NCBI GenBank assembly: GCA_963630775.1
Contig: CAVGNU010000001.1
Span: 28,607 to 92,606 of the forward strand
Length of the DNA: 64,000 bases
Direction of reading: 5' to 3'
From: Bacteroides fragilis
GTDB taxonomy: Bacteria > Pseudomonadota > Alphaproteobacteria > Rs-D84
Shown here: positions 1 through 64,000 of the stretch, piece after piece
Position numbering within the stretch: the first letter of the stretch is position 1
How the letters are laid out: every line of letters begins with the position of its first letter
Program-made: the position numbers and the translations under genes
The notes under the pieces: model-generated
The model's input: only the letters and a program-made list of their open reading frames with translations
What the model was told of the DNA's origin: nothing
Database searches by the model: none

Positions 1-73
1 CGGCGTGTTTTAATTTAACTTTTTGTTGTAAATATGATACTCTGTGTATCAGAACAGCACAAGGAGATTTGAT

Positions 74-388
74 ATGAAACAGATTCTTGTTGGATTGGCA
101 GCGGTGTTATCAATTGCGGCATGTGATAAACCAGATGAAAACAATGCAATAATTCGCACGTGTGGTGATTATGATGTTGAAATTACATTGTCCGATACGG
201 GCGACACAGTCAATGCCACAATCAATGGTGATGCGACAACGTTGAACCATGCGATTTCTGCATCGGGTGCGCGTTATGTCGGTGTATTGAATGATACGGA
301 TATCACACTGTGGAACAAGGGCACAGATTGGACGTTGTTCTTGGGCGACGACGATACCGCAGTCGCGATTGAATGTATCGCGAAATAA
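74..388 (+). CDS. MliC-family lipoprotein (membrane-bound lysozyme inhibitor of C-type lysozyme-like)
   Basis: AAGGAG RBS 7 nt upstream of ATG at 74. Lipobox LSIAAC after the signal peptide. Conserved SGARY motif and a C-terminal Cys typical of MliC/PliC. Confidence 0.6.
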   Translation: MKQILVGLAAVLSIAACDKPDENNAIIRTCGDYDVEITLSDTGDTVNATINGDATTLNHAISASGARYVGVLNDTDITLWNKGTDWTLFLGDDDTAVAIECIAK

Positions 389-443
389 GATTTATTTTGC
401 CACATCTTTGTGATAAAATAGTCAGCATAAGAAGGAGATTTTT

Positions 444-1532
444 ATGCTGACTAATTTTTTTCTGTCGCGCGGATTCAGTTTTTTTGCCAGTGGTTGGACA
501 CAATTTGCCGCGGCGTTCGGACTGTCTTTTGTGATAATGCTGCTGTTTGGTCGGTCGTTTATTGCGGCTATGCACGCATGGCAGAAAAAAGGCCAGCCCA
601 TCAGTGAAAACGTTCCAGAATCACATCGGCAAAAGGCGGGCACGCCAACCATGGGTGGAATTTTGGTCGTGTTGGCAATTTTGATTTCGTCGGTACTGTT
701 TATGCCAACGGACAGTCACGCCGCGTGGATTGCGCTGGCGGCAATGACAATGTTTGCAGTAATCGGTTTTATTGACGATTATAAAAAGGTTTCGTCGCAA
801 TCCAAAAAGGCGGCAAACGGCCTGTCGCCATTGACACGTCTGGTCACCGAAGGGGTATGTGTTGTTATATTGGCGTACATGATAAACAGCATTATGCCAC
901 CATATATCCCAGAATATTCACTGGCACTGGGGGCGGGCATAATTGTGCCATTAGGATTGCTGTATTACGTGTTTGCATATTTTGTTATTTGCGGGTCTGC
1001 AAATGCAACGAATATCACAGACGGTCTGGACGGTATGCTCGCTAAATTATATATGCCGGTTCTGGTTGTACTGGTGGTTGCGCTGTATGGTGCAACTCGT
1101 ATCGGATTCATGGATACGGTTATGTTTTTGCCAACGGCGTCCGGACTGTATGCGGTTCTGGGGGCGGCATTTGGTGCGATACTGGGATTCTTGTGGTATA
1201 ATGCGCGGCCGGCGGCAATATTTATGGGTGACGTTGGGTCACTGGCACTGGGCGGATTTATGGGTACAGTTGCAATGTTGTTGAAATCAGAAATCATTAT
1301 GGGTATCGCGGCTGGTATGATGGTGATTATTCTGATGTCGTCATTTATTCAGACAATGTGTTTCAAAATCACGCGTCGGATTACGGGTACGGGCCGTCGT
1401 GTGTTCTTGCGCGCGCCACTGCATCACCATTTTGAGGAGTTGGGTTGGCCAGAAACCAAGATTGTTGACCGATTCTTTATTATATCGGTACTATTTTCAG
1501 GATTGGCATTGGTACTGTTAAAATTTGCATAA
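444..1532 (+). CDS. mraY: phospho-N-acetylmuramoyl-pentapeptide transferase
   Basis: 362 aa polytopic membrane protein with the MraY motifs NATNITDGLDG and ARPAAIFMGDVGSLALGG. AAGGAG RBS upstream. Confidence 0.95.
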   Translation: MLTNFFLSRGFSFFASGWTQFAAAFGLSFVIMLLFGRSFIAAMHAWQKKGQPISENVPESHRQKAGTPTMGGILVVLAILISSVLFMPTDSHAAWIALAAMTMFAVIGFIDDYKKVSSQSKKAANGLSPLTRLVTEGVCVVILAYMINSIMPPYIPEYSLALGAGIIVPLGLLYYVFAYFVICGSANATNITDGLDGMLAKLYMPVLVVLVVALYGATRIGFMDTVMFLPTASGLYAVLGAAFGAILGFLWYNARPAAIFMGDVGSLALGGFMGTVAMLLKSEIIMGIAAGMMVIILMSSFIQTMCFKITRRITGTGRRVFLRAPLHHHFEELGWPETKIVDRFFIISVLFSGLALVLLKFA

Positions 1533-1540
1533 TGCGTTCC

Positions 1541-1566
1541 AGCCCGCGCAAGCGGGCCTTTTTTAT
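1541..1566 (+). terminator. rho-independent terminator after mraY
   Basis: GC-rich hairpin GCCCGCGCAAGCGGGC followed by CTTTTTTAT. Confidence 0.55.
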
Positions 1567-1618
1567 AAAATATTTTTTGACGGGTATATTTTCGTAAAAA
1601 TCATGGTATAATACGGGC

Positions 1619-2758
1619 ATGAGCATAAGAACCGAAGACAGTAAATTCACCAGTTGGATTCTAGAGATAGACCGCCGTCTGCTGTGGGCGGTGTTGGCAC
1701 TGGTATTTGTTGGGGCAATATTTGTTGTTTCTGCGGGCAGTGTGTCCGCCGCACGCATACACCAGCCATGGTATTTTTTCTTGGTAAAATCCATACCGTT
1801 TTATGTCATTGGACTGATAACATTGTTTGTTGCCAGTATGCTGAAAAAGCAATGGGTGCTGGGTATATCGACGTTAAATGTTTGTGTGGGGCTGGTGCTG
1901 TTGGCTTGGACATGCATTGTGCCCTATAAAATCAATGGGTCAGCCCGATTCGTACATACGCCAATTACAAATATTTCCCCATCAGATATTATGAAACCGG
2001 GATTCGTGATTTTGACCGCGTGGTTTTTGTACAAAATGCACAGTACATACGGCGATAATATGTTTTTGGCGCGTGATGCGTGGCGTTTCCGCAAACTCAG
2101 TTGGTGGACGTATCTGGCAATATTTGTGCCGGTGCTGTTGATTATGTTTTTGCACCCTGACGTGGGGACGGCATTCTTGTACACAATTACGTTTGGTGGT
2201 ATGACATTTTTGGCGGGATTGCCATGGTCGATTGTAATCGGTTTGGTTGGGCTTGGACTGTTTGCGGGTGTGACGGCATTTATGATTATGCCACACGTCC
2301 ATGCACGTTTTATGTCGTTCTTTACCGGCCAAGGGGACAAGTATCAGGTAACGCAATCAATTCAATCGATTCAGCACGGCGGCCTGTTGGGCAGTGGTGA
2401 TGACGCATTTGTCAAAGAATCCTTGCCCGATGCGCATACTGACTTTATCTATGCCGCCATTGTCGAAGATTTTGGTGCAATCGTTGCGTGCGTGTTGCTG
2501 TGCGGGCTGGTATATGTGTTAAAGCGTTTGACCACAGACGCCATGTCATCGCGCAATCCGTTTGTGTTCTATGCAACGGGCGGCGCGGCGATATTGTTTG
2601 GAACACAGGTGTGTATCAATCTGGCAACAACACTGCACATGATGCCGCCAAAGGGTATGACATTGCCATTCATTTCATACGGGGGCAGTTCGTTTGTCGG
2701 GTTCTGCCTGCTGTTCGGTATGGTTTTGGCACTGATACGCGAAGATAAATGGAAATAG
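1619..2758 (+). CDS. ftsW: SEDS-family cell division protein FtsW (peptidoglycan polymerase)
   Basis: 379 aa, 10 TM, FtsW/RodA signatures. Sits between mraY and murG. Confidence 0.9.
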   Translation: MSIRTEDSKFTSWILEIDRRLLWAVLALVFVGAIFVVSAGSVSAARIHQPWYFFLVKSIPFYVIGLITLFVASMLKKQWVLGISTLNVCVGLVLLAWTCIVPYKINGSARFVHTPITNISPSDIMKPGFVILTAWFLYKMHSTYGDNMFLARDAWRFRKLSWWTYLAIFVPVLLIMFLHPDVGTAFLYTITFGGMTFLAGLPWSIVIGLVGLGLFAGVTAFMIMPHVHARFMSFFTGQGDKYQVTQSIQSIQHGGLLGSGDDAFVKESLPDAHTDFIYAAIVEDFGAIVACVLLCGLVYVLKRLTTDAMSSRNPFVFYATGGAAILFGTQVCINLATTLHMMPPKGMTLPFISYGGSSFVGFCLLFGMVLALIREDKWK

Positions 2759-2767
2759 GGGAATAAT

Positions 2768-3814
2768 ATGAAAATATGGATTGCAACGGGTGGTACGGGG
2801 GGACATGTGTTTCCAGCACTGAGTGTCGCAACAGAATTGGTCGCGCGTGGTCATCGGGTTATAATTTCAACCGATAGTCGCGTCAAGAAAATGGTGCGCG
2901 ATGGCGCGCCGGCTGGCGCAAAATTGGCGTGCGTGTGGGCGTCGGGCGTTGGCGCAAAGAGTCGCCTGCACCAAATCATCGCACTGTCGAAAATCGCATT
3001 TTCGGCGGCGGCATTGACGTTGCGTTTCGCGTTTTCACGCCCCGCGCGTTTGGTTGCGTTTGGTGGCTATGCATCTGTGCCGGCGGTATTTGCCGCGCAC
3101 GTGTGGCATATTCCAACATTCTTGCATGAACAAAATGCCGCGATTGGTCGCGCAAATAAATTCACAATGCGCTGGGTTAAAACATTGATGACCAGTTTCC
3201 CAACCGTATCTGGCATTCCTGCCGGCACGTCGGCACGCGTGGTTTATACGGGGCTGCCGGTGCGTCGTGAATTTTTGACCTTGGCGGGCAGTCCGATTCC
3301 AAAGCAGGGTAAATTATTGGTCACGGGTGGATCACTGGGCGCGCAAATCTTGGACGATGTTGTGCCGGTGGCAATCGCCGCAATGAAAAATAAAAAGATT
3401 TTTGTTACGCACCAGACGCGTCCTGAAAACGTTGCGCGTCTGCAAAAATTTTATGCCGAAAACAAAATCCATGCAAATGTGCTGTCGTTTATTCATGATA
3501 TGGCTGCGACGATTGCCGATGCCGATTTGGTTATTGGACGCAGCGGGGCCAGCACGGTCATAGAATTGGAAACAATCGGTCGTGGTGCGATTTTTGTGCC
3601 ATTGGGCATCAATCCTGATCAGGCCGCCAATGCCGCCAGTTTTGCGCGTCTGGGTGGCGGATTTGCGATTGAACAATCTAAATTTACGGCGCGGTGGTTG
3701 ACGGCAACGCTGACCGAATTGTTTGATAATCCATCGCGCTTGGCCAAGATGGCGCAAAAGTCATGTGTGCTGAATAATGCGGTGAATTTAATCGCCGATG
3801 AAATAACAAAATAA
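2768..3814 (+). CDS. murG: UDP-GlcNAc:undecaprenyl-PP-MurNAc-pentapeptide GlcNAc transferase
   Basis: N-terminus MKIWIATGGTGGHVFPALSVA. C-terminal GT28 domain. Confidence 0.95.
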   Translation: MKIWIATGGTGGHVFPALSVATELVARGHRVIISTDSRVKKMVRDGAPAGAKLACVWASGVGAKSRLHQIIALSKIAFSAAALTLRFAFSRPARLVAFGGYASVPAVFAAHVWHIPTFLHEQNAAIGRANKFTMRWVKTLMTSFPTVSGIPAGTSARVVYTGLPVRREFLTLAGSPIPKQGKLLVTGGSLGAQILDDVVPVAIAAMKNKKIFVTHQTRPENVARLQKFYAENKIHANVLSFIHDMAATIADADLVIGRSGASTVIELETIGRGAIFVPLGINPDQAANAASFARLGGGFAIEQSKFTARWLTATLTELFDNPSRLAKMAQKSCVLNNAVNLIADEITK

Positions 3815-3884
3815 TATCAGACGCATTTTCCGCTTGCGCGCGATTCGTCATTTGGTCTATGATTGAATCAGGAAGGAAAGGAAA

Positions 3885-5258
3885 ATGCGTCATATCGCTG
3901 TTTCTGCGTTATCATTATTTGTAATTTTACCAGCGTGGGCAAATGCCCGTCTGCCGGTCGTGAATATTGCGGCAGGTGGCGTTTCTGCGCGTGCGGCATT
4001 TGGTGATGTCGTGGCCACGCCCGCATCGGCACAGGTTGCATCAACCGCGTCGTCCGCATCAACGGTGTCTGTTGCGCCTGTACAAAAATCCAAGAAGGTT
4101 ATTGCACGCAGTGCGAAAAAATCGGTTGCCCCAGCGCCGGTTGTGACCGCACAAAAAACATCTGTGGATACGGGGGAACGTATCGCCGCCAATGATGATA
4201 TTTTGTCCCCACATCGCCCCAGTGCGGATTTGTGGGCTCGCAGTACATCCGACGCGCCGTTACGCATGCCAGATGTATCTGAATTTGCGGTATATCGCAC
4301 TGACAGTTTATTGCCCGAAGAAAATATTGATTCATCGTATGCCGTTGCAACCCCCGCGCGCAGTGTGGTTGCACGTGTCGAAAACACGTCTGCAAATGTG
4401 CCAACGCCAACGTCGGCGTTGTCTGAATTTGATGCGCAAATCGCGCACCTGAACGAATTGCAACAGCGTGCGAACGCCAGTGTTGTCGCAAATAATGCTG
4501 CTACGACCGATACGTCACTCGCCCGCCGTGCAGATGTCACGGTGCGCAGCCCGATTGTTTCAACGCCCGTCGCCCCCAAAAACAGCGCGTCTGCAACCGA
4601 TAATGTTGCATTGTCGCGTTTGGTCGTGCCGATGGACAACAATGATGTAATTGTTCGTGCGGTTGAAAAATCCGAATCGCCACGTATTGCCACGGTGCGC
4701 GATGACATGACCAAGATGTCGCCAACCGAATTGCGCAAAGCGTTTCGTAAAACATTCTTGTCCGAAAATAAACACCTGTCGACCTACCAGATGGACAACC
4801 GTTTTGATGTGGCCAGCGATATGACCACGTCGATAGAGGGATTCACATCACGTCGTGATTTGTCAGAGGTTGGCGGTATTCGTCCACTGGAAATCAAAAT
4901 AAAATTCCGTGACGATGATTCTGCGTTGTCGCGTGATAATTATAATTTATTATCGGAATATGCTGGGATTGTTGTTGCAAATCCAACACGTGCGATTCAG
5001 GTTGGTATCCCGCAAAATGTCGCAAACAGTAACGACGCCCGTAAATTGGCGGCGCGCCGCTTGGCCATCGTGGAACAGGTCTTACGCGACAGCGGGGTTT
5101 CCGAACAGCGTATATTACCCGTATTGTCCCAGCGTAACGAAGATGGGTTCGTACTGCGTATGATTTCCAATGACCAGTATGAAACATTGACCCAAAAACG
5201 TCGCGATATGTTCGGCGACACCATTGGCAAAAAAACGTACAAGAGTATGAGTTGGTAA
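3885..5258 (+). CDS. secreted protein with C-terminal OmpA/MotB-like peptidoglycan-binding domain
   Basis: Signal peptide MRHIAVSALSLFVILPAWANA. Low-complexity Ala/Ser/Val-rich N-terminal half. C-terminal 110 aa resemble the OmpA_C fold (…ARRLAIVEQVLRDSGVSEQRI…). GGAAAGGAAA RBS. Confidence 0.55.
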   Translation: MRHIAVSALSLFVILPAWANARLPVVNIAAGGVSARAAFGDVVATPASAQVASTASSASTVSVAPVQKSKKVIARSAKKSVAPAPVVTAQKTSVDTGERIAANDDILSPHRPSADLWARSTSDAPLRMPDVSEFAVYRTDSLLPEENIDSSYAVATPARSVVARVENTSANVPTPTSALSEFDAQIAHLNELQQRANASVVANNAATTDTSLARRADVTVRSPIVSTPVAPKNSASATDNVALSRLVVPMDNNDVIVRAVEKSESPRIATVRDDMTKMSPTELRKAFRKTFLSENKHLSTYQMDNRFDVASDMTTSIEGFTSRRDLSEVGGIRPLEIKIKFRDDDSALSRDNYNLLSEYAGIVVANPTRAIQVGIPQNVANSNDARKLAARRLAIVEQVLRDSGVSEQRILPVLSQRNEDGFVLRMISNDQYETLTQKRRDMFGDTIGKKTYKSMSW

Positions 5259-5986
5259 TTCGTAATCTGTTTGCTTGCTTGATAAATTTTCTGTATCCGC
5301 CGTCGTGTCCACTGTGCCAGACGGCGGTATCATTACATGGCGAATTGTGCGCCGATTGTTGGACGGCGTTTAACTGGATTGATGGGCCGCATTGTGCCCA
5401 GTGCGGTTACCCTTTTCCAACAAATCTGGATTTGTCGCCAAATGCAAAATGTCCGATATGCGCATCTGGTGGCTGTGAATTAGATTTGATACGCAGTGCA
5501 TGTGTATATGACGATGCATCGCGTGCGGCAATGTTGCCGTTCAAGCACTGCGGTCGCACCGCATACGCGCGATTTATGTCACGTGCATGTATTTGGGCAT
5601 TGCGTGATGTGGATATTTCGCCCGATATTGTTATACCCGTGCCACTGGCGTATCGGCGTTTGGTTCATCGTACGTATAATCAGGCGACGTTACTGGCGCG
5701 ACCAATCGCACGTGCATATGGCGCACGTCTGGACGTAGACAGCGTACGTCGTATCTATCGGCCTGATATGGGGCACAAAAACGCGCGCCAGCGGGCCGAA
5801 AATATTCACGGTGTATTTCGGGTTGCACGCCCAAGCCACATTTGCGGAAAACAGATTTTGATTGTTGATGATGTTATGACCACAGGTGCAACGTTTTCAG
5901 AACTGCGTCGTGCACTGGTTCGCGCTGGTGCGACGGCCGTGTATGGCGTGTCATTTTGTCGCGCCCTTCGTGTTGTGCAAAACTAG
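5252..5986 (+). CDS. comF: ComF-family competence protein (phosphoribosyltransferase domain)
   Basis: TTG start with AAGAG RBS. Overlaps the upstream stop. N-terminal CxxC…CxxC zinc finger and C-terminal PRTase motif ILIVDDVMTTGATF. Confidence 0.75.
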   Translation: MVIRNLFACLINFLYPPSCPLCQTAVSLHGELCADCWTAFNWIDGPHCAQCGYPFPTNLDLSPNAKCPICASGGCELDLIRSACVYDDASRAAMLPFKHCGRTAYARFMSRACIWALRDVDISPDIVIPVPLAYRRLVHRTYNQATLLARPIARAYGARLDVDSVRRIYRPDMGHKNARQRAENIHGVFRVARPSHICGKQILIVDDVMTTGATFSELRRALVRAGATAVYGVSFCRALRVVQN

Positions 5987-6408
5987 TTGATTGAATTATT
6001 GTTCGCGTTGATAAAGGCACTCTTTATCATGTGATTTTTGCGCGCCTCTATTTCTTGGGAAATAACCTTGGCAGAACACAAGCGAATTAAGTTTTCCAAT
6101 CTGTCGGCGTGACTGTATGTCTGTTTGCCCTTGTGCGATGAGTTTGTTTTCTGTGTTGGTGTATAATAATTCAGAATGCGTTTTGTCGCTTGCAATGCAA
6201 GGTTGCCATTGACGTACAGTGTATACGTGGCGTCCATGCCACCAACTGATACGCCGGCGTACTGACAGGTCAGAATAACATTAGATTCTTCTTCGTCATC
6301 GGGGTCGGTCAGGTCAATAAAATATTCTGTGAATGACGGCGTGTTCAGCACTGACACATACGTGTATGGAATTGTGTGCTCTAACAATGTCAGATAATCT
6401 TGTTGCAT
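5983..6408 (-). CDS. hypothetical protein
   Basis: 141-aa ORF with an AAGAG RBS 8 nt upstream of ATG. Convergent with comF. No recognisable motifs. Confidence 0.45.
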   Translation of the reverse strand: MQQDYLTLLEHTIPYTYVSVLNTPSFTEYFIDLTDPDDEEESNVILTCQYAGVSVGGMDATYTLYVNGNLALQATKRILNYYTPTQKTNSSHKGKQTYSHADRLENLIRLCSAKVISQEIEARKNHMIKSAFINANNNSIN

Positions 6409-6551
6409 TGCGTGCTCTTTTTTTATGATGATAATACATATATGGGTTTTGTCAAGCGTTGCACACGCGCGCGCACATGCGTACTTGAATTTTGAAATAA
6501 TTCTGATACGATTTGCGGGTAATTACAAATAATACGAAGGCAAGTTAAAAA

Positions 6552-8954
6552 ATGAACATTGAATTGGGCAAGAATATCAACGCGCGCGAAATTGAAACCA
6601 AGATTCAGGAATTTTGGGACAATAATCATTTCTGGGACAACGATGTTAAATCGACCAAACCCGCATTTTGCATTATGATGCCACCACCAAATGTGACGGG
6701 CAATCTGCATATGGGACATGCGTTGGACAATGTTTTGTCTGATATTATTTGTCGCTATAAACGTATGTGTGGCTATGATGTTTTATGGCAACCGGGGACA
6801 GACCATGCGTCAATCGCGACCCAGTTGTTGGTGGAACGTGATTTATCCAAGCGCGGCATTAATCCACGCACAAAAACAAAACAAGAATTGCTGGACATCG
6901 CATGGGCATGGAAGGCGGACAAGGGCGGCCAGATTATTAAACAGTTACACACACTGGGCGTAACGCCGGTGTGGTCGCGTGAACGCTTTACGATGGACAC
7001 GGGCCTGTCTGCGGCGGTGGGCAAACTGTTCGTCAAGATGTATAACGAGGGGTTGATTTATCGCGCGCGTCGTTTGGTCAATTGGTGTCCAAAACAACAG
7101 ACCTCTATTTCGGATTTAGAGGTAGATGTTCGTGAAGAACACGGTAAATTCTATTATTTCAAATACCCATTAAAAGACGGTGGTTTTATTGAAATTGCGA
7201 CCACGCGTCCTGAAACATTATTTGGCGATCAGGCGATTGCAATTCACCCAGATAACGAAAAATTAAAACACCTGATTGGTAAAACGGCAATCATTCCGTT
7301 GACTAATATCGAAATTCCGGTTATTGCCGATGTGCATGCCGACCCTGATAAGGGTACGGGTGCGGTGAAAATCACCCCCGCGCATGACAAGGACGACTGG
7401 GCGGTTGGCCTGCGTCACAATTTGCCAGTGGTGTGTGTTTTGACGGGTGATGCCAAAATGGCGGACATTGATGTTGTGCCTGAAAAATATCGTGGCATGG
7501 ACAGATTTACTGCCCGTACTGAAATTATCAAGGATTTGGACGCTGCGGGTCTGATGATTAAAATCGATGACAAGATTATTCCAACGCCATATTCCGAACG
7601 TGGCAATGTTGTTATTGAATACATGGTGCGTGATGAATGGTTTGTTGATGCGCCAAAATTAGCAGAGCGGGCCATCGCCGCGGTCGAAGGCGGTCGGGTT
7701 AAATTTATGCCCGAACACCGCTATAACTTGTTTATGGCTTGGATGCGTGATATTCACGAATGGTCAATTTCGCGTCAACTGTGGTGGGGGCACCAGATTC
7801 CGGCGTGGTATGACGCCGATGGCAATATCTATGTTGCTGAAAACGAGGCAGATGCGATTGCGCAATCAGGTGGTCGGGAATTGACACGTGATGCGTCGTG
7901 CTTGGATACATGGTTTTCGTCTGCGTTGTGGCCATTTTCAACATTAGGTTGGCCAGAACAGACCCCAGAATTGGCGAAATATTACCCAACTGATTTGTTA
8001 TATACCGGTGCGGATATCATCTTCTTTTGGGTGGCGCGTATGATTATGATGGGTATTTATGTCATGGGCGATGTTCCATTCCACACGGTGAATTTCCACG
8101 GTCTGGTACGCGATTCCAAGGGGCAAAAGATGTCCAAGACCAAAGGCAACGGTACAGACCCATTGACCACCGTTGACAAGTTCGGTGCGGACGCATTGCG
8201 TTATTGGGTGGCAACCGCGCCAATCGGTACCGACATCAGATACAGTGATGACGAGGTTAAACGTGGTTCAAAACTGCTGACTAAATTGTGGAATGCGGCA
8301 AAGTATACACTGATGAATCTGACAGATTTTGAACCAAAATCGGCCACGCCTGTTGCGATTGCCGATCGTCATATCGAAGACAGATGGGTTTTGTCAGAAT
8401 TGAATAAAACAATCGCAGATGTTCGTCGCAATTTGGACAAATACGATAATTATAATTCCCGTGCCGCCATTGACACATTCTTCTATGAGGTGTTCTGTGA
8501 CCAGTATCTGGAATTTATCAAGGATCGTTTCTGGTCACCAGAAAAATACGACGCCAAATCGAAACTGGCGGCGCAATGGACTTTGTTTGAGGTTCTGCGT
8601 GCCATCATCGGTTTGTATGCGCCGTTTATTCCATTCTTGACCGAAGAATTGTGGCAGAAAATTTATCGTGATGTTGAGGGGGGCGAAACCCTGCATCTGA
8701 CCGCATTTCCGGCGGTGGATTCGTCGCGCGATACCGATGTGTGTGATATGCAAATTGCGCTAGATATTTTGCGTAATGTTCGCGGTCTGCGCACAGAACG
8801 CAAAGTTGGCAATGGCGCGAAACTAGAAACTTTGATAATCCCGTCCGATACGCCGGCGGCATTGCATGGCGTGATTAAATCCGCCGCGCGTGCGAATGAA
8901 ATTGCGTTGGGTGATGCGATTGACTTTGTTGTTGCGCAAAACATTCAAGGGTAA
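6552..8954 (+). CDS. valS: valine--tRNA ligase (short, 800 aa form)
   Basis: Class I HIGH (PPPNVTGNLHMGHA) and KMSKS (KMSKTKGN) motifs. Editing domain present. Lacks the long C-terminal coiled coil, as in Rickettsia-type ValRS. Confidence 0.95.
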   Translation: MNIELGKNINAREIETKIQEFWDNNHFWDNDVKSTKPAFCIMMPPPNVTGNLHMGHALDNVLSDIICRYKRMCGYDVLWQPGTDHASIATQLLVERDLSKRGINPRTKTKQELLDIAWAWKADKGGQIIKQLHTLGVTPVWSRERFTMDTGLSAAVGKLFVKMYNEGLIYRARRLVNWCPKQQTSISDLEVDVREEHGKFYYFKYPLKDGGFIEIATTRPETLFGDQAIAIHPDNEKLKHLIGKTAIIPLTNIEIPVIADVHADPDKGTGAVKITPAHDKDDWAVGLRHNLPVVCVLTGDAKMADIDVVPEKYRGMDRFTARTEIIKDLDAAGLMIKIDDKIIPTPYSERGNVVIEYMVRDEWFVDAPKLAERAIAAVEGGRVKFMPEHRYNLFMAWMRDIHEWSISRQLWWGHQIPAWYDADGNIYVAENEADAIAQSGGRELTRDASCLDTWFSSALWPFSTLGWPEQTPELAKYYPTDLLYTGADIIFFWVARMIMMGIYVMGDVPFHTVNFHGLVRDSKGQKMSKTKGNGTDPLTTVDKFGADALRYWVATAPIGTDIRYSDDEVKRGSKLLTKLWNAAKYTLMNLTDFEPKSATPVAIADRHIEDRWVLSELNKTIADVRRNLDKYDNYNSRAAIDTFFYEVFCDQYLEFIKDRFWSPEKYDAKSKLAAQWTLFEVLRAIIGLYAPFIPFLTEELWQKIYRDVEGGETLHLTAFPAVDSSRDTDVCDMQIALDILRNVRGLRTERKVGNGAKLETLIIPSDTPAALHGVIKSAARANEIALGDAIDFVVAQNIQG

Positions 8955-9685
8955 TGGTCGTGTCTAATAAACTGATAGTGAAACGCATTTTGCAAACGTA
9001 CCAGTGTGACAGATATGGGTACGTTCGCCCGTTGATTCTGATGAATGAATTACAGGGTTGTGCGGACACACATGCCGAAATGTTGGGGTGTGGTCGTACT
9101 TTTTTGACCGCGCATAATATGGCGTGGGTTGTAACGCACTATTTGGTCGATATCATTGAGTTGCCGCGCGAGGGCGAAGAGCTGACGTTTTCCACATGGC
9201 CATCAATGACAGAATTGTTGCGTGCCACCCGTGATTTTGAAATTCGTGGTGCAGACGGTCGTTTGATGGTGCGTGCAACGTCGCAGTGGGTTCTGATTGA
9301 TATGGCAACGCGTCGGCCGGTGCGTTTGGCAGATGCCGTGCCAACATTGGTGCACAATGGGGTACGCGCATGGGACAGAATATTTTGTAAATTCCCAGAT
9401 TTTTCGCCACAAAAAACACATGTATTCAAATGTCGCTTTGATGACATTGATGTGAACCAGCATATAAATAACGCGGTCTATGCCGTGTGGGCAACCGAAA
9501 GCGTGGGTTATACATATCGCAATGAACACAAATTGCGCAGTATAGAATTGAATTTCAAAAAAGAAATCAACCCTGACACGCCACAGGTTGAAATTGATGT
9601 CAAAATTGACGGTGACACATCACATCATAAAATCCGCACAGGCGACACCGAACACGCATCGGTCATGTGCACATGGGTTAAATAA
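8954..9685 (+). CDS. acyl-[acyl-carrier-protein] thioesterase (FatA/FatB-like tandem hotdog)
   Basis: 243 aa with two hotdog halves and the conserved …VDINQHINNAVY… block of the Acyl-ACP_TE family. ATG overlaps the valS stop by 1 nt. Confidence 0.75.
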   Translation: MVVSNKLIVKRILQTYQCDRYGYVRPLILMNELQGCADTHAEMLGCGRTFLTAHNMAWVVTHYLVDIIELPREGEELTFSTWPSMTELLRATRDFEIRGADGRLMVRATSQWVLIDMATRRPVRLADAVPTLVHNGVRAWDRIFCKFPDFSPQKTHVFKCRFDDIDVNQHINNAVYAVWATESVGYTYRNEHKLRSIELNFKKEINPDTPQVEIDVKIDGDTSHHKIRTGDTEHASVMCTWVK

Positions 9686-9710
9686 CAAACGCGCCAGTGG
9701 CGCGTTTGTT
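9684..9710. terminator. bidirectional rho-independent terminator
   Basis: AACAAACGCGCCAGTGGCGCGTTTGTT: a perfect hairpin flanked by an A-run and a T-run. Confidence 0.7.
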
Positions 9711-9713
9711 ATT

Positions 9714-9765
9714 CCCCTCCATCGGGAGGGGTGTCGCACTTATGTGCGACGGGGAGGGTTACTGA
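9714..9765. repeat. GC-rich palindromic hairpin pair (CCCCTCC…GGAGGGG / GTCGCAC…GTGCGAC)
   Basis: Two consecutive perfect hairpins. Related CCCCTCC/GGAGGGG arms recur at 63186-63345. Confidence 0.5.
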
Positions 9766-9782
9766 TAAAGTTTTAACTCCTC

Positions 9783-9840
9783 TGTCATTGCGAACGTAGT
9801 GCGGCAATCCAGTTTATTATATGTCGCGCGCAGCGCGCAT
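9783..9840. repeat. dispersed ~60-bp palindromic element, copy A (CATTGCGA…GCAATCCAGT…GTCGCGCGCAGCGCGCAT)
   Basis: Near-identical copy at 63122-63180. A related GTCATTCCGTGG…CCACGGAATCC lies at 61619-61646. Confidence 0.6.
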
Positions 9841-9841
9841 T

Positions 9842-9876
9842 ATTTGAACTCTGAACTTTGCACTTTGAACTCTAAT
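9842..9876. repeat. TTTGAACT(C/T)TGAACTTTG short tandem/dispersed repeat
   Basis: The same GAACTTTGAACTCTGAACTTTGAACT motif recurs at 50165-50196. Confidence 0.55.
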
Positions 9877-9904
9877 AAAAAAACCGCCAATCGGCGGATT
9901 TTTT
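9876..9904 (-). terminator. rho-independent terminator of rpmH (bidirectional)
   Basis: AAAAAAACCGCCAATCGGCGGATTTTTT. Confidence 0.7.
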
Positions 9905-10055
9905 AGTTGGCGGCATTCACGGCCAAGCGTTTGCGCCCCGCCGCGCGACGACGATTCAAAACCTCGCGTCCGCCTTTGGTTGCCATTCTTTCACGAAAAC
10001 CGTGTGTCTGGACACGGCGTGTTTTAGATGGTTGATATGTACGTTTTGTTGCCAT
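9903..10055 (-). CDS. rpmH: 50S ribosomal protein L34
   Basis: Hand-translated 50-aa ORF below the 60-aa cutoff: [50 protein letters not shown]. Matches the L34 consensus (…RTFQPS…HGFR.RMAT…GR.VL..RR.KGRKRL). Confidence 0.9.
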
Positions 10056-10227
10056 AACTAAATCCTTTTGCGCGTATATTTAACCACAGGTTTTTATAAA
10101 ACGCAACCTTTTTATTTAGATTTTACCAATCCTAGTTTTTTCAGTCCCTCTAATATCAAATAGTAAGAGAACAACAATGAAAACAAACGCCAAAATGGTA
10201 AAAACATCGTTTTGTCCCGTGTTTAAG

Positions 10228-10458
10228 TTATCTTTTATGCTGCAATTTCTGGCACAGTGCGTTGATTGCAGTGTCTTTTAACGCTGCTGCCCGTGCGGCT
10301 GCGGCCTCGGCCACATTTATCATGTACAGGGTTGCCGCCGTGTTTATGCGAATGCCCTGTAATTGTATGCGCAAGAAAAAGTTGTTATCGCCGGTCATTT
10401 CCAGCATTTCATCAACAGTATCTTGTGTATCTTTAACGGCTTGTTTCAGTTTTTTCAT
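10228..10458 (-). CDS. hypothetical small protein
   Basis: 76-aa ORF upstream of rpmH. No convincing RBS. Ala-rich helical. Confidence 0.25.
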   Translation of the reverse strand: MKKLKQAVKDTQDTVDEMLEMTGDNNFFLRIQLQGIRINTAATLYMINVAEAAAARAAALKDTAINALCQKLQHKR

Positions 10459-10578
10459 AGCAGGCCCAGCATATCACAAATTGTTCTTTTGTCAATATGT
10501 TTTTTGGGGTTTATGTCTTGACCAAAAGCGTAAAAATTTGCTATTCTCTTTATATCAAAAATAGGGGAAAAGTAAAGT

Positions 10579-13323
10579 ATGTCTGAAATTATCAATAATA
10601 CCGATGACACGGCCGTTAAAATTCCACAGTCGTCCATTGAACATGAAATGCGTACCAGTTTCTTGGACTATGCGATGTCTGTTATTGTCGACCGCGCGTT
10701 GCCTGATGTTCGCGATGGTTGCAAGCCGGTGCATCGTCGAATTTTGTACGTTATGAACGATGTTGCGCCCGCAACAAAACCAACGGTTAAATCTGCCCGT
10801 ATTGTGGGCGAGGTTATGGGTAAATACCACCCCCATGGTGACAGTTCTATTTATGATGCAATGGCGCGTATGGCCCAAGATTTTTCTATGGGTGAAACAT
10901 TGGTTCAGGGGCAGGGTAACTTTGGCTCGCGTGACGGTGATAAACCCGCGGCCATGCGTTATACAGAGGCACGCTTGTCCAAACTGGGCGCATCGTTGAT
11001 GGACGATATGGATAAAGACACCGTTGATTGGCAACCGAACTTTGATGGTTCGTTGCAAGAACCGGTTGTTTTGCCGACCAAGTTTCCAAACCTGTTGGTA
11101 AATGGTGGTTCTGGTATTGCGGTTGGTATGGCAACGAACGTCCCAACATATAATCTGGGCGAAATTTGCAATGGTATTTTGGCAATTCTGGACAACAAAG
11201 ATATTTCAGACGATGAATTGTTTGGCATTATTCCTGGGCCTGATTTTCCAACAGGCGCAATCGTAATGGGGCGTGCCGGCGCGTACAAGGCGCACACAAC
11301 CGGTCGTGGTTCTATTATCATTCGTGCGAAAACGCATATGGAAAAATTCCATGATCACGATGCAATCGTTGTGGACGAAATTCCGTATCAGGTCAACAAG
11401 GCCCAGATGATTATTAAAATCGCCGAATTGATAAAAGATAAACGTATCGAGGGGATTTCTGAAATCCGTGATGAATCATCCAAGGAAGGGTTGCGTATCG
11501 TTGTTGAATTGAAACGTGATGCGATTGCGGACGTTGTACTGAATCATTTGTTCCAGTACACAGAAATGCAGACGAATTTCCCAGTGAACATGATGGCACT
11601 GAATCGTGGTCGCCCAATGCTGTTCAATATTCGTGGTGTTCTGGACGCGTTCATTGATTTCCGGTGCGAGGTTATTCGTCGCCGCACGATTTTCGATTTG
11701 AACAAGGCGCGTGCCCGCGCGCATACATTGCTGGGGCTGTCCGTTGCGGTTGGTAATTTGGACGAAGTTATTGAATTGATTAAATCCAGTCCAAACCCAG
11801 ATGCCGCGCGTGATGCGTTGGTATCGCGTGGTTGGCGTGCGTCGGACATCGAATCATACATCCAGCTGATTGATGATCCAAACACAGAATACAAAGACGG
11901 CATGTTCTATATGTCCGAAGATCAGGCGCGTGCAATTCTGGAATTACAGTTGCATCGTTTGACCGGTTTGGAACGTGACAAGATTCACGAAGATTTGACC
12001 GAACTGGGCGCGTTGATAAAAGACCTGTTGGACATTTTGGGCAGTCACGAACGTATCGTTCAAATCATTCGCGACGAAACCGCGTCTGTGCGCGATAACT
12101 GGTCATCACCACGTCGCACAGAAATTTCCGATGCCGAAATCGACATTGATATCGAAGATTTGATTGCCCGCGAAGATATGGTTGTCACCGTGTCGAATAC
12201 TGGTTATATCAAACGTGTTGCGCTGGATACATATCGTGCCCAGAAACGCGGGGGCAAGGGGCGCAATGCCATGACGACCAAGGATGACGATTACGTGGTT
12301 CAGGTGTTCGTTGCAAACACGCACACACCACTGTTGTTCTTCAGTTCCAAGGGGCTGTGCTATAAACTGAAAACGTACAAGTTGCCAGAGGCGGCAGCCG
12401 CGGCCAAGGGACGCCCACTGGTCAACCTGTTGCCACTGGAAAATGGCGAAACAATTACGGCAATCCTGCCAGTACCCGAAGAAGAGGTTGAACGTGTTCG
12501 TGCATCGGGCAAGGAACATTTCCTGATGTTTGCAACCGCGTCTGGTACAGTGCGTCGTAACCGTATGTCTGATTTCGATTCTATTCGTGCAAACGGTAAA
12601 ATTGCAATGAAACTGGATGACGGCGACAGTTTGATTTCTGTCTTGCCATGTAACACAGACCAAGATGTGTTCTTGGCGACATATCGTGGTCGCTGCATAC
12701 GATTCCCAGTGGACGAAATCCGCGTATTTGCCGGCCGTAATTCAACCGGTGTACGTGGCATGAATCTGGGCGCAGATGATCGCATTATTGGTATGGCAAT
12801 GCTGAACCACGGTGAATCTGATGCGGCGGTTCGTGCGGCATATATCAAACAATCACGCGCGGCACGCCGTGCGGCAACCGGTGTTGACGAAGAGGCATCT
12901 GACGAAGACGAAGAAGCAACATCATTGGTTCTGACCGATGACCAGATGGCACAAATGTCGGCAACCGAACAGTTTATTTTGACTATATCTGAAAACGGTT
13001 TCGGTAAACGCACCAGTGCATATGAATATCGTACAACGCACCGTGGCGGAAATGGGTTCGCAAACATCAAACTGGGCGGCAAGAATACCGCGGTTGCGGG
13101 TTCATTCCCCGTGGAAAATGGTCACGACGTTATGATGGTAACCGATGGCGGTAAAATCATCCGTACACCGGTTGACGATGTCCGTATTGCGGGTCGCGCA
13201 ACGGCGGGTGTAACGTTGTTCCGCACGGGCGAAAACGAACGCGTGGTGTCCGCTATCTCTATCGTCAGTGACGAAGCCGAAGAGGCAGAAGTCGCGGCCG
13301 ACGCAGCACAAATCACAGAATAA
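10579..13323 (+). CDS. gyrA: DNA gyrase subunit A
   Basis: 914 aa. Motifs AMSVIVDRALPDVRDGCKPVHRRILY, active-site Tyr region and QRDR-like HPHGDSS. C-terminal beta-pinwheel with acidic insertions. Confidence 0.97.
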   Translation: MSEIINNTDDTAVKIPQSSIEHEMRTSFLDYAMSVIVDRALPDVRDGCKPVHRRILYVMNDVAPATKPTVKSARIVGEVMGKYHPHGDSSIYDAMARMAQDFSMGETLVQGQGNFGSRDGDKPAAMRYTEARLSKLGASLMDDMDKDTVDWQPNFDGSLQEPVVLPTKFPNLLVNGGSGIAVGMATNVPTYNLGEICNGILAILDNKDISDDELFGIIPGPDFPTGAIVMGRAGAYKAHTTGRGSIIIRAKTHMEKFHDHDAIVVDEIPYQVNKAQMIIKIAELIKDKRIEGISEIRDESSKEGLRIVVELKRDAIADVVLNHLFQYTEMQTNFPVNMMALNRGRPMLFNIRGVLDAFIDFRCEVIRRRTIFDLNKARARAHTLLGLSVAVGNLDEVIELIKSSPNPDAARDALVSRGWRASDIESYIQLIDDPNTEYKDGMFYMSEDQARAILELQLHRLTGLERDKIHEDLTELGALIKDLLDILGSHERIVQIIRDETASVRDNWSSPRRTEISDAEIDIDIEDLIAREDMVVTVSNTGYIKRVALDTYRAQKRGGKGRNAMTTKDDDYVVQVFVANTHTPLLFFSSKGLCYKLKTYKLPEAAAAAKGRPLVNLLPLENGETITAILPVPEEEVERVRASGKEHFLMFATASGTVRRNRMSDFDSIRANGKIAMKLDDGDSLISVLPCNTDQDVFLATYRGRCIRFPVDEIRVFAGRNSTGVRGMNLGADDRIIGMAMLNHGESDAAVRAAYIKQSRAARRAATGVDEEASDEDEEATSLVLTDDQMAQMSATEQFILTISENGFGKRTSAYEYRTTHRGGNGFANIKLGGKNTAVAGSFPVENGHDVMMVTDGGKIIRTPVDDVRIAGRATAGVTLFRTGENERVVSAISIVSDEAEEAEVAADAAQITE

Positions 13324-13337
13324 TCACGGGGGCGCGT

Positions 13338-13730
13338 ATGCAAAACACTGAATACTTTGCGTCAATAAACGAAGTGTCCAAACAGTTGGGCATACCCGCG
13401 CATACCCTGCGTTATTGGGAACGCCAGTTTCCCGTTGCCATAAAGCCGACAACGGGGGCGGGCGGTCGCCGTTACTATCGCGTTGAGACGGTTGCACGCC
13501 TGACGGTGATACGTGATTTGCTCTACACACGCGGCATGACAATCGCGGGGGTAAAAAAACTGTTGCGTGATGGCACATTCCCGGACACCGCGTCCGCATT
13601 AAATATTGCGCCGACGGCTGCCGCCACCACCACACCCAGTGCGCCCACACCGCAAAATCACGCCGATGAAATTGACACCGCGATTGATTTATTATTGTCC
13701 GCCAAACAGTTATTGACGGTGGCGCAATGA
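13338..13730 (+). CDS. MerR-family transcriptional regulator
   Basis: N-terminal HTH_MerR (…VSKQLGIPAHTLRYWERQF…GRRYY…). 3' end overlaps the next ORF. Confidence 0.8.
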   Translation: MQNTEYFASINEVSKQLGIPAHTLRYWERQFPVAIKPTTGAGGRRYYRVETVARLTVIRDLLYTRGMTIAGVKKLLRDGTFPDTASALNIAPTAAATTTPSAPTPQNHADEIDTAIDLLLSAKQLLTVAQ

Positions 13731-14482
13731 TATATAAATCAATGCCACATTTTTTAACAAACCTGCTGTGTGCGTTTGTATGGAATAAACGTGAACGCAA
13801 TCGTGTGCGTGCGGTTTTGAATTCGCCAATGGCGCGCGAAATTCGTTTTATTCGTCGCGATTTGGGTACAAAGATATTCAAAATAAAAACATTCGTTGGT
13901 TATCAGGGGCGCAGTTTGCTGATTGCCGTCAACGACCAATGGATATACAAGTTTCCACTGTATCGCAGCAATTTTCGCAAATTGGCGGAAAATGAAAAAC
14001 GCATTGTTGATGCGCTGCAACCGATTTCGCCGATACATATCCCATCGGTTGAATTGCTGTATATGGGGCGCGATAAAATCCCCGTTCGTAAATACGAATT
14101 TGTACATGGTTGTGGCGTGCGCCAGTTAAATCCTAATATGGTCTTGAAATACAAAACAAAATTAGCACGCCAACTGGCAAACTTTTTATATCAGGTGGCC
14201 AGTGCCGATCCCACTGAAATTCGCGATTTGAAACCGACGCCCGATGATGCACCGCGTTATATGTACGGCTGGTCACAGGGTGATTTGTGCGATAACTTTT
14301 TCGCAGATCCCAAAACGATGCAGGTCATTGCAATTATTGATTGGGAAGATGCGCATTTCGGTGACCTGTCGCCCCAGATGGGGTATAACAAAAATTCACC
14401 CCAGCGTGAATTGATGGACGCGGTGCGTCACGAATATGACGTGCTGTATAAATCTGGTTGCAAACGCGTGAAAAAGCGTTAG
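13727..14482 (+). CDS. aminoglycoside-phosphotransferase-like (APH/ChoK fold) kinase family protein
   Basis: C-terminal half has the Brenner and DFG-like motifs of the APH family (…WSQGDLCDNFF…IAIIDWEDAHFGD…). Translationally coupled to the MerR gene (ATGA overlap). Confidence 0.55.
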   Translation: MIYKSMPHFLTNLLCAFVWNKRERNRVRAVLNSPMAREIRFIRRDLGTKIFKIKTFVGYQGRSLLIAVNDQWIYKFPLYRSNFRKLAENEKRIVDALQPISPIHIPSVELLYMGRDKIPVRKYEFVHGCGVRQLNPNMVLKYKTKLARQLANFLYQVASADPTEIRDLKPTPDDAPRYMYGWSQGDLCDNFFADPKTMQVIAIIDWEDAHFGDLSPQMGYNKNSPQRELMDAVRHEYDVLYKSGCKRVKKR

Positions 14483-14504
14483 CATAACCCCGCTGTCGCA
14501 GGGC

Positions 14505-14858
14505 ACTTTTATTTTGGCAGTCCCGTGCGGGGCTTGGCTGCCGCCGCCCTTGCAAAATTTGCTGACGCAAACCGGCATGCGTCCGCCTGCCTTTTTGCCG
14601 CAGGTCGAACCCCAACCGCGGTGTTCGATTCCCCATGTGACATACAACAAAATAAAAACCGCCGAACAAGTCGACGCTTTTTATTTTGGCAGTCCCGTGC
14701 GGGGCTTGGCTGCCGCCGCCCTTGCAAAATTTGCTGACGCAAACCGGCATGCGTCCGCCTGCCTTTTTGCCGCAGGTCGAACCCCAACCGCGGTGTTCGA
14801 TTCCCCATGTGACATACAACAAAATAAAAACCGCCGAACAAGTCGGCGTTCTTTATTT
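14505..14858. repeat. two tandem 172-bp direct repeats, each ending (minus-strand sense) with the tRNA-Glu 3' terminus GGGACUGCCA plus a terminator hairpin
   Basis: Units 14515-14686 and 14687-14858 are >95% identical. Each starts (plus strand) with TGGCAGTCCC, identical to the 3' end of the adjacent tRNA-Glu, and contains T-arm-like GGTTCGA segments and a CGCCGAC…GTCGGCG hairpin with a T-run. Confidence 0.8.
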
Positions 14859-14933
14859 TGGCAGTCCCAAGGGGAATCGAACCCCTGTTCTCAGAATGAG
14901 AATCTGATGTCCTGACCGCTAGACGATGGGACC
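14859..14933 (-). tRNA. tRNA-Glu (anticodon CUC)
   Basis: Hand-folded cloverleaf: GGTCCCA acceptor, anticodon stem TCAGA/TCTGA with loop TTCTCAT, T-arm AGGGG-TTCGATT-CCCCT, 3' TGGGACT-G-CCA. Terminator immediately downstream. Confidence 0.85.
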
Positions 14934-15046
14934 AAACGGCATAATCATATCAGGATTTTTTGCGCTTTGCAAATAATTCAGCGCGATTGACAAAAATCCA
15001 AGGTTGTTTTAGAATCCGACCGTAATGACTTTTATACGGGGGTAGC

Positions 15047-16093
15047 ATGTTACGCAAACTGTCTAAAATATTTATCGGACTGGCAATCGTTGTTGGCGTA
15101 ATCAGCGCGGGATTGTTGCTGTCACATACGTACTTTAACGATTATTTCTTTGATTCAATTACCGGTATGCAGCATCCCGCATCAAAGTTCTTGTCGCCTG
15201 ACGCGCGCGATTTAACCATTCTGGTTGCAGCGGATTCTGGGTCTAATAATTACGTGCTGGAAAATGTAATTGCAGACGCACGCCGCATTGAACCAAAGTA
15301 CGATTTTATGATGCATTTGGGCGATATGGCTATAACGGGATCTATCACCGGTTATTATTGGATGTTGGAAGAAATCAGACCCCGTCTGGGCGATATTCCA
15401 TTGTTCGCCGTCCCTGGCAATCACGACGTAACCCAGCATATCGGCTATGCCAAATACGAACATTATAACAAGGCACTGTACAGCACGGTTATGGGCCTGC
15501 CATATTATTGGTTCGGCTATGGTGATACATTGTTTATCGTACTGGATACATCAACATTGGATGTTGATGATGAACAGTTTGTTTGGCTGGATCAGACCAT
15601 GACCAAAATTCGCCCAATGTTCCGCCACTGTGTAATATTCAACCATATGCCACCGGTCAACGCGCGCCCTGATTTTATCAAGGGACACACAATGGCCCCC
15701 GCGATGGCTGAAAAATTGGCGGCGGTAATCCAGAAACATCATAAAAAGATTGATGCAATGTTGTGCGGTCATGTCCACTTTACATCACAAACCAAATGGG
15801 CGGGCATTCCTCTGTACACCGTCACCGCCAGTGGTCAGGGCGTTCGTGACAAAGACAACCCAAACTATGGCTATGCGGTCTTGAAAATTTCCAAGAATGG
15901 CGCGGTTACGGTCGAACCACACCATATCGCACATCAGGGTGCATTGCGTGAATATTTCGAAGAATGGTGGGCGCGTGATTTGTTGAGTGTCAAAGCCCAA
16001 GAATTACTGTCCACATTGTTGCAAGTATTCGGCGTGTGCTTGGTGCTGGGGATTGGCCTGCGCCTGTATGATAAATACCGCACCACCAAGTAA
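15047..16093 (+). CDS. membrane-anchored calcineurin-like metallophosphoesterase
   Basis: N- and C-terminal TM helices. Metallophos motifs GDMAITG, VPGNHD, GHVH. Confidence 0.8.
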   Translation: MLRKLSKIFIGLAIVVGVISAGLLLSHTYFNDYFFDSITGMQHPASKFLSPDARDLTILVAADSGSNNYVLENVIADARRIEPKYDFMMHLGDMAITGSITGYYWMLEEIRPRLGDIPLFAVPGNHDVTQHIGYAKYEHYNKALYSTVMGLPYYWFGYGDTLFIVLDTSTLDVDDEQFVWLDQTMTKIRPMFRHCVIFNHMPPVNARPDFIKGHTMAPAMAEKLAAVIQKHHKKIDAMLCGHVHFTSQTKWAGIPLYTVTASGQGVRDKDNPNYGYAVLKISKNGAVTVEPHHIAHQGALREYFEEWWARDLLSVKAQELLSTLLQVFGVCLVLGIGLRLYDKYRTTK

Positions 16094-16169
16094 TCAAAAA
16101 TCCCACGTCTGTGGGATTTTTGATTTTCGGTTATGCTTGGTGTGTAATTCTCAAACGGTTCAAGTGATT

Positions 16170-16847
16170 TTATTCGTATTTTTTTAGTAACTCTTTCCAC
16201 ACTTGTGGTGCATTTACTTCATCAAAGTAGTCATTCAAAAATTTAACAATGGTTTGATGTTTCCTTTCTGCATATTTGCGTCCTGGTTCAGTTAAACACA
16301 TATCGCGCAAATGAAATATTTTAACAAAAAAGTGATTTACGCACGAATCGATTTTTGATTTTCTGTACGTTTCGGCATCCATTTCTTTTGGAAAATAATC
16401 TGGGTCAAAAAATGGTTGGCCTGTTCCAGACCGATATTCAATACACCGTAACAGACCTGTGCATCCGGACGCGTCGCACATGTCTGCATCGGACACAACA
16501 GCACCTTCGATACCGTATACTGCAATACCCTTTAACCGTTTACTGTATCCAATAGTTTTTACAATATTGATACATTTTTTACAGAATTCGGCATCAAATC
16601 CAGACCCCGATAGTATACGTTTAGTATTGGTCATCAGACGTTCTGATTCTTCGCCAAACAGTTTATAATCATCACAATCATGCAATAATGCCGCTGCGGC
16701 CACCAAATCACGATTAGCGGATGGAATACCTTCACAAAATTTCATTGCCGTGTTATAAACACGAAACACGTGTTGATGGTCATGTCCATTAGAGTTTGTT
16801 TTAAGTAATTCAAACACCTCGTTTTTTATATATTTAATGCCTGTCAT
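16170..16847 (-). CDS. HD-domain metal-dependent phosphohydrolase
   Basis: H…HD…H…D signature (HDHQHVFRV…ALLHDCDDYK…). AT-rich gene. Confidence 0.75.
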   Translation of the reverse strand: MTGIKYIKNEVFELLKTNSNGHDHQHVFRVYNTAMKFCEGIPSANRDLVAAAALLHDCDDYKLFGEESERLMTNTKRILSGSGFDAEFCKKCINIVKTIGYSKRLKGIAVYGIEGAVVSDADMCDASGCTGLLRCIEYRSGTGQPFFDPDYFPKEMDAETYRKSKIDSCVNHFFVKIFHLRDMCLTEPGRKYAERKHQTIVKFLNDYFDEVNAPQVWKELLKKYE

Positions 16848-17436
16848 ACCAGATCCTTTTTCTTGCCGTATGATATGTTATCATAAAAAATTTACATTGC
16901 GTATACCACAATAAAAAACGCCCCGTGCGGGCGTTGTTTATTGGTGTCGGCAGCAACCATAAAACAATGGTTTACAATAATTCCACAGATGTTATAACTG
17001 TGTCGGCTGACAGCGGAATATATAAAATAAAGCCGGACAGCGCGCTGAATATTTATTCCGCAGAAAACCTGACCATAAACAGTGCTGGTGAAAACGGTTC
17101 GCAGACAAACGTCGTGCGGCAATTAAATACTCCGGCGGTAATATTGGATGTTTTTCCAGGATTTTTCCTGGGGATAATCCCTATACTGGTGGATGCCGTG
17201 TCAAACAATCTGTATAAAATGCCATCAACATACTCGTATTCGTGTTGATACATCACCCGCAACTGTGGGGGATTTTAATTGGACTTGTCACGCAATATTG
17301 TGGTATAAGAAATAATAAAATATAACGACGGGGGCAAAATGTATTTTTACGAAAAACATAAAAGATTGTTCAAAAAATTGTTCAGTATATTTATTTCATC
17401 ACGCAGCCATAGATATTATTTGAATACAATTTTATC

Positions 17437-18267
17437 GTGGCCGGGGGGGGGGGGGGAGATTTTAGAAACAAAGAAAAGCAGTTAATGACGGCGCGGTCGG
17501 AGAAATCAGAATTTCCAAATTTTCTGTCTGTGGTTGCCATTATGAAAAATGAAGCGAAATATTTGCAGGAATGGTTGGAATATTACAGGATTATTGGGGT
17601 GGATAAATTTTATCTGTATGATAACGGCAGCACAGATGAAACAGCAAAAATTTTGAAACCGTATATAGAATCTGGAATTGTCGAGTTAACTTATTTGCTG
17701 GGCGAAAAAATGCAGATTCCCGCATATACAGATTTTATAACACGTTTCAAAAATGATACTAAATGGGCCATAATTGTAGATTTGGATGAATTTGTTGTTT
17801 CCAAAAAGTGTGGCATAACCGATTTCTTGAGAAAATTACCAAACAAAGTCTCACAGATAATTGTGCCGTGGATTTTCTTTGGTTCAAATGGGCATAAAAC
17901 ACAACCAGATGGGTTGGTCATTGAAAATTATACTAAACGAGCCACAAAACCACGATTGTATAAATCTATTATAAATCCACGACGGGTTCTGGTAATGAAA
18001 TGTCATGAGCACACGGTGGTTGGAAAAACAATTTTTCAAAAAATGGATACTTTGTTGGTAAATCACTATTATTGCAAATCTCTGCAAGAGTATTTACGAC
18101 GCGCAAACCGTGGTGATGCGTTGAATGGGAATGATTTTGCACAAAAAGAATTTGTTAAATCTACATTTGATAAATTTGATACGAATGATGTGCCAGATTT
18201 GTTTATTCAGCAATATGTTCCAGCAATAAAAGACAGAATGAAAAAATTTATCCCGCCACAGGGGTAA
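17437..18267 (+). CDS. glycosyltransferase (GT2-like / GT92-DUF23-type fold)
   Basis: Motifs …VVAIMKNEAKYLQEWLEYYRIIGVDKFYLYDNGSTDET… and …IIVDLDEF…. Very AT-rich relative to flanking genes. In-frame ATG at 17485 is an alternative start. Confidence 0.7.
   Translation: MAGGGGGDFRNKEKQLMTARSEKSEFPNFLSVVAIMKNEAKYLQEWLEYYRIIGVDKFYLYDNGSTDETAKILKPYIESGIVELTYLLGEKMQIPAYTDFITRFKNDTKWAIIVDLDEFVVSKKCGITDFLRKLPNKVSQIIVPWIFFGSNGHKTQPDGLVIENYTKRATKPRLYKSIINPRRVLVMKCHEHTVVGKTIFQKMDTLLVNHYYCKSLQEYLRRANRGDALNGNDFAQKEFVKSTFDKFDTNDVPDLFIQQYVPAIKDRMKKFIPPQG
17443..17456 (+). repeat. G14 homopolymeric tract (candidate slipped-strand phase-variation switch)
   Basis: 14 consecutive G at the 5' end of the glycosyltransferase ORF. 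The upstream ORF from ATG 17339 terminates just after the tract in the +1 frame. One extra G would fuse the two frames. Confidence 0.8.
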
Positions 18268-18345
18268 GATTCTTGGAAACTATGTGGAGGAGATAGGACA
18301 TGCCGGGTTCCCTCGGCACAGTTGTGGCTGCAAAATGGGGGATAT

Positions 18346-18591
18346 CTAATTCCAGAAATGTCTGTTCGCGAATGCCTGACCTGAACCTGTTTTCAGATAT
18401 TTTTCAAATTCGGCGGCGGCATGACGACCAGAAAAGGCGAAATAATTCACCAATTTCCATGGTGTGTACTTTGATGTGTGAAACGAATAACCAGAATTGT
18501 GTTGTTTCAGTCGTTTTTGTAAATCATCGGTCATACCAATGTACCGTTGGTCTGGATTTGAAATACTTCTGATTAAATATACGTAAAACAT
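18346..18591 (-). CDS. GIY-YIG nuclease superfamily protein (UPF0213/YhbQ-like)
   Basis: Trimmed to ATG 18591 (MFYVYLIRS…) so it does not run into the tRNA. GIY…YIG motif YVYLIRS…RYIGMTDDLQKRLKQHN. Confidence 0.65.
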   Translation of the reverse strand: MFYVYLIRSISNPDQRYIGMTDDLQKRLKQHNSGYSFHTSKYTPWKLVNYFAFSGRHAAAEFEKYLKTGSGQAFANRHFWN

Positions 18592-18721
18592 AATTCCATA
18601 ATAAAAAAACAGGAAATAAACGTCAAGTAATTCGCCACACTTCGTTAAAACTACGTGTGGCACTCCTTCTTGTAACTGTGCCGCTTGGGCTTGCCGCCCG
18701 AAGCGTCGCAGACGCGAAGGG

Positions 18722-18795
18722 TGGTTGGGGCGCACGGATTCGAACCATGATAAAGAGAACCAAAATCTCTTGTCCTACCATTAGACGACACCCCA
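18722..18795 (-). tRNA. tRNA-Gln (anticodon UUG)
   Basis: Hand-folded: TGGGGTG acceptor (U1-A72 as in Gln), D-stem GTCT/GGAC, anticodon stem AGAGA/TCTCT with loop TTTTGGT, T-arm CATGG-TTCGAAT-CCGTG, CGCCCCA-A-CCA. Confidence 0.85.
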
Positions 18796-19002
18796 AAGGC
18801 GTCTATGATTATAAATATCTTTTGCTTTTTTGCAATAATAAAAATGTGCGCGTGGCAACATAACATCAAAAAAATGCATTTTTTGTGTTTTTGTACTTGC
18901 TTTTAATTGTTTTGTAAATATAATCATTCAAGTTTTTAATAATTAAAAGTGTTTTAATCATTAAAAGGGAACAATCACACCATCTGCCAAAAGGGGGCAA
19001 AA

Positions 19003-19452
19003 ATGGCTCGCAAAGAATTTATTCGTTTGATGGAATCAAATATACTGGCTTTGGACAAGTTGGCGGAACGCCTGCGCAAAGAACCGCTGGATTCGGGAAT
19101 TTACCCAAAGAACCAGATGACTGTTCTGGTGCGCCTGCATATGGGCGGTCGTGCGCGGTTAAAGGAAATTGCACGTCGCGAACTGGTTCCAACGCCGAAT
19201 TTGTGTGCGACATTTCGCAAACTGGAACGCGATGGTATGGTTACACGCACTATTGATGAAAACGATCGTCGTAACACGTGGTATGAATGCACGGCGGCGG
19301 GGGCCAAGGTGGCAGAAAAGGCATTGGATGGTTTTCGCAATGCATTGACCCGCATGTTCGAAAGCGTCACCCCAGAAGACGAAGTGGCATTGACAGGTGC
19401 GTTGAAAACAATGAACAGCATTTTAGTAAAGATGGAGTTAAAAAATGCGTAA
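19003..19452 (+). CDS. MarR-family transcriptional regulator
   Basis: Winged-helix MarR pattern (…LVRLHMGGRARLKEIARRELV…FRKLERDGMVTR…DRRN…). First gene of the efflux operon. Confidence 0.85.
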   Translation: MARKEFIRLMESNILALDKLAERLRKEPLDSGIYPKNQMTVLVRLHMGGRARLKEIARRELVPTPNLCATFRKLERDGMVTRTIDENDRRNTWYECTAAGAKVAEKALDGFRNALTRMFESVTPEDEVALTGALKTMNSILVKMELKNA

Positions 19453-20776
19453 AATCGGACGTGCTATGGCAATTTTCTGTGGCACGGTTGCGGCCATGAC
19501 GGCAAATGCGAATGCAATGGATTTGTCGTTGGACGCGGCTGTGGACAAGATTTTGGCCGAATCCCAAGACCTGAAAAAGGCAGATGCGAATGTAAAGAAG
19601 GCACAGGCATCATTAGACGTTGCCAATTCCAATCGTTGGTTCAAGATTGATGGCAGTGTATCATACATGAATCTGATAAATGTCAAAGAGCCATTCAAGT
19701 CATACGGCGTGAACCTGACACCAGAAATGGGCGGTATTTTGGCCAAGACATTAGGGGTCGAGGTAAATCATATTGATGTTCCTGATAATATCTTTATGGC
19801 GGGCGTGAATGTCAGCCAGCCGATTTACACATTTGGCAAAATTGGCAACGCGGTTGATGGCGTGCGCAGTGCGATAAAGATGGCAGAGTCCGGACGCGAA
19901 GCCACCCGTCGTGAAATCAAATACAGCGCGGTCGACATTTATTGGACGGCAAAAATGACGGACGAAATCGTCAAGATTTCAAAGCAGGATTTGGAATCTG
20001 CGCGTCGTGCAAAGCAGAGTTTGACGTCCGCCGGTCGTGCAAATCGCGGCAATTTGGTTAAAATCGAATCTGATATTGCGATCAAGGAAATCAACCTGTC
20101 TGATGCCGAATTTAATCGTGACACCGCATACAGAATGTTAAAGATTCTGGCGGGTATTGATATGGACGAAGAAATCACATTGACCGATGAATTTCCAACC
20201 GCATTTGATGATTTGAATGCGCCACAATTCAAGACCACACCAAAATTGCAGGCGATGGCGGATCAGGTTGCCATGTATGAAAAGCAGGCACGTTCGAAAC
20301 GCGCGGGTGCATACCCAACATTGGCGGCGGTTGGTTCGTACAGTTACTTGGCATTGGACAAAGATTTTAACAACATGTTCAACCGTAACAACAGCCAGTC
20401 CGCATATTGGGGTTTGTCGTTGCAAGTTCCTATTTTCAGCGGCGGGGTAAATCGTGCCAACGCCACGGTCGAGGCCATGAATGCCGAAGCCGCACATCAG
20501 GACTTGGACAAGGCCCAGAAAATGACATCCGAAGAATACACACGTGCGGTTGATAAATACAACCACCTGCGTGGTAATTTGAAGACATTGGAAAATGCAC
20601 GTAATTTGGCGGCCAAGGCATACGGCATTTCCAGCGATCGTTTCGCCGCGGGTCAAACATCTGCGGTTGAATTGGCCGAAGTGTCCGCGGGTCTGTACCA
20701 GTTGGATATGGCTCTGCTGAATGCAAAGTACAATATTCTGATGTCGGCAGAATCAGTTGAAAAGTTAGGTGAATAA
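19445..20776 (+). CDS. TolC-like outer membrane efflux protein
   Basis: Signal peptide. Two OEP repeats with coiled-coil-forming segments. Overlaps marR by 8 nt. Confidence 0.85.
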   Translation: MRKIGRAMAIFCGTVAAMTANANAMDLSLDAAVDKILAESQDLKKADANVKKAQASLDVANSNRWFKIDGSVSYMNLINVKEPFKSYGVNLTPEMGGILAKTLGVEVNHIDVPDNIFMAGVNVSQPIYTFGKIGNAVDGVRSAIKMAESGREATRREIKYSAVDIYWTAKMTDEIVKISKQDLESARRAKQSLTSAGRANRGNLVKIESDIAIKEINLSDAEFNRDTAYRMLKILAGIDMDEEITLTDEFPTAFDDLNAPQFKTTPKLQAMADQVAMYEKQARSKRAGAYPTLAAVGSYSYLALDKDFNNMFNRNNSQSAYWGLSLQVPIFSGGVNRANATVEAMNAEAAHQDLDKAQKMTSEEYTRAVDKYNHLRGNLKTLENARNLAAKAYGISSDRFAAGQTSAVELAEVSAGLYQLDMALLNAKYNILMSAESVEKLGE

Positions 20777-20778
20777 AG

Positions 20779-21387
20779 ATGGAAAAGTTACAACATTTGA
20801 TAGAACAGTTAAAGCAGCCCCGTGCGCGCAAAATCATGTCGATTGGCGTGGTTGTTGTGCTGATCTTGTGGGTGGTATTTCGCTTTACAATGATTGGTAT
20901 TGAAAATGCGCGTTCGGTCTATAATGCGGCGCGTGTTGCGCAAACAGATGGTGTGCCGGTTGTTGTTCAGCAAATTGAACGTACATCTGGCGTATTGCGT
21001 GAGCCGATTGCGGTAAAAAGCAACCGCGCATATGTTGCGTCGGGGCGCGCACATAAGTTCGGTGCGGGCCAGCATGTTGCAGGTGGCGTGATTGTATCTG
21101 TGTCGCCTGATATTGATTTGGATTCTGGTATGCACGTTGTACGCACGCGTGGTGTTGCGGACGGTTTGCAGTATGCGGAATTTCGTGCAACGGGTTATTT
21201 TGTGCCGGTATACGCTGTAAATAATGGCGTTGTTATGGTTGTTGATGGCAACATTGCACGTGCCCGCAACATTGTTGTTGCGCGCCAAGATGCCGAAAAT
21301 GCACTGATTTCGTCTGGTCTGACCGATGATGATATTGTTATTCTGACGCGCGTACGCGATGGTGAAAAAATTCAAGTAAAGAAATAA
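20779..21387 (+). CDS. short (202 aa) periplasmic adaptor/membrane-fusion-like protein
   Basis: N-terminal TM anchor then beta-rich domain. Sits between the outer membrane protein and the RND gene where an MFP is expected, but lacks the alpha-hairpin and lipoyl regions. Confidence 0.45.
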   Translation: MEKLQHLIEQLKQPRARKIMSIGVVVVLILWVVFRFTMIGIENARSVYNAARVAQTDGVPVVVQQIERTSGVLREPIAVKSNRAYVASGRAHKFGAGQHVAGGVIVSVSPDIDLDSGMHVVRTRGVADGLQYAEFRATGYFVPVYAVNNGVVMVVDGNIARARNIVVARQDAENALISSGLTDDDIVILTRVRDGEKIQVKK

Positions 21388-21396
21388 GGGGAAAAA

Positions 21397-24300
21397 ATGT
21401 TAAAGTTTTTCGTTCGCAGACCCGTCACAACCGTTATGTTTGTTTTGATGTGGGTCGTATTGGGGTTAGTTTCATTTCCACAGATGAACATTGAACGTAC
21501 GCCGTCGTTGGACTTTCCAATGGTGACGGTATCGTTCGTGTATCCTGGGGCATCGCCTGCGGAAATTGAATCACAGGTTATGAAAAAGGCCGAAGACGCC
21601 ATGTCAGAGGTTGCAGGCCTGAAAAAACTGACGTCACAGGCATATGAAAACGGCGGTTACGTTATGGCTGAATTTAATTTGGGCGTAAACGTCAACGATA
21701 AATCCAGCGAGGTTAAATCAAAAATCGACGCACTGTCATCTGAATTTCCAGATGCGTTAAAGCAACCTGTTGTTGAAAAATTGAACCCATTGCAGGAATC
21801 GGTTGTTGATATCGTTTTGCGTGGGGCGTCTGCGCGCGATTTGCAAGAATATGTTGATAACATCTTGGCAAATAAAATTACTGCGACCAAGGGCGTTGCC
21901 AGTGTGTCTGTATTCGGTGGTGAAAATCGTGCAATTCGCGTTGAAATGAACCCAGAACTGATGGCGGCGCGTGGTGCAACGGTTATGGACGTCGTGTCTG
22001 CATTGGCGGCGCGCAACCTGAACGTACCTGGGGGTAAAATTGAAACATCGGCAAATTCATCAAACGTTCGTTTTATTGGTGAATTTGCATCTGTTGACGA
22101 AATTGCGAAGCTGCATCTGACCACGGTCGAAGGCGCGCGTTTCAAACTGTCTGATGTTGCAACAATTACCGATGCGGCGCGTGATATTGAAACAGGTGCA
22201 CGTTACAATGGCGAACCAGTCGTGATTGCATCTGTGGTCAAGGCATCTGATGGTAACGCAATTAAAATTTCACAGGCACTGCGTAATAAGATGCCAGAAT
22301 TACAGGCCGATATGCAGACCCGTTTCCCAGACGCCACAATGGAAATTATTTCGGATTCGTCAATTGCGGTTGCCGATGAAACAAACAGCACAATTGATGG
22401 TATCGTTTTGGGTATTATCTTTACAGTATTGGTTCTGTTGGCGTTCACGCGTAACTGGCGTTCAACAATTATTGCGGGTGTTGTGATTCCTGCGTCATTG
22501 GTTGCTGGTTTCTTCTTTATGGACGGCAGTGGATTTACAATCAACGCAATGACATTGTTGGCGTATTCATCGGCATTGGGTACGTTGGTGTCAAACGCAA
22601 TTATTATGATTGAATCTGCATTGCAAGAAATGCGTGCGGGCAAAGACCCAGAAAACGCTGCAATCGATGGTACGAAAAAGGTTGCGGTATCTGTTCTGGC
22701 GGGTGTCGGAACAAACGTCGTGGTGTTCTTGCCATTGGCATTTATGGGCGGTATCGTTGGCCAGTTTATGGTTCAGTTCGGTATGACCGTTGTGTACCTG
22801 ACGTTGTTGTCTTTGCTGTTCAGTTTCACATTGACCCCGATGATGATTGCAAAAATTTTGCGCCTGTCATCTGATGCTGCACAAAAAAAGGCAAAAAAGG
22901 CGGTGGCCATCGCGGCGGAATCACCGGCGGTTGCGCGTCTGCACAAATGGTTTGATACGCAATACAATCACCCATGGCGCGTTGTTGGATTGTCGGTTGC
23001 AATCTTTATTGCATCAATGTCATTGGTTCGGTTTGTTGGAAACGAATTTACACCATCAACCGATAACAATGAAATCAATATTACGGCGCGTGCACCAATG
23101 GGTGCAACATTTGAAAAATCCCGCGATATTGCATCGCAAATTGAAAACGAATTAAAAGATTTCAAAGAGGTCAAATCAATATCTGTGAAAATCGGTGAAC
23201 GTGGTCTGCAAAATATCAAGATCAAGGTTGAATTGGTTGACCGTGATGACCGCAGATTGTCTGACAAGGAACTGTCACGCCGTATGTTGCCCCGCTTGGC
23301 AACAATCCCAGATGCCGAAATCCAGATTCGTGCAGGCGCGTCTATGTCATCGTCTATATCGTCTGATATGGTTTTGAATATCACTGGCGAGGATGATGCA
23401 ACGCGCGAAGCGTACGCCACGCGCGCAATCGAATTGATAAACCAGATACCAGAGGTTCAAAGTGCGGTTCGCGCCCAGCAAACCCCGGGTAACGAAATCA
23501 AATTCATACCTGATGAAGACAAGATGAATTTCTGGGGGGTGAAAAATTCGTATGCGGGTTCAACATTGCGTACGGCATTGTTTGGTAATGACGATTACAA
23601 GTACAAGGAAGCGGGCGAAGAATATCCAATCGTTTTGGAATTTGCCAAACCGTTCAAGACCGCTGAAATGTTTGATAATGTGTATGTGAACTCGCAAAAG
23701 GGTATGGTTGCGTTGTCATCACTGGGTAAAATTGAAAACACAGCCGCGACACCAAACATCAGTCGTCTGGACAAGAACAGAATTACCGAAATCGATATCA
23801 ATATCGGTAAATCCACAATAGGCCCTGTTCAGGCCAAGATTCAGTCCGCGCTGAACACCATTGATTGGGACGCGGGTTATGGTGCTGAATTTGGTGGTAT
23901 GTCCGAAATTCAAGACGAAACAACCGGCGAAATCGGTCAGGCGTTCTTCTTGGCAACCGTGCTGACGTTTATGTTGCTGGCGGCCATTATGAATTCCTTG
24001 GCGCACCCATTCACAATCGCAACGTCAATTTTGACATCGTTTGCGGGCGTGTTTGTAATGTTGTTCCTGTCGGGGGCGTCAATGAACGTTGGTGCTATGT
24101 TGGCATTCGTTATGTTGGTTGGTCTGGTGGTGAATAACAATATTCTGGTGCTGGAACCAACAATCGCGCGTGTTAAAGGTGGCGAAGATGCCAAATCCGC
24201 CCTGTGGACAGAACTGAACGACAAACGCTATATGGTGTTGATGACATCAATCGCGGTTATCACCGGTATGGTGCCCCAGTTGTGGTCGGCCGACGGTATG

Positions 24301-24426
24301 AAGGTCGCAATGGCCGCTGTTATGATTGGTGGTATGTTGGCCAGTTTGATATTCACATTCACACTGACGCCTGCATTGTTCTTTATCATTGAACGTGCAC
24401 GTCGTCGTGTGCAACGCAAAAATTAA
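21397..24426 (+). CDS. RND-family multidrug efflux transporter (AcrB/MexB-like)
   Basis: 1009 aa, 12 TM, N-terminus MLKFFVRRPVTTVMFVL. Two large periplasmic loops. Confidence 0.95.
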   Translation: MLKFFVRRPVTTVMFVLMWVVLGLVSFPQMNIERTPSLDFPMVTVSFVYPGASPAEIESQVMKKAEDAMSEVAGLKKLTSQAYENGGYVMAEFNLGVNVNDKSSEVKSKIDALSSEFPDALKQPVVEKLNPLQESVVDIVLRGASARDLQEYVDNILANKITATKGVASVSVFGGENRAIRVEMNPELMAARGATVMDVVSALAARNLNVPGGKIETSANSSNVRFIGEFASVDEIAKLHLTTVEGARFKLSDVATITDAARDIETGARYNGEPVVIASVVKASDGNAIKISQALRNKMPELQADMQTRFPDATMEIISDSSIAVADETNSTIDGIVLGIIFTVLVLLAFTRNWRSTIIAGVVIPASLVAGFFFMDGSGFTINAMTLLAYSSALGTLVSNAIIMIESALQEMRAGKDPENAAIDGTKKVAVSVLAGVGTNVVVFLPLAFMGGIVGQFMVQFGMTVVYLTLLSLLFSFTLTPMMIAKILRLSSDAAQKKAKKAVAIAAESPAVARLHKWFDTQYNHPWRVVGLSVAIFIASMSLVRFVGNEFTPSTDNNEINITARAPMGATFEKSRDIASQIENELKDFKEVKSISVKIGERGLQNIKIKVELVDRDDRRLSDKELSRRMLPRLATIPDAEIQIRAGASMSSSISSDMVLNITGEDDATREAYATRAIELINQIPEVQSAVRAQQTPGNEIKFIPDEDKMNFWGVKNSYAGSTLRTALFGNDDYKYKEAGEEYPIVLEFAKPFKTAEMFDNVYVNSQKGMVALSSLGKIENTAATPNISRLDKNRITEIDINIGKSTIGPVQAKIQSALNTIDWDAGYGAEFGGMSEIQDETTGEIGQAFFLATVLTFMLLAAIMNSLAHPFTIATSILTSFAGVFVMLFLSGASMNVGAMLAFVMLVGLVVNNNILVLEPTIARVKGGEDAKSALWTELNDKRYMVLMTSIAVITGMVPQLWSADGMKVAMAAVMIGGMLASLIFTFTLTPALFFIIERARRRVQRKN

Positions 24427-24449
24427 AAAAACGGGGCAATGCCCCGTTT
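24425..24449. terminator. bidirectional terminator between RND gene and convergent cys-rich gene
   Basis: AAAAAAACGGGGCAATGCCCCGTTT. Confidence 0.7.
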
Positions 24450-24450
24450 C

Positions 24451-24888
24451 CTAGTTGCTGTAATAGCACGGTTGAGTGTATTCAAATGTGCCAGTGCTAT
24501 CAGTACCGCTTGTTACATAACATTCGGTTACACTTGTTGCACCCGTACCCGCAGTGCTGCCGTTATCTGGACATTGTGTACAAGTTTGTTTTCTTTCAGT
24601 TGGTGTACCATAATAGCCGACATCGCATATGTATGTGGTGGATGTGCTGCAGAGGACGAAATTGCTATCTGCTTTTGTGAATCCACATGTTACCAATTGT
24701 TCAGGAGTTTCCACACGTATTACGCCATTACCCAGACTTGTGTATGTTGCAGCTGTACTTTGGCAACAGTTTTCCGTACATTCTGTTTGGTTTATGTTAT
24801 ACAGACACGCGCCACAGCAGTTATGGGCACCATATGATGGTGACAAGGTCAACGATACCAGTGTTCCGGTCAGTATCAATTTTTTCAT
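24451..24888 (-). CDS. secreted cysteine-rich protein (18 Cys in ~125-aa mature part) with a CxxCP…C module
   Basis: AAGGAGG RBS 6 nt before ATG at 24888. Signal peptide MKKLILTGTLVSLTLSPSYGA. CC doublets and a CTQCPDNGS…TEC motif reminiscent of eukaryotic ephrin-receptor-like/TNFR Cys-rich repeats. Confidence 0.6.
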   Translation of the reverse strand: MKKLILTGTLVSLTLSPSYGAHNCCGACLYNINQTECTENCCQSTAATYTSLGNGVIRVETPEQLVTCGFTKADSNFVLCSTSTTYICDVGYYGTPTERKQTCTQCPDNGSTAGTGATSVTECYVTSGTDSTGTFEYTQPCYYSN

Positions 24889-25182
24889 TCTAACCTCCTT
24901 GTTTTTCACGAATGAAAAACCGCCAACAAATCAAAGGCGGTTGGAGGTTAGCGACTATCTTGTAAATAGTGGTGGTATTCAAAATATTTCCACGCCCTCC
25001 AACCAGTGGGCTGGAGATAAAAAATACATACCATCACGCATGTATGCCTGCGTACAAGAAAGGGTCGCTAAACCCCGTTGTCAGTTGCTCTTGACAACAT
25101 TCTCATAATAACAATATAAAAATTGCGGTGCAAGCAAAAGATTGTTACAATAACGCCCGAAACATACAAAAGGATTTGTAAT

Positions 25183-25785
25183 ATGCTAATGAAACAAGAT
25201 GTCGTTGTGTTTGATTTTGATGGCACGTTGTCGGCGCGTGATTCAAATGTGGAATTTGGCCGGTATTGCTTTCGCCACTCGCTGCGTCCATGGTTGTTTT
25301 TGCCATTGATGGCGGTTGCGGCGGTTGTGCGTATGTTTAACCCGGCGGGCATTTGGTGGCGCGAAAAAATGCGCCGGTTTTTAACGGCCGATGTGGTTGC
25401 GCGTTTCGCCCCTGATTTTATTAAACAGCATAAAATGGAACGCTTTGGCTGGGCACGGGAACAGGTTGCGTCCGAACGTGCGGCGGGGCGCAAGGTGGTT
25501 CTGATTTCGGCCAGTGCGGATTACCTGGTGCCACAATTGGTGCGTGATATTAAATTTGATGCGGTGTTGACATCGCAAATGGACGCGACCGCCCCATGGA
25601 AATATAAATTCCTGTGCTGGGGCGCGAACAAGGTTGTTGCACTGGACACATGGGCATCAAAAAATAAAATCATACCGCGTGTCGTGCGCAGTTATTCGGA
25701 CAGCCCATCTGATATGCCACTGATGGAAATCGCCGCCGAACAGGTATGGGTTGATGCAAAAACAGGCCTGCGAAAACATGCCTAG
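25183..25785 (+). CDS. HAD-IB family hydrolase
   Basis: AAGGA RBS. HAD motif I VVVFDFDGTL. Cap domain. Motif IV near the C-terminus. Confidence 0.6.
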   Translation: MLMKQDVVVFDFDGTLSARDSNVEFGRYCFRHSLRPWLFLPLMAVAAVVRMFNPAGIWWREKMRRFLTADVVARFAPDFIKQHKMERFGWAREQVASERAAGRKVVLISASADYLVPQLVRDIKFDAVLTSQMDATAPWKYKFLCWGANKVVALDTWASKNKIIPRVVRSYSDSPSDMPLMEIAAEQVWVDAKTGLRKHA

Positions 25786-25797
25786 GGCGCAAAGCAA

Positions 25798-25840
25798 ATA
25801 AATCCGTTATAATCCGCACATGGTTATAACGGATTTTTTA
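25798..25840 (+). terminator. rho-independent terminator after HAD gene
   Basis: AATCCGTTATAA-tccgcacatgg-TTATAACGGATT stem followed by TTTTT. Confidence 0.65.
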
Positions 25841-26086
25841 TATGATTTTTCGGTGGGTATTGCATGCGCATTGGTCGGTGCGTTGATAAGTACGATGTTT
25901 TCGCGTCGTAAAACGCGTCGCCTGACCAGTGAAATTGTATTGCGCCGTCGCGATTTGGACGCATTGCGATTGGAAAATAACCGATTACTGGAAACAATTA
26001 AAAACCGCGAAACCCAAATTTTGGAATTGCAAAAGAAAATCTTGGACACGCATTCCCCCACAAAAGTCAAACGCCGCGGTAAATAG
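25820..26086 (+). CDS. small membrane/coiled-coil protein resembling the RmuC N-terminus (possible gene fragment)
   Basis: TM segment FSVGIACALVGALISTMF and heptad region mirror the first ~80 aa of the downstream RmuC. Its ATG lies inside the terminator loop and has no RBS. Confidence 0.3.
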   Translation: MVITDFLYDFSVGIACALVGALISTMFSRRKTRRLTSEIVLRRRDLDALRLENNRLLETIKNRETQILELQKKILDTHSPTKVKRRGK

Positions 26087-26138
26087 TGCGGCCGGCTTGC
26101 TATTTGGTTTTTTTATTGTATAATCCCCGAAAAGAGGT

Positions 26139-27380
26139 TTGCGCATGGATTTTATTGCTTTTTTCGTTGGGACTGCGGTCGGTTGCATACTGGGCGCATT
26201 GGTCACGGCATTGTTTGCCAAACATCCCGATGACAGCCGTATAGAGGTTGCCCAGTTAAAGGCGCTATTACAGCAACAGCGTGGCGAAATTGATCGTATG
26301 CGCGCCGAAAACAGCGCCTTACAACAGAGTGCCGCCGAAAAAAAGCAAGAGGTTGAAACCCTGACGCGTGTCCGCGAAAAAATGCTGAATGATTTCAAGG
26401 CGATTTCCAGTGAACTGATTGAAAAACAAAAAGAATCCGTTAAAGAGACCCAGAAAATCGTGTTGACCCCCGTGCAAAACGAAATGAAGGCATTGAAAGA
26501 GGGCTTTGAACAGAAAGTCACCGAAATGTTAAAGACCACGACGGAAAACAAAACCAGCATAGATGAACAAATCAAAAATATGCTGAGCAAGAGTGAATCA
26601 TTACAGCAAGAGGCAACCAATCTGGCCAACGCGTTGAAAAATAAAAAGAGTCAGGGTTGCTGGGGCGAAATGTATCTGGAAAACATTCTGGAAATGTTGG
26701 GCTTTGTCGAAGGGGTTGATTACACCAAGGAAGAATTTACACGTGTTGATGACGGCAAAAACATCCGTCCTGATTTTATTGTGAATCTGCCGGGGAATCG
26801 CCGTATCATTATTGATTCCAAGGTTTCTATGGAAAGTTATCTGCAATATGAAAACGCCGAAACCGACGAAGAACGCGAAAAATATGCCAAGGATTTTGTC
26901 GCCGCGACCGAGGCACACATAAACGAACTGTCCGACAAAGATTACCAGAAAAAGGTCAAAGATTCTGGCTTGGATTACGTGTTTATGTTTATGCCATTGG
27001 AATCTGCATACGTTTTGGCAATGCGCAGAAAACCGGAATTGTATTCCAGTGCGCAGAATAAAAACGTTGCGATTATTACATCGTCGCTGCTGTTCCCAAT
27101 GCTGAAAACCGTGGAATTGTTGTTAAAGATGGACAAACAAAACAAGAACGTAACAGAGGTTATTGCGCTGGTCAACGATTTGTATGAAAAATATTCTGGG
27201 TTTGTTGATAACTTTAACGCGGTCGGCAAAAGCATAGAATCCGCGATGAAAACATATAATAATGCACGCGGGCAACTGACCGACGGGCGTGGAAATATGT
27301 CCAGATTGTTCGATAGGATCAAAGACAAAAGTGGAATAACAACTAATAAAAAAATCGCATTGGAATATAAAGATGAATAA
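26139..27380 (+). CDS. rmuC: DNA recombination protein RmuC
   Basis: N-terminal TM, long coiled coil, and C-terminal RmuC nuclease-like domain (…IRPDFIVNLPGNRRIIIDSKVSMESY…). Confidence 0.85.
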   Translation: MRMDFIAFFVGTAVGCILGALVTALFAKHPDDSRIEVAQLKALLQQQRGEIDRMRAENSALQQSAAEKKQEVETLTRVREKMLNDFKAISSELIEKQKESVKETQKIVLTPVQNEMKALKEGFEQKVTEMLKTTTENKTSIDEQIKNMLSKSESLQQEATNLANALKNKKSQGCWGEMYLENILEMLGFVEGVDYTKEEFTRVDDGKNIRPDFIVNLPGNRRIIIDSKVSMESYLQYENAETDEEREKYAKDFVAATEAHINELSDKDYQKKVKDSGLDYVFMFMPLESAYVLAMRRKPELYSSAQNKNVAIITSSLLFPMLKTVELLLKMDKQNKNVTEVIALVNDLYEKYSGFVDNFNAVGKSIESAMKTYNNARGQLTDGRGNMSRLFDRIKDKSGITTNKKIALEYKDE

Positions 27381-27882
27381 ATTGCAAATGAAACTTTGTG
27401 GCGATTTGGTTCTGCGTGAAAAATGCGCACCGGTTGAACAAATTACGCCCGATATGTTGAAAATAATGGACGAAATGGTTGATATGATGCGCGATCAATC
27501 GGGCGTCGGTTTGGCCGCACCCCAGGTCGGCGTTTTGCAACGATTTTTGGTCATGATGAATCCTGACACCGAACAGGTATTCAAAATGATAAATCCAAAA
27601 ATAATTTTGCGCAGTGCCGATACCTGCACAATGGAAGAGGGCTGTCTGTCCGTGCTGGGGCCCGATAACCTGCCGGTATATTCAAATGTGACGCGTCCCG
27701 CATCGGTCGTTGTTGAATGGACCGATGAAAACGGCATGTCCCAAGGGGCGGAAATGTCTGGTTTGCCGGCGCGAATTGTTCAGCACGAAACAGATCATTT
27801 GGACGGTATATTGTTTATCGATTATCTGACGCCGGTGCGTCGCGAAATGGTTATGCGCAAGGTAAGGAAACACAAAGCATGA
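27373..27882 (+). CDS. def: peptide deformylase
   Basis: Motifs GVGLAAPQVG, EGCLSV, HETDHLDG. Confidence 0.9.
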   Translation: MNKLQMKLCGDLVLREKCAPVEQITPDMLKIMDEMVDMMRDQSGVGLAAPQVGVLQRFLVMMNPDTEQVFKMINPKIILRSADTCTMEEGCLSVLGPDNLPVYSNVTRPASVVVEWTDENGMSQGAEMSGLPARIVQHETDHLDGILFIDYLTPVRREMVMRKVRKHKA

Positions 27883-28688
27883 AACTGGTACTGATGGGAA
27901 CACCAGAATTTGTTGTTCCGATGTTTGATGCAATTTATAACGCGGGTCACGAAATATTGGCGGTGTTTACGCGTGGGCCAAAGCCCGTTGGTCGCAAACA
28001 GGTGTTGACCAAATCGCCCGTGCACGTGTGGGCGGAATCAAAAAATATTCCCGTGTTTAACCGTGCGTCTGAGTATAATTTTTCACCTGATATGGTTGTG
28101 GTGGTGTCATATGGTGTGATATTGCGCGACAATGTTTTGTCGTCCGCACCATGCATCAATATTCATCCTAGTGATCTGCCGAACTATCGCGGTGCATCAC
28201 CAATAAAGACCGCAATTTACAATGGTGATGCGCACAGTGCAGTGTGCCTGATGCAAATCACACCAGAAATGGACGCGGGCGATGTGTACATGCGTCGTGC
28301 ATTTGATATTGGCGACGATGATACCAACGACGATATTGAAAATCGTGTGTCAAAAATCGGTACGGAAATGTTGGTTGAATATTTGGCAAATCCCGCGGCG
28401 TATGCGCCGGTGCCACAAACAGGCACACCAACATTCACGCGTAAATGGACAGGGGCGGACGAAATTATCGATTGGTCGCGTGGTGCGTGTGCGGTACATA
28501 ACCAGATTCGCGCACTGGGGGCGGGACGCACAAAAATCAATGGCACAGATGTCAAGATTCTGCGTACACGCATTGCACAAACTGGTGAATTGGAAATCTT
28601 GCAAATTCAACCAGTGGGCAAAAAGCCAATGGATTGGAAAAGTTTTACAAATGGCCTGCGTGGCGCAGGAATAAAGATAGGGGAATAG
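27879..28688 (+). CDS. fmt: methionyl-tRNA formyltransferase
   Basis: N-terminal formyl-transferase domain with HPSDLPNYRGASPI. Shorter C-terminal domain (269 aa). def-fmt-truA synteny. Confidence 0.85.
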   Translation: MKLVLMGTPEFVVPMFDAIYNAGHEILAVFTRGPKPVGRKQVLTKSPVHVWAESKNIPVFNRASEYNFSPDMVVVVSYGVILRDNVLSSAPCINIHPSDLPNYRGASPIKTAIYNGDAHSAVCLMQITPEMDAGDVYMRRAFDIGDDDTNDDIENRVSKIGTEMLVEYLANPAAYAPVPQTGTPTFTRKWTGADEIIDWSRGACAVHNQIRALGAGRTKINGTDVKILRTRIAQTGELEILQIQPVGKKPMDWKSFTNGLRGAGIKIGE

Positions 28689-28689
28689 T

Positions 28690-28923
28690 ATGAAATTTGG
28701 CAAAGATGATAAACCTTGTTCATACGGCACCAGACATAACGCCGATTTTCCACGTTGGTGTCAGTTCTGCAAACATTTTGGTTCAATGTACGTGTGGCAC
28801 GCATGCTATCATTCTTGGTTTGCCCGTTTTGGGTGGAAAAATCCAAAATTGGTGAACTATGATGATTGCTGTCGGCATTTCAAATACGCAAAAATATATG
28901 CTGATCAACAGAAAACAAAATAA
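28690..28923 (+). CDS. hypothetical Cys/His/Trp-rich small protein
   Basis: 77-aa ORF filling the fmt-truA gap. No RBS or known motif. Confidence 0.25.
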   Translation: MKFGKDDKPCSYGTRHNADFPRWCQFCKHFGSMYVWHACYHSWFARFGWKNPKLVNYDDCCRHFKYAKIYADQQKTK

Positions 28924-28929
28924 CATATA

Positions 28930-29688
28930 ATGACACGATTCCGCATAACACTTGAATACGATGGCACGGATTTAATTGGCTGGCAAGAAAACCGCCAAGG
29001 TCCATCTGTGCAGTCTATTTTACGCGATGCAATTTTTGCATTTTGCGCCGTGCGCCCCAGTATTGTTGCGGCGGGTCGTACCGATGCGGGCGTGCATGCG
29101 TTGGGAATGGTTGCGCATTTTGATTTGGATGGGGCGTTTGACGCAAATACCGTGATGAGTGCGGTAAATTTTTATCTGACCGATAAACCCGTGGTCATAT
29201 TGTCGTGCGATGTGGTGGCGGATGACTTTAACGCGCGATTTGATTGCGTGGCGCGCCATTATCGCTATGTCGTGCTGAACCGTCGCGCCGCGCCGGTGTT
29301 GAACAAGAATCGTGTATGGTGGGTTCCGCGTGAACTGGATGTTGACGCAATGCGCGTCGCCGCCACGCGCCTGATGGGGCATCATGACTTTACCAGTTTT
29401 CGCGCCACCCAGTGTCAGGCAAAAAGCCCGATAAAAACATTGGACACTTGCAATATTATGACTGATGGCGACAACGTGATTTTTGAATTTTCTGCGCGTT
29501 CATTTTTGCATCATCAGGTACGTAATATGGTTGGTACATTGGTTGAAATTGGTCTGGGCAAACCATACGATATTGATGAAATATTTGCTGCGCACAATCG
29601 CAGTGCCGCGGGGCCAACCGCACCGGCATCAGGATTGTATTTTATTTCTGCGGATTATGCCACGGACGCGTCGCGTTCAGATATTTGA
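28930..29688 (+). CDS. truA: tRNA pseudouridine(38-40) synthase
   Basis: N-terminus MTRFRITLEYDGT…GWQ. Catalytic Asp in GRTDAGVHA. Confidence 0.9.
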   Translation: MTRFRITLEYDGTDLIGWQENRQGPSVQSILRDAIFAFCAVRPSIVAAGRTDAGVHALGMVAHFDLDGAFDANTVMSAVNFYLTDKPVVILSCDVVADDFNARFDCVARHYRYVVLNRRAAPVLNKNRVWWVPRELDVDAMRVAATRLMGHHDFTSFRATQCQAKSPIKTLDTCNIMTDGDNVIFEFSARSFLHHQVRNMVGTLVEIGLGKPYDIDEIFAAHNRSAAGPTAPASGLYFISADYATDASRSDI

Positions 29689-31576
29689 CCCGTCCCGATG
29701 GGTAAATCATAATCCCGCCATCGTGCAAGATTTTGTTCGCACATTGTGGCGCATCAATATGAAAATATGACACAATATAATCAATGCTGTCATCTTTGCA
29801 TAATGCAATAATATTATTCATCAATGGTACAAATTTCTGAATATATACCAATGTAAATTCTGGCGCGTAATATGTGTAGACGCCGTGTGCGTGCACATAG
29901 CGCGGATTTGGGGTGTCTGTGACTTCGCCATTTATTTGTTTCCATGTGTTGAATGCAAAGTAATGATTTGATGCGCGTGATTTGTTAAATTTCAGTTTTC
30001 CATTTTCGATAAACCCAACCAATTCATGATCTGGTGTTGCATAAAATACTGGTCGTGGTGTGGCAACGACAACCACCACCCCAATAATTGCAATTATACA
30101 CGCTGATACGTAATTCACGCGTCGCCGCACACCGCAAATAAACATCAGCACGCATCCCGCCGCAATAAATATAATCAGTGCGGTATTCGGCATATGTGGC
30201 ATTGGCAAACTGGCATACGGTAAATTTGTAATTATGTGCGCAATGCGCAGGCCCGTATCATAAATCATCGCCGCCAGCATCAATGGTGCATGCCACCCCA
30301 ACATTGCGGTCAATGTTCCCACGATAACCAATGGCATAATCGCAATTGAAAATATCGGCAACAGCACCAGATTGCCAATCAAACTGTATAACGGAAATGT
30401 CCCAAAGTGCGCAATTACAAACGGTGCGGTAAATACAGTTGCGATTATTGATGTCAGTGCCGCCGTGCATAAAACTTTCAGAATTTTATGTTCTGGCATT
30501 TTTGGTTTTATTACGCCCCAGAACCAAATCAGTCCAAATATCGCCGCAAATGATAATTGAAATCCAGCCTGCATGACATAGTGCGGATTTATCAAAATTA
30601 TAATCCACATTGCAACGCACACGTTGCGCAGTGATATTGCACTGCGTCCGAATACCACAGCAGCAAATATCAGTGTCGTCATCAGAAATGCACGCATTGT
30701 TGCCACATCGCAGCCCGACAGGAACAGATATAATATCAGTCCCAACCACGCGCAAATCGTTGCCGGCACTCGTGCGGGCACGCGTCGTGTAATTGGTGCA
30801 ATCAGCCGACATATAGAATAAAATAATACAAACAGCCACCCACCAACCAGTGTCATATGAAACCCGCTGATTGACCATACGTGTCCAACACCAGTTGCCG
30901 TCCATGTTGGACTGTCGTCGCGTGGAACTGCATTCTTGTATCCCAATACCAGACTGTCAACCAAGAACGAATTGGAGTTATTGTGAATTGCATCGCGCAC
31001 GGTGTTCATATTATGCGGCGGGTCATGCGATATGATGTCATAATCCTTGATATAGCCCGTCGCCGTCAAATGATTAAAGTACGCCCATCGGGCATAGTTA
31101 AACGCGCCATCGGCATACGGGGCATTTGGACGATATAAATTGACCACTGCACGAATCGTATCACCAATGTTTATCGCACCCCCATCTGATATAGATGCCC
31201 GCACAACAGGCGTGCCAATGACGTCAATATATTGACCATCGGTCTGAATGCTCAGTCGGGTTTTAGCATCAGTGTAATCTATGTTTTTAACCACACCAAC
31301 AATTGTTCGGTCGCGAATGTCACGCGTCATTTGCGGTGTTGCTAAAATGTGGGTATATGCTGCCGCATACAGCGCGCCAAAGATAAACAGGGCCATCGCC
31401 CGCACAACAATATATTTACGCAAAAATACCCCTGCTATAAATACTGCACACAACGCGCCGATTACAAATTTGCTGGGTTCAGTATTCAAAGAAAAATACA
31501 ACGCACACCCCATCGCCACCAAAAACGGCGTCCATAAAAACAGATTCAGGGATTGATTTTCAATAAACCGTTGCAT
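29642..31576 (-). CDS. comEC: ComEC/Rec2-family DNA internalisation competence protein
   Basis: Polytopic membrane protein with a Competence domain (…GVGHVWSISGFHMTLVGGWL…). Start set at ATG 31576 rather than ORF-track 31705, to avoid overlapping the divergent pyrG start. Lacks an obvious metallo-beta-lactamase C-terminal domain. Confidence 0.75.
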   Translation of the reverse strand: MQRFIENQSLNLFLWTPFLVAMGCALYFSLNTEPSKFVIGALCAVFIAGVFLRKYIVVRAMALFIFGALYAAAYTHILATPQMTRDIRDRTIVGVVKNIDYTDAKTRLSIQTDGQYIDVIGTPVVRASISDGGAINIGDTIRAVVNLYRPNAPYADGAFNYARWAYFNHLTATGYIKDYDIISHDPPHNMNTVRDAIHNNSNSFLVDSLVLGYKNAVPRDDSPTWTATGVGHVWSISGFHMTLVGGWLFVLFYSICRLIAPITRRVPARVPATICAWLGLILYLFLSGCDVATMRAFLMTTLIFAAVVFGRSAISLRNVCVAMWIIILINPHYVMQAGFQLSFAAIFGLIWFWGVIKPKMPEHKILKVLCTAALTSIIATVFTAPFVIAHFGTFPLYSLIGNLVLLPIFSIAIMPLVIVGTLTAMLGWHAPLMLAAMIYDTGLRIAHIITNLPYASLPMPHMPNTALIIFIAAGCVLMFICGVRRRVNYVSACIIAIIGVVVVVATPRPVFYATPDHELVGFIENGKLKFNKSRASNHYFAFNTWKQINGEVTDTPNPRYVHAHGVYTYYAPEFTLVYIQKFVPLMNNIIALCKDDSIDYIVSYFHIDAPQCANKILHDGGIMIYPSGRVKYLNATRPWHNPQK

Positions 31577-31655
31577 AACCAAATTATAGGAATTTATTTC
31601 GTTGCGTCGCAATGATAAATTTCGTATGATGAAAGTCCATAAGGGGGCAAATCTT

Positions 31656-33227
31656 ATGGCGAAATATATATTTATCACCGGTGGTGTTGTATCCAGTTTG
31701 GGCAAGGGCGTCGCAGCGGCAGGTTGTGGCGCTCTTCTTCAATCGCGCGGGTATTCCGTGCATGCGCGCAAATTTGATCCGTATTTGAATGTTGACCCTG
31801 GGACTATGTCGCCGTTCCAGCATGGCGAAGTGTACGTTACCCATGACGGGTTTGAAACGGATTTGGATTTGGGATATTACGAACGATTCTTGGGCGTACA
31901 ATTGTCGCGTAATGATTCTGTGTCGGGTGGACGTATTTATTGGGACGTGCTGAATGCCGAACGCCGTGGTGATTATTTGGGCGCGACGGTGCAAATGATT
32001 CCACACGTCAGCAATCGAATCAAAGAATACATTGCCGCCCCAACCAATACGGATTTTGTTGTGTGTGAAATTGGTGGTACGGTCGGTGATATAGAGGGAA
32101 AAATATTCCTGGAATCCATTCGCCAGTTTGCGAATGATGTCGGTCGCCGTAATGTAATGTTTGTGCACCTGACGCTGGCCCCATATTTGGAACAGAGTGG
32201 CGAATTAAAAACAAAACCAACCCAGATGTCTGTGCGTCGTCTGTTGGAAAACGGGATTCAGGCAGACATGCTGATTGTGCGCACGCCGCGTATGTTGACC
32301 GCAGACGAACGCGCCAAAATCGGTATGTTTTGTAATATGCCGGCAAAAAATGTAATCAGCGGGATTGATGTTGATAATATTTACAAAATTCCACTGGCCT
32401 ACGATGCCCAGAATGTTTTTAACATAATTGCTGAACATTTTGGATTGGAAAATCGCGCGGGCGATATGACAAAATTTCAACGCATATCAAATCATCTGGC
32501 GGCAGATTTGCCAACCGTACGAATAGGCATTGTTGGTAAATACTTTGATGTGCCTGATGCCTATAAATCACTGAATGCGGCATTGTTCCACGCGGGGATT
32601 CAGAATAATGTGCATGTCGCGTTAAAGAAAATAAATGCAGAAACATTTTCGCCATCTGATTGTGCGGATGTTGATGGCGTCCTTGTCCCTGGGGGATTTG
32701 GCGCGCGTGGTGTTGATGGCAAAATCGCAGCCGCCAATTATGCCAGAACAACGGGCACGCCGTATATGGGAATCTGTCTGGGTATGCAGGTCGCGGTAAT
32801 TGAATTTGCGCAAAATGTGCTGGGAATTAAAGATGCAAATTCCACAGAATTTGATGCGAATTGCACGCCCGTTATAAATATTATGCCAGACCACACGGGC
32901 GATATGGGTGGAACATTGCGTTTGGGCGCGTACCCGTGCGTGATTACGCCGCGTACGCATGCCGCCGAAATTTATGATACGAATAAAATATCAGAACGCC
33001 ATCGGCACCGCTACGAAATGGACATATCATTTGAAAAACAATTTTCTGATGCGGGCATGATTATCTCTGGACGCAGTCCAGACGGACGCCTGCCCGAAAT
33101 CGTAGAATTAGCAAATCACCCATTCTTTGTTGCGGGTCAATTTCATCCGGAATTTCAGTCCAGTCCATTTACCGGCCACCCAATGTTTAACGCATTTATT
33201 GCGGCGGCAATAAAACATAAAAAATAA
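31656..33227 (+). CDS. pyrG: CTP synthase
   Basis: AAGGGGG RBS. N-terminus MAKYIFITGGVVSSLGKG. C-terminal glutamine amidotransferase domain with GICLGMQ. Confidence 0.95.
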   Translation: MAKYIFITGGVVSSLGKGVAAAGCGALLQSRGYSVHARKFDPYLNVDPGTMSPFQHGEVYVTHDGFETDLDLGYYERFLGVQLSRNDSVSGGRIYWDVLNAERRGDYLGATVQMIPHVSNRIKEYIAAPTNTDFVVCEIGGTVGDIEGKIFLESIRQFANDVGRRNVMFVHLTLAPYLEQSGELKTKPTQMSVRRLLENGIQADMLIVRTPRMLTADERAKIGMFCNMPAKNVISGIDVDNIYKIPLAYDAQNVFNIIAEHFGLENRAGDMTKFQRISNHLAADLPTVRIGIVGKYFDVPDAYKSLNAALFHAGIQNNVHVALKKINAETFSPSDCADVDGVLVPGGFGARGVDGKIAAANYARTTGTPYMGICLGMQVAVIEFAQNVLGIKDANSTEFDANCTPVINIMPDHTGDMGGTLRLGAYPCVITPRTHAAEIYDTNKISERHRHRYEMDISFEKQFSDAGMIISGRSPDGRLPEIVELANHPFFVAGQFHPEFQSSPFTGHPMFNAFIAAAIKHKK

Positions 33228-33256
33228 AAATCCCCCCACGTGGGGGGATTTCTTAT
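33228..33256. terminator. bidirectional terminator (pyrG / RNHCP gene)
   Basis: AAAAATCCCCCCACGTGGGGGGATTTCTT. Confidence 0.75.
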
Positions 33257-33567
33257 TTGCCGAAAATAAAACCGTTATCTGCACTCAACCGTATTATTTC
33301 GTCCGTGTTATCGTCATCGGTTGTATGCTGACGTATTGTCTTGCTGCATTTCTCGCATCGGTGCGTAATTATAAATTGTACGCCGTCGGGCTGTGCCGCG
33401 ATTGGACGCATCATACCGCCACATGCGGCGGCACGGTCGCCAGGGGTATTGTCCACGTGGCGCGACCACAAACACACGGGGCAATGATTTGTATAACCAT
33501 TGCCCCGAACATGTGCACCACAGTGGGCGCATACAAAATTTTCAATCGTTTTGGTAAAGCGTTTCAT
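33253..33567 (-). CDS. RNHCP-domain zinc-ribbon protein
   Basis: Motif YTNHCPVCLWSRHVD plus additional CxxC pairs. Translationally coupled to the upstream gapR-like gene. Confidence 0.65.
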   Translation of the reverse strand: MKRFTKTIENFVCAHCGAHVRGNGYTNHCPVCLWSRHVDNTPGDRAAACGGMMRPIAAQPDGVQFIITHRCEKCSKTIRQHTTDDDNTDEIIRLSADNGFIFGK

Positions 33568-33815
33568 TACAATCCCAATGCGCTGCGGTACATTTGGGTC
33601 AATTCGTCTGCTTCGTCTAATTCATCAGGATCCAGTTTACGCAGACGTATCATTTGGCGAATATATTTCGGGTCAAATCCTGCGGATTTCGCCTCGCTAA
33701 AAATCTCTTTGATGTCAGCCGCGATTGCTGCGGAATCTTCGTTTAATTTTTCGATACGTTGAATAATACTCAGCAACTGTTGGTTATCAATTGCGCCGTG
33801 ATTTGCGTTTTTCAT
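33567..33815 (-). CDS. gapR: GapR-like nucleoid-associated protein (DUF2312/UPF0335)
   Basis: 82 aa. …QLLSIIQRIEKLNEDSAAIAADIKEIFSEAKSAGFDPKYIRQMIRLRK…MYRSALGL matches the alphaproteobacterial GapR family. AAGGGGA RBS. Confidence 0.75.
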   Translation of the reverse strand: MKNANHGAIDNQQLLSIIQRIEKLNEDSAAIAADIKEIFSEAKSAGFDPKYIRQMIRLRKLDPDELDEADELTQMYRSALGL

Positions 33816-33907
33816 GCTTGTTTTCCCCTTGTCTCTTTATGGTTTTTATGATATAGCATAATTCGTAAAAATCAAGAAAAACGAAAGACAACAAAAAGCG
33901 GAAAAAT

Positions 33908-35278
33908 ATGAATAAATTTACAAAAATTACAGCATCAATCGGCCCAAAATGCGAAGATGCCGAAACACTGCGCCGCATGTTCTTGGCGGGCGTGAATGTT
34001 TGTCGTATCAATTTCAGTCATGATACCGGCGATGTTCAGGGTGAAAAAATCGATTTAATTCGTCGCACGGCGCGTGCGGCTGGGGTTCATGTCGCGGTCT
34101 TGGTTGACTTGCAGGGGCCAAAGCATCGTATTGGTAACTTTGCCACCGAAGATAAATATCCATTGAAAATTGGCCAGACATTCACATTTGATAATAATCC
34201 AACCCCCGGGGACAGTACCCGCGTCCAACTGCCACACGATGATGTGTTAAAGTCATTGAATGTTGGCGACAGAATTTTGTTAAACGATGGAAAAATCGAA
34301 ATGCGTGTAACGGGCGTTGAAACCGGCAAAATAATCGCAACGGTTGTGCGTGGTGACGAAATTTGGTCGCGTCGTGGATTTAATTTGCCAGACACCGATG
34401 TTGCAACATCTGTCCTGACGCCCAAGGACAAGAATGATTTGGAATATGCAATTACCAAGAATCCTGATTGGGTTGCAATCTCGTTCGTACAGCGTTCCGA
34501 AGACGTGGCAGAGGTTCGCGATTTCATCACCGCGCGTACATCACACCCGATAAAGATTATTGCAAAAATCGAACGTCCAAATGCGGTTGAGCGTATTGCA
34601 GAAATCGCATCTGCGGCCGATGGCATTATGATTGCGCGTGGCGATTTGGCAGTCGAAGTACCGTTTGAAACCGTGCCTGCAATTTCGCGCCATATTATTC
34701 GTACGTGCCGTACACTGAATCGTCCAGTTATTATGGCGACACAAATGTTGGGGACAATGGTGAACAGTGAATTTCCAACCCGCGCCGAAATCAGCGATGT
34801 TGCCAATGCGGCATACCTGCGCGCGGACTCAACCATGACATCCGAAGAAACCACAATCGGCATCAATCCGGTTGGTGTAATTGAAACAATGGCCAAGATT
34901 GTGACATACGCGGACTATGATGCGATTGCAAATTCGTATGACTGGTCACGCATTGAAAATGTTCCTGAAAACGATTGGTCGCGATCTGTGGCGTCCATGG
35001 CGTATTTGAATCGCGCATCGGCAATCGTTGTGTTTGCGCGCGATACGGTCGCCACAACCCAGATTTCTTGCCGCAAGCCCGATATCCCAATCATCGCCGT
35101 ATGTCGCGAAGATGTAATTGCAAACCAATTATGCCTGTCGCGTGGCGTATGCCCAATCTGTGATGAAACCTTGTTTGGCCAGCGCGATGCGTTTAACGCC
35201 GCGCGCGAATTTGGCATAACATCGGGGCATCTGGTTATCGTTGATGGCGATAAAATCAGTTTGCGCACATTGGATTAA
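33908..35278 (+). CDS. pyk: pyruvate kinase
   Basis: 456 aa, K+-site and …CRINFSHD…MIARGDLAVE… motifs. Followed by a terminator at 35277-35303. Confidence 0.9.
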   Translation: MNKFTKITASIGPKCEDAETLRRMFLAGVNVCRINFSHDTGDVQGEKIDLIRRTARAAGVHVAVLVDLQGPKHRIGNFATEDKYPLKIGQTFTFDNNPTPGDSTRVQLPHDDVLKSLNVGDRILLNDGKIEMRVTGVETGKIIATVVRGDEIWSRRGFNLPDTDVATSVLTPKDKNDLEYAITKNPDWVAISFVQRSEDVAEVRDFITARTSHPIKIIAKIERPNAVERIAEIASAADGIMIARGDLAVEVPFETVPAISRHIIRTCRTLNRPVIMATQMLGTMVNSEFPTRAEISDVANAAYLRADSTMTSEETTIGINPVGVIETMAKIVTYADYDAIANSYDWSRIENVPENDWSRSVASMAYLNRASAIVVFARDTVATTQISCRKPDIPIIAVCREDVIANQLCLSRGVCPICDETLFGQRDAFNAAREFGITSGHLVIVDGDKISLRTLD

Positions 35279-35353
35279 AAAACGCCCGTTTGGGCGTTTT
35301 TTTATGCTTATTGTTGTTGACCTGTATATGCGATTTTTACTAACATTGATGTT

Positions 35354-36526
35354 ATGAGAAGAATGGTACTATCCATATTTTTCCTGTGCATAATGATGTG
35401 TGGCGTGGCGCACGCGGCACAGTATCGCGCAGCACTGGTCGCGAATATGGACACGGGTCAGGTTTTAATCCGTGAAAATGCGAACCAGCCGAACTATCCC
35501 GCATCATTGACCAAGATTATGACGGTATATTTGACATTTGATGCACTGGAACACGGTCGCCTGCATTTGGACGATTATTTGATTGTGTCGAATTATGCGG
35601 CGGCGGCGTCCCCTGTGAAACTGGGGTTGGCCGCGGGCAGCAAGATTACCGTCGAAGATGCGATAAAGGCCGTGACGGTAATGAGTGCGAACGATGTCGC
35701 TCGCGTACTGGCCGAAAATTTGAAGGGTGGCAAAGAGGGTAATTTTGCCGACATGATGACGCGTGTCGCAAATGAAATCGGTCTGAAAAATACAAATTTT
35801 GAAAATTCGTCTGGCCTGCCAAACGATGATCATATGTCAACCGCGCGCGACATTGCACTGTTGTCCATGGCGGTGTATAAACATTTCCCGCAATACTGGA
35901 AATATTTCGGAATCAAAACATGGACATATAATGGTAAAACATATACCAATGGTAATCGTTTGCTGGGGACATATGCGGGCTGTGATGGTATGAAAACCGG
36001 ATTTACAAATAAATCGCGTTATTCATTGGTGGCAACGGCAAATCGTGGTGGCACGCACTTGATGGCGGTGGTCTTGGGTGCAGAAAGCAAAGACGTTCGT
36101 GCCGCGGTCGCAACGCAACTGTTAAATCGCGGTTTTGAAATGACAAAAAATAATTCCGCACCGATTGAACGTACAACACCCATCCAACCAATCGTCGCCG
36201 CGCAGCCAACGCAAACCACACCTGTCGCGACCGCATCAACATTTACGGCCGCATATAATGCGGCAACGGCAAACGCCGCGCCTGCATACAGCGCACCATC
36301 GGTCGCACGTGGTGGGGCGGGTGTTCAGTTCGGTGCGTTTACGTCGCGTGATGCCGCCGCGCAACAGGTTGCAAATGTTAAAAATAAATTGGGCGTTGTT
36401 GCCACAATTGAACAGGCACCAAATGGCATGTTTCGCGTGCGTGCAAATGGTATCACGGACGCAGCAGCAACCGAATTGCGTAATCGCGCAACGAACGCTG
36501 GCATTGACAGTTACGTATTTCATTAA
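35354..36526 (+). CDS. D-alanyl-D-alanine carboxypeptidase (PBP5/6 class) with C-terminal SPOR domain
   Basis: Signal peptide. SxxK (SLTKIM), SxN, KTG (KTGFT) motifs. C-terminal 80 aa SPOR-like (…GVQFGAFTSRDAAAQQV…FRVRANGI…). Confidence 0.85.
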   Translation: MRRMVLSIFFLCIMMCGVAHAAQYRAALVANMDTGQVLIRENANQPNYPASLTKIMTVYLTFDALEHGRLHLDDYLIVSNYAAAASPVKLGLAAGSKITVEDAIKAVTVMSANDVARVLAENLKGGKEGNFADMMTRVANEIGLKNTNFENSSGLPNDDHMSTARDIALLSMAVYKHFPQYWKYFGIKTWTYNGKTYTNGNRLLGTYAGCDGMKTGFTNKSRYSLVATANRGGTHLMAVVLGAESKDVRAAVATQLLNRGFEMTKNNSAPIERTTPIQPIVAAQPTQTTPVATASTFTAAYNAATANAAPAYSAPSVARGGAGVQFGAFTSRDAAAQQVANVKNKLGVVATIEQAPNGMFRVRANGITDAAATELRNRATNAGIDSYVFH

Positions 36527-36544
36527 TTAAATTGGTCAGGTATA

Positions 36545-37144
36545 ATGAATCAGAAAATTGAAAAGTTGATTAAACAGTTCGCGCGTCTGCCACGTGTTGG
36601 CTCGCGCGGGGCGCAGCGTATTGCATTGGCACTGTTACAGGAAAAAACCGGCCGCGCAGAAATATTGGCGATGGCAATCACAGACGCGGTGGAAAATGTC
36701 GCGCCATGCCCAAATTGCGGTATCTTGACCGACAGGGGCGCGGACAAATGTGAATATTGCCGTGATGCGTCGCGCGCAAACGGTGCGCTGTGTTTGGTGC
36801 GTGATTTGTCAGACGTTTGGACGCTTGAAAAATCTGCGGTGTTTCACGGTCGCTATCATATAATTGGCGGATTGCTGTCGGGGGCAAACGGCACAACGCC
36901 GGACGATTTGAATATTGCAAATTTGTCTGCGCGTATTCGCGATGAAAAAATAACCGAAATTATTTTTGCTTTACCTAATACGGTCGAGGGGAAAACAACC
37001 CAACACTATATCGTGTCTGTTTTAACAGACGTGCCAAACGTACGGTTCACAGAATTGGCGTCGGGCGTGCCATTGGGTGGTGATTTGGATTATTTGGATG
37101 ACGGCACATTGTCGTTGGCGTTCGGGGGGCGTAAAACAATATGA
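36545..37144 (+). CDS. recR: recombination protein RecR
   Basis: C4 zinc finger CPNCGILTD…CEYC, Toprim domain. Confidence 0.95.
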   Translation: MNQKIEKLIKQFARLPRVGSRGAQRIALALLQEKTGRAEILAMAITDAVENVAPCPNCGILTDRGADKCEYCRDASRANGALCLVRDLSDVWTLEKSAVFHGRYHIIGGLLSGANGTTPDDLNIANLSARIRDEKITEIIFALPNTVEGKTTQHYIVSVLTDVPNVRFTELASGVPLGGDLDYLDDGTLSLAFGGRKTI

Positions 37145-37962
37145 TGACGGTTGAAAATTTGCCTCCTGTTGCCGAAATGATGCGTGCGGCGGGCCTTGAG
37201 CCCAAAAAACAATTCGGCCAGAACTTTTTGTTTGATTTGAATTTGACGGGGCGTATCGCACGCAGTGTGCCTGATATCAAAAATACCGATGTTATGGAAA
37301 TAGGGCCGGGCCCGGCGGGATTGACGCGCGCATTGCTAATGGCGGGCGCACGCCGCGTTATTGCGATTGAAAAAGATACCGCGACCAAACCAATTCTTGA
37401 TGAAATTATTGTGGCGTCCGACGGGCGTCTGACGGTCGTATATGGTGATGCATTACGTGTTGATACGGCGCATTTTGGATTGGGCGAATATGCAATATGT
37501 GCAAACCTGCCGTATAATGTGGGAACGGAATTATTTACACGTTGGCTGATTGCAGCGGCATCTGGTGCGCCGATAAAGTCCATGACACTGATGTTCCAGC
37601 GCGAGGTGGCCCAGCGTATTACCGCCCACACGGGCGATACGCAGTACGGTCGTTTGGCAGTGCTGACATCACTGGTGGCGGACGCGCGTATATTGTTTGA
37701 TGTGCCCAGTACGGCGTTTGTTCCGCGTCCACGTGTGCAGTCGGCGGTCGTGTCTGTTATTCCAAACGCGGACAAAATCCGTGCTGTGGGCGACATAAAG
37801 AAATTGGAACAAATTACGGCAAAATTATTTGGCCAGCGTCGCAAGATGATACGTGGTATCATACCAAACGTTGATTGGGCGCGATATGATTTAACCGGTA
37901 CAGAACGCGCCGAAGAATTATCGCCCGAAAAATTTTTACAACTGGCACACGATTTGGTATAA
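37141..37962 (+). CDS. rsmA: 16S rRNA (adenine1518/1519-N6)-dimethyltransferase
   Basis: KsgA motifs FGQNFLFD, EIGPGPAGLT, NLPYNV. Confidence 0.9.
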   Translation: MMTVENLPPVAEMMRAAGLEPKKQFGQNFLFDLNLTGRIARSVPDIKNTDVMEIGPGPAGLTRALLMAGARRVIAIEKDTATKPILDEIIVASDGRLTVVYGDALRVDTAHFGLGEYAICANLPYNVGTELFTRWLIAAASGAPIKSMTLMFQREVAQRITAHTGDTQYGRLAVLTSLVADARILFDVPSTAFVPRPRVQSAVVSVIPNADKIRAVGDIKKLEQITAKLFGQRRKMIRGIIPNVDWARYDLTGTERAEELSPEKFLQLAHDLV

Positions 37963-37991
37963 TTCATGTGGGCACAGGAGGAGAGAATAAC

Positions 37992-39698
37992 ATGACGATG
38001 TCCCTGACATTATTGGCGTTTGTTACGGTGGTTTTTGCGCTGGTGTCATTTCTGCGCATGGCGCGTATTGGCGCATTGGTTGCGTTTTTATTTGCAGGTG
38101 TGCTGTCTGGCCCGTTCGTATTTAACCTGTTTCATTTAACAGAAACATGGACGCTGTTGGGCGATTTAGGCATCATGTTTTTGTGGTTCACGATGGGACT
38201 GAACATCAATATGAAACGCCTGTGGACATTGCGTCATTCGGTTTTTGGTTTTGGTGCAGCCCAGGTTTTGATGGTCGCAACAATGTTGTTCCCATTGCTG
38301 TTTGGACTGACGGGTTGGTCAATAACTGGGTGCGTAATGGTTGCGTTGATGCTGTCTGTGTCCAGTACATCCGAAGATATGCAAATGCTGGCTGCACGTA
38401 ACCAGATAAACACCGATATGGGTCGCCAGACCTTTTCAATTTTATTATTCCAAGATTTGCTGGTGATTCCATTACTGGCCATGATGCCGGTGCTGGCGGG
38501 GCGCACATTTAACTTTGGCGCGACGGCGATTGACGTGTTTGTGTGGTCGGTTGCGCTGGTGTTGGGGGTGGTAATTGTCGGTCGATTTGTGTTGAATCCG
38601 TTGATGCGATTGGTTTCGCGCCTGAAATCCAAAGAGGCCTTCTTGCTGGCCATTATGCTGAACATTGTCGCGTGGGCTGCGGTCGCCAGTGCCGCGGGTG
38701 TACCAGCGGGATTGGGCGCGTTCTTGGCGGGTATGTTATTGTCCGAAACAATTTACAGTCATCAGGTCAGTGCGGAAATCAGTCCGTACGCAATGTTGTT
38801 CTTGGCATTCTTTTTAATTTCACTGGGTATGGGATTAAACCTGCCGGTGCTGGGTCAATATTGGTACGTTGTACTGTTGGGTGTTATCGGATTGATTGCG
38901 GCAAAATTTGTTGCGATATTTATGGTCGCGCGCGTCCGCCATGTGAATGTCCCAGATGCCGCAATGATTGCTTTGATTTTATCACAGGCTGGCGAATTTG
39001 GCCTGTTGATGTTACAGACCATGCGTACATCGGGCATTGATGCGTTACCACCGATTCATCAGGAAATCTTGACCGCAATCATCATACTGTCCATCATGAT
39101 GACCCCATTATTGATGATGATCTATGATTGGTTAAAGCGTTCGGGACGTCTGTTTTCACAATCCATTGCCCAAGGGTTGACGGGGCGTCCTGCCCAAGTC
39201 CCATCGGTTATCATTTGTGGTTTTGGCCGTGTGGGGCAAATCGTCGCGCAACTGTTGGATGCCCAAGATATTCCATACGTCGCGATTGATATGGACGTTG
39301 ACACGGTGTTGTTGGGCCGCGAACATGGATTCAACGTTGTGTACGGCAATTCCACCAATGCAGACGTTTTGCGTGATATGGGATTGCAACCACGTAAAAC
39401 ACGTGCGGTTGTAATTGCGTTGGACAACGCGGCAACGGCGCACGACACGACAATCACGGTGCGCGAAATTGCCCCACGTGTTACAATATTTGCACGTGCA
39501 CGCAACCTGACGGAATCCAAGTTGTTGATGGCGGATGGTGCAAGCGTCGCATTGCCCGAGACGATTGAGAGTGCACTATTCCTGGGCTATGGTGTGCTGG
39601 AACATCTGGGCGTGTCTGAACGCAGTGTGGCGGGCATCTTGGCGCGAATGCGGGCGGACAATTACAGTGGTGTTGCCGAACCCGTATCAGACAAATAA
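37992..39698 (+). CDS. CPA2-family K+/H+ antiporter with C-terminal TrkA-N (KTN) domain (KefB/KefC-like)
   Basis: AGGAGG RBS. 12-13 TM Na_H_Exchanger domain. Rossmann motif IICGFGRVGQ. Terminator at 39708-39732. Confidence 0.85.
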   Translation: MTMSLTLLAFVTVVFALVSFLRMARIGALVAFLFAGVLSGPFVFNLFHLTETWTLLGDLGIMFLWFTMGLNINMKRLWTLRHSVFGFGAAQVLMVATMLFPLLFGLTGWSITGCVMVALMLSVSSTSEDMQMLAARNQINTDMGRQTFSILLFQDLLVIPLLAMMPVLAGRTFNFGATAIDVFVWSVALVLGVVIVGRFVLNPLMRLVSRLKSKEAFLLAIMLNIVAWAAVASAAGVPAGLGAFLAGMLLSETIYSHQVSAEISPYAMLFLAFFLISLGMGLNLPVLGQYWYVVLLGVIGLIAAKFVAIFMVARVRHVNVPDAAMIALILSQAGEFGLLMLQTMRTSGIDALPPIHQEILTAIIILSIMMTPLLMMIYDWLKRSGRLFSQSIAQGLTGRPAQVPSVIICGFGRVGQIVAQLLDAQDIPYVAIDMDVDTVLLGREHGFNVVYGNSTNADVLRDMGLQPRKTRAVVIALDNAATAHDTTITVREIAPRVTIFARARNLTESKLLMADGASVALPETIESALFLGYGVLEHLGVSERSVAGILARMRADNYSGVAEPVSDK

Positions 39699-39793
39699 TA
39701 TTGAACTAAATGTCCCCCGCGTGGGGACATTTGTATTTGCAATTATGCGCCCCGCTTGGTATATTTCACCTGAATATATGGGAAAGGGGCAAA

Positions 39794-40339
39794 ATGAAAA
39801 AGAAACTGTTGGTTTATATTCCAATCATTCTGGCAATTATATTGGCCGACATGCTGACCAAGGGGGCATTGCTGTATGCAATAACGGGCACTGTGCCGGT
39901 GTATGGCGCGGCGTGGGAAATTGTTCCTGTGCCATATTTAATGTGGCACGTTACCGATTGGTTTAACATTGTATTCACATGGAATCCGGGCGCATCATTT
40001 TCAATGCTGCGCAGTGTTGGCGAATTTGCGCCAGTTTTGATTGTTATCGCAACGGGATTTATTATCGGTTTTATCGGATACTATTTGTTTGTGCGCGCGG
40101 AAAAATATGAACGTATACCGTTGGCTTTGATTTTTGGTGGCGCGGTTGGCAATTTGATTGACCGTGTGCGTTTTGGTGCGGTGGTGGATTTCTTGGACTT
40201 TCATATCGGTGGGGCACATTGGCCGGCATTTAACGTGGCAGACATTTGTATTTGCGTTGGTGTCGCACTATATATATTGAACTGGTACATGGCGCGCCGT
40301 CGTTGCTTGGCGTCGGTCAGAACAAAAAAGGTAAAATAA
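39794..40339 (+). CDS. lspA: lipoprotein signal peptidase II
   Basis: GAAAGGGG RBS. Motifs NPGASFSML and GGAVGNLIDRVRFGAVVDFLDF. Confidence 0.85.
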   Translation: MKKKLLVYIPIILAIILADMLTKGALLYAITGTVPVYGAAWEIVPVPYLMWHVTDWFNIVFTWNPGASFSMLRSVGEFAPVLIVIATGFIIGFIGYYLFVRAEKYERIPLALIFGGAVGNLIDRVRFGAVVDFLDFHIGGAHWPAFNVADICICVGVALYILNWYMARRRCLASVRTKKVK

Positions 40340-40341
40340 CA

Positions 40342-41892
40342 ATGGTAAAATATCTGGATAATAATTCGGGCTTTGCCCAGTGGAATGCAAACAAAAACGC
40401 CACGGCCAAAAAATCAATGTTTGGCGGTTTCTTGTGGTGGTTTATTCTGTTCTTTGCGGCGATGTGGGCATTTGGTGCATTCAAAGCACCAAAAACAGAA
40501 ATTCCGGTAACAACAGAAACAGTGGCGGCGGTTGACCTGTCCGCCGTGCCAATGCACGATGTTGCATCTGAAAAATTAAATGCAACGGTTCAGGGCCTGC
40601 GTATATCAAATATAAAATTAAATGATTTCGCAGATGATGCGCCACTGCTGTCGGGCGCGAATGACTTTGCAGAGGTTGGGGTCTTGGCCACCGGCACATC
40701 TGCGCCAACACCAACAACGGTGTGGAAATCGTCGGGCGATGCATACACGTGGCGTAATTCAGACGGTGTTGATTTCCGTCGTCGGGTTACGGTTGATAAC
40801 TATGTAATTACCATCAACGATGAAATCAAAAATAACACCAATCGTGATATCGCGGTCGCACCATACGCACGCATCGCACGCGGTGCGGGTGCAAAAAAAT
40901 CCGCCGGTGTTTATACGGGCGCGGTTATGTACGTAAATTCAGATATTGAACACGTCGATTGGTACAAACTGGACAGAAAATCATACGCATATTCCACAAC
41001 AAATGGGTTTGCGGGATTTACAGACCAGTATTCTGAAACCGTCGCGCAAATCGATGCGCCCGACCAAACAATCCGCGCAAAGCAAATCGGCCCAGACGCA
41101 TATCAAACCGATATTGCCGCCGCCGCAATCAGCATTACCCCCGCCCAATCAAAAACAATCACAACAAAAATCTTTGCCGGACCACGCGACCAAAATGTTT
41201 TGAATAACGCCGCCGCGGCGATTGCGGGCATTGATGATACGGTTGACTATGGTTGGTTCTGGTTCTTGGCGCGTCCAATGTTGTGGGCATTAAACGGTCT
41301 GTACGCGATTGTTGGTAATTATGGCATTGCAATTATCATATTTACATTGTTGTTGCGTTTTGCAATATGGCCATTGACGCGCAAATCATATACATCAATG
41401 ATTGCTATGCAGAAAATGCAGCCAGAATTAGCACGTATTCAAAAATTGTACGCCAATGACAAGGTTCGCCTGCAAATGGAAATGATGCGCCTGTATCAAA
41501 CGCACAAGACATCGCCAATGTCGGGGTGTTTGCCGATGCTGATTCAGATTCCAATATTCTTTGCATTGTACAAGGCGTTACTGGTGTCCGTCCAAATGCG
41601 CAGTGCAGGGTTCTTGTGGATTTCGGATTTGGCGGCGATGGATCCATACTTTATTCTGCCGATATTGATGGGTGCAACAATGTGGTGGCAGACAAAATTG
41701 CAAACCGCATCGGGGCGTAACACTGCAACAAATAATGACGCCATTGCCCAGACCCAGCGGGTTATGAAATGGATGCCGGTATTGTTCACGGTTTTGTTCG
41801 CGTGGATGCCGGCGGGATTGGTGCTGTATTGGACGGTTTCGAACCTGTTTGGTATCGCCCAAATGCAAATAATAAAACGCACATCGAAATAA
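40342..41892 (+). CDS. yidC: membrane protein insertase YidC
   Basis: Large periplasmic domain then 5 TM 60-kDa IMP domain, ending …MPAGLVLYWTVSNLFGIAQ. Terminator AAAAATGCCCCATCGGGGCATTTTTT at 41891-41916. Confidence 0.9.
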   Translation: MVKYLDNNSGFAQWNANKNATAKKSMFGGFLWWFILFFAAMWAFGAFKAPKTEIPVTTETVAAVDLSAVPMHDVASEKLNATVQGLRISNIKLNDFADDAPLLSGANDFAEVGVLATGTSAPTPTTVWKSSGDAYTWRNSDGVDFRRRVTVDNYVITINDEIKNNTNRDIAVAPYARIARGAGAKKSAGVYTGAVMYVNSDIEHVDWYKLDRKSYAYSTTNGFAGFTDQYSETVAQIDAPDQTIRAKQIGPDAYQTDIAAAAISITPAQSKTITTKIFAGPRDQNVLNNAAAAIAGIDDTVDYGWFWFLARPMLWALNGLYAIVGNYGIAIIIFTLLLRFAIWPLTRKSYTSMIAMQKMQPELARIQKLYANDKVRLQMEMMRLYQTHKTSPMSGCLPMLIQIPIFFALYKALLVSVQMRSAGFLWISDLAAMDPYFILPILMGATMWWQTKLQTASGRNTATNNDAIAQTQRVMKWMPVLFTVLFAWMPAGLVLYWTVSNLFGIAQMQIIKRTSK

Positions 41893-41970
41893 AAATGCCC
41901 CATCGGGGCATTTTTTCAAAGTTCAGAGTTTATCCGTCTCCGCAGATGCTCCGCCAACGGTGCACATAAA

Positions 41971-42333
41971 TCAAACAGTATTTAATCGCACCAGATATTT
42001 ATACAGTGCATCTGGTGTTTGAATGCGTGCACGGCGCAGGCCACATGCTCGCTTGGTAAATGCAACACATGTGGGGTCGCCCGCGTAAAGCAAATCGGGC
42101 GGGGGCGTTGCGCCCGCCACGCATACCACCGCCCAACCGTGCGCGCGCAACGCGCGTAATCTGCGCGCCGTTATCGGAATTGGAATAATTTTATTTTGGC
42201 GTACAAATTGATACATAATCATTTGTTTGTTTGCATTGCCCGCCGGCACAATCGGTGCGCAATGTTTGAAATGACGACAAACAATACGCGGTAATAATTT
42301 TGATGTTTTGGTGCAAAATGCAACAATTATCAT
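41971..42333 (-). CDS. hypothetical protein
   Basis: 120-aa ORF downstream of the 118-aa gene. Start uncertain. Confidence 0.35.
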   Translation of the reverse strand: MIIVAFCTKTSKLLPRIVCRHFKHCAPIVPAGNANKQMIMYQFVRQNKIIPIPITARRLRALRAHGWAVVCVAGATPPPDLLYAGDPTCVAFTKRACGLRRARIQTPDALYKYLVRLNTV

Positions 42334-42360
42334 TTGTGTTTTCCCCCGAATAAAAAAAGA

Positions 42361-42717
42361 TTATTCATGCACAATCCAACCGCGTGCAAATGCCGCCGCA
42401 TCCAGTGTTTCCATCGCCTGCCGCCACAGGTCGGCCGCACGATTTTCTGCCCAGATATATTGATGTGGCGCGCGACGGCGATCGCCAAATTTTTTCATCA
42501 CGTCCAGTTGTTCCGCACTCAGTTTTCCTGATAGATACAGTTTAGTAATTAATGTTTCCACGTCCAGCAATTCAGCGCAACGACGCGTTGCATGCGCTGC
42601 GCTGTGCACAAACCCGTTTTGCACAGATTTAGAATATAAAAACCAAAACCACATTTGTTCTGCACTGTGAAATTTTTCAGGTGCATATTCGTATTTAGTA
42701 TGTTGGTGTGCTGTCAT
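42361..42717 (-). CDS. hypothetical protein
   Basis: 118 aa with AAGGGAGAA RBS. A perfect 16-bp palindrome lies upstream. Own terminator and promoter region separate it from the T4SS operon. Confidence 0.5.
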   Translation of the reverse strand: MTAHQHTKYEYAPEKFHSAEQMWFWFLYSKSVQNGFVHSAAHATRRCAELLDVETLITKLYLSGKLSAEQLDVMKKFGDRRRAPHQYIWAENRAADLWRQAMETLDAAAFARGWIVHE

Positions 42718-42752
42718 TTGTTTTCTCCCTTTTGTTGTTTTGTTTTCCCCCG

Positions 42753-42768
42753 AACGCGTACGCGTTCA
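42753..42768. promoter_or_regulatory. perfect 16-bp palindrome GAACGCGTACGCGTTC (candidate operator)
   Basis: Exact dyad ~36 bp upstream of the 42717 start codon. Confidence 0.4.
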
Positions 42769-42978
42769 TGTGATTTGATATATAACCGAATAAATGAAAG
42801 TGGTGAAATATTACAACCAAAGGTTGAACATTGATTCGGTTTTCTGATTCGTTGAGGAATTTTTTCCTGTTGCACGCGAATCGAAAAAATGTGCTAAAAA
42901 AACGCGCATCATTCGTGCGCGTTTTTTATGCGTTGCTATATAGTTTATTGCGTTTTCATATTCAAGCCCCGTGGTATA

Positions 42979-43010
42979 AAAATAAACCCGCCATACGGCG
43001 GGATTTTATT
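42979..43010 (-). terminator. terminator of virB8-9-10-like operon
   Basis: CCCGCCATACGGCGGG hairpin with flanking T-run. Abuts the VirB10 stop. Confidence 0.7.
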
Positions 43011-45435
43011 ACAAGATTGGCGGGAAACAATCGCCACCCGATGATGGACAGCAATTAAACCCTTGGTCGCCCATATCGGTAAACACTTCGCCCGTGCAAC
43101 AACCATTGGCATCTGGGTTTGTGCCGTCTTCGCAGGTGATGACGGCGGTTGCTTGGTTTTCCTCTTTCTGGGCCGTTTGGAACGGATTCTGAATTGAACC
43201 ATCGTCATTATATTTCAGACCCAAAACATTTTCGTTGTATGTTTTGCTGCCAACGCCGCCCGTGCTGGCAATACTGTTCGTATTGGACGCGTCCTGCTGA
43301 TTTTTATACAGCGCATCTTGCTTTGCATTATTGATGGCCTGATAATTCAGTGATTTGCAATACGCCGCAACGGTACGATAATCATAGCCCGCATCATATA
43401 AATCTTGTGTTCTGTTTTTATCAATGTCCCACAGTCCACTGGTCGCGTCTTGGGTACAGTAATTGTCCTGTAAATTAAACGAACGTACCTGACCAATCCA
43501 TGAACCGTCGGTATAATCCACCTGACCAGCGTGTGCCCAATTCGCGCGCTTATTACGAACATCTATATTGGTATACTTCACTTTGTCATTTAGATTTTTC
43601 AGTCCTGTGTCGCCCACGACCCGTGCCAAGGAGCATCTTTTACTGTCGTCACGGCCACATGTCAGCACCAAATCAGTCGGTGGAAACACTGTAATGCGTG
43701 TACCCGCCGCGATGGAAAATGGCGGAACGGTATTGTCCATCATGTCAACAATAAACTTTTGTGCGACCTGATTCCATGCGGTGATAATTTCATTTTTTGC
43801 CAATTCAGACGAACGCACCGTGCCCGATTGAACAACTGTGTTATTGTCCAAATCAATCTGGTTCACAAATTTATCAGTAATTGGTGCAATCATATTCACC
43901 GCCGCCGGCACAACCGCCGTCAGCAATGGCATAACCATCTGTTCTATATAATCGGTGCTGCCGTAACCTGGGACACCAACGCGCCCCTGTGAATCGCCAG
44001 AAAACGGACTGGTGCCGTCGCCACTGAAATTAAATTCAACACCATTTGGCAATACAAATTGATACCAGCGAATGTCCATACGCCCAACGGTTTTATATGG
44101 CCCCGGAATACTGCCTGTCACATACCCTAACAGCAATGTTCCCGTTGGAATAATAACCGTACGGCCATCATCTGAATAAACGTTACGGTCAACCGTTGCG
44201 CGCACGGGCAGACCTTTGCCTGTACCATCATATAATGCTGGATCGGCACGAACCTCTGACACGATTGTGGCTGGAATTGGTTTATATTGGCGCAGTACAA
44301 ACGTGCGGTCAAACGGATCGGACGAGAATATAGCGTCCTGGCCACTTGAACCAACAATCACATCGTCTTGTTTTTCTTTCAACGAAATCCCGCCACGGAA
44401 TGCATTGTGAATTGCATCTGCATCGGCATAGTCGGGCGCAGGCATTGCACCAGACACATCAGATGAAATCAGTTCTTCGGTGGACAACTGGTACGCACGA
44501 TTCGCAACCTTTTTAACTGGATTTGACAACTGGGGCAAGTTACCCCCCGAAATCGTTGTATAGCCGATGTGTTCAGCATCTGTACCAATCTTTTTACCAT
44601 TGTTTTGAATATCGGTAATCAGGCCACTGTCCGGATTATAAATACCCGTGGGGTTATTGCATTGTTTGTCAGAAAATGGGTGGAAATAATACGCGCCGCG
44701 TTCCGGCCGAATCCAACCAATCTGATTGCCAGTTGAATCATACCCCGGAAATGCAAATTCAGAACATACAACGCTGGGCGTCGGATCGAGCTCTGTATCT
44801 GCAAACGGATCAGATGGTGCGATTGTTTCAATATCTTTTTTGATTTCAACCTGAACTGGTTTTACAGGTTCAATTTCTGGTTCGGGTTTTGTTTCGACAA
44901 TCTTTACCGGTTCGGGTTTTGTCACAGGTGTTGGTGCAGCCGCGCCCATAACCAAAACAATCTTGTCGGTCTTTTTCATACCATCGGGTTGCGTTGCCCC
45001 ACGCCAATCAATAAACAGCGATGTTGTTTCCGTATCCATTGCGGTCGTCGGTACATATTCCAATACCAGTGTGCACGGAATTTGTGCGTCGATATAACCC
45101 ATACCACGACAAGTATCGGTTGATGTGAATCCGGCGATGTCTTTGTGGCGACGTACATCCATAATTTTAACGGGTGCGGTTGCCGAAACCTTTAACGTTG
45201 TCTTTTGCTTGTCACCAACCTTGGTATTGGCCCAGTTGATGGATTCCGTCGCTGGCGTGATAATCAGGTTGATTGGTGTATCTTCTGCTTGTATATCGTT
45301 GGGTTTACCACGTCCGCCAATCAGTACGGTCATTAAAATCAGCACCACAACAAACGCCACCCCCAGCAACAACCACTGAACCGACCTTGGCGTAGATTTA
45401 CGCATTTGTGAAATTTGTTGTTTGATACCACTCAT
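43009..45435 (-). CDS. virB10: VirB10/TrbI-family type IV secretion protein with ~200-aa cysteine-rich C-terminal extension
   Basis: Cytoplasmic N-terminus and single TM (WLLLGVAFVVVLILMTVLIGG). Pro-rich linker TKPEPVKIVETKPEPEIEPVKPVQVEIKK. TrbI-like C-terminal barrel ending in the family signature …AAGTRITVFPPTDLVL. Extra tail with 12 Cys including two CC doublets. Confidence 0.8.
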   Translation of the reverse strand: MSGIKQQISQMRKSTPRSVQWLLLGVAFVVVLILMTVLIGGRGKPNDIQAEDTPINLIITPATESINWANTKVGDKQKTTLKVSATAPVKIMDVRRHKDIAGFTSTDTCRGMGYIDAQIPCTLVLEYVPTTAMDTETTSLFIDWRGATQPDGMKKTDKIVLVMGAAAPTPVTKPEPVKIVETKPEPEIEPVKPVQVEIKKDIETIAPSDPFADTELDPTPSVVCSEFAFPGYDSTGNQIGWIRPERGAYYFHPFSDKQCNNPTGIYNPDSGLITDIQNNGKKIGTDAEHIGYTTISGGNLPQLSNPVKKVANRAYQLSTEELISSDVSGAMPAPDYADADAIHNAFRGGISLKEKQDDVIVGSSGQDAIFSSDPFDRTFVLRQYKPIPATIVSEVRADPALYDGTGKGLPVRATVDRNVYSDDGRTVIIPTGTLLLGYVTGSIPGPYKTVGRMDIRWYQFVLPNGVEFNFSGDGTSPFSGDSQGRVGVPGYGSTDYIEQMVMPLLTAVVPAAVNMIAPITDKFVNQIDLDNNTVVQSGTVRSSELAKNEIITAWNQVAQKFIVDMMDNTVPPFSIAAGTRITVFPPTDLVLTCGRDDSKRCSLARVVGDTGLKNLNDKVKYTNIDVRNKRANWAHAGQVDYTDGSWIGQVRSFNLQDNYCTQDATSGLWDIDKNRTQDLYDAGYDYRTVAAYCKSLNYQAINNAKQDALYKNQQDASNTNSIASTGGVGSKTYNENVLGLKYNDDGSIQNPFQTAQKEENQATAVITCEDGTNPDANGCCTGEVFTDMGDQGFNCCPSSGGDCFPPIL

Positions 45436-45459
45436 ATTATACCGCCACCATTGACATTA

Positions 45460-47007
45460 TTATTGAATACGCACAACGTTGCAACTGGCCCCGCTGAATT
45501 TCAACAACTGGTCGCATAATTTCTGCGCTGTTTCGATATCAGACATTGGCCCAATGCGCAGACGATACAGACGTGCCGTGTGCGATGTTGAACCCAAATC
45601 GCCAACACCTTGTTCGTCAACCGCAAAGAATACCTTGTCCTTGTACGGAGTCAACAATCCAACACCGTCGTCACCGCTGAATTTTGCCAACAGACCCGTC
45701 CAGTAATCGTCCAGTGCCTTGACCGACGTGTCGGATTTCAGTTCAACCGCAACCCCCGATTGGTTGCTGGTAATCAATGGAATATTCGTCTGGGGCAGGT
45801 ACGAACCCGCGGTCAACCGTTCGGTTGGCATCATTGTAACGCCCGATGTCCCCGATGACATAACCGGCATTGTAACATTTGTTGTGACCGTGCCCGCTGG
45901 CATATAATAACCAGACGCCGCCACAGCATTAGTATTTGAAACATATGTCGGAGAACCGGTATAGTTCAACCCCGCAGCATTGATTGCATTCTGATCCATC
46001 GTGTATGCAATGGTGTTCAGCGATTGGCCTGACATCATAGATTGCGCAACATTTGCCTCTGCCAATGCCATGACAGACGCCGTATCGGCAATCAAGAACG
46101 GTTTTTCACGCTTTTTAATGCAAACGATACGTTGGCCACTGCGTAATACCATGTCGCCTACGGCCTCTACAATCAACAGACGACCATCTTCGCCGTCGGT
46201 GCGGAAACTGACAGGGGATTCACCCCCTTCGACCAACAGTGACACAACCGGACGTTGGGTCATCGCAATGACCTTGTCACCAAAGTCAATGTATGTGAAT
46301 ATGCGGTCGCGCCATACGCGTTCGGGTGCAATTACATAATCGTCAGGATTTGGGACAAAAATATCCAAGTCAAAACGAAATTCTGATGGATCAATTTTCA
46401 TAGATTTAATCCAACCATAATCTTCGCCATCAACGCCAACCGTGCTGCTGGGGGCGGCGGCCTTTTTGAAAATTGACGATGCGCCACCAGTTGTGGTGGT
46501 CGCCGCGGTTGCGTTTGGCAATGTTGCGTTGCCGTCCAAAACAACGTCAACCTGTGAATAGGTAATCTCGCTGGAATTTGATGGTTCGCTGCGCAGATAG
46601 AAAATATACTTGTTCCCCGATTTGCCCGTCACAATCAAATTAGTGTCTGAACCCTGATTGCTGGCAGTTGGGCTGATAACCATTGTGCGGTCGCCCTGAT
46701 TGGCCTCAATCGTGAACAGACCCTGATTACCAATAACTGCGTCCGCAATTTGTTCCCCGTTTGGCAGGGACACCATCGTCACCATACCGTTGCGCAATTT
46801 GATTGGCAATACACTGCCTGATTCCCATGACAGTTGCGCGTACCCAGGTTTAATACTGCCTGCGGCCATATTTGCGGTTGGGTTGTCCCACGCATCTTGG
46901 ACACCATAGTTGATGCCTGTGGCCGCACCATGTGCAGACACACACAATGCCATAACGCAGAAAACAGAAATGTTTAATTTAATCGCAGTTCTAAAACTCA
47001 TGCCCAT
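45460..47007 (-). CDS. virB9: VirB9/TrbG/CagX-family type IV secretion protein with C-terminal SPOR-like domain
   Basis: Signal peptide. N-domain …TNLIVTGKSGNKYIFYLRS. CagX_C-like block …RIFTYIDFGDK…VSLLVEGGESPVSFRTDGEDGRLLIVEAVGDMVLRSGQRIVCIKK. Ser/Thr-rich linker. Terminal …ARLYRLRIGPMSDIETAQKLCDQLLKFSGASCNVVRIQ resembles SPOR. Confidence 0.75.
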   Translation of the reverse strand: MGMSFRTAIKLNISVFCVMALCVSAHGAATGINYGVQDAWDNPTANMAAGSIKPGYAQLSWESGSVLPIKLRNGMVTMVSLPNGEQIADAVIGNQGLFTIEANQGDRTMVISPTASNQGSDTNLIVTGKSGNKYIFYLRSEPSNSSEITYSQVDVVLDGNATLPNATAATTTTGGASSIFKKAAAPSSTVGVDGEDYGWIKSMKIDPSEFRFDLDIFVPNPDDYVIAPERVWRDRIFTYIDFGDKVIAMTQRPVVSLLVEGGESPVSFRTDGEDGRLLIVEAVGDMVLRSGQRIVCIKKREKPFLIADTASVMALAEANVAQSMMSGQSLNTIAYTMDQNAINAAGLNYTGSPTYVSNTNAVAASGYYMPAGTVTTNVTMPVMSSGTSGVTMMPTERLTAGSYLPQTNIPLITSNQSGVAVELKSDTSVKALDDYWTGLLAKFSGDDGVGLLTPYKDKVFFAVDEQGVGDLGSTSHTARLYRLRIGPMSDIETAQKLCDQLLKFSGASCNVVRIQ

Positions 47008-47034
47008 ATTCCTTACCTTTCTGTGGCGCGGTGT

Positions 47035-47718
47035 TTAATTGCCGCTGGCCAGATAGCCCGTATTCAGCGGATCGCCATTACCGGATTCAACGGTGTATTC
47101 GGCAACGCGAATCCCCAACGGGTTGTCCAGACGATCCGACCATTTTAATGTCGCATTATCGTCCATCTCTAATTTTACTATGATTGTATAATCTTTTTTA
47201 TCGGTCTGTCCACCACTATCTTCACAGAAATACTTAAAATTTACAGCCCATGTTTTATAGTCCGACGTTCTGGGCTGAACTGCGCCGTTTTCAAATTCCA
47301 CGCTGCAACTAAATTCAAAGTCCGGCGTATTGTTCATCAGTGCCGTCCACATATTGGTCTGGGTAAACGCGGCATATACCGCCGGCGTTGACCAAGTATG
47401 CACAACGCCATCTTCGGCATTATTCCATTTGCGCAACATTACGCGTCCATCAGGCACAATTTCATTGCGTGCCTTGATATATTCGCGAATGAACGCGCGC
47501 GTGTACCATTTGAAATTATCGTCGGTCGGTGGCAATTCAGACAGCGTGATTTCCAGATTTTCACGTGGTTGGGTCATCAAAAAGAACACCTGCGGCCGAT
47601 TTAATGGAAACATTTTGTACAGGGTGATGCCCAGCACCCCCAGCACGACAATCGCGCCGGCGAACACAAACGTCATCAGTCTGGACAGCAAAATTGGCGG
47701 TTCTATGCGGTCTTGCAA
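47035..47718 (-). CDS. virB8: VirB8/TrbF-family type IV secretion protein
   Basis: Bitopic topology (short cytoplasmic N-terminus, one TM, ~190-aa periplasmic domain). NPLG motif (…DNPLGIRVAEYTV…). Position first in a B8-B9-B10 order. Confidence 0.65.
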   Translation of the reverse strand: MQDRIEPPILLSRLMTFVFAGAIVVLGVLGITLYKMFPLNRPQVFFLMTQPRENLEITLSELPPTDDNFKWYTRAFIREYIKARNEIVPDGRVMLRKWNNAEDGVVHTWSTPAVYAAFTQTNMWTALMNNTPDFEFSCSVEFENGAVQPRTSDYKTWAVNFKYFCEDSGGQTDKKDYTIIVKLEMDDNATLKWSDRLDNPLGIRVAEYTVESGNGDPLNTGYLASGN

Positions 47719-47955
47719 GTAAATCCTCTCCCTGTATATGGGCGATTGTAGCCAAAAAACGGTATGTGGTGCAAGCGAAAATTACGCACAATCATATTTT
47801 ATGCATACGGTTTTTCAGATTTTACTTGCGCCATCATGATTAAAAACATATAATATTTCAGTTTTTTCACTTGCTTTTTCGTACGGGTGTGCTACTCTGG
47901 CGACAATTATCGGGGTTTGCAAGGCGTAAAAGTCAGGTGCGATTGCGATTGAAAC

Positions 47956-48029
47956 AGGGGCATAGTTCAACGGTAGAATATCGGTCTCCAAAACCGCGGA
48001 TAAGGGTTCGATTCCTTTTGCCCCTGCCA
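47956..48029 (+). tRNA. tRNA-Trp (anticodon CCA)
   Basis: AGGGGCA acceptor, anticodon loop CTCCAAA, T-arm AAGGG-TTCGATT-CCTTT, TGCCCCT-G-CCA. Canonical position upstream of secE-nusG. Confidence 0.9.
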
Positions 48030-48126
48030 GAATTTCAACAAAAACAGCGGGTCTGTTTTTGCTGAAATTCCGTGTCTTTGTGGCGGATTTCTGGGGATTG
48101 TGTGGTCAAACATAGTGGGCGAATTT

Positions 48127-48309
48127 ATGAAAAAAATTATTGATTATATAAAATCAGTTCGCAGTGAATGGTTCAAGATTGTGTGGCCATCGCGCGACAC
48201 TGTTATTCGTGCAACTATCATGATTTTGACATTTTCTGCGCTGGCGGCACTGTTCTTCTTTTTGGTGGACGGCGCGCTGAATGTCATTGTGGGCTGGATT
48301 TTCAAGTAA
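48127..48309 (+). CDS. secE: preprotein translocase subunit SecE
   Basis: 60-aa single-TM form (MKKIIDYIKSVRSEWFKIVWPSRDTV…) between tRNA-Trp and nusG. Confidence 0.85.
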   Translation: MKKIIDYIKSVRSEWFKIVWPSRDTVIRATIMILTFSALAALFFFLVDGALNVIVGWIFK

Positions 48310-48333
48310 TATAAACGGGCAAGGGGATGTGTC

Positions 48334-48867
48334 ATGGAAGAAAAAATGCAATGGTTTGTTGTAAACGTTCATACTGGCTGTGAAGACAAGGTTGCCCGCG
48401 GCCTGCGCGAACAAATTGACAAGCGTCGCTTGAATGCGTTGTTTGGCGAAATTTTGGTGCCAACGCGTGAGGTTACGGAAATCAAGGGTGGCAAGCGTGT
48501 CAAGTCTGAAAAAAAGTTTTTCCCAGGATATATTGTTGTCCAGATGGTTTTGAACAACGAAACATTTTCCTTGGTAAAATTGATGCCCCAGGTTGTTATG
48601 TTCTTGGGTGCAAAAAATAAACCGATTGCCGTCAGCGAAGAAGAAGCGCGTCGCCTGCAAAAACAGGTTGAAGAGGGCGCGGTTTCTGTCGAAGATGTTG
48701 AATATGATGTTGGCCAAGAAGTGCATGTTATTGATGGCCCATTCAATGGTTTCAATGGCATCGTGGCAGAGGTTGATAACCTGAAACAGAAAATGACCGC
48801 GACGATTTTGGTATTTGGTCGTGAAACCAGCGTTGAACTGAATTTTAACGAAGTTGAACGTGTCTAA
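48334..48867 (+). CDS. nusG: transcription termination/antitermination factor NusG
   Basis: NGN domain ([14 protein letters not shown]) and KOW motif. Confidence 0.95.
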
Positions 48868-48971
48868 GTAAAAAAGAGTTTTTTGGATTTTTGCGGGTGA
48901 CCGCTAAAAATTCTGGTGGGAGATGCGCCACATCGTACCGCCGCACTAACCAAAACAAATGGAGTGAACAA

Positions 48972-49403
48972 ATGGCAAAAAAAGAACTGAAAGGGATTGT
49001 CAAACTGGTCGTCCCTGCAAAACAAGCGAATCCTGCGCCACCAATTGGGCCAGCGTTGGGTGCTGCTGGTGTGAACATCGCAGAATTCTGCAAACAATTT
49101 AACGACAAAACAGCTGACAAAGAACCGGGTATGCCGATTCCTTGCATTATTACTGTTTATACTGACCGCAGTTTCGAATTTATCATGAAATTGCCACCAG
49201 TGTCGTACTACATCAAGAAAGCGTTGAAATTGAAATCTGGTTCGAAAAAGCCAGGTCGCGATTTTGTCGGCACTATTTCAAAAGAACAGGTAAAGCAGAT
49301 TGCAGAAAGCAAAATGCCTGACTTGAATTGCTCTACCATTGAATCCGCCATGAACATCGTTGCGGGTCAATGCCGTTCTATGGGCGTAAAGGTGGAGGAA
49401 TAA
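48972..49403 (+). CDS. rplK: 50S ribosomal protein L11
   Basis: Start trimmed to [30 protein letters not shown] with GGAG RBS. Confidence 0.95.
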
Positions 49404-49406
49404 GAC

Positions 49407-50081
49407 ATGAAACTGACAAAAAGACAAAAGACATGGGCGAACTTGGACACAGACAAAGTGTATTCTTTGGCTGATGCAATCGAAACCTTGCGTGGTTATA
49501 CGTCCAAGAAATTCGACGAAAGCTTGGAAATCGCAATCAAATTGGGTATTGATATTACCAAAGCCGATCAGAACATTCGTGGTATGCTGTCCTTGCCAAA
49601 TGGCACGGGCAAAACAGTCCGCGTTGCAGTTTTCACTGTGAACAGCGCAGACGAAGCAACCAAAGCGGGTGCTGACGTCGTTGGTGGCGAAGACCTGATT
49701 GAAAAGGTTGCCGGTGGTGAAATCAATTTTGACCGCGTTATCGCGACACCTGATATGATGCCAAAAATGTCAAAGATTGCACGTATCTTGGGGCCAAAGG
49801 GTTTGATGCCGAATCCAAAATTGGGTACGGTTACGAACAACGTTGCCGAAGCTGTTAAAACAGCCAAAGCAGGCCAGATTGAATACCGTGCAGAAAAGAA
49901 AGGTATCATTCACGCCGGTATCGGTAAAATGTCATTTACCACAGATCAGTTGGTTGAAAATGCGAATGCATTGATTGACCAGTTGAAAAAGGTGAAACCA
50001 TCTTCTTCCAAAGGCCAGTATATCTTGGGCGCGTCCGTTGCGACAACCCAAGGTCCAGGTCTGAAAGTTGATGTAAAATAA
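49407..50081 (+). CDS. rplA: 50S ribosomal protein L1
   Basis: 224 aa L1 consensus. GGAGG RBS. Confidence 0.95.
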   Translation: MKLTKRQKTWANLDTDKVYSLADAIETLRGYTSKKFDESLEIAIKLGIDITKADQNIRGMLSLPNGTGKTVRVAVFTVNSADEATKAGADVVGGEDLIEKVAGGEINFDRVIATPDMMPKMSKIARILGPKGLMPNPKLGTVTNNVAEAVKTAKAGQIEYRAEKKGIIHAGIGKMSFTTDQLVENANALIDQLKKVKPSSSKGQYILGASVATTQGPGLKVDVK

Positions 50082-50084
50082 GTT

Positions 50085-50112
50085 ATGTTCTGGTGTGGCA
50101 AATGCCACCCCA
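50085..50112 (+). terminator. hairpin (attenuator/terminator) after rplA preceding the rplJ leader
   Basis: TTCTGGTGTGGCAAATGCCACCCCAGAA inverted repeat. The ~260-nt structured leader is consistent with the L10(L12)4 autoregulatory leader. Confidence 0.45.
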
Positions 50113-50373
50113 GAACAAAGGTCAAATACCAAAGTGCGAAGTTCAAAAATTAGGAATACAATAATTTGAACTTTGAACTCTGAACTTTGAACTTTTAATA
50201 GAGATTTCTGTCCGTGACTGATGGTGTTGGCGACAACTTAATTTCCATCATAGACAAAGAAAAAATTCTTTGGGGCAGGAACGAAGCCCCATCTCAGAGA
50301 ACTCTGGGTGGAAAGTTTAACAAAGCAGGGATTGCGGGGGTGGACCCCGAAATCTGGAAGTAAAGGATAAAAT

Positions 50374-50850
50374 ATGAGACGCGAAGAAAAATCAGATTTG
50401 ATTTCAGCGTTGCAGTCGTCCTTGAAAGATGCAAACGGTGTTTTCGTTGTTGAAAACCACGGTTTGACCGTGAAAGAATTGGAAGGCCTGCGTAATGAAT
50501 TGCGCCCATTGGTTTCCGTGTTCAAAGTTGTTAAAAACCGTTTGATGAAATTGGCGTTGAAAGATACCAATTTTGAACCTGTGTCCGAAATGATGAAACG
50601 TCCGACCGCGGTTGCTGTTGCAACAGACGGTTTGGCGGTTACCAAGGTTTTGGCAAAGTTCGCCGAAGAACACCCAAACCTGACCATCATTGGTGGTAAA
50701 ATGGACGCAGACGTCTTGGACAAAGACGGCATTATGCAATTATCCAAACTGCCATCCCTGTTGGAAATCCGTGGCACTATTGCGCGTATCTTGGTCGAAC
50801 CAGCGTCGCGCTTGGCACGTGTTTCAGCAGAGTATGGAAAGAAAAATTAA
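50374..50850 (+). CDS. rplJ: 50S ribosomal protein L10
   Basis: 158 aa L10 consensus. Confidence 0.95.
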   Translation: MRREEKSDLISALQSSLKDANGVFVVENHGLTVKELEGLRNELRPLVSVFKVVKNRLMKLALKDTNFEPVSEMMKRPTAVAVATDGLAVTKVLAKFAEEHPNLTIIGGKMDADVLDKDGIMQLSKLPSLLEIRGTIARILVEPASRLARVSAEYGKKN

Positions 50851-50900
50851 TATCAAAATGGCAACATTTTGATTTAGCTAAACTAAATAGGAGCTAAAAA

Positions 50901-51266
50901 ATGGCAGACATTCAAAAATTAGTTGAAGAATTGTCAAAATTGACCGTTTTGGAAGCAGTTGAACTGTCCAAAGCGTTGGAAGAAACATGGGGCGTTTCCG
51001 CCGCCGCTGCAGTTGCAGTAGCCGCTGGCCCAGCCGCCGCTGCAGCCGAAGAAAAGACAGAATTTGATGTCGTCTTGGCTGAAATCGGTGCAAACAAATT
51101 GGCTGTTATCAAGGCAGTTAAAGAAATGACTGGTTTGGGCTTGGGTGAAGCGAAAGCTTTGGTCGAATCTGCACCAAAGGCAGTCAAAGAAGCCGTTGCA
51201 AAAGATGAAGCTGAAAAAATGAAAGCGACATTGGAAGCAGCCGGTGCCAAGGTTGAATTGAAATAA
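50901..51266 (+). CDS. rplL: 50S ribosomal protein L7/L12
   Basis: Ala-rich hinge and C-terminal …[39 protein letters not shown]. Confidence 0.97.
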
Positions 51267-51428
51267 TTCGCCCGGCCGGATTAAATTCTGGCAAAAAATG
51301 AAAAAGTCGCGGTTTTCCGCGCAGCGTCTTGGGCCCACCAGTGGATTTTTCCACGGTGGGTGCACAGACGTAAAAAGAGTTTGAAATAGTTTCGTTTGCA
51401 AAACGCACAAAAAAAAGGATTGATACCC

Positions 51429-54400
51429 ATGGCAGTTATCCAGAAATTTAGAAAATCTTTTGGAAAAAGTTTTTTGCAAACTCCGCTTCCTGATCTGGTT
51501 GAAATTCAATATAATTCTTACAAAAATTTCTTGCAGGCCGATGTAGATCCACAAAATCGTAAAAACATGGGACTGCAAAACGTTTTTTCGTCTATGTTCC
51601 CTATCAAGGACTACGCCGGTATTGCCGACTTGGAATTTGTTGAATATACACTGGACAAACCGGTTTATAACGTCAAAGAATGCATGCTGCGCAATATGAC
51701 ATATTCCAGCAAGCTGAAATTGAAGCTGAGATTGATTTTGTGGGACATCGCCGAAGACGGTAAAAAAACGTTGCGCGATATCAAAGAACAAGAAATATTT
51801 ATGGGCGAAGTGCCGTTGATGACAGAACGCGGCAGCTTTATCGCGTCTGGTGTGGAACGTGTTATCGTTTCCCAGATGCATCGTGCCCAGGGTGTTGTAT
51901 TCGCAACAACCAAAGAAGCCAAAATCGCTGGCAACCCAATCACGTATACCGCACGTATTATCCCAGAACACGGCAGTTGGATTGACTTTGAAGAATCCAA
52001 GGGCGTTATCTATGTTCGTATCGACCGTCGCCGCAAAGTTCCAGCGACGGTGCTGTTGCGTTGCCTGCCGGCCGCCGAAGACGAGAAGAAATTTGCCGCC
52101 GATCCGCGCAAGCCGACAATCCGTGGCATGAGCGACACTGAGATCCTGTCTGCGTTCTATAACCGCATTCCGTTGAAATTCGATGGTAAAATGTGGGCGG
52201 GCAGTGTTGATGCTTTTGCGGGTCTGGATAAATACCGTTTGAATTATGATTTAATCAATCCAAAAGATAAAAAGATATTGGCGTCCAAGGGTGATCGTCT
52301 GAACGCGAAACGTATGGCGAAAATCACAGCAAGCGCCAAAGAATTTGGTATCTTGCCTGAATCTTTGATTGGCGAATATCTGTTTGACCCAATTATGTCT
52401 GGCGACGAAGTCGTATTTCAGGCGGGTACTGAAATCACAGACGAAGTGTTGTCTGATTTGGACAAGATGGGTGTCAAAGAAGTCTCGCTGATTGCGATTG
52501 ACAACACAACAATCACATCGCACATGCGCAATACGTTGGTTGCCGACAAAACAACCAATCGCGAAGAAGCATTGATTGAAATCTATAACATTATCCGTCC
52601 GGGTGAACGACCCACACTGGAAGCGGCAATCAACCTGTTCCTGCGTCAGGGCTTTGATGCAGCGTTCTATGATTTGTCCGCGGTTGGTCGTTTCAAGATG
52701 AACAAGCGTTTGAAGATTGATTCTGGCAAAAAACCAGAAGATGAACGCCTGTTGACCAAGTCCGATTTCTTGGCGGTTTTGAAAACACTGACAAACATCA
52801 TTGATCACAAAGATACAATTGATGACATTGATAATCTGTCAAATCGTCGCGTACGCGCGGTTGGCGAATTGTTGGAACAGAATTTCCGTACTGGTATGGT
52901 TCGTATCGAACGTCTGGTTCGCGAAAGTTTGTCATCGCCAAATATCGCAAATATGCAACCACAGGACGTTATCAACGTTAAACCGCTGATGTCGTTGGTA
53001 TCTGAATTTTTGGGTACGTCCCAGTTGTCCCAGTTTATGGATGCGTACAATCCGTTGTCTGAATTGGAACACAAGCGTCGTATTTCTGCGTTGGGCCCAG
53101 GGGGACTGAATCGTGACCGCGCCGGTATTGACGTCCGCGACGTTCACCCGACACACTATGGTCGTTTGTGTCCAATTCACACCCCCGAAGGTGCGAACAT
53201 TGGTCTGATCAACCATTTGGCAACGTATGCACGCGTCAACCCATATGGCTTTATTGAAACACCATACTATGTCGTTGAAAACGGTCGTGTTACGGACAAG
53301 ATGGTATATCTGACCGCGGACGAAGAACTGGGGCACAAGATTGCACAGGGTAATACCCCGACTGCAAAAAATGGTGCATTGGCCGAAGACACCGTTACCG
53401 CGCGTGTTGATGGCGAATTTACAATGGTGCCAAAAGAAGAAATCGATTTAATCGACGTTGCCCCACGTCAGGTGGTTTCCATCGCAACCGGTTTGATTCC
53501 GTTCGTTGAAAACGACGACGCGAACCGTGCTTTGATGGGTTCAAACATGCAGCGTCAGGCCGTTCCATTGTTGCGCGTTCAGGCCCCATTGGTGGGTACT
53601 GGTATCGAACGCGAAGTGGCGCGCGATTCCCGTACGGGCAAGGTTGCAAAGCACAGCGGTATTGTTGAATCCGTTGATGCGAACCGTATTGTGGTTAAAT
53701 GCATGAACAGCCGCAACGTCGTAACCGGTGTTGATATTTACAATCTGGAAAAATTTGAACGCAGCAACAGTGAAACATTGATTCACCAAAAACCATTGGT
53801 CAAGGTTGGCGATCGCATTTCTGCGGGCGACATCATTGCCGACGGTTCATCTATGAACTATGGTGAACTGGCACTGGGCCGCAACGTTCTGGTCGCATTC
53901 GTGCCATGGCGTGGTTATAACTACGAAGACGCGATTGTTATTTCCGAACGTATTTCTCGTGAAGATATCTTTACATCGGTCAAAATTGTTGAAAAAGAAT
54001 TCAAAGTTCGTGATACCCAGTTGGGCCCAGAAAGTTTCACACGCGACATTCCAAACGTCAGCGAAGAAGCACTGAAAAATCTGGATGAATCTGGTATCAT
54101 TTACGTCGGTGCACGCGTGAAGCAGGGTGACATCTTGGTCGGTCGTGTTTCGCCAAAATCCGAAACGTTGCTGACCCCCGAAGAAGCGTTGCTGCGCAAC
54201 ATCTTTGGTGAAAAGGCATTGAACGTCAAGGATACATCTCTGCGCGTTGGCCCGAACGAAGAAGGTACAGTTATCGGTGTGAACGTCTTGACCCGTCATG
54301 GGGTAAAGAAAGACGAACGTACACAGATGATTGAATTGCAAAAGATTGAGAAAATCAACAAAGACCGCGATGAAGAAACGTCTATCATCGAAAAGGGCTT

Positions 54401-55565
54401 TGCAGACCAGATTTTCCAAATCGCCGAAGGTGAAACGATTGATTCGGGCATGGGCAGCTTGAAACCATTCGTCGGCAAGAAATTGACCGCCGAAGTGTTC
54501 GAAGGTATCAAGCCAGCCGACATCAAGAAATTGGTTGTCCGCAACAAAGAAGCCCAAGCCAAGATTGATGAATTACGCGAACAGCATATTGCAAAACTGA
54601 AAGCGTTGAACGAGAAAGCCGACGCCGAAGTTGCCAAGACCACAGAAAGCAATTCGCTGAATGCGGGTGTCTTGAAAGAGGTCAAGGTTTATATCGCACA
54701 CAAGATGAAATTGCAGCCAGGTGATAAAATGGCTGGTCGTCACGGGAACAAGGGTATCGTATCCAAAGTTGTCCCAATCGAAGATATGCCATACATGGAA
54801 GACGGTACACCAGTTGATATCGTTCTGAACCCGTTGGGTGTGCCATCACGTATGAACATCGGTCAGATTTTGGAAACCCACCTTGGTATGGCGGGCCGCA
54901 CATTGGGCCAGCAGATTGGCGATGTCTTGGACGAAGTCAAAGCAAAGCGTGCTGTAACCGATGACCTGCGCACCATTATGGGCAAGGTGTATGGCAAAGA
55001 AACCGCTGAAAAGTTGGAAAAAATGACGGACACAGATGTCCGCGCCGAAGCAGCACTGTTGCGCGATGGCGTGCCAATGGCAACCCCAACATTCGACGGT
55101 GCAACGCCCGAAGACATTCGCAGTATGCTGAAATTAGCAAAACTGCCAGAATCTGGCCAGTTCACAATGTACGATGGTATGACTGGCGAAAAATTCGCCC
55201 GTCCTGTTACCGTTGGTGTTATGTACATGATGAAACTGCATCACTTTGTTGATGAAAAGATTCACGCGCGTTCCATTGGCAATTACTCGTTGGTAACACA
55301 ACAGCCATTGTCTGGCAAGGCGCACATGGGTGGCCAGCGTTTGGGTGAAATGGAAGTGTGGGCATTGGAAGCACACGGTGCTGCGCACTTGCTGCGCGAA
55401 ATGCTGACTGTCAAGTCGGACGATATCGTCGGCCGTAACAAGATGTACGAAGCCATCATATCTGGCAGCAACGATATCCAGACCGGCACACCAGAAGCAT
55501 TCAACGTATTCGTTCGCGAATTGCGTGGTTTGGGTCTGGCGATGACACCAAAGAAAATTGACTAA
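51429..55565 (+). CDS. rpoB: DNA-directed RNA polymerase subunit beta
   Basis: Start trimmed to [13 protein letters not shown] with AAGGA RBS. All conserved beta regions present. Confidence 0.97.
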
Positions 55566-55639
55566 AAATCGACCGTGGCGGTGGCAACGCCGTCACGGAC
55601 AAAGGCATTTTGAACAGCGACTTGAAAGGAGCAAAATTT

Positions 55640-58600
55640 ATGACCAATATGTTGCAGAAGATTTTCGGACAAATTGAAACCAAGGAACAGTTTGACGCCC
55701 TGCGCATCACCATCGCGTCACCAGAAGAAATTCTGTCTTGGTCCCATGGCGAGGTAAAAAAGCCCGAAACTATCAACTATCATTCTTTGAAACCAGAGGC
55801 AGAAGGTTTGTTCTGCCAGCAGATTTTTGGTCCAGTCAAAGATTACGAATGCGCCTGCGGAAAATATAAGAGAATCAAATTCCGTGGCGTTGTTTGCGAA
55901 CGTTGCGGTGTCGAAGTTGGTTCTTCGTCCGTTCGTCGTGAACGTATGGGACACATTAAATTGGCGATGCCTGTTGCGCACACATGGTTCTTGCGCGAAG
56001 GGAAAATTGCCACATTGTTGAACAATCTGCCCCAGAAAAAACTGGAACAGGTTATTTCGTATGATGCATACATTGTTATTGAACCGGGTTTGACCAACCT
56101 GAAACAATACGATGTCATCAGCGAAGATGAATATCAAAGCGCGGTCGAAGAATTTGGCGCAGACGCATTCCGCGTCGGTATCGGTGCCGAAGGCGTCCGC
56201 AACATTATCGCCAATCTGGACATGGGCGACGAACGTACACGCCTGCGGGCTGAATTGGCAGAAACAAAATCCGAAGCAAAACGCAAAGGGTTGATTAAAC
56301 AGTTGAAACTGGTCGAAGCATTCTTGGATTCTAAAACAGATCCAGCATGGATGTTGCCAGATATCATTCCTGTTATCCCACCAGATATGCGTCCATTGGT
56401 AACATTGGATGCGGGTCACGTTGCGGCATCTGACCTGAACGATTTGTATCGTCGTGTTATTATTCGTAATAACCGTCTGAAACGTTTTCAGGAAATGCAT
56501 GCACCAGACATCATTGTCCGTAACGAAAAGCGTATGTTGCAAGAAGCCGTTGATTCCTTGTTTGATAACGGACACAAGGCACGTCCAATGGTTTCCCAGA
56601 ACCGTCGTCCATTGAAATCATTGTCTGATTCATTGCGTGGTAAATCCGGTCGTTTCCGTATGAACATGTTGGGTAAACGTGTGGACTATTCTGGTCGTTC
56701 GGTTATTGTGTCGGGCCCATCACTGAAATTGCATCAGGTTGGTTTGCCAAAGACAATGGCACTGGAATTGTTCAAACCATTCGTTTATGCACGTCTGTTG
56801 GCGGGTGATTATGCAAACACATTGAAAACCGCGCGCAAGATGGTTGAAAACGGCGAAGATGTTGTTTGGGAAATCTTGGAAAAGGTTATTTACCAGCATC
56901 CAGTTCTGTTGAACCGTGCGCCATCATTACACCGTTTGTCGCTGTTGGCGTTCGAACCAGTTTTGATTGAAGGCAAGGCAATCCGTCTGCACCCACTGGT
57001 CTGCAAGGGCTTTAACGCTGACTTTGACGGTGACCAGATGTCTGTGCATGTTCCAATTTCATTGGAAGCGCAACTGGAAGCGCGCACATTGATGCTGTCG
57101 TCTAACAACGTTTTGTCACCTGCGAACGGCGAACCAATGATTGTACCGGCCCAGGACATGGTTTTGGGTGTGTACTATATCTCGCTGATTGATGGCGAAC
57201 ACACAGATAAATCACCACGTTTTGCAAACATGGACGAAGTGAAAATGGCGTTGGAAAATCATTCCATCACGTTGCACACACCAATTGTGGCGCGTATCAA
57301 TGGCCAGATTTATAAAACAACAGCCGGTCGTATGATTTTGGGCGAACTGTTGCCAAAATCTGACAAGATGCCATTTGATTTGGTGAACAAGGTTATGCCA
57401 GTAAAAGAAATCAAGGCACTGTTGGCGACAACATACGAACGTTGTGGCGACAAGGCGATGATTAAACTGGCCGACGATTTGAAGAACACCGGCTTTGAAC
57501 AGGCGGCGCGCAGTGGTATTTCCATCGGGTTTGACGATATTATCATTCCAGAAGAAAAGAAGACCATGATTGCCGATGCTGAAAAGGCAGCCGAAGAAAT
57601 TGAATCACAGTATCAGAACGGTTTGCTGTCTGGCGGTGAACGTCACAACAAACTGATTGACCTGTGGCAGAAAACAACCGATAAACTGGGTGATTTGGCG
57701 TATGCTGCACTGGGCAAGACAACAGGCGAAAATTGGAACTCGGTTCTGATGATGGCTCTGTCTGGGGCGCGTGGTTCAAAACGTCAGATTCAGCAGTTGG
57801 CGGGTATGCGTGGTATGATGCAGAAACCAGACGGTTCTATTATTGAAGTTCCTATTATTTCGAACTTCAAGGAAGGTCTGACCATGTCTGAATACTTTAC
57901 GTCCACCCACGGTGCGCGTAAAGGTATGTCGGATACCGCGTTGAAAACCGCTGACGCTGGTTACTTGACTCGTCGTCTGGTTGAATTGGCCCAGAATACT
58001 GTTATTACTGAACACGATTGCGGTACGACAGAATACATCACAGCAAAGCCGGTGTATCAGGGTTCAACCCTGTCGGTTGCGCTGGGCGACGTTGTTCTGG
58101 GACGTACGGCGGCACACGACATCATTCACCCAATTACCAAGGAAGTTATCGTTCCTGCCGGTGAATTGATTACCAAAACCGCTGCAAAACAAATCAATGA
58201 ATCGGGCCTGCCATCTGTTGATGTGCGCAGTGTTCTGACATGTTGCAGTGACGGTCTGTGTGCAAAATGCTATGGTATGGATTTGTCGCGTAATGCGCTG
58301 GTTCATGTCGGCGAAGCGGTCGGCGTTATCGCTGGCCAATCCATTGGTGAACCTGGCACACAGTTGACATTGCGTACATTCCACATCGGTGGTGTTGCGG
58401 CTGGTGGTGCAGAAAGCCACTTTATCGAAGTCCCAGTTGCTGGTACAATCAAACTGACGGGTGTGAACACAATTAAAAACACCGCGGGTCGTGTGGTTGT
58501 CCTGTCGCGTAATGGCGAATTGGCGGTTGTTGATGCCAAGGGGGAAACACTGTTCTCGTGCGCATTGCCATACGCCGCTATGTTGATTGTCAACGATGGT

Positions 58601-59749
58601 GACGCCGTCGAAAAGGGCGCAAAGGTTGCCGAATGGGATCCATATTCGAACACAATCATCGCTGAAAAAGACGGTATCGTCAGCTTCAATGACTTGGTCG
58701 AAAACGTATCGTACCAAGAAGAGGTTGATTCCATGACCGGTATCGTTTCGCGCAAGGTTATCAACTGGAAGGCCAATACGAAAAAGGCATTGCAACCTGC
58801 AATCCGCTTGGTCGATGCAAACGGCAATGTAATTTCGTTGGGTGGTAAAAAGATTGCAGAATACATGCTGCCTATGTATTCGGTGCTGAACGTTGCAAAC
58901 GGCGCATCGGTTGTGGCGGGTGATATTCTGGCACGTATTCCAGTTCAGGCGAAAAAGACAGGCGATATTACCGGCGGTCTGCCACGCGTCAACGAATTGT
59001 TGGAAGTGCGCCGTCCTGCAAACCCAGCATTGCTGGCGGAAATCGATGGTACGGTTGAATTGGAAGATGCAAAATCCAAAATCATCATTCGCATTGATCC
59101 CGAAGATGGTACAGCCCCAGTTGAATACGCCGTGCCAAAGGGTACAAATCTGATGGTGCGCAGCGGCGACGTTGTGCGCAAGGCCGATAAACTGGTCGAT
59201 GGCGATCCAGTGCCACAGGATATTTTGCGTATCTTGGGCCAGAAAGCGTTGGCAACGTTTATGGTTGAACAGATTCAGCAAGTTTATCGCTTGCAGGGTG
59301 TGGTCATCAACGACAAGCACATTGAAATTTTGATTCGCGAAATGACGCGCCGCGTTGAAATCACAAACCCAGGCGACACCGGATTCTTGATGGGTCAGGT
59401 TGTTGACCGCGTTGATTTCGAAGAAGAAAACGCCCGCGTTGCCCACGATGGTGGCAAAGTAGCCGAGGCCTCTCAGGTCTTGGTTGGTTTGACTCGCGCG
59501 TCATTGACATCACGTTCATTTATCTCGAACGCATCGTTCCAACAGACAACCAAGGTATTGGTTGACGCTGCAATCAGCGGTGCAACAGATAAACTGGTCG
59601 GTATCAATGAAAACTTGATTGTTGGCCGTTTGATTCCAATCGGCACAGGTGCGTACGTACGTCGCGTCCGCGAAATTGCCAAGGAAGAAGAACGCGAAGA
59701 ACGTTTGGCCCGCGAAGGCAATACCCAGCAACAGTTGTTGGATATCTGA
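55640..59749 (+). CDS. rpoC: DNA-directed RNA polymerase subunit beta'
   Basis: AAGGAG RBS. Zinc finger CxxC…CxxC, NADFDGD catalytic motif. Hairpin at 59762-59790 downstream. Confidence 0.97.
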   Translation: MTNMLQKIFGQIETKEQFDALRITIASPEEILSWSHGEVKKPETINYHSLKPEAEGLFCQQIFGPVKDYECACGKYKRIKFRGVVCERCGVEVGSSSVRRERMGHIKLAMPVAHTWFLREGKIATLLNNLPQKKLEQVISYDAYIVIEPGLTNLKQYDVISEDEYQSAVEEFGADAFRVGIGAEGVRNIIANLDMGDERTRLRAELAETKSEAKRKGLIKQLKLVEAFLDSKTDPAWMLPDIIPVIPPDMRPLVTLDAGHVAASDLNDLYRRVIIRNNRLKRFQEMHAPDIIVRNEKRMLQEAVDSLFDNGHKARPMVSQNRRPLKSLSDSLRGKSGRFRMNMLGKRVDYSGRSVIVSGPSLKLHQVGLPKTMALELFKPFVYARLLAGDYANTLKTARKMVENGEDVVWEILEKVIYQHPVLLNRAPSLHRLSLLAFEPVLIEGKAIRLHPLVCKGFNADFDGDQMSVHVPISLEAQLEARTLMLSSNNVLSPANGEPMIVPAQDMVLGVYYISLIDGEHTDKSPRFANMDEVKMALENHSITLHTPIVARINGQIYKTTAGRMILGELLPKSDKMPFDLVNKVMPVKEIKALLATTYERCGDKAMIKLADDLKNTGFEQAARSGISIGFDDIIIPEEKKTMIADAEKAAEEIESQYQNGLLSGGERHNKLIDLWQKTTDKLGDLAYAALGKTTGENWNSVLMMALSGARGSKRQIQQLAGMRGMMQKPDGSIIEVPIISNFKEGLTMSEYFTSTHGARKGMSDTALKTADAGYLTRRLVELAQNTVITEHDCGTTEYITAKPVYQGSTLSVALGDVVLGRTAAHDIIHPITKEVIVPAGELITKTAAKQINESGLPSVDVRSVLTCCSDGLCAKCYGMDLSRNALVHVGEAVGVIAGQSIGEPGTQLTLRTFHIGGVAAGGAESHFIEVPVAGTIKLTGVNTIKNTAGRVVVLSRNGELAVVDAKGETLFSCALPYAAMLIVNDGDAVEKGAKVAEWDPYSNTIIAEKDGIVSFNDLVENVSYQEEVDSMTGIVSRKVINWKANTKKALQPAIRLVDANGNVISLGGKKIAEYMLPMYSVLNVANGASVVAGDILARIPVQAKKTGDITGGLPRVNELLEVRRPANPALLAEIDGTVELEDAKSKIIIRIDPEDGTAPVEYAVPKGTNLMVRSGDVVRKADKLVDGDPVPQDILRILGQKALATFMVEQIQQVYRLQGVVINDKHIEILIREMTRRVEITNPGDTGFLMGQVVDRVDFEEENARVAHDGGKVAEASQVLVGLTRASLTSRSFISNASFQQTTKVLVDAAISGATDKLVGINENLIVGRLIPIGTGAYVRRVREIAKEEEREERLAREGNTQQQLLDI

Positions 59750-59800
59750 TGGGAAACATAGGCAACAGGGCGCACATCGCGCCCTGTTGCAACCGATGCA

Positions 59801-60199
59801 ATGACAGAAATACCCGCAATCTTTTGTGATATTGATGGCGTTGTGAATAAAAAGTTCGCAATCGCAAACTATGACCGCTTTGGTGAACCGAATGAAAATA
59901 TGATACGCATTCTGGAAACACTGGGGCGCGATTTCACGATTGTGTTTATTACCGGTCGTTGGGCCATGGGGCAGGACAAGGTTCAGCATCACATAGATGC
60001 CTTGTTGCCAAACATTAAAAAACGTGTTTTCTGTAAACCGCATGACTATGCTGGCACAACCGCAGAATTCAAATTGGCAACGATTATCGCATTGGAAAAA
60101 CAGGGGTACAAATTCTATATGGGCTTGGACGATCACAGTGCGGTTATCGGTCTGATGCACAACCATGGTATGTTCGTCGCCCAGGTAATATCGGATTAA
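59801..60199 (+). CDS. HAD-like hydrolase/phosphatase-fold protein
   Basis: DxDG motif I (IFCDIDGVV) in a 132-aa protein. Function unclear. Confidence 0.45.
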   Translation: MTEIPAIFCDIDGVVNKKFAIANYDRFGEPNENMIRILETLGRDFTIVFITGRWAMGQDKVQHHIDALLPNIKKRVFCKPHDYAGTTAEFKLATIIALEKQGYKFYMGLDDHSAVIGLMHNHGMFVAQVISD

Positions 60200-60264
60200 A
60201 GTTTTCCTTGCATTTGCACAGGATTTTTATAGAATATCAAACTGTAAATTAAAAAGGATAGTAA

Positions 60265-60415
60265 AATGGCAACGCCAAAAAGTAAAACAAGTAAAGCACG
60301 CACAGCACAACGTCGTTCTCACGATGCGCTGTCTATCATGCCATGCACAGTATGCAAGACCTGTGGTGAAAAGAAACGTCCGCATCACGTTTGTCCTGCA
60401 TGTGGTGCAAAATAA
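60265..60415 (+). pseudogene. rpmF: 50S ribosomal protein L32 gene with apparent +1 frameshift at a CCC run (~60359-60361)
   Basis: AAAAGGA RBS. Frame 1 gives MATPKSKTSKARTAQRRSHDALSIMPCTVCKT then a stop. The zinc-ribbon C-terminus …CGEKKRPHHVCPACGAK* continues in the +1 frame up to the stop at 60413-60415. Removing one C restores a 49-aa L32. rpmF-plsX synteny. Confidence 0.6.
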
Positions 60416-60487
60416 TTTCAATCAAGGAATTATAGAGAGGCAGATTTAGCGCATCGCGTGCATATCTGCTTTTTTATTGTAAAAAAT

Positions 60488-61555
60488 ATGTCAGACAAGA
60501 AAATTATTTCTGTTGATGCAATGGGGGGGGACAAAGGGCCCAAGGCCGTCTTGGGTGGCATGAACCAGTTCTTGTATCAAAATGGCGAAGGCAAGGTGTT
60601 CTTTCGCCTGTTTGGGAACGAGGCATTATTGCGTCGTATGTTGGCGAAATACCCACGCGTCGCGCGTAATTGCGATGTCATTGATGCACCAAATGTAATT
60701 CGTGGCACGGACAAGGTTCGCGACGTTATTCGTCATGCGCAGGATACATCCATGTACATGGCAATCAAAGACGTCCGCGAAGGCAAATCTGCCGCGGTGG
60801 TCAGTGCAGGTAACACTGGCATATTTATGTCGCTGTCCAAACTGATGCTGAAAACAACGGCTGGTATTGCGCGCCCAGCAATTACAACAATGTTGCCATC
60901 GGGTGGTGGGGATTCACGCGTGGTGGTTTTGGATTTGGGTGCAAATGTTCAGTGCGACGAAACAATCCTGTTTGATTTTTCGGTATTAGGTACGGTTTAT
61001 GCAGAGGTTATCGGTAAAATGCCACGCCCAAAATTGGGCGTCCTGAATATCGGTGCCGAAGAAACCAAGGGCAATGACACGTTGGTTCATTTGAACCATG
61101 TCTTGAACGAACACAAAGATGAATTACCATACGAATACATCGGCTTTGTCGAGGGGAATGACATCAGTGGCGGTAATGTTCAGGTTGTTGTCACCGACGG
61201 ATTTACTGGGAATATCGTTCTAAAAACGGTCGAGGGTACGGCAAAACTGATTAAACGCGTATTGGTTGATAACCTGAAAAAATCTGTTTTGGCAATGGTC
61301 GGTGCGTTTTTCTTGGTGCACGTGTTCAAACGCCTGAAACACAAGATTGACCCACGTTCGTATGCGGGTGCGGTGTTCTTGGGGTTGCAAGGGTTCGCGG
61401 TCAAGACCCATGGCAACAGCGATGCGCTGGCATTCGCGAACGCACTGAAATACGCAACGGATTTAACAAGCGCAAATCTGAATGATTTGATTGCCCAACG
61501 GGCCGCATCGGTTTCCAAAATCCGTGACGAGTTCAAAATAGCAGCAGAACAATAA
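60488..61555 (+). CDS. plsX: phosphate acyltransferase PlsX
   Basis: N-terminus MSDKKIISVDAMGGDKGP… and full PlsX fold. Terminator ACAGCGGGGCATCGCCCCGTTTTTT at 61557-61582. Confidence 0.9.
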   Translation: MSDKKIISVDAMGGDKGPKAVLGGMNQFLYQNGEGKVFFRLFGNEALLRRMLAKYPRVARNCDVIDAPNVIRGTDKVRDVIRHAQDTSMYMAIKDVREGKSAAVVSAGNTGIFMSLSKLMLKTTAGIARPAITTMLPSGGGDSRVVVLDLGANVQCDETILFDFSVLGTVYAEVIGKMPRPKLGVLNIGAEETKGNDTLVHLNHVLNEHKDELPYEYIGFVEGNDISGGNVQVVVTDGFTGNIVLKTVEGTAKLIKRVLVDNLKKSVLAMVGAFFLVHVFKRLKHKIDPRSYAGAVFLGLQGFAVKTHGNSDALAFANALKYATDLTSANLNDLIAQRAASVSKIRDEFKIAAEQ

Positions 61556-61582
61556 CACAGCGGGGCATCGCCCCGTTTTTTA

Positions 61583-61740
61583 TTAGTGATAGAGTGATTT
61601 AGTTTTAGAATAACGTCCCAAAAGCACTGTCATTCCGTGGCTTGACCACGGAATCCAGGTAAATAGAAGAGCCGCGCCATCGGCGCACAAAATCTATTAT
61701 CTATTCTCTATTATCTATGCTCTAATTTGGGGCGTTTTTA
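61583..61740. repeat. intergenic repeat cluster: TTATTAGTGA(T/G)AGAGTGAT…TTAGTTTTAGAATA element, GTCATTCCGTGG/CCACGGAATCC palindrome, GCGCCATCGGCGC palindrome and 7-bp CTATTNT tandem repeats
   Basis: The first element recurs at 63003-63058. The palindrome is related to the 9783 and 63122 copies. Four tandem CTATT(A/C)T units at ~61693-61725. Confidence 0.55.
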
Positions 61741-62187
61741 TTCGCAAATCTTCAAATTCGGGCGGGCGGCGCGCAGGTTGTTCAGCGATTGTGCCTGTGC
61801 GGCGCGGAATGCGTCCGGATTCCATATCTGAAAACTGTTGCCACGACCAACAAAAACGGCGCGGTCTGTGATACCGGCGTGTTGTAATAAATCGGCGGGA
61901 ATAACAATGCGGCCCGTTACATCAAATGCCAATGGGCGCGCGTCCGCAAACAGCATTGCTGACAAATCGTCCAACGCGTCATCAAAAACACCCATCTTGT
62001 CCGTTGCCGACGCCAACTGTTCCATACGGGACATGGACAGCCCCTCTATACAATTATGGGTAAAAGAACGATATAAAACAACGCCCGCGAATTTTTCATT
62101 GGACACCGAAGACCGGAAAGAGGCCGGTACTGAAATACGCCCCTTGGTATCCAAACGATTTTCATAAGATGAGAGAAACAATGACAT
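61738..62187 (-). CDS. mraZ: transcriptional regulator MraZ
   Basis: Start trimmed to MSLFLSSYENRLDTKGRISVP… Two SpoVT/AbrB-like repeats with the MraZ DXXXR-like segments. Isolated from the rest of the dcw genes. Confidence 0.85.
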   Translation of the reverse strand: MSLFLSSYENRLDTKGRISVPASFRSSVSNEKFAGVVLYRSFTHNCIEGLSMSRMEQLASATDKMGVFDDALDDLSAMLFADARPLAFDVTGRIVIPADLLQHAGITDRAVFVGRGNSFQIWNPDAFRAAQAQSLNNLRAARPNLKICE

Positions 62188-62370
62188 TTTCAGGTCTTTG
62201 TTTGTTAGGTGTATTCGCCGTTCCCTTTCCGTCTTCACACGGAATGTAGCACGAGGATTTTTGGTTGTCAATGACAATTTATAATTATTTTATGGGATTT
62301 TATGGTCTGGAAAGTAAAATTAAACTTTTTTCAAATAAAATTAAAATAAATGAATTTTCCCCTTGACCTG

Positions 62371-62400
62371 CGATTCGTTTTTGTTCTAAGATATTTGTAT
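62371..62400 (+). promoter_or_regulatory. sigma70-like promoter (TTGACC-17-TAAGAT) for the 62567 gene, with direct repeat TGTAAATAC x2 downstream
   Basis: Near-consensus hexamers with 17-bp spacing. TGTAAATACG-TA-TGTAAATACA direct repeats at 62496-62518 could be a regulator site. Confidence 0.4.
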
Positions 62401-62566
62401 AGACAAGGAAAAAAGGTTTCGAAAGTCCCAGAAAACCGCCAAAAACCGGATTTCTGGCGAAAACAAAAAACAAATGAAAATTTAATTGGCAAAAATGTAA
62501 ATACGTATGTAAATACATTCCAAGATTAGATTTTCGACAAACCCAAAGCGAAAGGAGGGCCCCGCA

Positions 62567-62902
62567 ATGCCAAAAAATATAAAGGAAATTATGATTGCCT
62601 TGAACAAAGTTTTAACAACAACAGTTTGGGTGAACGAAGATCGCCAGATTATATCGCTGGCCGACGAACTGAAAATTGGTCTGGGTAACGCGCCACGCAG
62701 TATCGAAGATTTGCCACGTGCGTCATTGGTTGGTGCGTATGTTTCATTGCAAATTCGTACAGATAATTTCGAAGTAGCTGCCGAAAGCATGGACACAAAG
62801 ACATTGGCGTTGCGTGTCAAAGGCATGGTCTTTGCCGAAGCGAAAAAGATTATGGACGCCGCCGACATCGAAGAAAAGTCGTCTGTTGCGCGCGCTGCAT
62901 AA
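62567..62902 (+). CDS. hypothetical protein
   Basis: 111 aa with strong GAAAGGAGGG RBS. Terminator hairpin AGCCACCG…CGGTGGTTATTTTTATT at 62972-63008. Confidence 0.55.
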   Translation: MPKNIKEIMIALNKVLTTTVWVNEDRQIISLADELKIGLGNAPRSIEDLPRASLVGAYVSLQIRTDNFEVAAESMDTKTLALRVKGMVFAEAKKIMDAADIEEKSSVARAA

Positions 62903-63002
62903 TGCGTGGGCAACCGCGGGTCTGAATCAAGGCGTCAAAACAGTTTCTGGGAATACCAGAAGGAAGGGAGTAGCCACCGTCGAGCAATCGCCGGTGGTTA
63001 TT

Positions 63003-63180
63003 TTTATTAGTGAGAGAGTGATACAGTGATAAAGTGATACAGTGATTTAGTTTTAGAATATAAAACTTAAAAAAACGTGTCGCCTGCGGACTGACGTCCT
63101 TGCCGCATCCTGCGCTTCGCTTGGATTCATTGCGAGTGTAACGAAGCAATCCAGTGAATCACAGTCGCGCGCAGCGCACA
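63003..63180. repeat. repeat block: GTGATACAGTGATAAA tandem copies plus copy B of the ~60-bp CATTGCGA…GCAATCCAGT…GTCGCGCGCAGCGC element
   Basis: Aligns with 9783-9840 and with 61583-61615. Confidence 0.6.
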
Positions 63181-63185
63181 TCATA

Positions 63186-63345
63186 AAAGACCACCCCGTC
63201 CTAGCGGACACCCCTCCACGAAATCACCCACAAAATTTATCAATTTTGCGGGGCCCGATGGAGGGGAACTTGGTCTGCAACAAGAACGTAGCAAGTTCTC
63301 CTCCTGTGGAGGAGTACCGCGTAGCGGGGAGGTGGTCTTTCTATG
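63186..63345. repeat. ~160-bp palindromic (MITE/REP-like) element with ~30-bp GC-rich terminal inverted arms
   Basis: AAGACCACCCCGTCCTAGCGGACACCCCTCCAC … GTGGAGGAGTACCGCGTAGCGGGGAGGTGGTCTT. Arms share the CCCCTCC/GGAGGGG vocabulary with 9714-9765. Confidence 0.55.
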
Positions 63346-63411
63346 TTCGAAATTGTACTTCTGGGAACTGGTATCTTTGTCGGTAAGCAGCCGCGCCGTC
63401 TGGCGCGCACA

Positions 63412-63825
63412 TTATTCGTCAAAGAATGATGGCAGTTTGGATTTCTTGCCGTCGTATATCGCCAATGTTCCCGCTTTGCGTGCGCGGTCATAATATTTGA
63501 TTTTATAGTCGATGATTTTCAGCATCTTTTGAATCTCGGCCATCTGGGCCATTACCGCGGCGCGACGATTGATAAACATGTCATAACGCTGTTGTATCGT
63601 TTTGTCGCCCATTGCGCACCAGTCGATAAATGTTTTAATGTCTGTCAAACTCATACCTGTCTTTTTCAGACATTCAATAATGCCTAATCGGTCAATGTCA
63701 CGATCGCAATAGTCGCGAATGCCGCCACCACGCTTTGCAACATCGGGCATCAAACCCATTTTTTCATAGAACCGCAATGTGTGTTCTGACAATCCTGTGA
63801 TTTTTGAAATTTCACCAATACGCAT
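63412..63825 (-). CDS. MerR-family transcriptional regulator
   Basis: HTH MRIGEISKITGLSEHTLRFYEKMGL, coiled-coil dimerisation helix, C-terminal Cys-containing effector region. Confidence 0.85.
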   Translation of the reverse strand: MRIGEISKITGLSEHTLRFYEKMGLMPDVAKRGGGIRDYCDRDIDRLGIIECLKKTGMSLTDIKTFIDWCAMGDKTIQQRYDMFINRRAAVMAQMAEIQKMLKIIDYKIKYYDRARKAGTLAIYDGKKSKLPSFFDE

Positions 63826-63835
63826 AATTTTCCTC

Positions 63836-63866
63836 TTGACCTAGAGTTAAATCTAGGGTTTATACT
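63836..63866 (+). promoter_or_regulatory. MerR-type promoter: TTGACC - 19-bp spacer containing dyad CTAGA-N6-TCTAG - TATACT
   Basis: The suboptimal 19-bp spacer with an internal inverted repeat is the hallmark of MerR-activated promoters. Lies between the divergent MerR gene and the downstream gene. Confidence 0.55.
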
Positions 63867-63891
63867 GTGAAAAGTCAAGGGAGGAATTGCA

Positions 63892-64000
63892 ATGAAAAAA
63901 ATTACTTTTTCACTTTGTGCGGCATTGGCACTGTGCGGCGCGGCGGACGCGCGCGATTTGGTCGCATACTATTCGCGCAGTGGTAACACCGAAATTGTCG
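63892..64000 (+). CDS. exported flavodoxin-like protein (partial, runs off window)
   Basis: AAGGGAGG RBS. Signal peptide MKKITFSLCAALALCGAADA, then …LVAYYSRSGNTE… (flavodoxin-like FMN-binding loop). Confidence 0.45.
   Translation, partial: MKKITFSLCAALALCGAADARDLVAYYSRSGNTEIV

Follow-up and report, generated by a model that had tools for sequence, protein, structure and literature searches.

The window (the whole 64-kb stretch of DNA analysed) carries on its minus strand a tRNA-Glu(CUC) gene with an encoded CCA end (14859..14933), identified by ARAGORN and by the Rfam tRNA model with 61.9 bits. A sigma-70-like promoter (14944..14973, minus strand) precedes this gene and is composed of TTGCAA, a 17-nt spacer, and TATGAT with an upstream TG. 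No other promoter-like site is found on the array strand, and none within the repeated units described below. The locus is bordered on one side by gyrA, a MerR regulator, and an APH-like kinase gene, and on the other side by a metallophosphoesterase gene, which lies between tRNA-Glu and an AT-rich stretch located at 16-19 kb (GC 0.38). A tandem array of 172-nt units follows the tRNA directly. The initial annotation placed this array upstream of the tRNA and at the edge of the AT-rich islet. Both positions have to be corrected: read in the sense of the tRNA, the array comes after the gene (downstream, 3'), and the AT-rich stretch is found on the opposite (5') side.

Tandem Repeats Finder delineates the array at 14507-14868, with a period of 172, 2.1 copies, and 98% matches. 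The array overlaps the tRNA (14859-14933) on the same minus strand, and the repeat starts within the tRNA-Glu 3' end, with its last 10 nt (GGGACTGCCA). A repeat search of the window retrieves two 172-nt copies sharing 99% identity, the proximal unit at 14687..14858 and the distal unit at 14515..14686 (both minus strand). They differ by three substitutions, each located within the 5' flank or the stem of the terminator hairpin. R1, a covariance model derived from the unit alignment, detects exactly two copies in the 64-kb window, at 14687-14809 and 14515-14637, with 149 bits each. The junctions are marked by a 17-mer, GGGACTGCCAAAATAAA, formed by the last 10 nt of tRNA-Glu and 7 nt of trailer. 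It occurs three times, always on the minus strand (14508-14524, 14680-14696, and 14852-14868), for a chance expectation of zero. The array terminates with the copy at 14508..14524 (tRNA 3' end and AAAATAAA), which accounts for the remaining 0.1 copy. Two observations of the initial annotation are hence borne out, that of two near-identical 172-bp tandem units and that of units ending in the last 10 nt of tRNA-Glu(CUC). A block of at least 60 nt, comprising the tRNA 3' end and the terminator, is common to both ends of each unit. The repeated block takes in 60-90 nt of trailer besides the tRNA end, and the tRNA-end copies are spaced by just 155 nt in the window. For the tRNA-Gln and tRNA-Trp genes of the window, no repeat of the 3' end is found nearby. 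A faint likeness between the tRNA-Gln trailer and the core of the unit (GGGCGGC..AGCC.AAGC) was rejected, as its score is at shuffle level.

In the tRNA sense, each unit is composed of the trailer, a terminator, an inverted T-arm copy, the 5' half of a T arm, a core, and a copy of the tRNA 3' end. The unit starts with AAATAAA, followed by an intrinsic-terminator hairpin and a U run. The first of these hairpins, located after the tRNA (14832..14848, minus strand), reads CGCCGAC-TTG-TTCGGCG then GTTTTTATTT. A second copy, with identical hairpin and U-run, is located after the proximal unit (14660..14676, minus strand). The same terminator had been reported after each unit. This is correct for the tRNA and the proximal unit, but after the distal unit another hairpin is found (hairpin B, CCCCGCTGTCGCAGGGC then a plus-strand T run; 14488..14504, plus strand), which is likely the terminator of the convergent APH-like gene. 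In relatives, hairpin B alternates with hairpin A inside the repeats.

The T-arm-like motifs mentioned in the initial annotation are present, one inverted and one direct. The inverted copy (14795..14806, and 14623-14634 in the second unit, minus strand) reads GGGGAATCGAAC in the sense orientation and reproduces over 12 nt the T loop and 3' T stem of tRNA-Glu (GTTCGATTCCCC). At a larger scale, the segment GUUGUAUGUCACAUGGGGAAUCGAAC of the unit is an imperfect inverted copy of the tRNA acceptor 3' strand and T arm, with 12 nt exact. The inverted repeat formed with the 3' part of the tRNA covers 42 nt, contains GGGGAATCGAAC, and is imperfect (71% complementary), with the terminator at its centre. 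The direct copy (GGGGTTCGA; 14777..14785, and 14605-14613 in the second unit, minus strand) corresponds to the 5' half of the tRNA-Glu T arm, found in the unit as GGGGUUCGA. It forms the left edge of a core shared with units at a second locus, tRNA-Arg (see below), the alignment beginning with GGTTCGACC. The core is ~80 nt long and displays at least two hairpins. Ha (GGCA...TGCC) is located at 14746..14763 and 14574-14591 (minus strand), and its closing and tip pairs (53-64, 55-62) covary. Hx (TTTGC-GTCA-GCAAA), at 14730..14743 and 14558-14571 (minus strand), has its stem entirely replaced, through compensatory changes, in two homologues of the tRNA-Arg type. The 3' end of the unit, AAG-CCCC-GCAC-GGGACUGCCA, copies the 3' strands of the T stem and of the acceptor with slight divergence, its last 10 nt being exact. 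Further 5' of these 10 nt, the CCCC is kept in the window units, with a GCAC linker where the tRNA has TT. The unit's 3' end looks like a diverged copy of 17-19 nt of the tRNA end. The core is in effect lodged within the T loop of a partially copied tRNA.

Related loci were gathered using homologues of the APH-like kinase, which belong to uncultured gut Alphaproteobacteria, and using DNA patterns in genome and metagenome collections. Matching contigs include those of Alphaproteobacteria bacterium UBA6376 and of the uncultured Rickettsiales bacterium UMGS860. Among the genome-scan matches, 8 of 11 were due to chance, and the match in L029 was a chance match too. The tRNA-Glu locus was compared across related genomes, as the initial annotation had suggested. 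The site holds no unit and one solo repeat in L002; one unit in L003/L004, L013, L016, L020 (the same contig as L031), L028, and L030; and two units in the window and, independently, in L027, within a 589-kb contig. Among these loci with zero, one, or two units, the APH-like gene displays 90-95% nucleotide identity. The outgroups (~66% identity) possess the tRNA-Glu, a terminator of the same type, and next the kinase stop codon, without any unit; their ancestral tRNA-Glu terminator is of the hairpin type found at 14832..14848. Since distant relatives possess the terminator only and close ones harbor zero, one, or two units, the array is genuine, lineage-specific, and copy-variable: it is a lineage-specific insertion whose copy number shifts between close relatives. 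Scanning the fetched loci with R1 returned no copies beyond the known units. Overall, the units are ~90-93% identical and are no more conserved than the adjacent coding DNA.

These comparisons also bear on more trivial explanations, namely that the second copy is an assembly duplication artefact, or that the unit is a degenerate tRNA or tmRNA gene. One related contig (L001) does end inside a unit, as assemblers do at repeats, and the unit does end in CCA and contain GGTTCGA. However, the two copies of the window differ at three positions, and an independent metagenome assembly has two copies inside its 589-kb contig (L027). ARAGORN finds the real tRNA only, and with Rfam the units match neither the tRNA clan nor tmRNA at E up to 10. 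Either explanation is thus scarcely credible, and the pseudo-tRNA arrays considered initially, as well as tmRNA, can be rejected on the grounds of the ARAGORN and Rfam results. A known structured RNA family, another possibility raised at that stage, is not retrieved either: for the units, Rfam (tmRNA included) yields no family match at E up to 10 besides noise. A protein-coding unit is ruled out, because the 172-nt period is not divisible by 3 and the homologues display indels of 1, 4-5, and 12-13 nt; the unit is therefore non-coding.

A homologous core is found downstream of a second tRNA, tRNA-Arg(UCU), in L025/L026 (from a metagenome scan), L033, and L035. In L025/L026, a 92-nt direct repeat (100% identity, spacing 163) begins with AATCCTGCAGGGCGCGCCA, which is identical (100%) to the last 19 nt of tRNA-Arg(UCU), starting from the T-loop position A58. 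The tRNA-Arg trailer harbors, ahead of the core, a 16/16-nt inverted copy of the T arm (GTCGCAGGTTCGAATC). Local alignment of the Glu and Arg cores yields 70/81 identities and a score of 112, compared to 16.2 +/- 2.4 for shuffles, and the common block extends from GGTTCGACC to CAGCCAA(G/T)CC. In both families, a copy of the cognate T arm is split into two halves by the core, which is preceded by the inverted T-arm copy and the terminator. It is as if the upstream tRNA, whichever it is, had been partially copied and the core inserted into the T loop of this copy. In one sample, a contig with two Glu units (NODE-1, 14.7x) and a contig with one Arg unit (NODE-4, 15.5x) have equal coverage, and it can be inferred on this basis that both probably originate from one genome.

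Further Arg loci were gathered via the neighbouring kinase, and the neighbour proteins of the Arg loci share 68-91% identity. The Arg units of L033 and L035 are diverged, L034 possesses a remnant with an internal deletion, and additional decayed copies (“tails”) are found in L026 and L033. In L040 and L041, the tRNA-Arg site is devoid of any unit. The pattern of the Arg loci is one of birth, divergence, and decay over a broader evolutionary span. More remote homologues of the Arg-side kinase (P0127, P0128) led to loci that lack synteny and brought no information.

Position A58, at which the Arg-locus duplication starts, is a classical crossover position for tRNA-targeting integrases. It could be envisioned that a tyrosine integrase acting at the tRNA T loop left att-type copies of the 3' end, the core being a remnant of the attP arm. 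The unit would then be a scar or a miniature derivative of an integrative element, maybe still mobilised in trans, as are cis-mobilisable elements. The attL/attR duplications of tRNA ends associated with genomic islands, P4-like prophages, and cis-mobilisable elements indeed have in common with the present units a direct repeat starting from the T loop and a site that is filled or empty among relatives. That a single core occurs at two tRNAs and carries the matching 3' end at each would also agree with an integrase. In contrast with such scars, however, no integrase, cargo, or phage/plasmid similarity was found here. Pfam detects no integrase in the ORFs of at least 150 aa between 444 and 37967 of the window, nor in the related loci. 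In ~20 loci, the distance from the tRNA to the next gene never exceeds ~350 bp, leaving no island. Blastn searches of phages and plasmids returned nothing relevant. Five scans of viral contigs gave four results without a match and one chance match inside a coding sequence (a 17-mer, in L024). Furthermore, the duplicated block spans the whole trailer and the terminator, and the units are reiterated head to tail. An integration scar, as proposed in the initial annotation together with a search for integrase genes nearby, therefore fares poorly and is considered highly unlikely.

A closer parallel is provided by E. coli, in which tRNA-linked repeats (TLRs) have been known since 1978 (PMC8144298, 2021). 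E. coli harbors 22 TLRs at ten loci, with 1-5 per locus, all in tRNA or rRNA operons, and their last 18-19 nt exactly match the upstream gene at its 3' end (PMC8144298). Only the three rRNA-linked TLRs (RrA, RrB, and RrF) have a known function, and no account of TLR origin is given (PMC8144298). In the tyrT locus of E. coli (L032), the period is 178 with 3.1 copies, and four RtT matches are found with 133-137 bits. The tyrT unit is composed of GGGGAAGGAT, an anti-segment to the 3' part of tRNA-Tyr; AAGGTTCGA, a copy of the T-arm 5' half; a 66-nt structured insert; and AATCCTTCCCCCACCACCA, the last 19 nt of tRNA-Tyr from A58.

The likeness of the present array to this 178-bp tyrT/tyrV repeat (RtT/RttR, RF00391) extends to the order of parts within the unit. 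In both cases, head-to-tail units are located directly downstream of a tRNA, on the same strand, and end in the 3' end of this upstream tRNA from the T loop, over 19 nt in tyrT and at the Arg locus. In both cases too, a complementary segment and xxGGTTCGA precede a structured insert of ~65-80 nt, which is followed by AAT/AAG and the T-stem 3' strand, the acceptor strand, and CCA. The distance from GGTTCGA to the 3' end is 94 nt in E. coli and 95 nt in the Arg unit. As for the E. coli TLRs, several tRNA loci are occupied per family and the copy number varies. RrA, RrB, and RrF of E. coli rrnA, rrnB, and rrnD are likewise TLR-family sequences that lie between two terminators and end in the 3' end of the upstream stable RNA. 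They are, however, linked to 5S rRNA instead of a tRNA, and binding of Hfq and CsrA through GGA motifs has been shown for them (PMC8144298).

Several of the features defining TLRs are found here. The window and all related Glu and Arg loci have their units in a stable-RNA operon, directly downstream of the gene and on the same strand. The last nucleotides of the unit match the tRNA 3' end over the expected 18-19 nt at tRNA-Arg (19 nt, 100%), and the number of tandem units, zero, one, or two at the same site in relatives, is in line with the 1-5 per locus of TLRs. Finally, related units are found behind different genes, tRNA-Glu and tRNA-Arg, with the cognate 3' ends. Judging from this layout, the array is very probably of the TLR kind, the first example of which was reported downstream of E. 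coli tyrT. The initial annotation was right in finding a tandem reiteration with terminators unusual, but the arrangement was already known in the form of the E. coli TLRs (PMC8144298).

The resemblance does not extend to sequence. The Rfam RtT model (RF00391; gathering threshold 45 bits) finds no match at E up to 10 in the window array or the Arg unit. At the gathering score, L026 and L027 are not matched either, the E. coli units serving as positive control (133-137 bits). Conversely, R1 does not match the E. coli tyrT locus, and the local alignment is at shuffle level. Neither local alignment nor covariance models, applied each way, thus detected any homology to RtT. A tRNA-minihelix-like closing helix, pairing the anti-segment with the tRNA-derived 3' strand, is significant in the E. 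coli RtT (z -3.4), but was rejected for the Glu/Arg units, in which it is not significant (z +0.6, -0.3, and +0.4). Because sequence and model similarity are lacking and the closing helix is not significant, the array is assigned to the TLRs by its layout, and not to RtT by homology. Other differences with the E. coli RtT are the host, an uncultured gut alphaproteobacterium; the partner tRNAs, Glu(CUC) and Arg(UCU); an exact identity with the tRNA end limited to 10 nt in the window; and the presence of an intrinsic terminator in every unit.

The structure of the unit was tested with 11 distinct units forming two shallow clades, using four helices derived from those same sequences. Standard pairs are found in 97.3% of the cells, compared to 20-47% when the partners are slid by 1-3 columns. 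Five pairs are changed on both sides, a number reached by 2 of 500 shuffles. In Hx, most units exhibit UUUGC-N4-GCAAA, replaced by UCGCC-GACA-GGCGA in L033 and by UCCACC-N14-GGUGGA in L035. In Ha (GGCR...YGCC), the fourth pair is A-U, G-U, or G-C. G-U pairs number nine on the tRNA-sense strand vs two on the antisense strand, and invariant stretches such as GCAAATTTTGCAAGGGCGGCG are found beside hypervariable hairpin stems in which pairing is kept. Compensatory changes are thus shown by Ha and Hx within an alignment of few and related sequences. With just 11 distinct sequences and two shallow clades, covariation power is low, and templated (quasi-palindrome) mutation in DNA hairpins may mimic compensation without selection on RNA. 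Folded as a single sequence, the window unit is no more stable than its shuffles (z -0.3 to -1.3).

Other pairings were considered and rejected. Two hand-drawn hairpins (CCUGC/GCAGG and GACGCA/UGCGUC) appear compensatory between the window and L003, but across nine sequences only 3-5/9 are paired at the variable positions. The outer pairing GCAAA/UUUGC proposed by RNAalifold is contradicted by L033 and L035, in which UUUGC is replaced and the local Hx pairing is found instead.

According to the main rival explanation, the array is a non-functional DNA by-product. Fold-back or template-switch at the terminator palindrome would have copied parts of the tRNA 3' end in both orientations, slippage would have amplified the product, and drift and deletion would have followed, without any RNA role. 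The 42-nt imperfect inverted repeat with the terminator at its centre, the presence or absence of the unit in close relatives, the decayed or internally deleted copies (L034, the tails of L026 and L033, and the solo repeat of L002), a divergence similar to that of the flanking DNA, and the non-significant folding z-scores all fit this explanation, as does the precedent of TLRs without known function in E. coli tRNA operons (PMC8144298). Several observations, however, are not easily accounted for by neutral copying. The 80-nt core is kept at two different tRNA loci, and the Arg-locus unit persists across genomes whose neighbour protein is 68-91% identical. Invariant stretches of the GCAAATTTTGCAAGGGCGGCG type are found beside hypervariable stems that still pair, and the G-U pairs favour one strand. 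On balance, a purely neutral origin seems less likely than not.

The best reading of the locus, held with moderate confidence on comparative sequence grounds, is that of a new TLR-type family, amplified by unequal recombination and probably transcribed by read-through. Whole units would be added or removed at the shared blocks, by unequal homologous recombination or by replication slippage, which would account for the occurrence of zero, one, or two copies. The core may have reached different tRNA genes through recombination that uses the conserved T-loop halves as anchors, or via a recombinase. Transcription of the units is predicted to start at the tRNA promoter and to proceed by read-through of a leaky first terminator. 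The sequence prerequisites are in place, as terminators bracket the proximal unit and no internal promoter was found; the proper terminator located right behind the tRNA may nonetheless leave little read-through. In E. coli, RrA, RrB, and RrF are located between dual terminators, give rise to read-through transcripts, and are apparently trimmed at the repeated 3' motif (PMC8144298). By analogy with what has been argued for RrB, the enzymes of tRNA 3'-end maturation could cut the units out of the transcript. The expected product would be a structured RNA of ~120-170 nt, the level of which would track transcription of the tRNA operon. That the array also yields a functional processed RNA is a more tentative proposal, to which somewhat less than an even chance is given. 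Among the three readings put forward in the initial annotation, tRNA-derived small-RNA genes come closest: a tRNA-linked small RNA had been anticipated, but the TLR kind had not been named.

A wider generalisation can be formulated, although it is regarded as distinctly unlikely. TLR-type units might represent a general and recurrent way of placing a structured RNA of ~70-80 nt inside the T loop of an incomplete tRNA copy that directly follows its parent gene, with the universally conserved T loop (GGTTCGA...AAT) serving as recombination anchor or recombinase target. If this were true, the same core could hop between tRNA genes, acquiring each time the cognate 3' end, and the RNAs so produced would undergo maturation by tRNA-processing enzymes and report on the transcription of tRNA operons.

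As judged from its layout and its sequence, the array is an independent family of TLR layout in a bacterial class distant from that of E. coli. Practically, such arrays break metagenome assemblies and may pass for integration scars. The variants with zero, one, or two copies, the single core found at two tRNAs, and the decay intermediates constitute comparative material on TLRs. They raise the questions of what is selected in such elements and of how the core moves between tRNA genes, for which the A58 breakpoint, the split T arm, and the inverted T-arm copy are the key features. The main value of the array resides in the comparative leverage that it provides on the long-standing question of the nature of TLRs.

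Two unrelated terminator hairpins, A (CGCCGAC-TTG-TTCGGCG; window 14832-14848 and 14660-14676) and B (GCCCTGCGACAGCGGGG; 14488-14504), share a single position in an otherwise identical repeat context. These hairpins are shuffled among strains. Their order is A-A-B in the window, and A-A, A-B, B-A and B-B-A also occur, as read from the window and the related loci L003, L013, L016, L027, L028 and L030. The 27.9-kb contig of a close relative (L001) terminates within a unit (6857-6912), at the terminator hairpin, which points to the repeat as a likely break point in short-read assemblies.

At the tRNA-Arg(UCU) loci, an intact Arg-type unit is followed by further units that are decayed or internally deleted. 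These are found at 1863-1966 of L026 (equivalent to 2422-2525 of L025), at ~2400-2480 of L033, and at 1449-1500 of L034, where just the trailer and TCGCGCCA are retained. The further units retain GCGCCA and the start of the trailer at their end, with a weak match (12.5 bits, E 0.09) to R1, the covariance model built from the aligned units.

At both unit-bearing tRNA loci, Glu and Arg, the first gene beyond the array encodes an APH-family (PF01636) phosphotransferase, convergent at the Glu locus (window 13727-14482) and co-directional at the Arg locus (L026 2013-2984); this may be a coincidence. The C-terminus of the window protein differs from, and is shorter than, that of all relatives. Between the kinase stop codon and the last repeat, L027, L016 and L002 possess ~190 nt, including a CATTGCGAG...GCAATCC element, that are absent from the window (14440-14510 region). 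Homology restarts past this gap at GCGTTTGCAACC, and the last repeat of the window array is truncated in keeping with the missing segment.

The slot between tRNA-Glu and tRNA-Gln (15047-18795; tRNA-Gln at 18722-18795, minus strand) is hypervariable between the window and its relatives. In the window, it harbors a metallophosphoesterase, an HD-domain protein, a GT92/GT2 glycosyltransferase and a 90-aa ORF, with a GC content of 0.38 across 16-19 kb. These genes are replaced by an M23 peptidase in L005, a 148-aa ORF in L009, and 408-aa and 175-aa ORFs in L003. Since the slot lies 3' of tRNA-Gln, integration into it would involve this tRNA and not the array.

Follow-up and report, generated by a model that had tools for sequence, protein, structure and literature searches.

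Introduction

In textbooks, slipped-strand phase variation of surface glycans is associated with a small number of mucosal pathogens, and the phase variation known from gut commensals proceeds mainly through invertible promoters and methylation. Lipooligosaccharide (LOS) enzymes known from such pathogens belong to glycosyltransferase families GT8, GT25, GT10/11 or GT2, whereas the enzyme considered in the present study belongs to family GT92 (PF01697). In insect endosymbionts, a different use of homopolymers has been described, in which poly(A) frameshifts are rescued by transcriptional slippage.

Genome surveys of phase-variable genes have relied on operational cut-offs for tract length. The PhasomeIt criteria consider G/C tracts of at least 7 nucleotides as phase-variable, and poly-G/C lengths of 13-15 are rare in Campylobacter (PMC6321876). 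Comparable operational criteria have been used to describe the phasome of Neisseria (PMC5953494).

Here we describe a candidate locus of this kind in a stretch of DNA of 64,000 nucleotides (hereafter the window, meaning the whole stretch that was analysed). The locus was compared with its homologues, with the alleles of a sister lineage represented by contigs including L002 to L005, and with GT92 genes of other gut bacteria.

The homopolymer and its reading frames

The initial annotation had noted 14 consecutive G close to the 5' end of a gene resembling GT92/GT2 and had described an open reading frame (ORF) from ATG 17339 that crosses the run and ends nine codons later; the window sequence and its ORF listing agree with both descriptions. 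The elements of the locus around the tract are given below in window coordinates.

17330-17334, + strand: GGGGG, a Shine-Dalgarno-like sequence and putative ribosome-binding site (RBS) located 4 nt 5' of ATG 17339, kept in the sister lineage
17339-17485, + strand: ORF1, 48 aa from an ATG start, running across the tract to a stop 9 codons past it (TAA 17483-17485)
17437-17439, + strand: GTG, the start chosen by the gene caller for the 276-aa ORF, without a Shine-Dalgarno-like sequence upstream
17437-18267, + strand: ORF2, 276 aa when begun at GTG; ATG 17485 is an alternative start; frame -1 with respect to ORF1
17443-17456, + strand: homopolymer of 14 consecutive G, the proposed slipped-strand switch, encoding a Gly loop between helix 3 and helix 4; 14 G is OFF (-1), and 12, 15 and 18 G are ON
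17483-17487, + strand: TAATG, in which the stop of the 14-G stub overlaps ATG 17485 of a 260-aa ORF, a possible termination-reinitiation site, identical in the sister lineage

The G14 tract is the only homopolymer longer than 8 nucleotides in the 64-kb window, and the only other G/C run of at least 7 is a G8 at 60523-60530. Independent sampling from the base composition predicts 2e-4 G/C runs of at least 14 per 64 kb, and runs of G10 appeared with a mean of 0.02 in 100 dinucleotide-preserving shuffles of the window. The G8 run was considered as a second contingency locus and rejected, since about one G/C run of at least 8 is expected by chance in 64 kb; it lies in frame within plsX (60458-61555), where it encodes a conserved M-G-G-D. 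The gene carrying G14 is thus the one candidate contingency locus of the window, which provides no evidence of a genome-wide phasome.

The dependence of the reading frame on tract length was reconstructed in silico by rebuilding the gene with 10 to 18 G. Tracts of 12, 15 and 18 G gave a single ORF of 308, 309 and 310 aa, respectively, and all the remaining lengths rebuilt from 10 to 17 G gave a stub of 40-49 aa, which bears out the proposal that 15 G would join the two ORFs into one. The 260-aa ORF that opens at ATG 17485 includes the entire catalytic domain.

The length of 14 G comes from a short-read assembly and carries an uncertainty of +/-1. The Logan assembly of SRR13434632 (contig L001) agrees with the window at every position (100%) over 1.9 kb and likewise has G14, although it may come from the same reads as the window and its independence is uncertain. 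The position at which this contig starts, 37 nt upstream of the tract, was also considered as a sign of read heterogeneity and found uninformative, its first 31-mer missing the tract.

The fused gene and its enzyme family

A homologue search with the 15-G fused protein as query returned 485 homologues; among the best 120 of these, nearly all were 295-318 aa long, and many spanned 94-99% of the query. An alignment of 25 homologues was built from 24 sequences of 270-317 aa and the window's own 276-aa ORF2 product (P0001). In this alignment the stretch encoded by ORF1 is conserved and joined directly to the catalytic domain, with the N-terminal consensus FY-x-H ... FIP-x-x-S-x-R-x-x-I ... L-x-Y-P-x-G-x-x-x-F, and the poly-G tract corresponds to its P-x-G loop. 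About 100 homologues have a length of 300-315 aa and a conserved N-terminus matching ORF1, and therefore the fused form represents the real gene, of which ORF1 supplies the true N-terminus, as had been suggested. These sequences make it clear that the fused ORF is ancestral. The two parts that the tract separates are the following.

17339-17442, + strand: true N-terminal part of the coding sequence (residues 1-34, plus bases 1 and 2 of codon Pro35), whose product is a basic and helical segment conserved among homologues (25-sequence alignment, AlphaFold)
17457-18267, + strand: helix 4 and the GT92/GT-A catalytic domain, intact (Pfam, invariant columns, dN/dS, Foldseek)

The AlphaFold model computed on the homologue alignment reached a pLDDT of 92.6, with values of 85-91 over residues 1-50. 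It places helices at residues 2-6, 8-18 and 22-33, a Gly loop at 34-38 and a fourth helix at 39-52, followed by the first beta strand of the GT-A fold. As the tract encodes a loop in this model, one Gly more or fewer should be tolerated. The same region had been described as a hydrophobic, anchor-like N-terminus that would attach the protein to the membrane, and this description does not hold: there is no transmembrane segment, the highest 19-residue Kyte-Doolittle mean being 0.44 (first 35 windows), and the first 34 residues contain 7 K/R versus 1 D/E. The N-terminus is at most a basic amphipathic element.

The assignment to the glycosyltransferase family is solid. ORF2 matches Pfam Glyco_transf_92 (PF01697) with 94.5 bits against a cut-off of 23 (E 1e-26) and also matches Glyco_tranf_2_4. 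The DxD motif (D148-L149-D150 of the fused protein) and the histidines H223 and H243 are invariant in the 25-sequence alignment. Moreover, the top PDB match in Foldseek was GalS1 (8d3t, E 1e-14, TM 0.60), followed by other GT-A enzymes, and a profile match to GalS1 was obtained with E 1e-7.

Alleles of the tract in a sister lineage

The cluster of ORF2 at 90% identity contains four proteins, of 276 aa, 260 aa (NCBI, from ATG 17485), 271 aa and 308 aa, the last being full-length. In the protein collection the window lineage is represented only by P0001 (Logan) and P0122 (NCBI, 260 aa). Orthologous loci had been pointed out as the place to look for variation in tract length and frame, and both differ there. 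At the site of the tract L002 reads TGGCC-G8-TGAAAGATTTT, which is in frame, encodes 308 aa and represents an ON allele. By comparison, L003, L004 and L005 read TGGCC-G7-TGAAAGATTTT, a split, frameshifted OFF allele called as a 271-aa protein. Over the sister lineage, G7 was counted in at least 5 contigs and G8 in 2; G7 is represented in ERR8981361, ERZ26859191 and SRR29834476, and G8 in SRR29834489.

The relationship among these contigs sets the scale on which the two alleles can be interpreted. Contigs L003-L005 are mutually at least 99.99% identical and amount to essentially one strain, L002 being another strain at 99.3-99.7% identity; since the G7 contigs come from one strain, the difference between G7 and G8 is one mutational event and not repeated switching. 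The 61 substitutions that distinguish L002 from L003 all lie left of position 3210 of L002, and the remaining 5.7 kb on the right, glycosyltransferase gene included, are the same in both apart from an indel of a single G in the tract. The tract has thus changed within a span of time that left these 5.7 kb without any base substitution. As a separate observation, the mosaic of the two contigs, with its 61 substitutions confined to 3.2 kb on the left, from gyrA to the metallophosphoesterase gene, suggests recent recombination or a sweep over the glycosyltransferase gene and the downstream LpoB/OMP genes.

The OFF alleles of the sister lineage (G7) and the window (G14) share the same -1 frame, the G7 allele also has the stub end on TAATG, and the two alleles arose independently at one site. 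Where the sister allele has G8 followed by TGAAA, the window has G14 followed by A, its tract having taken in the following GTG-AAA codons and become longer. A 57%-identical homologue has CCT GGG GGC at this position, which corresponds to G5, and a comparison of these sequences indicates that the tract site grew from G5 through G7/G8 to G14. The copies of the gene in the window and in L002 are separated by 24 synonymous and 13 non-synonymous changes, with a dN/dS of 0.13 over 270 codons, and neither OFF lineage has a further stop or frameshift in the 810 nt downstream of the tract; the low dN/dS and the lack of other lesions imply that the gene is not an old pseudogene.

Additional alleles were sought in larger collections. 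A DNA pattern of the tract flanks with a variable gap gave 0 matches in JGI metagenome contigs, a protein-based scan of JGI metagenome contigs returned no relatives, and an exact look-up of the products predicted for 9-18 G, both stubs and fused proteins, found none of them in a collection of 15 billion proteins.

Poly-G tracts in GT92 genes of other gut bacteria

G/C runs of at least 8 were counted across 508 kb, made up of 80 loci with homologues in species-representative genomes; the gene together with 100 nt upstream and 60 nt downstream was taken as the GT92 gene and made up 17% of the sequence. Nine of the 13 runs were located inside a GT92 gene (binomial P 5e-5, or 2e-4 without one near-duplicate). 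Two of these genes are split at the tract: the gene of a Deferribacterales metagenome-assembled genome (MAG) (L061, 2849-3825) at a G11 just ahead of the catalytic domain, its 68-aa N-terminal stub carrying the family motif, and the gene of L042 (~2853-3643) at a G8. Tracts in frame were found in L054, L020, L045, L052, L059 and L070, while in L030 (2840) a G9 precedes the ATG by about 40 nt. The recurrence of poly-G in GT92 genes of gut bacteria argues against a one-off accident.

Further positions of poly-G/C in other gut MAGs include 4003 in L059, 261 in L061 and 2289 in L068. Besides, C9-C10 tracts occur in regions neighbouring GT92 genes and may mark more contingency genes.

Genomic context and host organism

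The glycosyltransferase gene lies within a stretch that differs from its surroundings in composition. The elements of this region are listed below.

16170-16847, - strand: HD-domain gene, GC 37%
16925-17248: unassigned ORF of 107 aa in the low-GC stretch
17317-18287, + strand: glycosyltransferase cassette of RBS and gene, bordered by about 20 nt at either end, 94.6% DNA identity to sister contig L002 (blastn), GC 35%
~18346-18594, - strand: GIY-YIG gene in the low-GC stretch
18722-18795, - strand: tRNA-Gln in the low-GC stretch

The syntenic flanks of the window and L002 are less similar than the cassette, with 81.5% identity for gyrA, 68% for the metallophosphoesterase gene and 68% for an APH-like gene. 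The glycosyltransferase gene itself has a GC content of 35.4%, compared to 46.6% in the window and 46-48% in the flanking housekeeping genes. The suggestion that this AT-rich gene came by horizontal transfer is sustained by the identity of the cassette (against 68-82% in the flanks) together with its low GC, and on this sequence evidence the gene looks horizontally acquired.

About 3 kb at 16000-19000 have 37-38% GC. The sister lineage is without the HD-domain gene and the 107-aa ORF and has other downstream genes, and the region therefore looks like a variable islet adjoining a tRNA. Elsewhere in the window, at 14507-14868, a 172-bp unit is repeated in tandem (2.1 copies, 98% identity) and abuts tRNA-Glu (14859-14933, - strand); a 49-nt piece of this repeat matches positions 2692-2740 of L002 with 98% identity.

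The window genes adjoining the glycosyltransferase gene are not for glycan synthesis. In another contig (L086, 3001-6192), a 57%-identical homologue is part of a tandem GT92 pair followed by an RgpF (rhamnan synthesis) gene. A surface glycan is a candidate target in view of the enzyme family and of this homologue locus with RgpF, the only hint from gene context, the window neighbours being unrelated.

RpoB of the window is 97% identical to the nearest cluster, which has 754 member sequences, 91-93% identical to many entries named "MAG: Alphaproteobacteria bacterium" and 91% identical to Candidatus Enterousia avicola. Homologues of the glycosyltransferase were found in MAGs from the gut of ruminants, horses, birds, humans and termites, some of them labelled Rickettsiales, and the best match in the genome-contig scan was 55% identical to the glycosyltransferase. 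From its RpoB sequence, the host is a gut-associated uncultured alphaproteobacterium of the Candidatus Enterousia group. The view that it is an intracellular alphaproteobacterium was not supported, considering the similarity of RpoB to that of the gut bacterium Candidatus Enterousia avicola and the animal-gut MAGs that are its nearest relatives. The window also encodes VirB10/TrbI-like (807 aa) and VirB9/CagX-like (514 aa) proteins of type IV secretion at 43009-47007 (- strand), upstream of the tRNA-Trp / rpoBC region, and ComEC at 29642-31705, which together bear on the lifestyle of the lineage.

Discussion

The locus described here is probably a simple-sequence-repeat (SSR) contingency locus subject to slipped-strand mispairing, with the assembled sequence in the OFF (-1) frame. 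The architecture proposed by the initial annotation was borne out by the intragenic tract, the toggling of the frame and the presence of ON and OFF alleles in relatives, and the locus has several of the features by which contingency loci are recognized, namely a tract of at least 7, a frame that depends on its length, ON and OFF alleles in close strains and a gene under purifying selection. The state of two of the three sampled lineages, which are OFF, is also compatible with early gene decay.

Under the contingency-locus reading, a single GT92 gene of the GT-A fold, with about 309 codons, would be hypermutable at codons 35-40, where the poly-G tract encodes the loop between the N-terminal helices. 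Slipped-strand mispairing during replication would add or drop G, so that lengths of 12, 15 and 18 G would keep the gene in frame and ON, with a loop longer or shorter by one Gly, and other lengths would end translation after 40-49 residues and turn it OFF. A glycan of the cell surface, which could be LPS/LOS, capsule or a glycoprotein, probably receives a sugar from this enzyme, in which case switching would generate a mixed population with and without the epitope, which might be useful against phage, host immunity and lectins in the gut. The OFF state may also be leaky, as the sequence would allow reinitiation on TAATG at ATG 17485, yielding the 260-aa ORF with the catalytic domain, or a frame-restoring -1 slip in the G run, made by ribosomes or by RNA polymerase. 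That a clone would switch back and forth at high frequency, what the enzyme acts on and what is gained by switching are all inferred.

Other explanations of the split gene have to be considered. It could reflect a miscalled homopolymer, in which case the real tract would have 15 G (or 12 G), the gene would be intact and the split would be a short-read or assembly artefact. Illumina sequencing is prone to errors in long runs of G, the beginning of the Logan contig so close to the tract indicates that the assembly was fragmented nearby, and an intact gene would agree with a fused ORF that is clearly ancestral and with the purifying selection on the gene. Nevertheless, we consider a miscall unlikely, given that 14 G was found in both the window and the Logan contig, even if these possibly derive from the same reads, and that the tract of the sister lineage, which is shorter and reliably sequenced, truly differs among contigs, which demonstrates genuine frame-changing alleles at the site. 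Besides, a true 15-G tract would still be hypermutable, which would exchange ON for OFF as the state of the sequenced allele and leave the nature of the locus unchanged. An acquired accessory glycosyltransferase that is being lost could produce a similar picture, the homopolymer being then just the site of the first inactivating indel of an incipient pseudogene without any adaptive switching. The frameshifts in two of the three lineages, the foreign, AT-rich nature of the cassette and its variable location, and the constancy of G7 in three contigs of the G7 strain from different samples, where OFF appears stable, are all in line with decay. We regard this as improbable, however, because decay fits poorly with the dN/dS of 0.13 and the absence of secondary lesions in the 810 nt downstream in both OFF lineages, with a tract that became longer over time (G5 to G8 to G14) and was neither eroded nor interrupted, with two OFF alleles of independent origin at the same site, and with a frequency of poly-G in GT92 genes of unrelated gut bacteria far higher than in their flanks.

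The 14-G allele might also be expressed constitutively, at least in part, by recoding through RNA-polymerase slippage, -1 ribosomal slippage or termination-reinitiation on TAATG. The change from the frame of ORF1 to that of ORF2 requires exactly -1, and the stub stops on the TAATG that opens an ORF with the whole catalytic domain, as it does in the G7 allele of the sister lineage. Transcriptional slippage on long homopolymers is also established, for A/T runs. On the other hand, neither a stimulatory structure nor a Shine-Dalgarno-like sequence was found upstream of ATG 17485 or GTG 17437, the Met at the position of ATG 17485 is not conserved in homologues, and the in-frame G8 allele of the sister lineage indicates that the normal state needs no recoding. 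Altogether, recoding as the explanation of the locus is very improbable, and at most it would make the OFF state leaky.

Returning to the contingency locus, the data also give a hint that it is part of a self-contained switchable cassette exchanged horizontally, and that GT92 is a favoured switch site in gut bacteria. A bolder version of this idea, which we hold to be unlikely, is that the switch travels with the gene, in a cassette of RBS, GT92 gene and internal G tract (17317-18287) exchanged among gut alphaproteobacteria; that GT92 genes are a recurrent home of poly-G across phyla of gut commensals (Alphaproteobacteria, Deferribacterales, termite-gut and Bacteroidales-labelled MAGs); and that the lineage may have three states, with a full-length protein, a truncated catalytic domain made through TAATG reinitiation (-1) and a null (+1).

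If the contingency-locus reading is correct, widely sampled uncultured gut alphaproteobacteria (Candidatus Enterousia and relatives) would apply poly-G switching to a GT92 enzyme, in a family that carries poly-G tracts in several other gut phyla as well. Glycosyltransferases split by a homopolymer in MAGs should then not be dismissed as pseudogenes or assembly errors, and tract-length ratios in metagenomes could be used to track surface-glycan switching in situ in unculturable organisms.

Among enzymes of known structure, the closest comparison is GalS1 (PDB 8d3t, 8d3z), a poplar galactan synthase and GT92 beta-1,4-galactosyltransferase that shares the GT92 match, the fold, the DxD motif and the His residues with the window protein; at about 16% identity, the specificity of the latter is not inferable from it. 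GalS1, a Golgi enzyme of eukaryotes, contains further domains, whereas the window protein is extended at its N-terminus by a basic helical segment of its own, which is conserved. The poly(A) frameshifts of insect endosymbionts resemble the present case in that a long homopolymer is found in an otherwise intact gene, out of frame in the assembly, in a host-associated bacterium with a small genome. They differ in depending on A/T runs and polymerase infidelity, where the window has a G run, and the in-frame allele in a near relative of the window points to length variation at the DNA level, unlike the endosymbiont case.

Another close resemblance is to the phase-variable poly-G/C LOS/LPS/capsule glycosyltransferases of Campylobacter jejuni, Helicobacter pylori, Neisseria and Haemophilus, with which the window locus shares an intragenic G tract of at least 7 near the 5' end, a frame toggled by +/-1, ON and OFF alleles among close strains and the condition of a stand-alone accessory gene. 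The hosts of these systems are epsilon-, beta- and gammaproteobacteria, whereas the host of the window is a gut alphaproteobacterium; the tract of the window has 14 G compared to the 9-10 typical of the pathogen systems, and the window locus is known from sequence alone. Literature searches returned no report specific to phase-variable GT92 enzymes of bacteria, nor any on SSR phase variation among alphaproteobacteria of the gut. Taken together with the described systems, the mechanism proposed here is ordinary, and the host and the enzyme family in which it is found are new.

Follow-up and report, generated by a model that had tools for sequence, protein, structure and literature searches.

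A strongly diverged candidate type IV secretion core operon with a SPOR-bearing VirB9 homologue in the core genome of Candidatus Enterousia

The stretch of DNA analysed here (64 kb, hereafter the window) comes from Candidatus Enterousia, of the order Rs-D84, a lineage of Alphaproteobacteria from the gut whose genomes measure about 0.9 Mb, and it contains three consecutive genes whose products are homologues of VirB8, VirB9 and VirB10, the core proteins of type IV secretion systems (T4SS). In our judgement the chances are about even that these genes form a working chromosomal operon, inherited vertically in Enterousia and related Rs-D84, that encodes a strongly diverged T4SS-type core, the conduit of a machine whose components are dispersed over the genome. 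A published survey describes the Rs-D84 genomes as reduced and devoid of standard transporters, with metabolites probably obtained from other cells (PMC12306168).

The operon and its chromosomal setting

The three open reading frames lie on the minus strand as the earlier note had placed them: the VirB8-like gene (227 aa) at 47718..47035, the VirB9-like gene (515 aa) at 47007..45460 and the VirB10-like gene (808 aa) at 45435..43009. They are separated by gaps of 27 and 24 nt in the window; in the loci from which adjacent orthologues were recovered, the medians are 24 and 21 nt. The VirB8-like gene begins with a TTG codon, with GGGAGAGGA ahead of it. The ribosome-binding site belongs to the upstream intergenic region (47719..47955, minus strand) that separates the VirB8-like start from a divergent tRNA-Trp gene. 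On the other side of the trio, 6 nt past the VirB10 stop codon, an intrinsic terminator (42987..43002, minus strand) is formed by the GC hairpin CCCGCCGTATGGCGGG followed by the T-run TTTATTTTT. In 67 of 80 genomes a hairpin and T-run are found no more than 70 nt from the VirB10 stop, and their stem sequences differ from one another. The trio is thus a transcription unit of its own with a terminator, as had been proposed; for the promoter that was proposed with it, the region offers one weak sigma-70-like match (9 of 12 consensus positions, 47818..47791).

Beyond the terminator there are two small hypothetical genes on the minus strand (118 and 120 aa, 41971..42717), also anticipated in the earlier note, for which neither Pfam, NCBIfam nor the PDB gave a match. 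They are present in 77/80 and 74/80 Enterousia loci, respectively, and absent beside the trio in three distant loci (L085-L087); being neighbours that are conserved in Enterousia but not elsewhere, they doubtfully belong to the system.

The trio is located between tRNA-Trp/secE/nusG and yidC, and the same site and gene order are fixed in 80 species-level genomes, where the neighbours are housekeeping genes. In more distant relatives, with 40-45% identity in VirB10, it is kept as a three-gene unit in the three other neighbourhoods L085-L087, and the architecture is retained down to 40% identity. The features expected of a mobile element (integrative conjugative element or plasmid) were not observed: there is neither a relaxase nor an integrase nearby, presence of the trio is not variable, and its GC content (0.46-0.47) is like that of the surroundings. 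These data bear on the possibility that the genes are a decaying, non-functional T4SS remnant left by a plasmid or an integrated conjugative element, as might be suggested by the fact that, of the roughly eleven genes of a usual T4SS, only three are present locally. However, all the ORFs are intact in 80 species with dN/dS values of 0.02-0.11, and the fixed position beside ribosomal genes, the conserved architecture, the normal GC content and the lack of integrase or relaxase genes nearby make decay extremely improbable; selection and conservation effectively refute it.

The VirB8-like and VirB9-like proteins

The assignment of the three proteins to the VirB8, VirB9 and VirB10 families was borne out by Pfam profiles, all of which scored above their gathering thresholds. 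The NCBIfam equivalog models, on the other hand, gave scores far below their cut-offs: 15.7 against 188 for VirB8 (NF010439), 52.4 against 217.7 for VirB9 (TIGR02781) and 58.2 against 220 for VirB10 (NF038091). Judged by these profiles, the proteins are members of the families and not equivalogs of the canonical VirB8, VirB9 and VirB10.

The VirB8-like protein matches the Pfam VirB8 profile (PF04335) with 40.2 bits (gathering cut-off 23.2, E-value 4.4e-10), and its predicted layout, with a very short cytoplasmic N-terminus, one transmembrane helix and a periplasmic NTF2-type domain, is the bitopic topology which, together with the NPxG motif, points to membership of this family. In an alignment of 19 VirB8-like sequences the NPLG motif is invariant and both the start and the hydrophobic N-terminal segment are conserved; the periplasmic domain contains two invariant cysteines. 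A PDB profile search recovered Bartonella TrwG at 8e-4, with the NPLG motif aligned. The dN/dS ratio of this gene is 0.019, a value that is also found for the VirB9-like gene.

The VirB9-like protein begins with a signal peptide, as read from the sequence; its N- and C-terminal VirB9 domains are joined by a variable linker (aa ~335-395) to the SPOR domain at the C-terminus. The CagX/VirB9 homology region (aa 58-299; 46111..46836, minus strand) matches nearly the whole CagX profile (PF03524), including both VirB9 domains, with 77.4 bits against a cut-off of 34.2 (1.6e-21), so that on profile and predicted secretion to the periplasm the protein is placed in the VirB9/CagX family. Its PDB match to TrwF/VirB9 is weak and extends over both domains. 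Identity is 72-99% across 80 species, the region of aa ~190-330 is almost invariant, and mean identity to the window protein in the 80 genomes amounts to 78%, against 65% for the neighbouring YidC.

The SPOR-type peptidoglycan-binding domain (aa ~395-515; 45463..45825, minus strand) was detected with PF05036 in the window protein at 24.0 bits against a cut-off of 21 (5e-5), the match covering the second half of the profile only. CagX and SPOR were found in 12 of the 12 orthologues scanned (SPOR at E-values of 0.01 or less, the best being 1.3e-6) and TraK_N in six of them, which by profile evidence assigns the block to the SPOR family. The block is conserved in the orthologue alignment and present in the distant locus L087. 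Both the SPOR fusion and the approximately 200 aa of extra length that had been noticed in the VirB9 homologue are therefore real. C-terminal SPOR domains are known from envelope proteins such as FtsN, DamX and RlpA, whereas in Enterousia its fusion partner is a homologue of the T4SS protein VirB9, and our literature search returned no paper joining SPOR domain, type IV secretion and VirB9. Another envelope enzyme encoded in the window likewise has a SPOR domain.

No VirB7-type lipoprotein gene, a usual part of the core complex, was found in or beside the operon; within the trio there is no room for one, because the gaps measure only 24-27 nt. A conserved lipobox cysteine was not found in the VirB9-like alignment either.

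The VirB10-like protein

The VirB10-like protein consists, from its N-terminus, of a cytoplasmic peptide, a transmembrane helix, a PapD-like domain, a proline-rich linker, a beta domain, the TrbI barrel with antenna helices, a variable tail and a six-cysteine module. The TrbI profile (PF03743) gives 61.6 bits against a cut-off of 35, and this profile, the N-terminal helix, the proline-rich linker and the modelled barrel with its two-helix antenna argue for membership of the VirB10/TrbI family. The dN/dS ratio is 0.11 for the whole gene and 0.04-0.07 upstream of the tail.

The N-terminal peptide (aa 1-21) and transmembrane helix (aa 22-40; together 45316..45435, minus strand; modelled as helices 2-14 and 17-39) have conservation values of 0.66 and 0.76, and neither P16 nor W21 varies among 71 sequences. 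Conservation of a cytoplasmic peptide hints at a cytoplasmic partner. Two insertions that had escaped the first reading follow: a beta-sandwich resembling PapD/ASH/MSP domains (aa 55-167; 44935..45273, minus strand) and, after the proline-rich linker, a second beta-rich domain (aa 223-291; 44563..44769, minus strand; CSEFAFPGY...GTDAEHIGY). Each of them has two invariant cysteines. The linker itself (aa 168-222; 44770..44934, minus strand; APTPVTKPEPVK...EPVKPVQ) shows low pLDDT and low conservation (0.43); the second beta domain has a pLDDT of 80-86 and a conservation of 0.77, and no Pfam or NCBIfam match places it in a known family.

The TrbI/VirB10 C-terminal barrel (aa 365-592; 43660..44343, minus strand) is recognised by Pfam, by the predicted structure and by fold comparison, and is about 30% identical to plasmid VirB10. 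The best fold matches of the model were TraF, Xanthomonas VirB10 and TrwE. The antenna projection (helices aa 493-525 and 542-568 of the predicted structure; 43732..43959, minus strand) is the most conserved region of the protein (0.88), which fits a working pore. By analogy with the solved T4SS core complexes 3JQO and 7O3J, the highest-ranking matches in the fold comparison, the antenna helices would form the outer-membrane pore.

After ...TDLVL the protein continues as a 217-aa extension (aa 592-808). The long C-terminal extension described in the earlier note is thus present, and neither this extension nor that of VirB9 is a frameshift artefact, because full-length homologues (~800 aa) occur in 211 species genomes. 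The tail is indeed rich in cysteine, with 10 residues (14 in the whole protein) instead of the 12 that had been counted, and none of the 10 varies among 69 sequences. Four of them lie in the variable spacer (aa 593-764; 43144..43659, minus strand), where their conservation is still 90% or more in a set of 71 sequences of greater diversity; the spacer is otherwise the fastest-evolving part of the operon (conservation 0.37-0.52, dN/dS 0.28-0.31) and was modelled by AF2 with low confidence except at aa ~660-715. The other six define the C-terminal module (aa 765-808; 43012..43143, minus strand), with the pattern C-x10-CC-x14-CC-x6-C-FPPIL, in which 6/6 cysteines are invariant in 71 sequences, dN is 0.000 and dN/dS is 0.00. 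Pfam and NCBIfam contain no model for it. The tail had been considered unique, a description that does not hold for its last ~43 aa, since no fewer than three further types of envelope or secreted protein also carry the module. Nor does surface exposure of the tail, from which a role as adhesin or effector-like module had been derived, follow from its position: in the model the antenna helices are internal, and the tail starts only after the chain has come back to the barrel (aa 569-592). On this model the tail is periplasmic by default.

Missing partner genes and possible roles

The trio was rightly described as lacking an adjacent ATPase or pilin gene and, locally, as standing alone; this applies to the 64-kb window, to ~10 kb on each side in the 80 syntenic genomes and to the three distant neighbourhoods. 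Pfam searches of 30 other window ORFs (all those above 410 aa and 20 smaller ones) revealed no T4SS component. No gene for VirB4, VirB11, VirD4, VirB6, VirB2, VirB3 or VirB5 was seen in the window, nor among the genes called within ~10 kb of the trio in five kinds of neighbourhood (five contigs). VirB4 is named as the only ubiquitous T4SS protein (PMC4027160).

These absences could mean that the core has been repurposed and is no longer a secretion system, which we consider rather unlikely. The trio would then act by itself, either as a channel through the envelope that works passively or as a tether that links the outer membrane to peptidoglycan and the inner membrane, and the SPOR domain may direct the complex to division sites. 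The self-contained unit kept in different neighbourhoods where other T4SS genes were not seen, a conservation that is extreme for T4SS parts, the unusually short cytoplasmic N-terminus of the VirB8-like protein and the second SPOR-bearing envelope enzyme in the window are all consistent with such a role; besides, SPOR domains bind septal peptidoglycan, as established for FtsN and DamX, and plasmid T4SS core complexes assemble alone without ATPases (pKM101 work). Nevertheless, absence of the ATPases was observed for the window and the flanks of the locus only, related genomes that are also reduced, among them those of the Rickettsiales, have their T4SS genes scattered, conservation of the cytoplasmic VirB10 peptide speaks for a partner in the cytoplasm, and no precedent is known to us or was found in literature searches. 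It seems doubtful, then, that Rs-D84 is devoid of any VirB4, VirB11 or VirD4 and that the trio is an ATPase-independent, SPOR-anchored pore or tether, possibly at the division site; such a structure might dock other proteins via the shared six-cysteine module and could be an uptake route for a bacterium without ordinary transporters. If the ATPases are truly absent, it would be the first repurposed T4SS core known to us.

The earlier note had also raised DNA uptake of the ComB type, pointing to comF (5252-5986) and comEC (29642-31705), and both genes were confirmed in the window. In Helicobacter, DNA enters the periplasm via ComB and is then taken over by ComEC. Likewise, the trio would be the outer-membrane and periplasmic DNA route, with ComEC and ComF carrying DNA into the cytoplasm, where it could serve for transformation or as a nucleotide source for a bacterium unable to make nucleotides. 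The gene comEC is conserved in related contigs, and Helicobacter CagY and ComB10 were the only matches of the VirB10-like protein in a PDB sequence-profile search. As in Helicobacter pylori, the B8-B9-B10 block is apart from any ATPase operon. According to the published survey, nucleotide biosynthesis is missing in Rs-D84 and type IV pili are reported for another lineage only (PMC12306168). However, the NCBIfam ComB10 model (NF038092) gave a partial match of 46.9 bits, far under its cut-off of 300 and below the VirB10 score; no ComB6 or ComB7 gene lies ahead of the trio, and the decorations of the proteins differ. ComB also requires ComB4 (a VirB4-type ATPase), ComB2, ComB3 and ComB6, but no gene for these was seen in the window or flanks, and ComEC and ComF are common in bacteria of no known competence. 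We regard a ComB-like role as rather unlikely.

The core of a dispersed T4SS remains the reading that we prefer. By analogy with known systems, the N-terminal helix of the VirB10-like protein would hold it in the inner membrane, from where it would span the periplasm up to the antenna pore; a VirB9-like ring would surround it, fastened to peptidoglycan by the SPOR domain in place of VirB7, and the VirB8-like protein would be the inner-membrane and periplasmic scaffold. The additions to VirB10 (sandwich, beta domain, spacer and six-cysteine module) most likely serve docking or anchoring and not an effector function. Inner-membrane and ATPase parts would be encoded elsewhere in the genome, as in Rickettsiales, and the machine may carry out contact-dependent exchange or uptake of macromolecules in partner-dependent bacteria. 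In its favour we count the Pfam and fold matches, the barrel identity and the weak TrwF/VirB9 and TrwG/VirB8 matches; the fixed order in 80 genomes, the low dN/dS, the cohesion of the trio and a VirB9 better conserved than YidC; the conserved antenna and VirB10 N-terminal peptide, the SPOR domain in 12/12 orthologues and the typical GC; and the tight spacing, the recurring terminator and the Rs-D84 lifestyle (PMC12306168). Against it count the lack of partner T4SS genes in the window and flanks, the low equivalog scores and the fact that the same survey does not mention a T4SS (PMC12306168).

The operon shares with the core complexes of VirB/Trw/pKM101-type (MPF-T) systems the three families, the gene order B8-B9-B10, the two-domain VirB9, and a VirB10 with transmembrane helix, proline-rich linker, barrel and two antenna helices. 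It differs from them in lacking a VirB7 gene, in the linker and SPOR domain of VirB9, in the two inserted periplasmic domains and 217-aa extension of a VirB10 with only ~30% barrel identity, and in being chromosomal, part of the core genome and not accompanied by the remaining virB operon. The rvh T4SS of Rickettsiales is likewise chromosomal and vertically inherited, its genes lying in separate islands of a small alphaproteobacterial genome. Its B8-B9-B10 block runs on into virB11-virD4, whereas in Enterousia VirB10 is followed by the terminator, two small unrelated ORFs and yidC in the same way in 80 genomes; to our knowledge, SPOR and six-cysteine fusions have not been described for rvh.

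For T4SS biology, a VirB9 with a predicted peptidoglycan-anchoring SPOR domain and no VirB7 lipoprotein gene in or beside its operon is new, as are three extra periplasmic parts on VirB10, and the six-cysteine module, common to several envelope protein families of the lineage, was previously undescribed. Enterousia and related Rs-D84 occur widely in the guts of humans and animals. Their genomes are smaller than 1 Mb, many biosynthetic pathways are missing from them, and the bacteria are believed to live at the expense of other cells, a dependence for which we know of no proposed mechanism. A T4SS-type channel that belongs to the core genome and is better conserved than YidC is a candidate interface with those other cells, and one that can be tested.

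Family assignment, conservation and transcription unit

The three genes lie on the minus strand and encode a VirB8-like protein of 227 aa (47718..47035), a VirB9-like protein of 515 aa (47007..45460) and a VirB10-like protein of 808 aa (45435..43009), separated by gaps of 27 and 24 nt. Their placement in the VirB8, VirB9 and VirB10 families, which the earlier note had read from the sequence and wished to see checked by profile searches, agrees with Pfam, since all three score above the gathering cut-offs: 40.2 bits for VirB8 (cut-off 23.2), 77.4 for CagX/VirB9 (34.2) and 61.6 for TrbI/VirB10 (35). The NCBIfam equivalog models VirB8, VirB9, VirB10 and ComB10 give weak matches far under their cut-offs, which indicates that the trio proteins are distant family members rather than orthologues of the canonical VirB8, VirB9 and VirB10. 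No paper describing this system was found; some databases already carry the TrbI/VirB10 family label for the VirB10-like protein.

A scan with one genome per species found relatives of the VirB10-like protein in 211 genomes. For the best 80 of these the label reads Candidatus Enterousia, uncultured Rickettsiales or Alphaproteobacteria MAG; they come from human and animal guts and include one closed chromosome (958,618 bp). As far as the contigs extend, the gene order in the 80 genomes is rpoB, rplL, rplJ, rplA, rplK, nusG, secE, the trio, two small ORFs, yidC and lspA. Mean identity to the window proteins in this set is 62% for the VirB8-like, 78% for the VirB9-like and 57% for the VirB10-like protein, and 65% for YidC, encoded next door. 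The dN/dS values against close relatives are 0.019, 0.019 and 0.11, respectively, and the GC content of the trio is unremarkable. Taken together, these data exclude a frameshift artefact or a mobile element, and conservation, synteny and dN/dS also speak against a decaying remnant, a reading to which we give a negligible probability. The extension of the VirB10-like protein could, according to the earlier note, have been a separate ORF created by a frameshift; full-length relatives of about 800 aa exist, and this is not the case. The pattern of conservation indicates that the trio genes are functional and vertically inherited.

The terminator abutting the VirB10 stop is well founded: a six-pair GC hairpin followed by a T-run begins 6 nt past the stop codon, and a stable hairpin with a T-run occurs within 70 nt of this stop in 67 of the 80 genomes. 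As the stem sequences differ among them, the terminator itself is the conserved feature. At the other end, the VirB8-like gene starts with TTG, preceded by GGGAGAGGA, and this start is backed by the alignment. Of the promoter proposed for the operon there stands a candidate, a single 9/12 consensus match upstream. In the window, secE and the trio are separated by the divergent tRNA-Trp gene (47956-48029, plus strand), which fits the common tRNA-Trp/secE/nusG order. The trio lies 5' of this gene, a position that does not resemble integration at a tRNA.

The two small ORFs next after the VirB10-like gene were confirmed and encode 118 and 120 aa. Both are conserved across Enterousia, and neither has known relatives in Pfam or NCBIfam or more than chance-level matches in a PDB profile search. 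The 118-aa ORF (42361-42717, minus strand) shows 71% mean identity over 77 genomes, and just upstream of it there is a perfect 16-bp palindrome, GAACGCGTACGCGTTC (42752-42767), which could be an operator. In the 120-aa product (41971-42333, minus strand) His24 and Cys89 are invariant in 23 sequences, and on this basis it could be a small thiol enzyme, for example a permuted papain-like one.

Architecture of the three proteins

The VirB8-like protein has a very short cytoplasmic N-terminus, and its closest solved relative is Bartonella TrwG. The VirB9-like protein has an apparent signal peptide, a nearly invariant C-terminal VirB9 domain (aa ~190-330), a variable linker and then the SPOR domain that had been suspected at its end; this domain scores 24.0 bits against a Pfam cut-off of 21 and was detected in 12 of 12 orthologues. 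The intergenic gaps leave no space for a VirB7 gene within the operon, and the VirB9-like alignment contains no conserved lipobox. Attachment to peptidoglycan by the SPOR domain could perhaps replace the anchoring role of VirB7. In the searched library, no paper combines VirB9 and type IV secretion with the term SPOR domain. A second SPOR fusion is encoded in the window, at the C-terminus of a D-Ala-D-Ala carboxypeptidase (Peptidase_S11; 35354-36526, plus strand), and also in the contig locus L089.

The VirB10-like protein was modelled with AF2 (71 input sequences, mean pLDDT 68), and the model was read together with conservation per region and dN/dS. Its parts include an N-terminal helix and TM helix (aa 2-39), a Pro-rich linker of low pLDDT (aa 168-222), a second beta domain with no recognisable relative (aa 223-291, pLDDT 80-86) and a barrel about 30% identical to a rhizobial plasmid VirB10. 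Within the barrel region, two long antenna helices (aa 493-525 and 542-568) have the highest conservation of all regions, 0.88. After ...TDLVL follows the tail, formed by a spacer of lowest conservation (aa 593-764, dN/dS about 0.3) and a six-cysteine module (aa 765-808) in which dN = 0. The tail holds 10 cysteines, not 12 as first counted, out of 14 in the whole protein.

Surface exposure of this tail had been proposed by the earlier note. In solved T4SS core complexes the outer-membrane pore is made by the antenna helices, which are internal in the VirB10-like chain. In the AF2 model the tail starts only once the chain, past these helices, has gone back to the barrel, so exposure does not follow, and the default location for the tail would be periplasmic. 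A separate AF2 model of just the tail reached a mean pLDDT of 56.6, under the level usable for a fold search.

The six-cysteine module

A homology search with the tail against 1.84 billion representative proteins gave 217 matches, and the tail proved not to be unique. Its last ~43 residues (window 43012-43143, minus strand), with the pattern C-x10-CC-x14-CC-x6-C-[FY]PP[ILM], recur on several other kinds of protein, among them those with the handles P0150, P0170, P0179 and P0171. They end ~700-aa proteins composed of a cytoplasmic coiled-coil region, a TM helix and a periplasmic linker, occur as two or three tandem copies in secreted proteins of ~215 aa, and are present on mini-proteins of ~70 aa. 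A profile search with the module matched proteins of 44-74 aa only; the larger carriers came from the representative library. At least some carriers are encoded on contigs syntenic with the window, and neither Pfam nor NCBIfam has a model for the module. This distribution marks the module as an extracytoplasmic building block used throughout the lineage, and it speaks for docking or anchoring more than for the effector-like role initially suggested.

Look-ups from the mini-proteins led to unrelated loci of two types, one of which came up three times. A gene cluster that recurs on contigs with such mini-proteins (L081 4898-10987, L091 and L092) adjoins ftsQ/ftsA. It encodes a 108-aa protein, a putative lipoprotein of ~446 aa, MacB_PCD/FtsX, an ABC ATPase, a ~240-aa protein, a secreted protein of ~223 aa bearing the module, a mini-protein with the module and a ~278-aa protein. 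The cluster may represent a transporter of the Lol type, with neighbours specific to the lineage.

Neighbourhoods and possible roles of the trio

A Pfam scan of 30 other window ORFs, comprising every one longer than 410 aa plus 20 shorter ones, detected no T4SS part. Those with a family match are housekeeping genes: tRNA synthetase, GyrA, AcrB/TolC, PyrG, RmuC, pyruvate kinase, MraY, FtsW, MurG, RecR, PlsX, ComEC and ComF, among others. In the cell-wall cluster, after murG, an apparently secreted, low-complexity protein of 457 aa (3885-5258, plus strand) occupies the place expected for murC; it has a weak OmpA-like match, C-terminal only. As comEC and comF are indeed in the window, the trio could form a ComB-like DNA-uptake route delivering to their products, a reading that we consider unlikely.

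When a relative with 40% identity served as the query, MAGs from termite gut and elsewhere came within reach, and in these distant lineages the VirB8-CagX-TrbI trio has three further settings. In L085 it is flanked by dnaX and an uncharacterised 972-aa protein, in L086 by clpB and an ABC transporter, and in L087 it adjoins nusG with different genes after it. The 118-aa and 120-aa ORFs are absent from all three. Behind the L087 trio (13017-15674) come two products without a match to any known family, one of 656 aa that is rich in cysteine and in Gln/Ala, and a secreted one of 227 aa. No VirB4, VirB11, VirD4 or VirB6 lies near the trio in L085-L087, in look-ups with a reach of 10 kb, and thus the "stand-alone" description holds locally: the trio is a self-contained unit in the window and the neighbourhoods seen.

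A repurposed complex running without ATPases is, like DNA uptake, an improbable reading. The reading with the best support, at about an even chance, makes the trio a functional core channel and scaffold of T4SS type in the Rs-D84 lineage, in all likelihood within a dispersed machine. Enterousia (order Rs-D84) has genomes under about 1 Mb, is fermentative, lacks amino-acid, nucleotide and lipid biosynthesis as well as standard transporters, and probably draws metabolites from other cells (PMC12306168). A T4SS goes unmentioned there, and none is reported in the papers found under the names Enterousia or Rs-D84. VirB4 is described as the defining T4SS protein (PMC4027160). If complete genomes turn out to lack VirB4, the interest of the trio would rise sharply.
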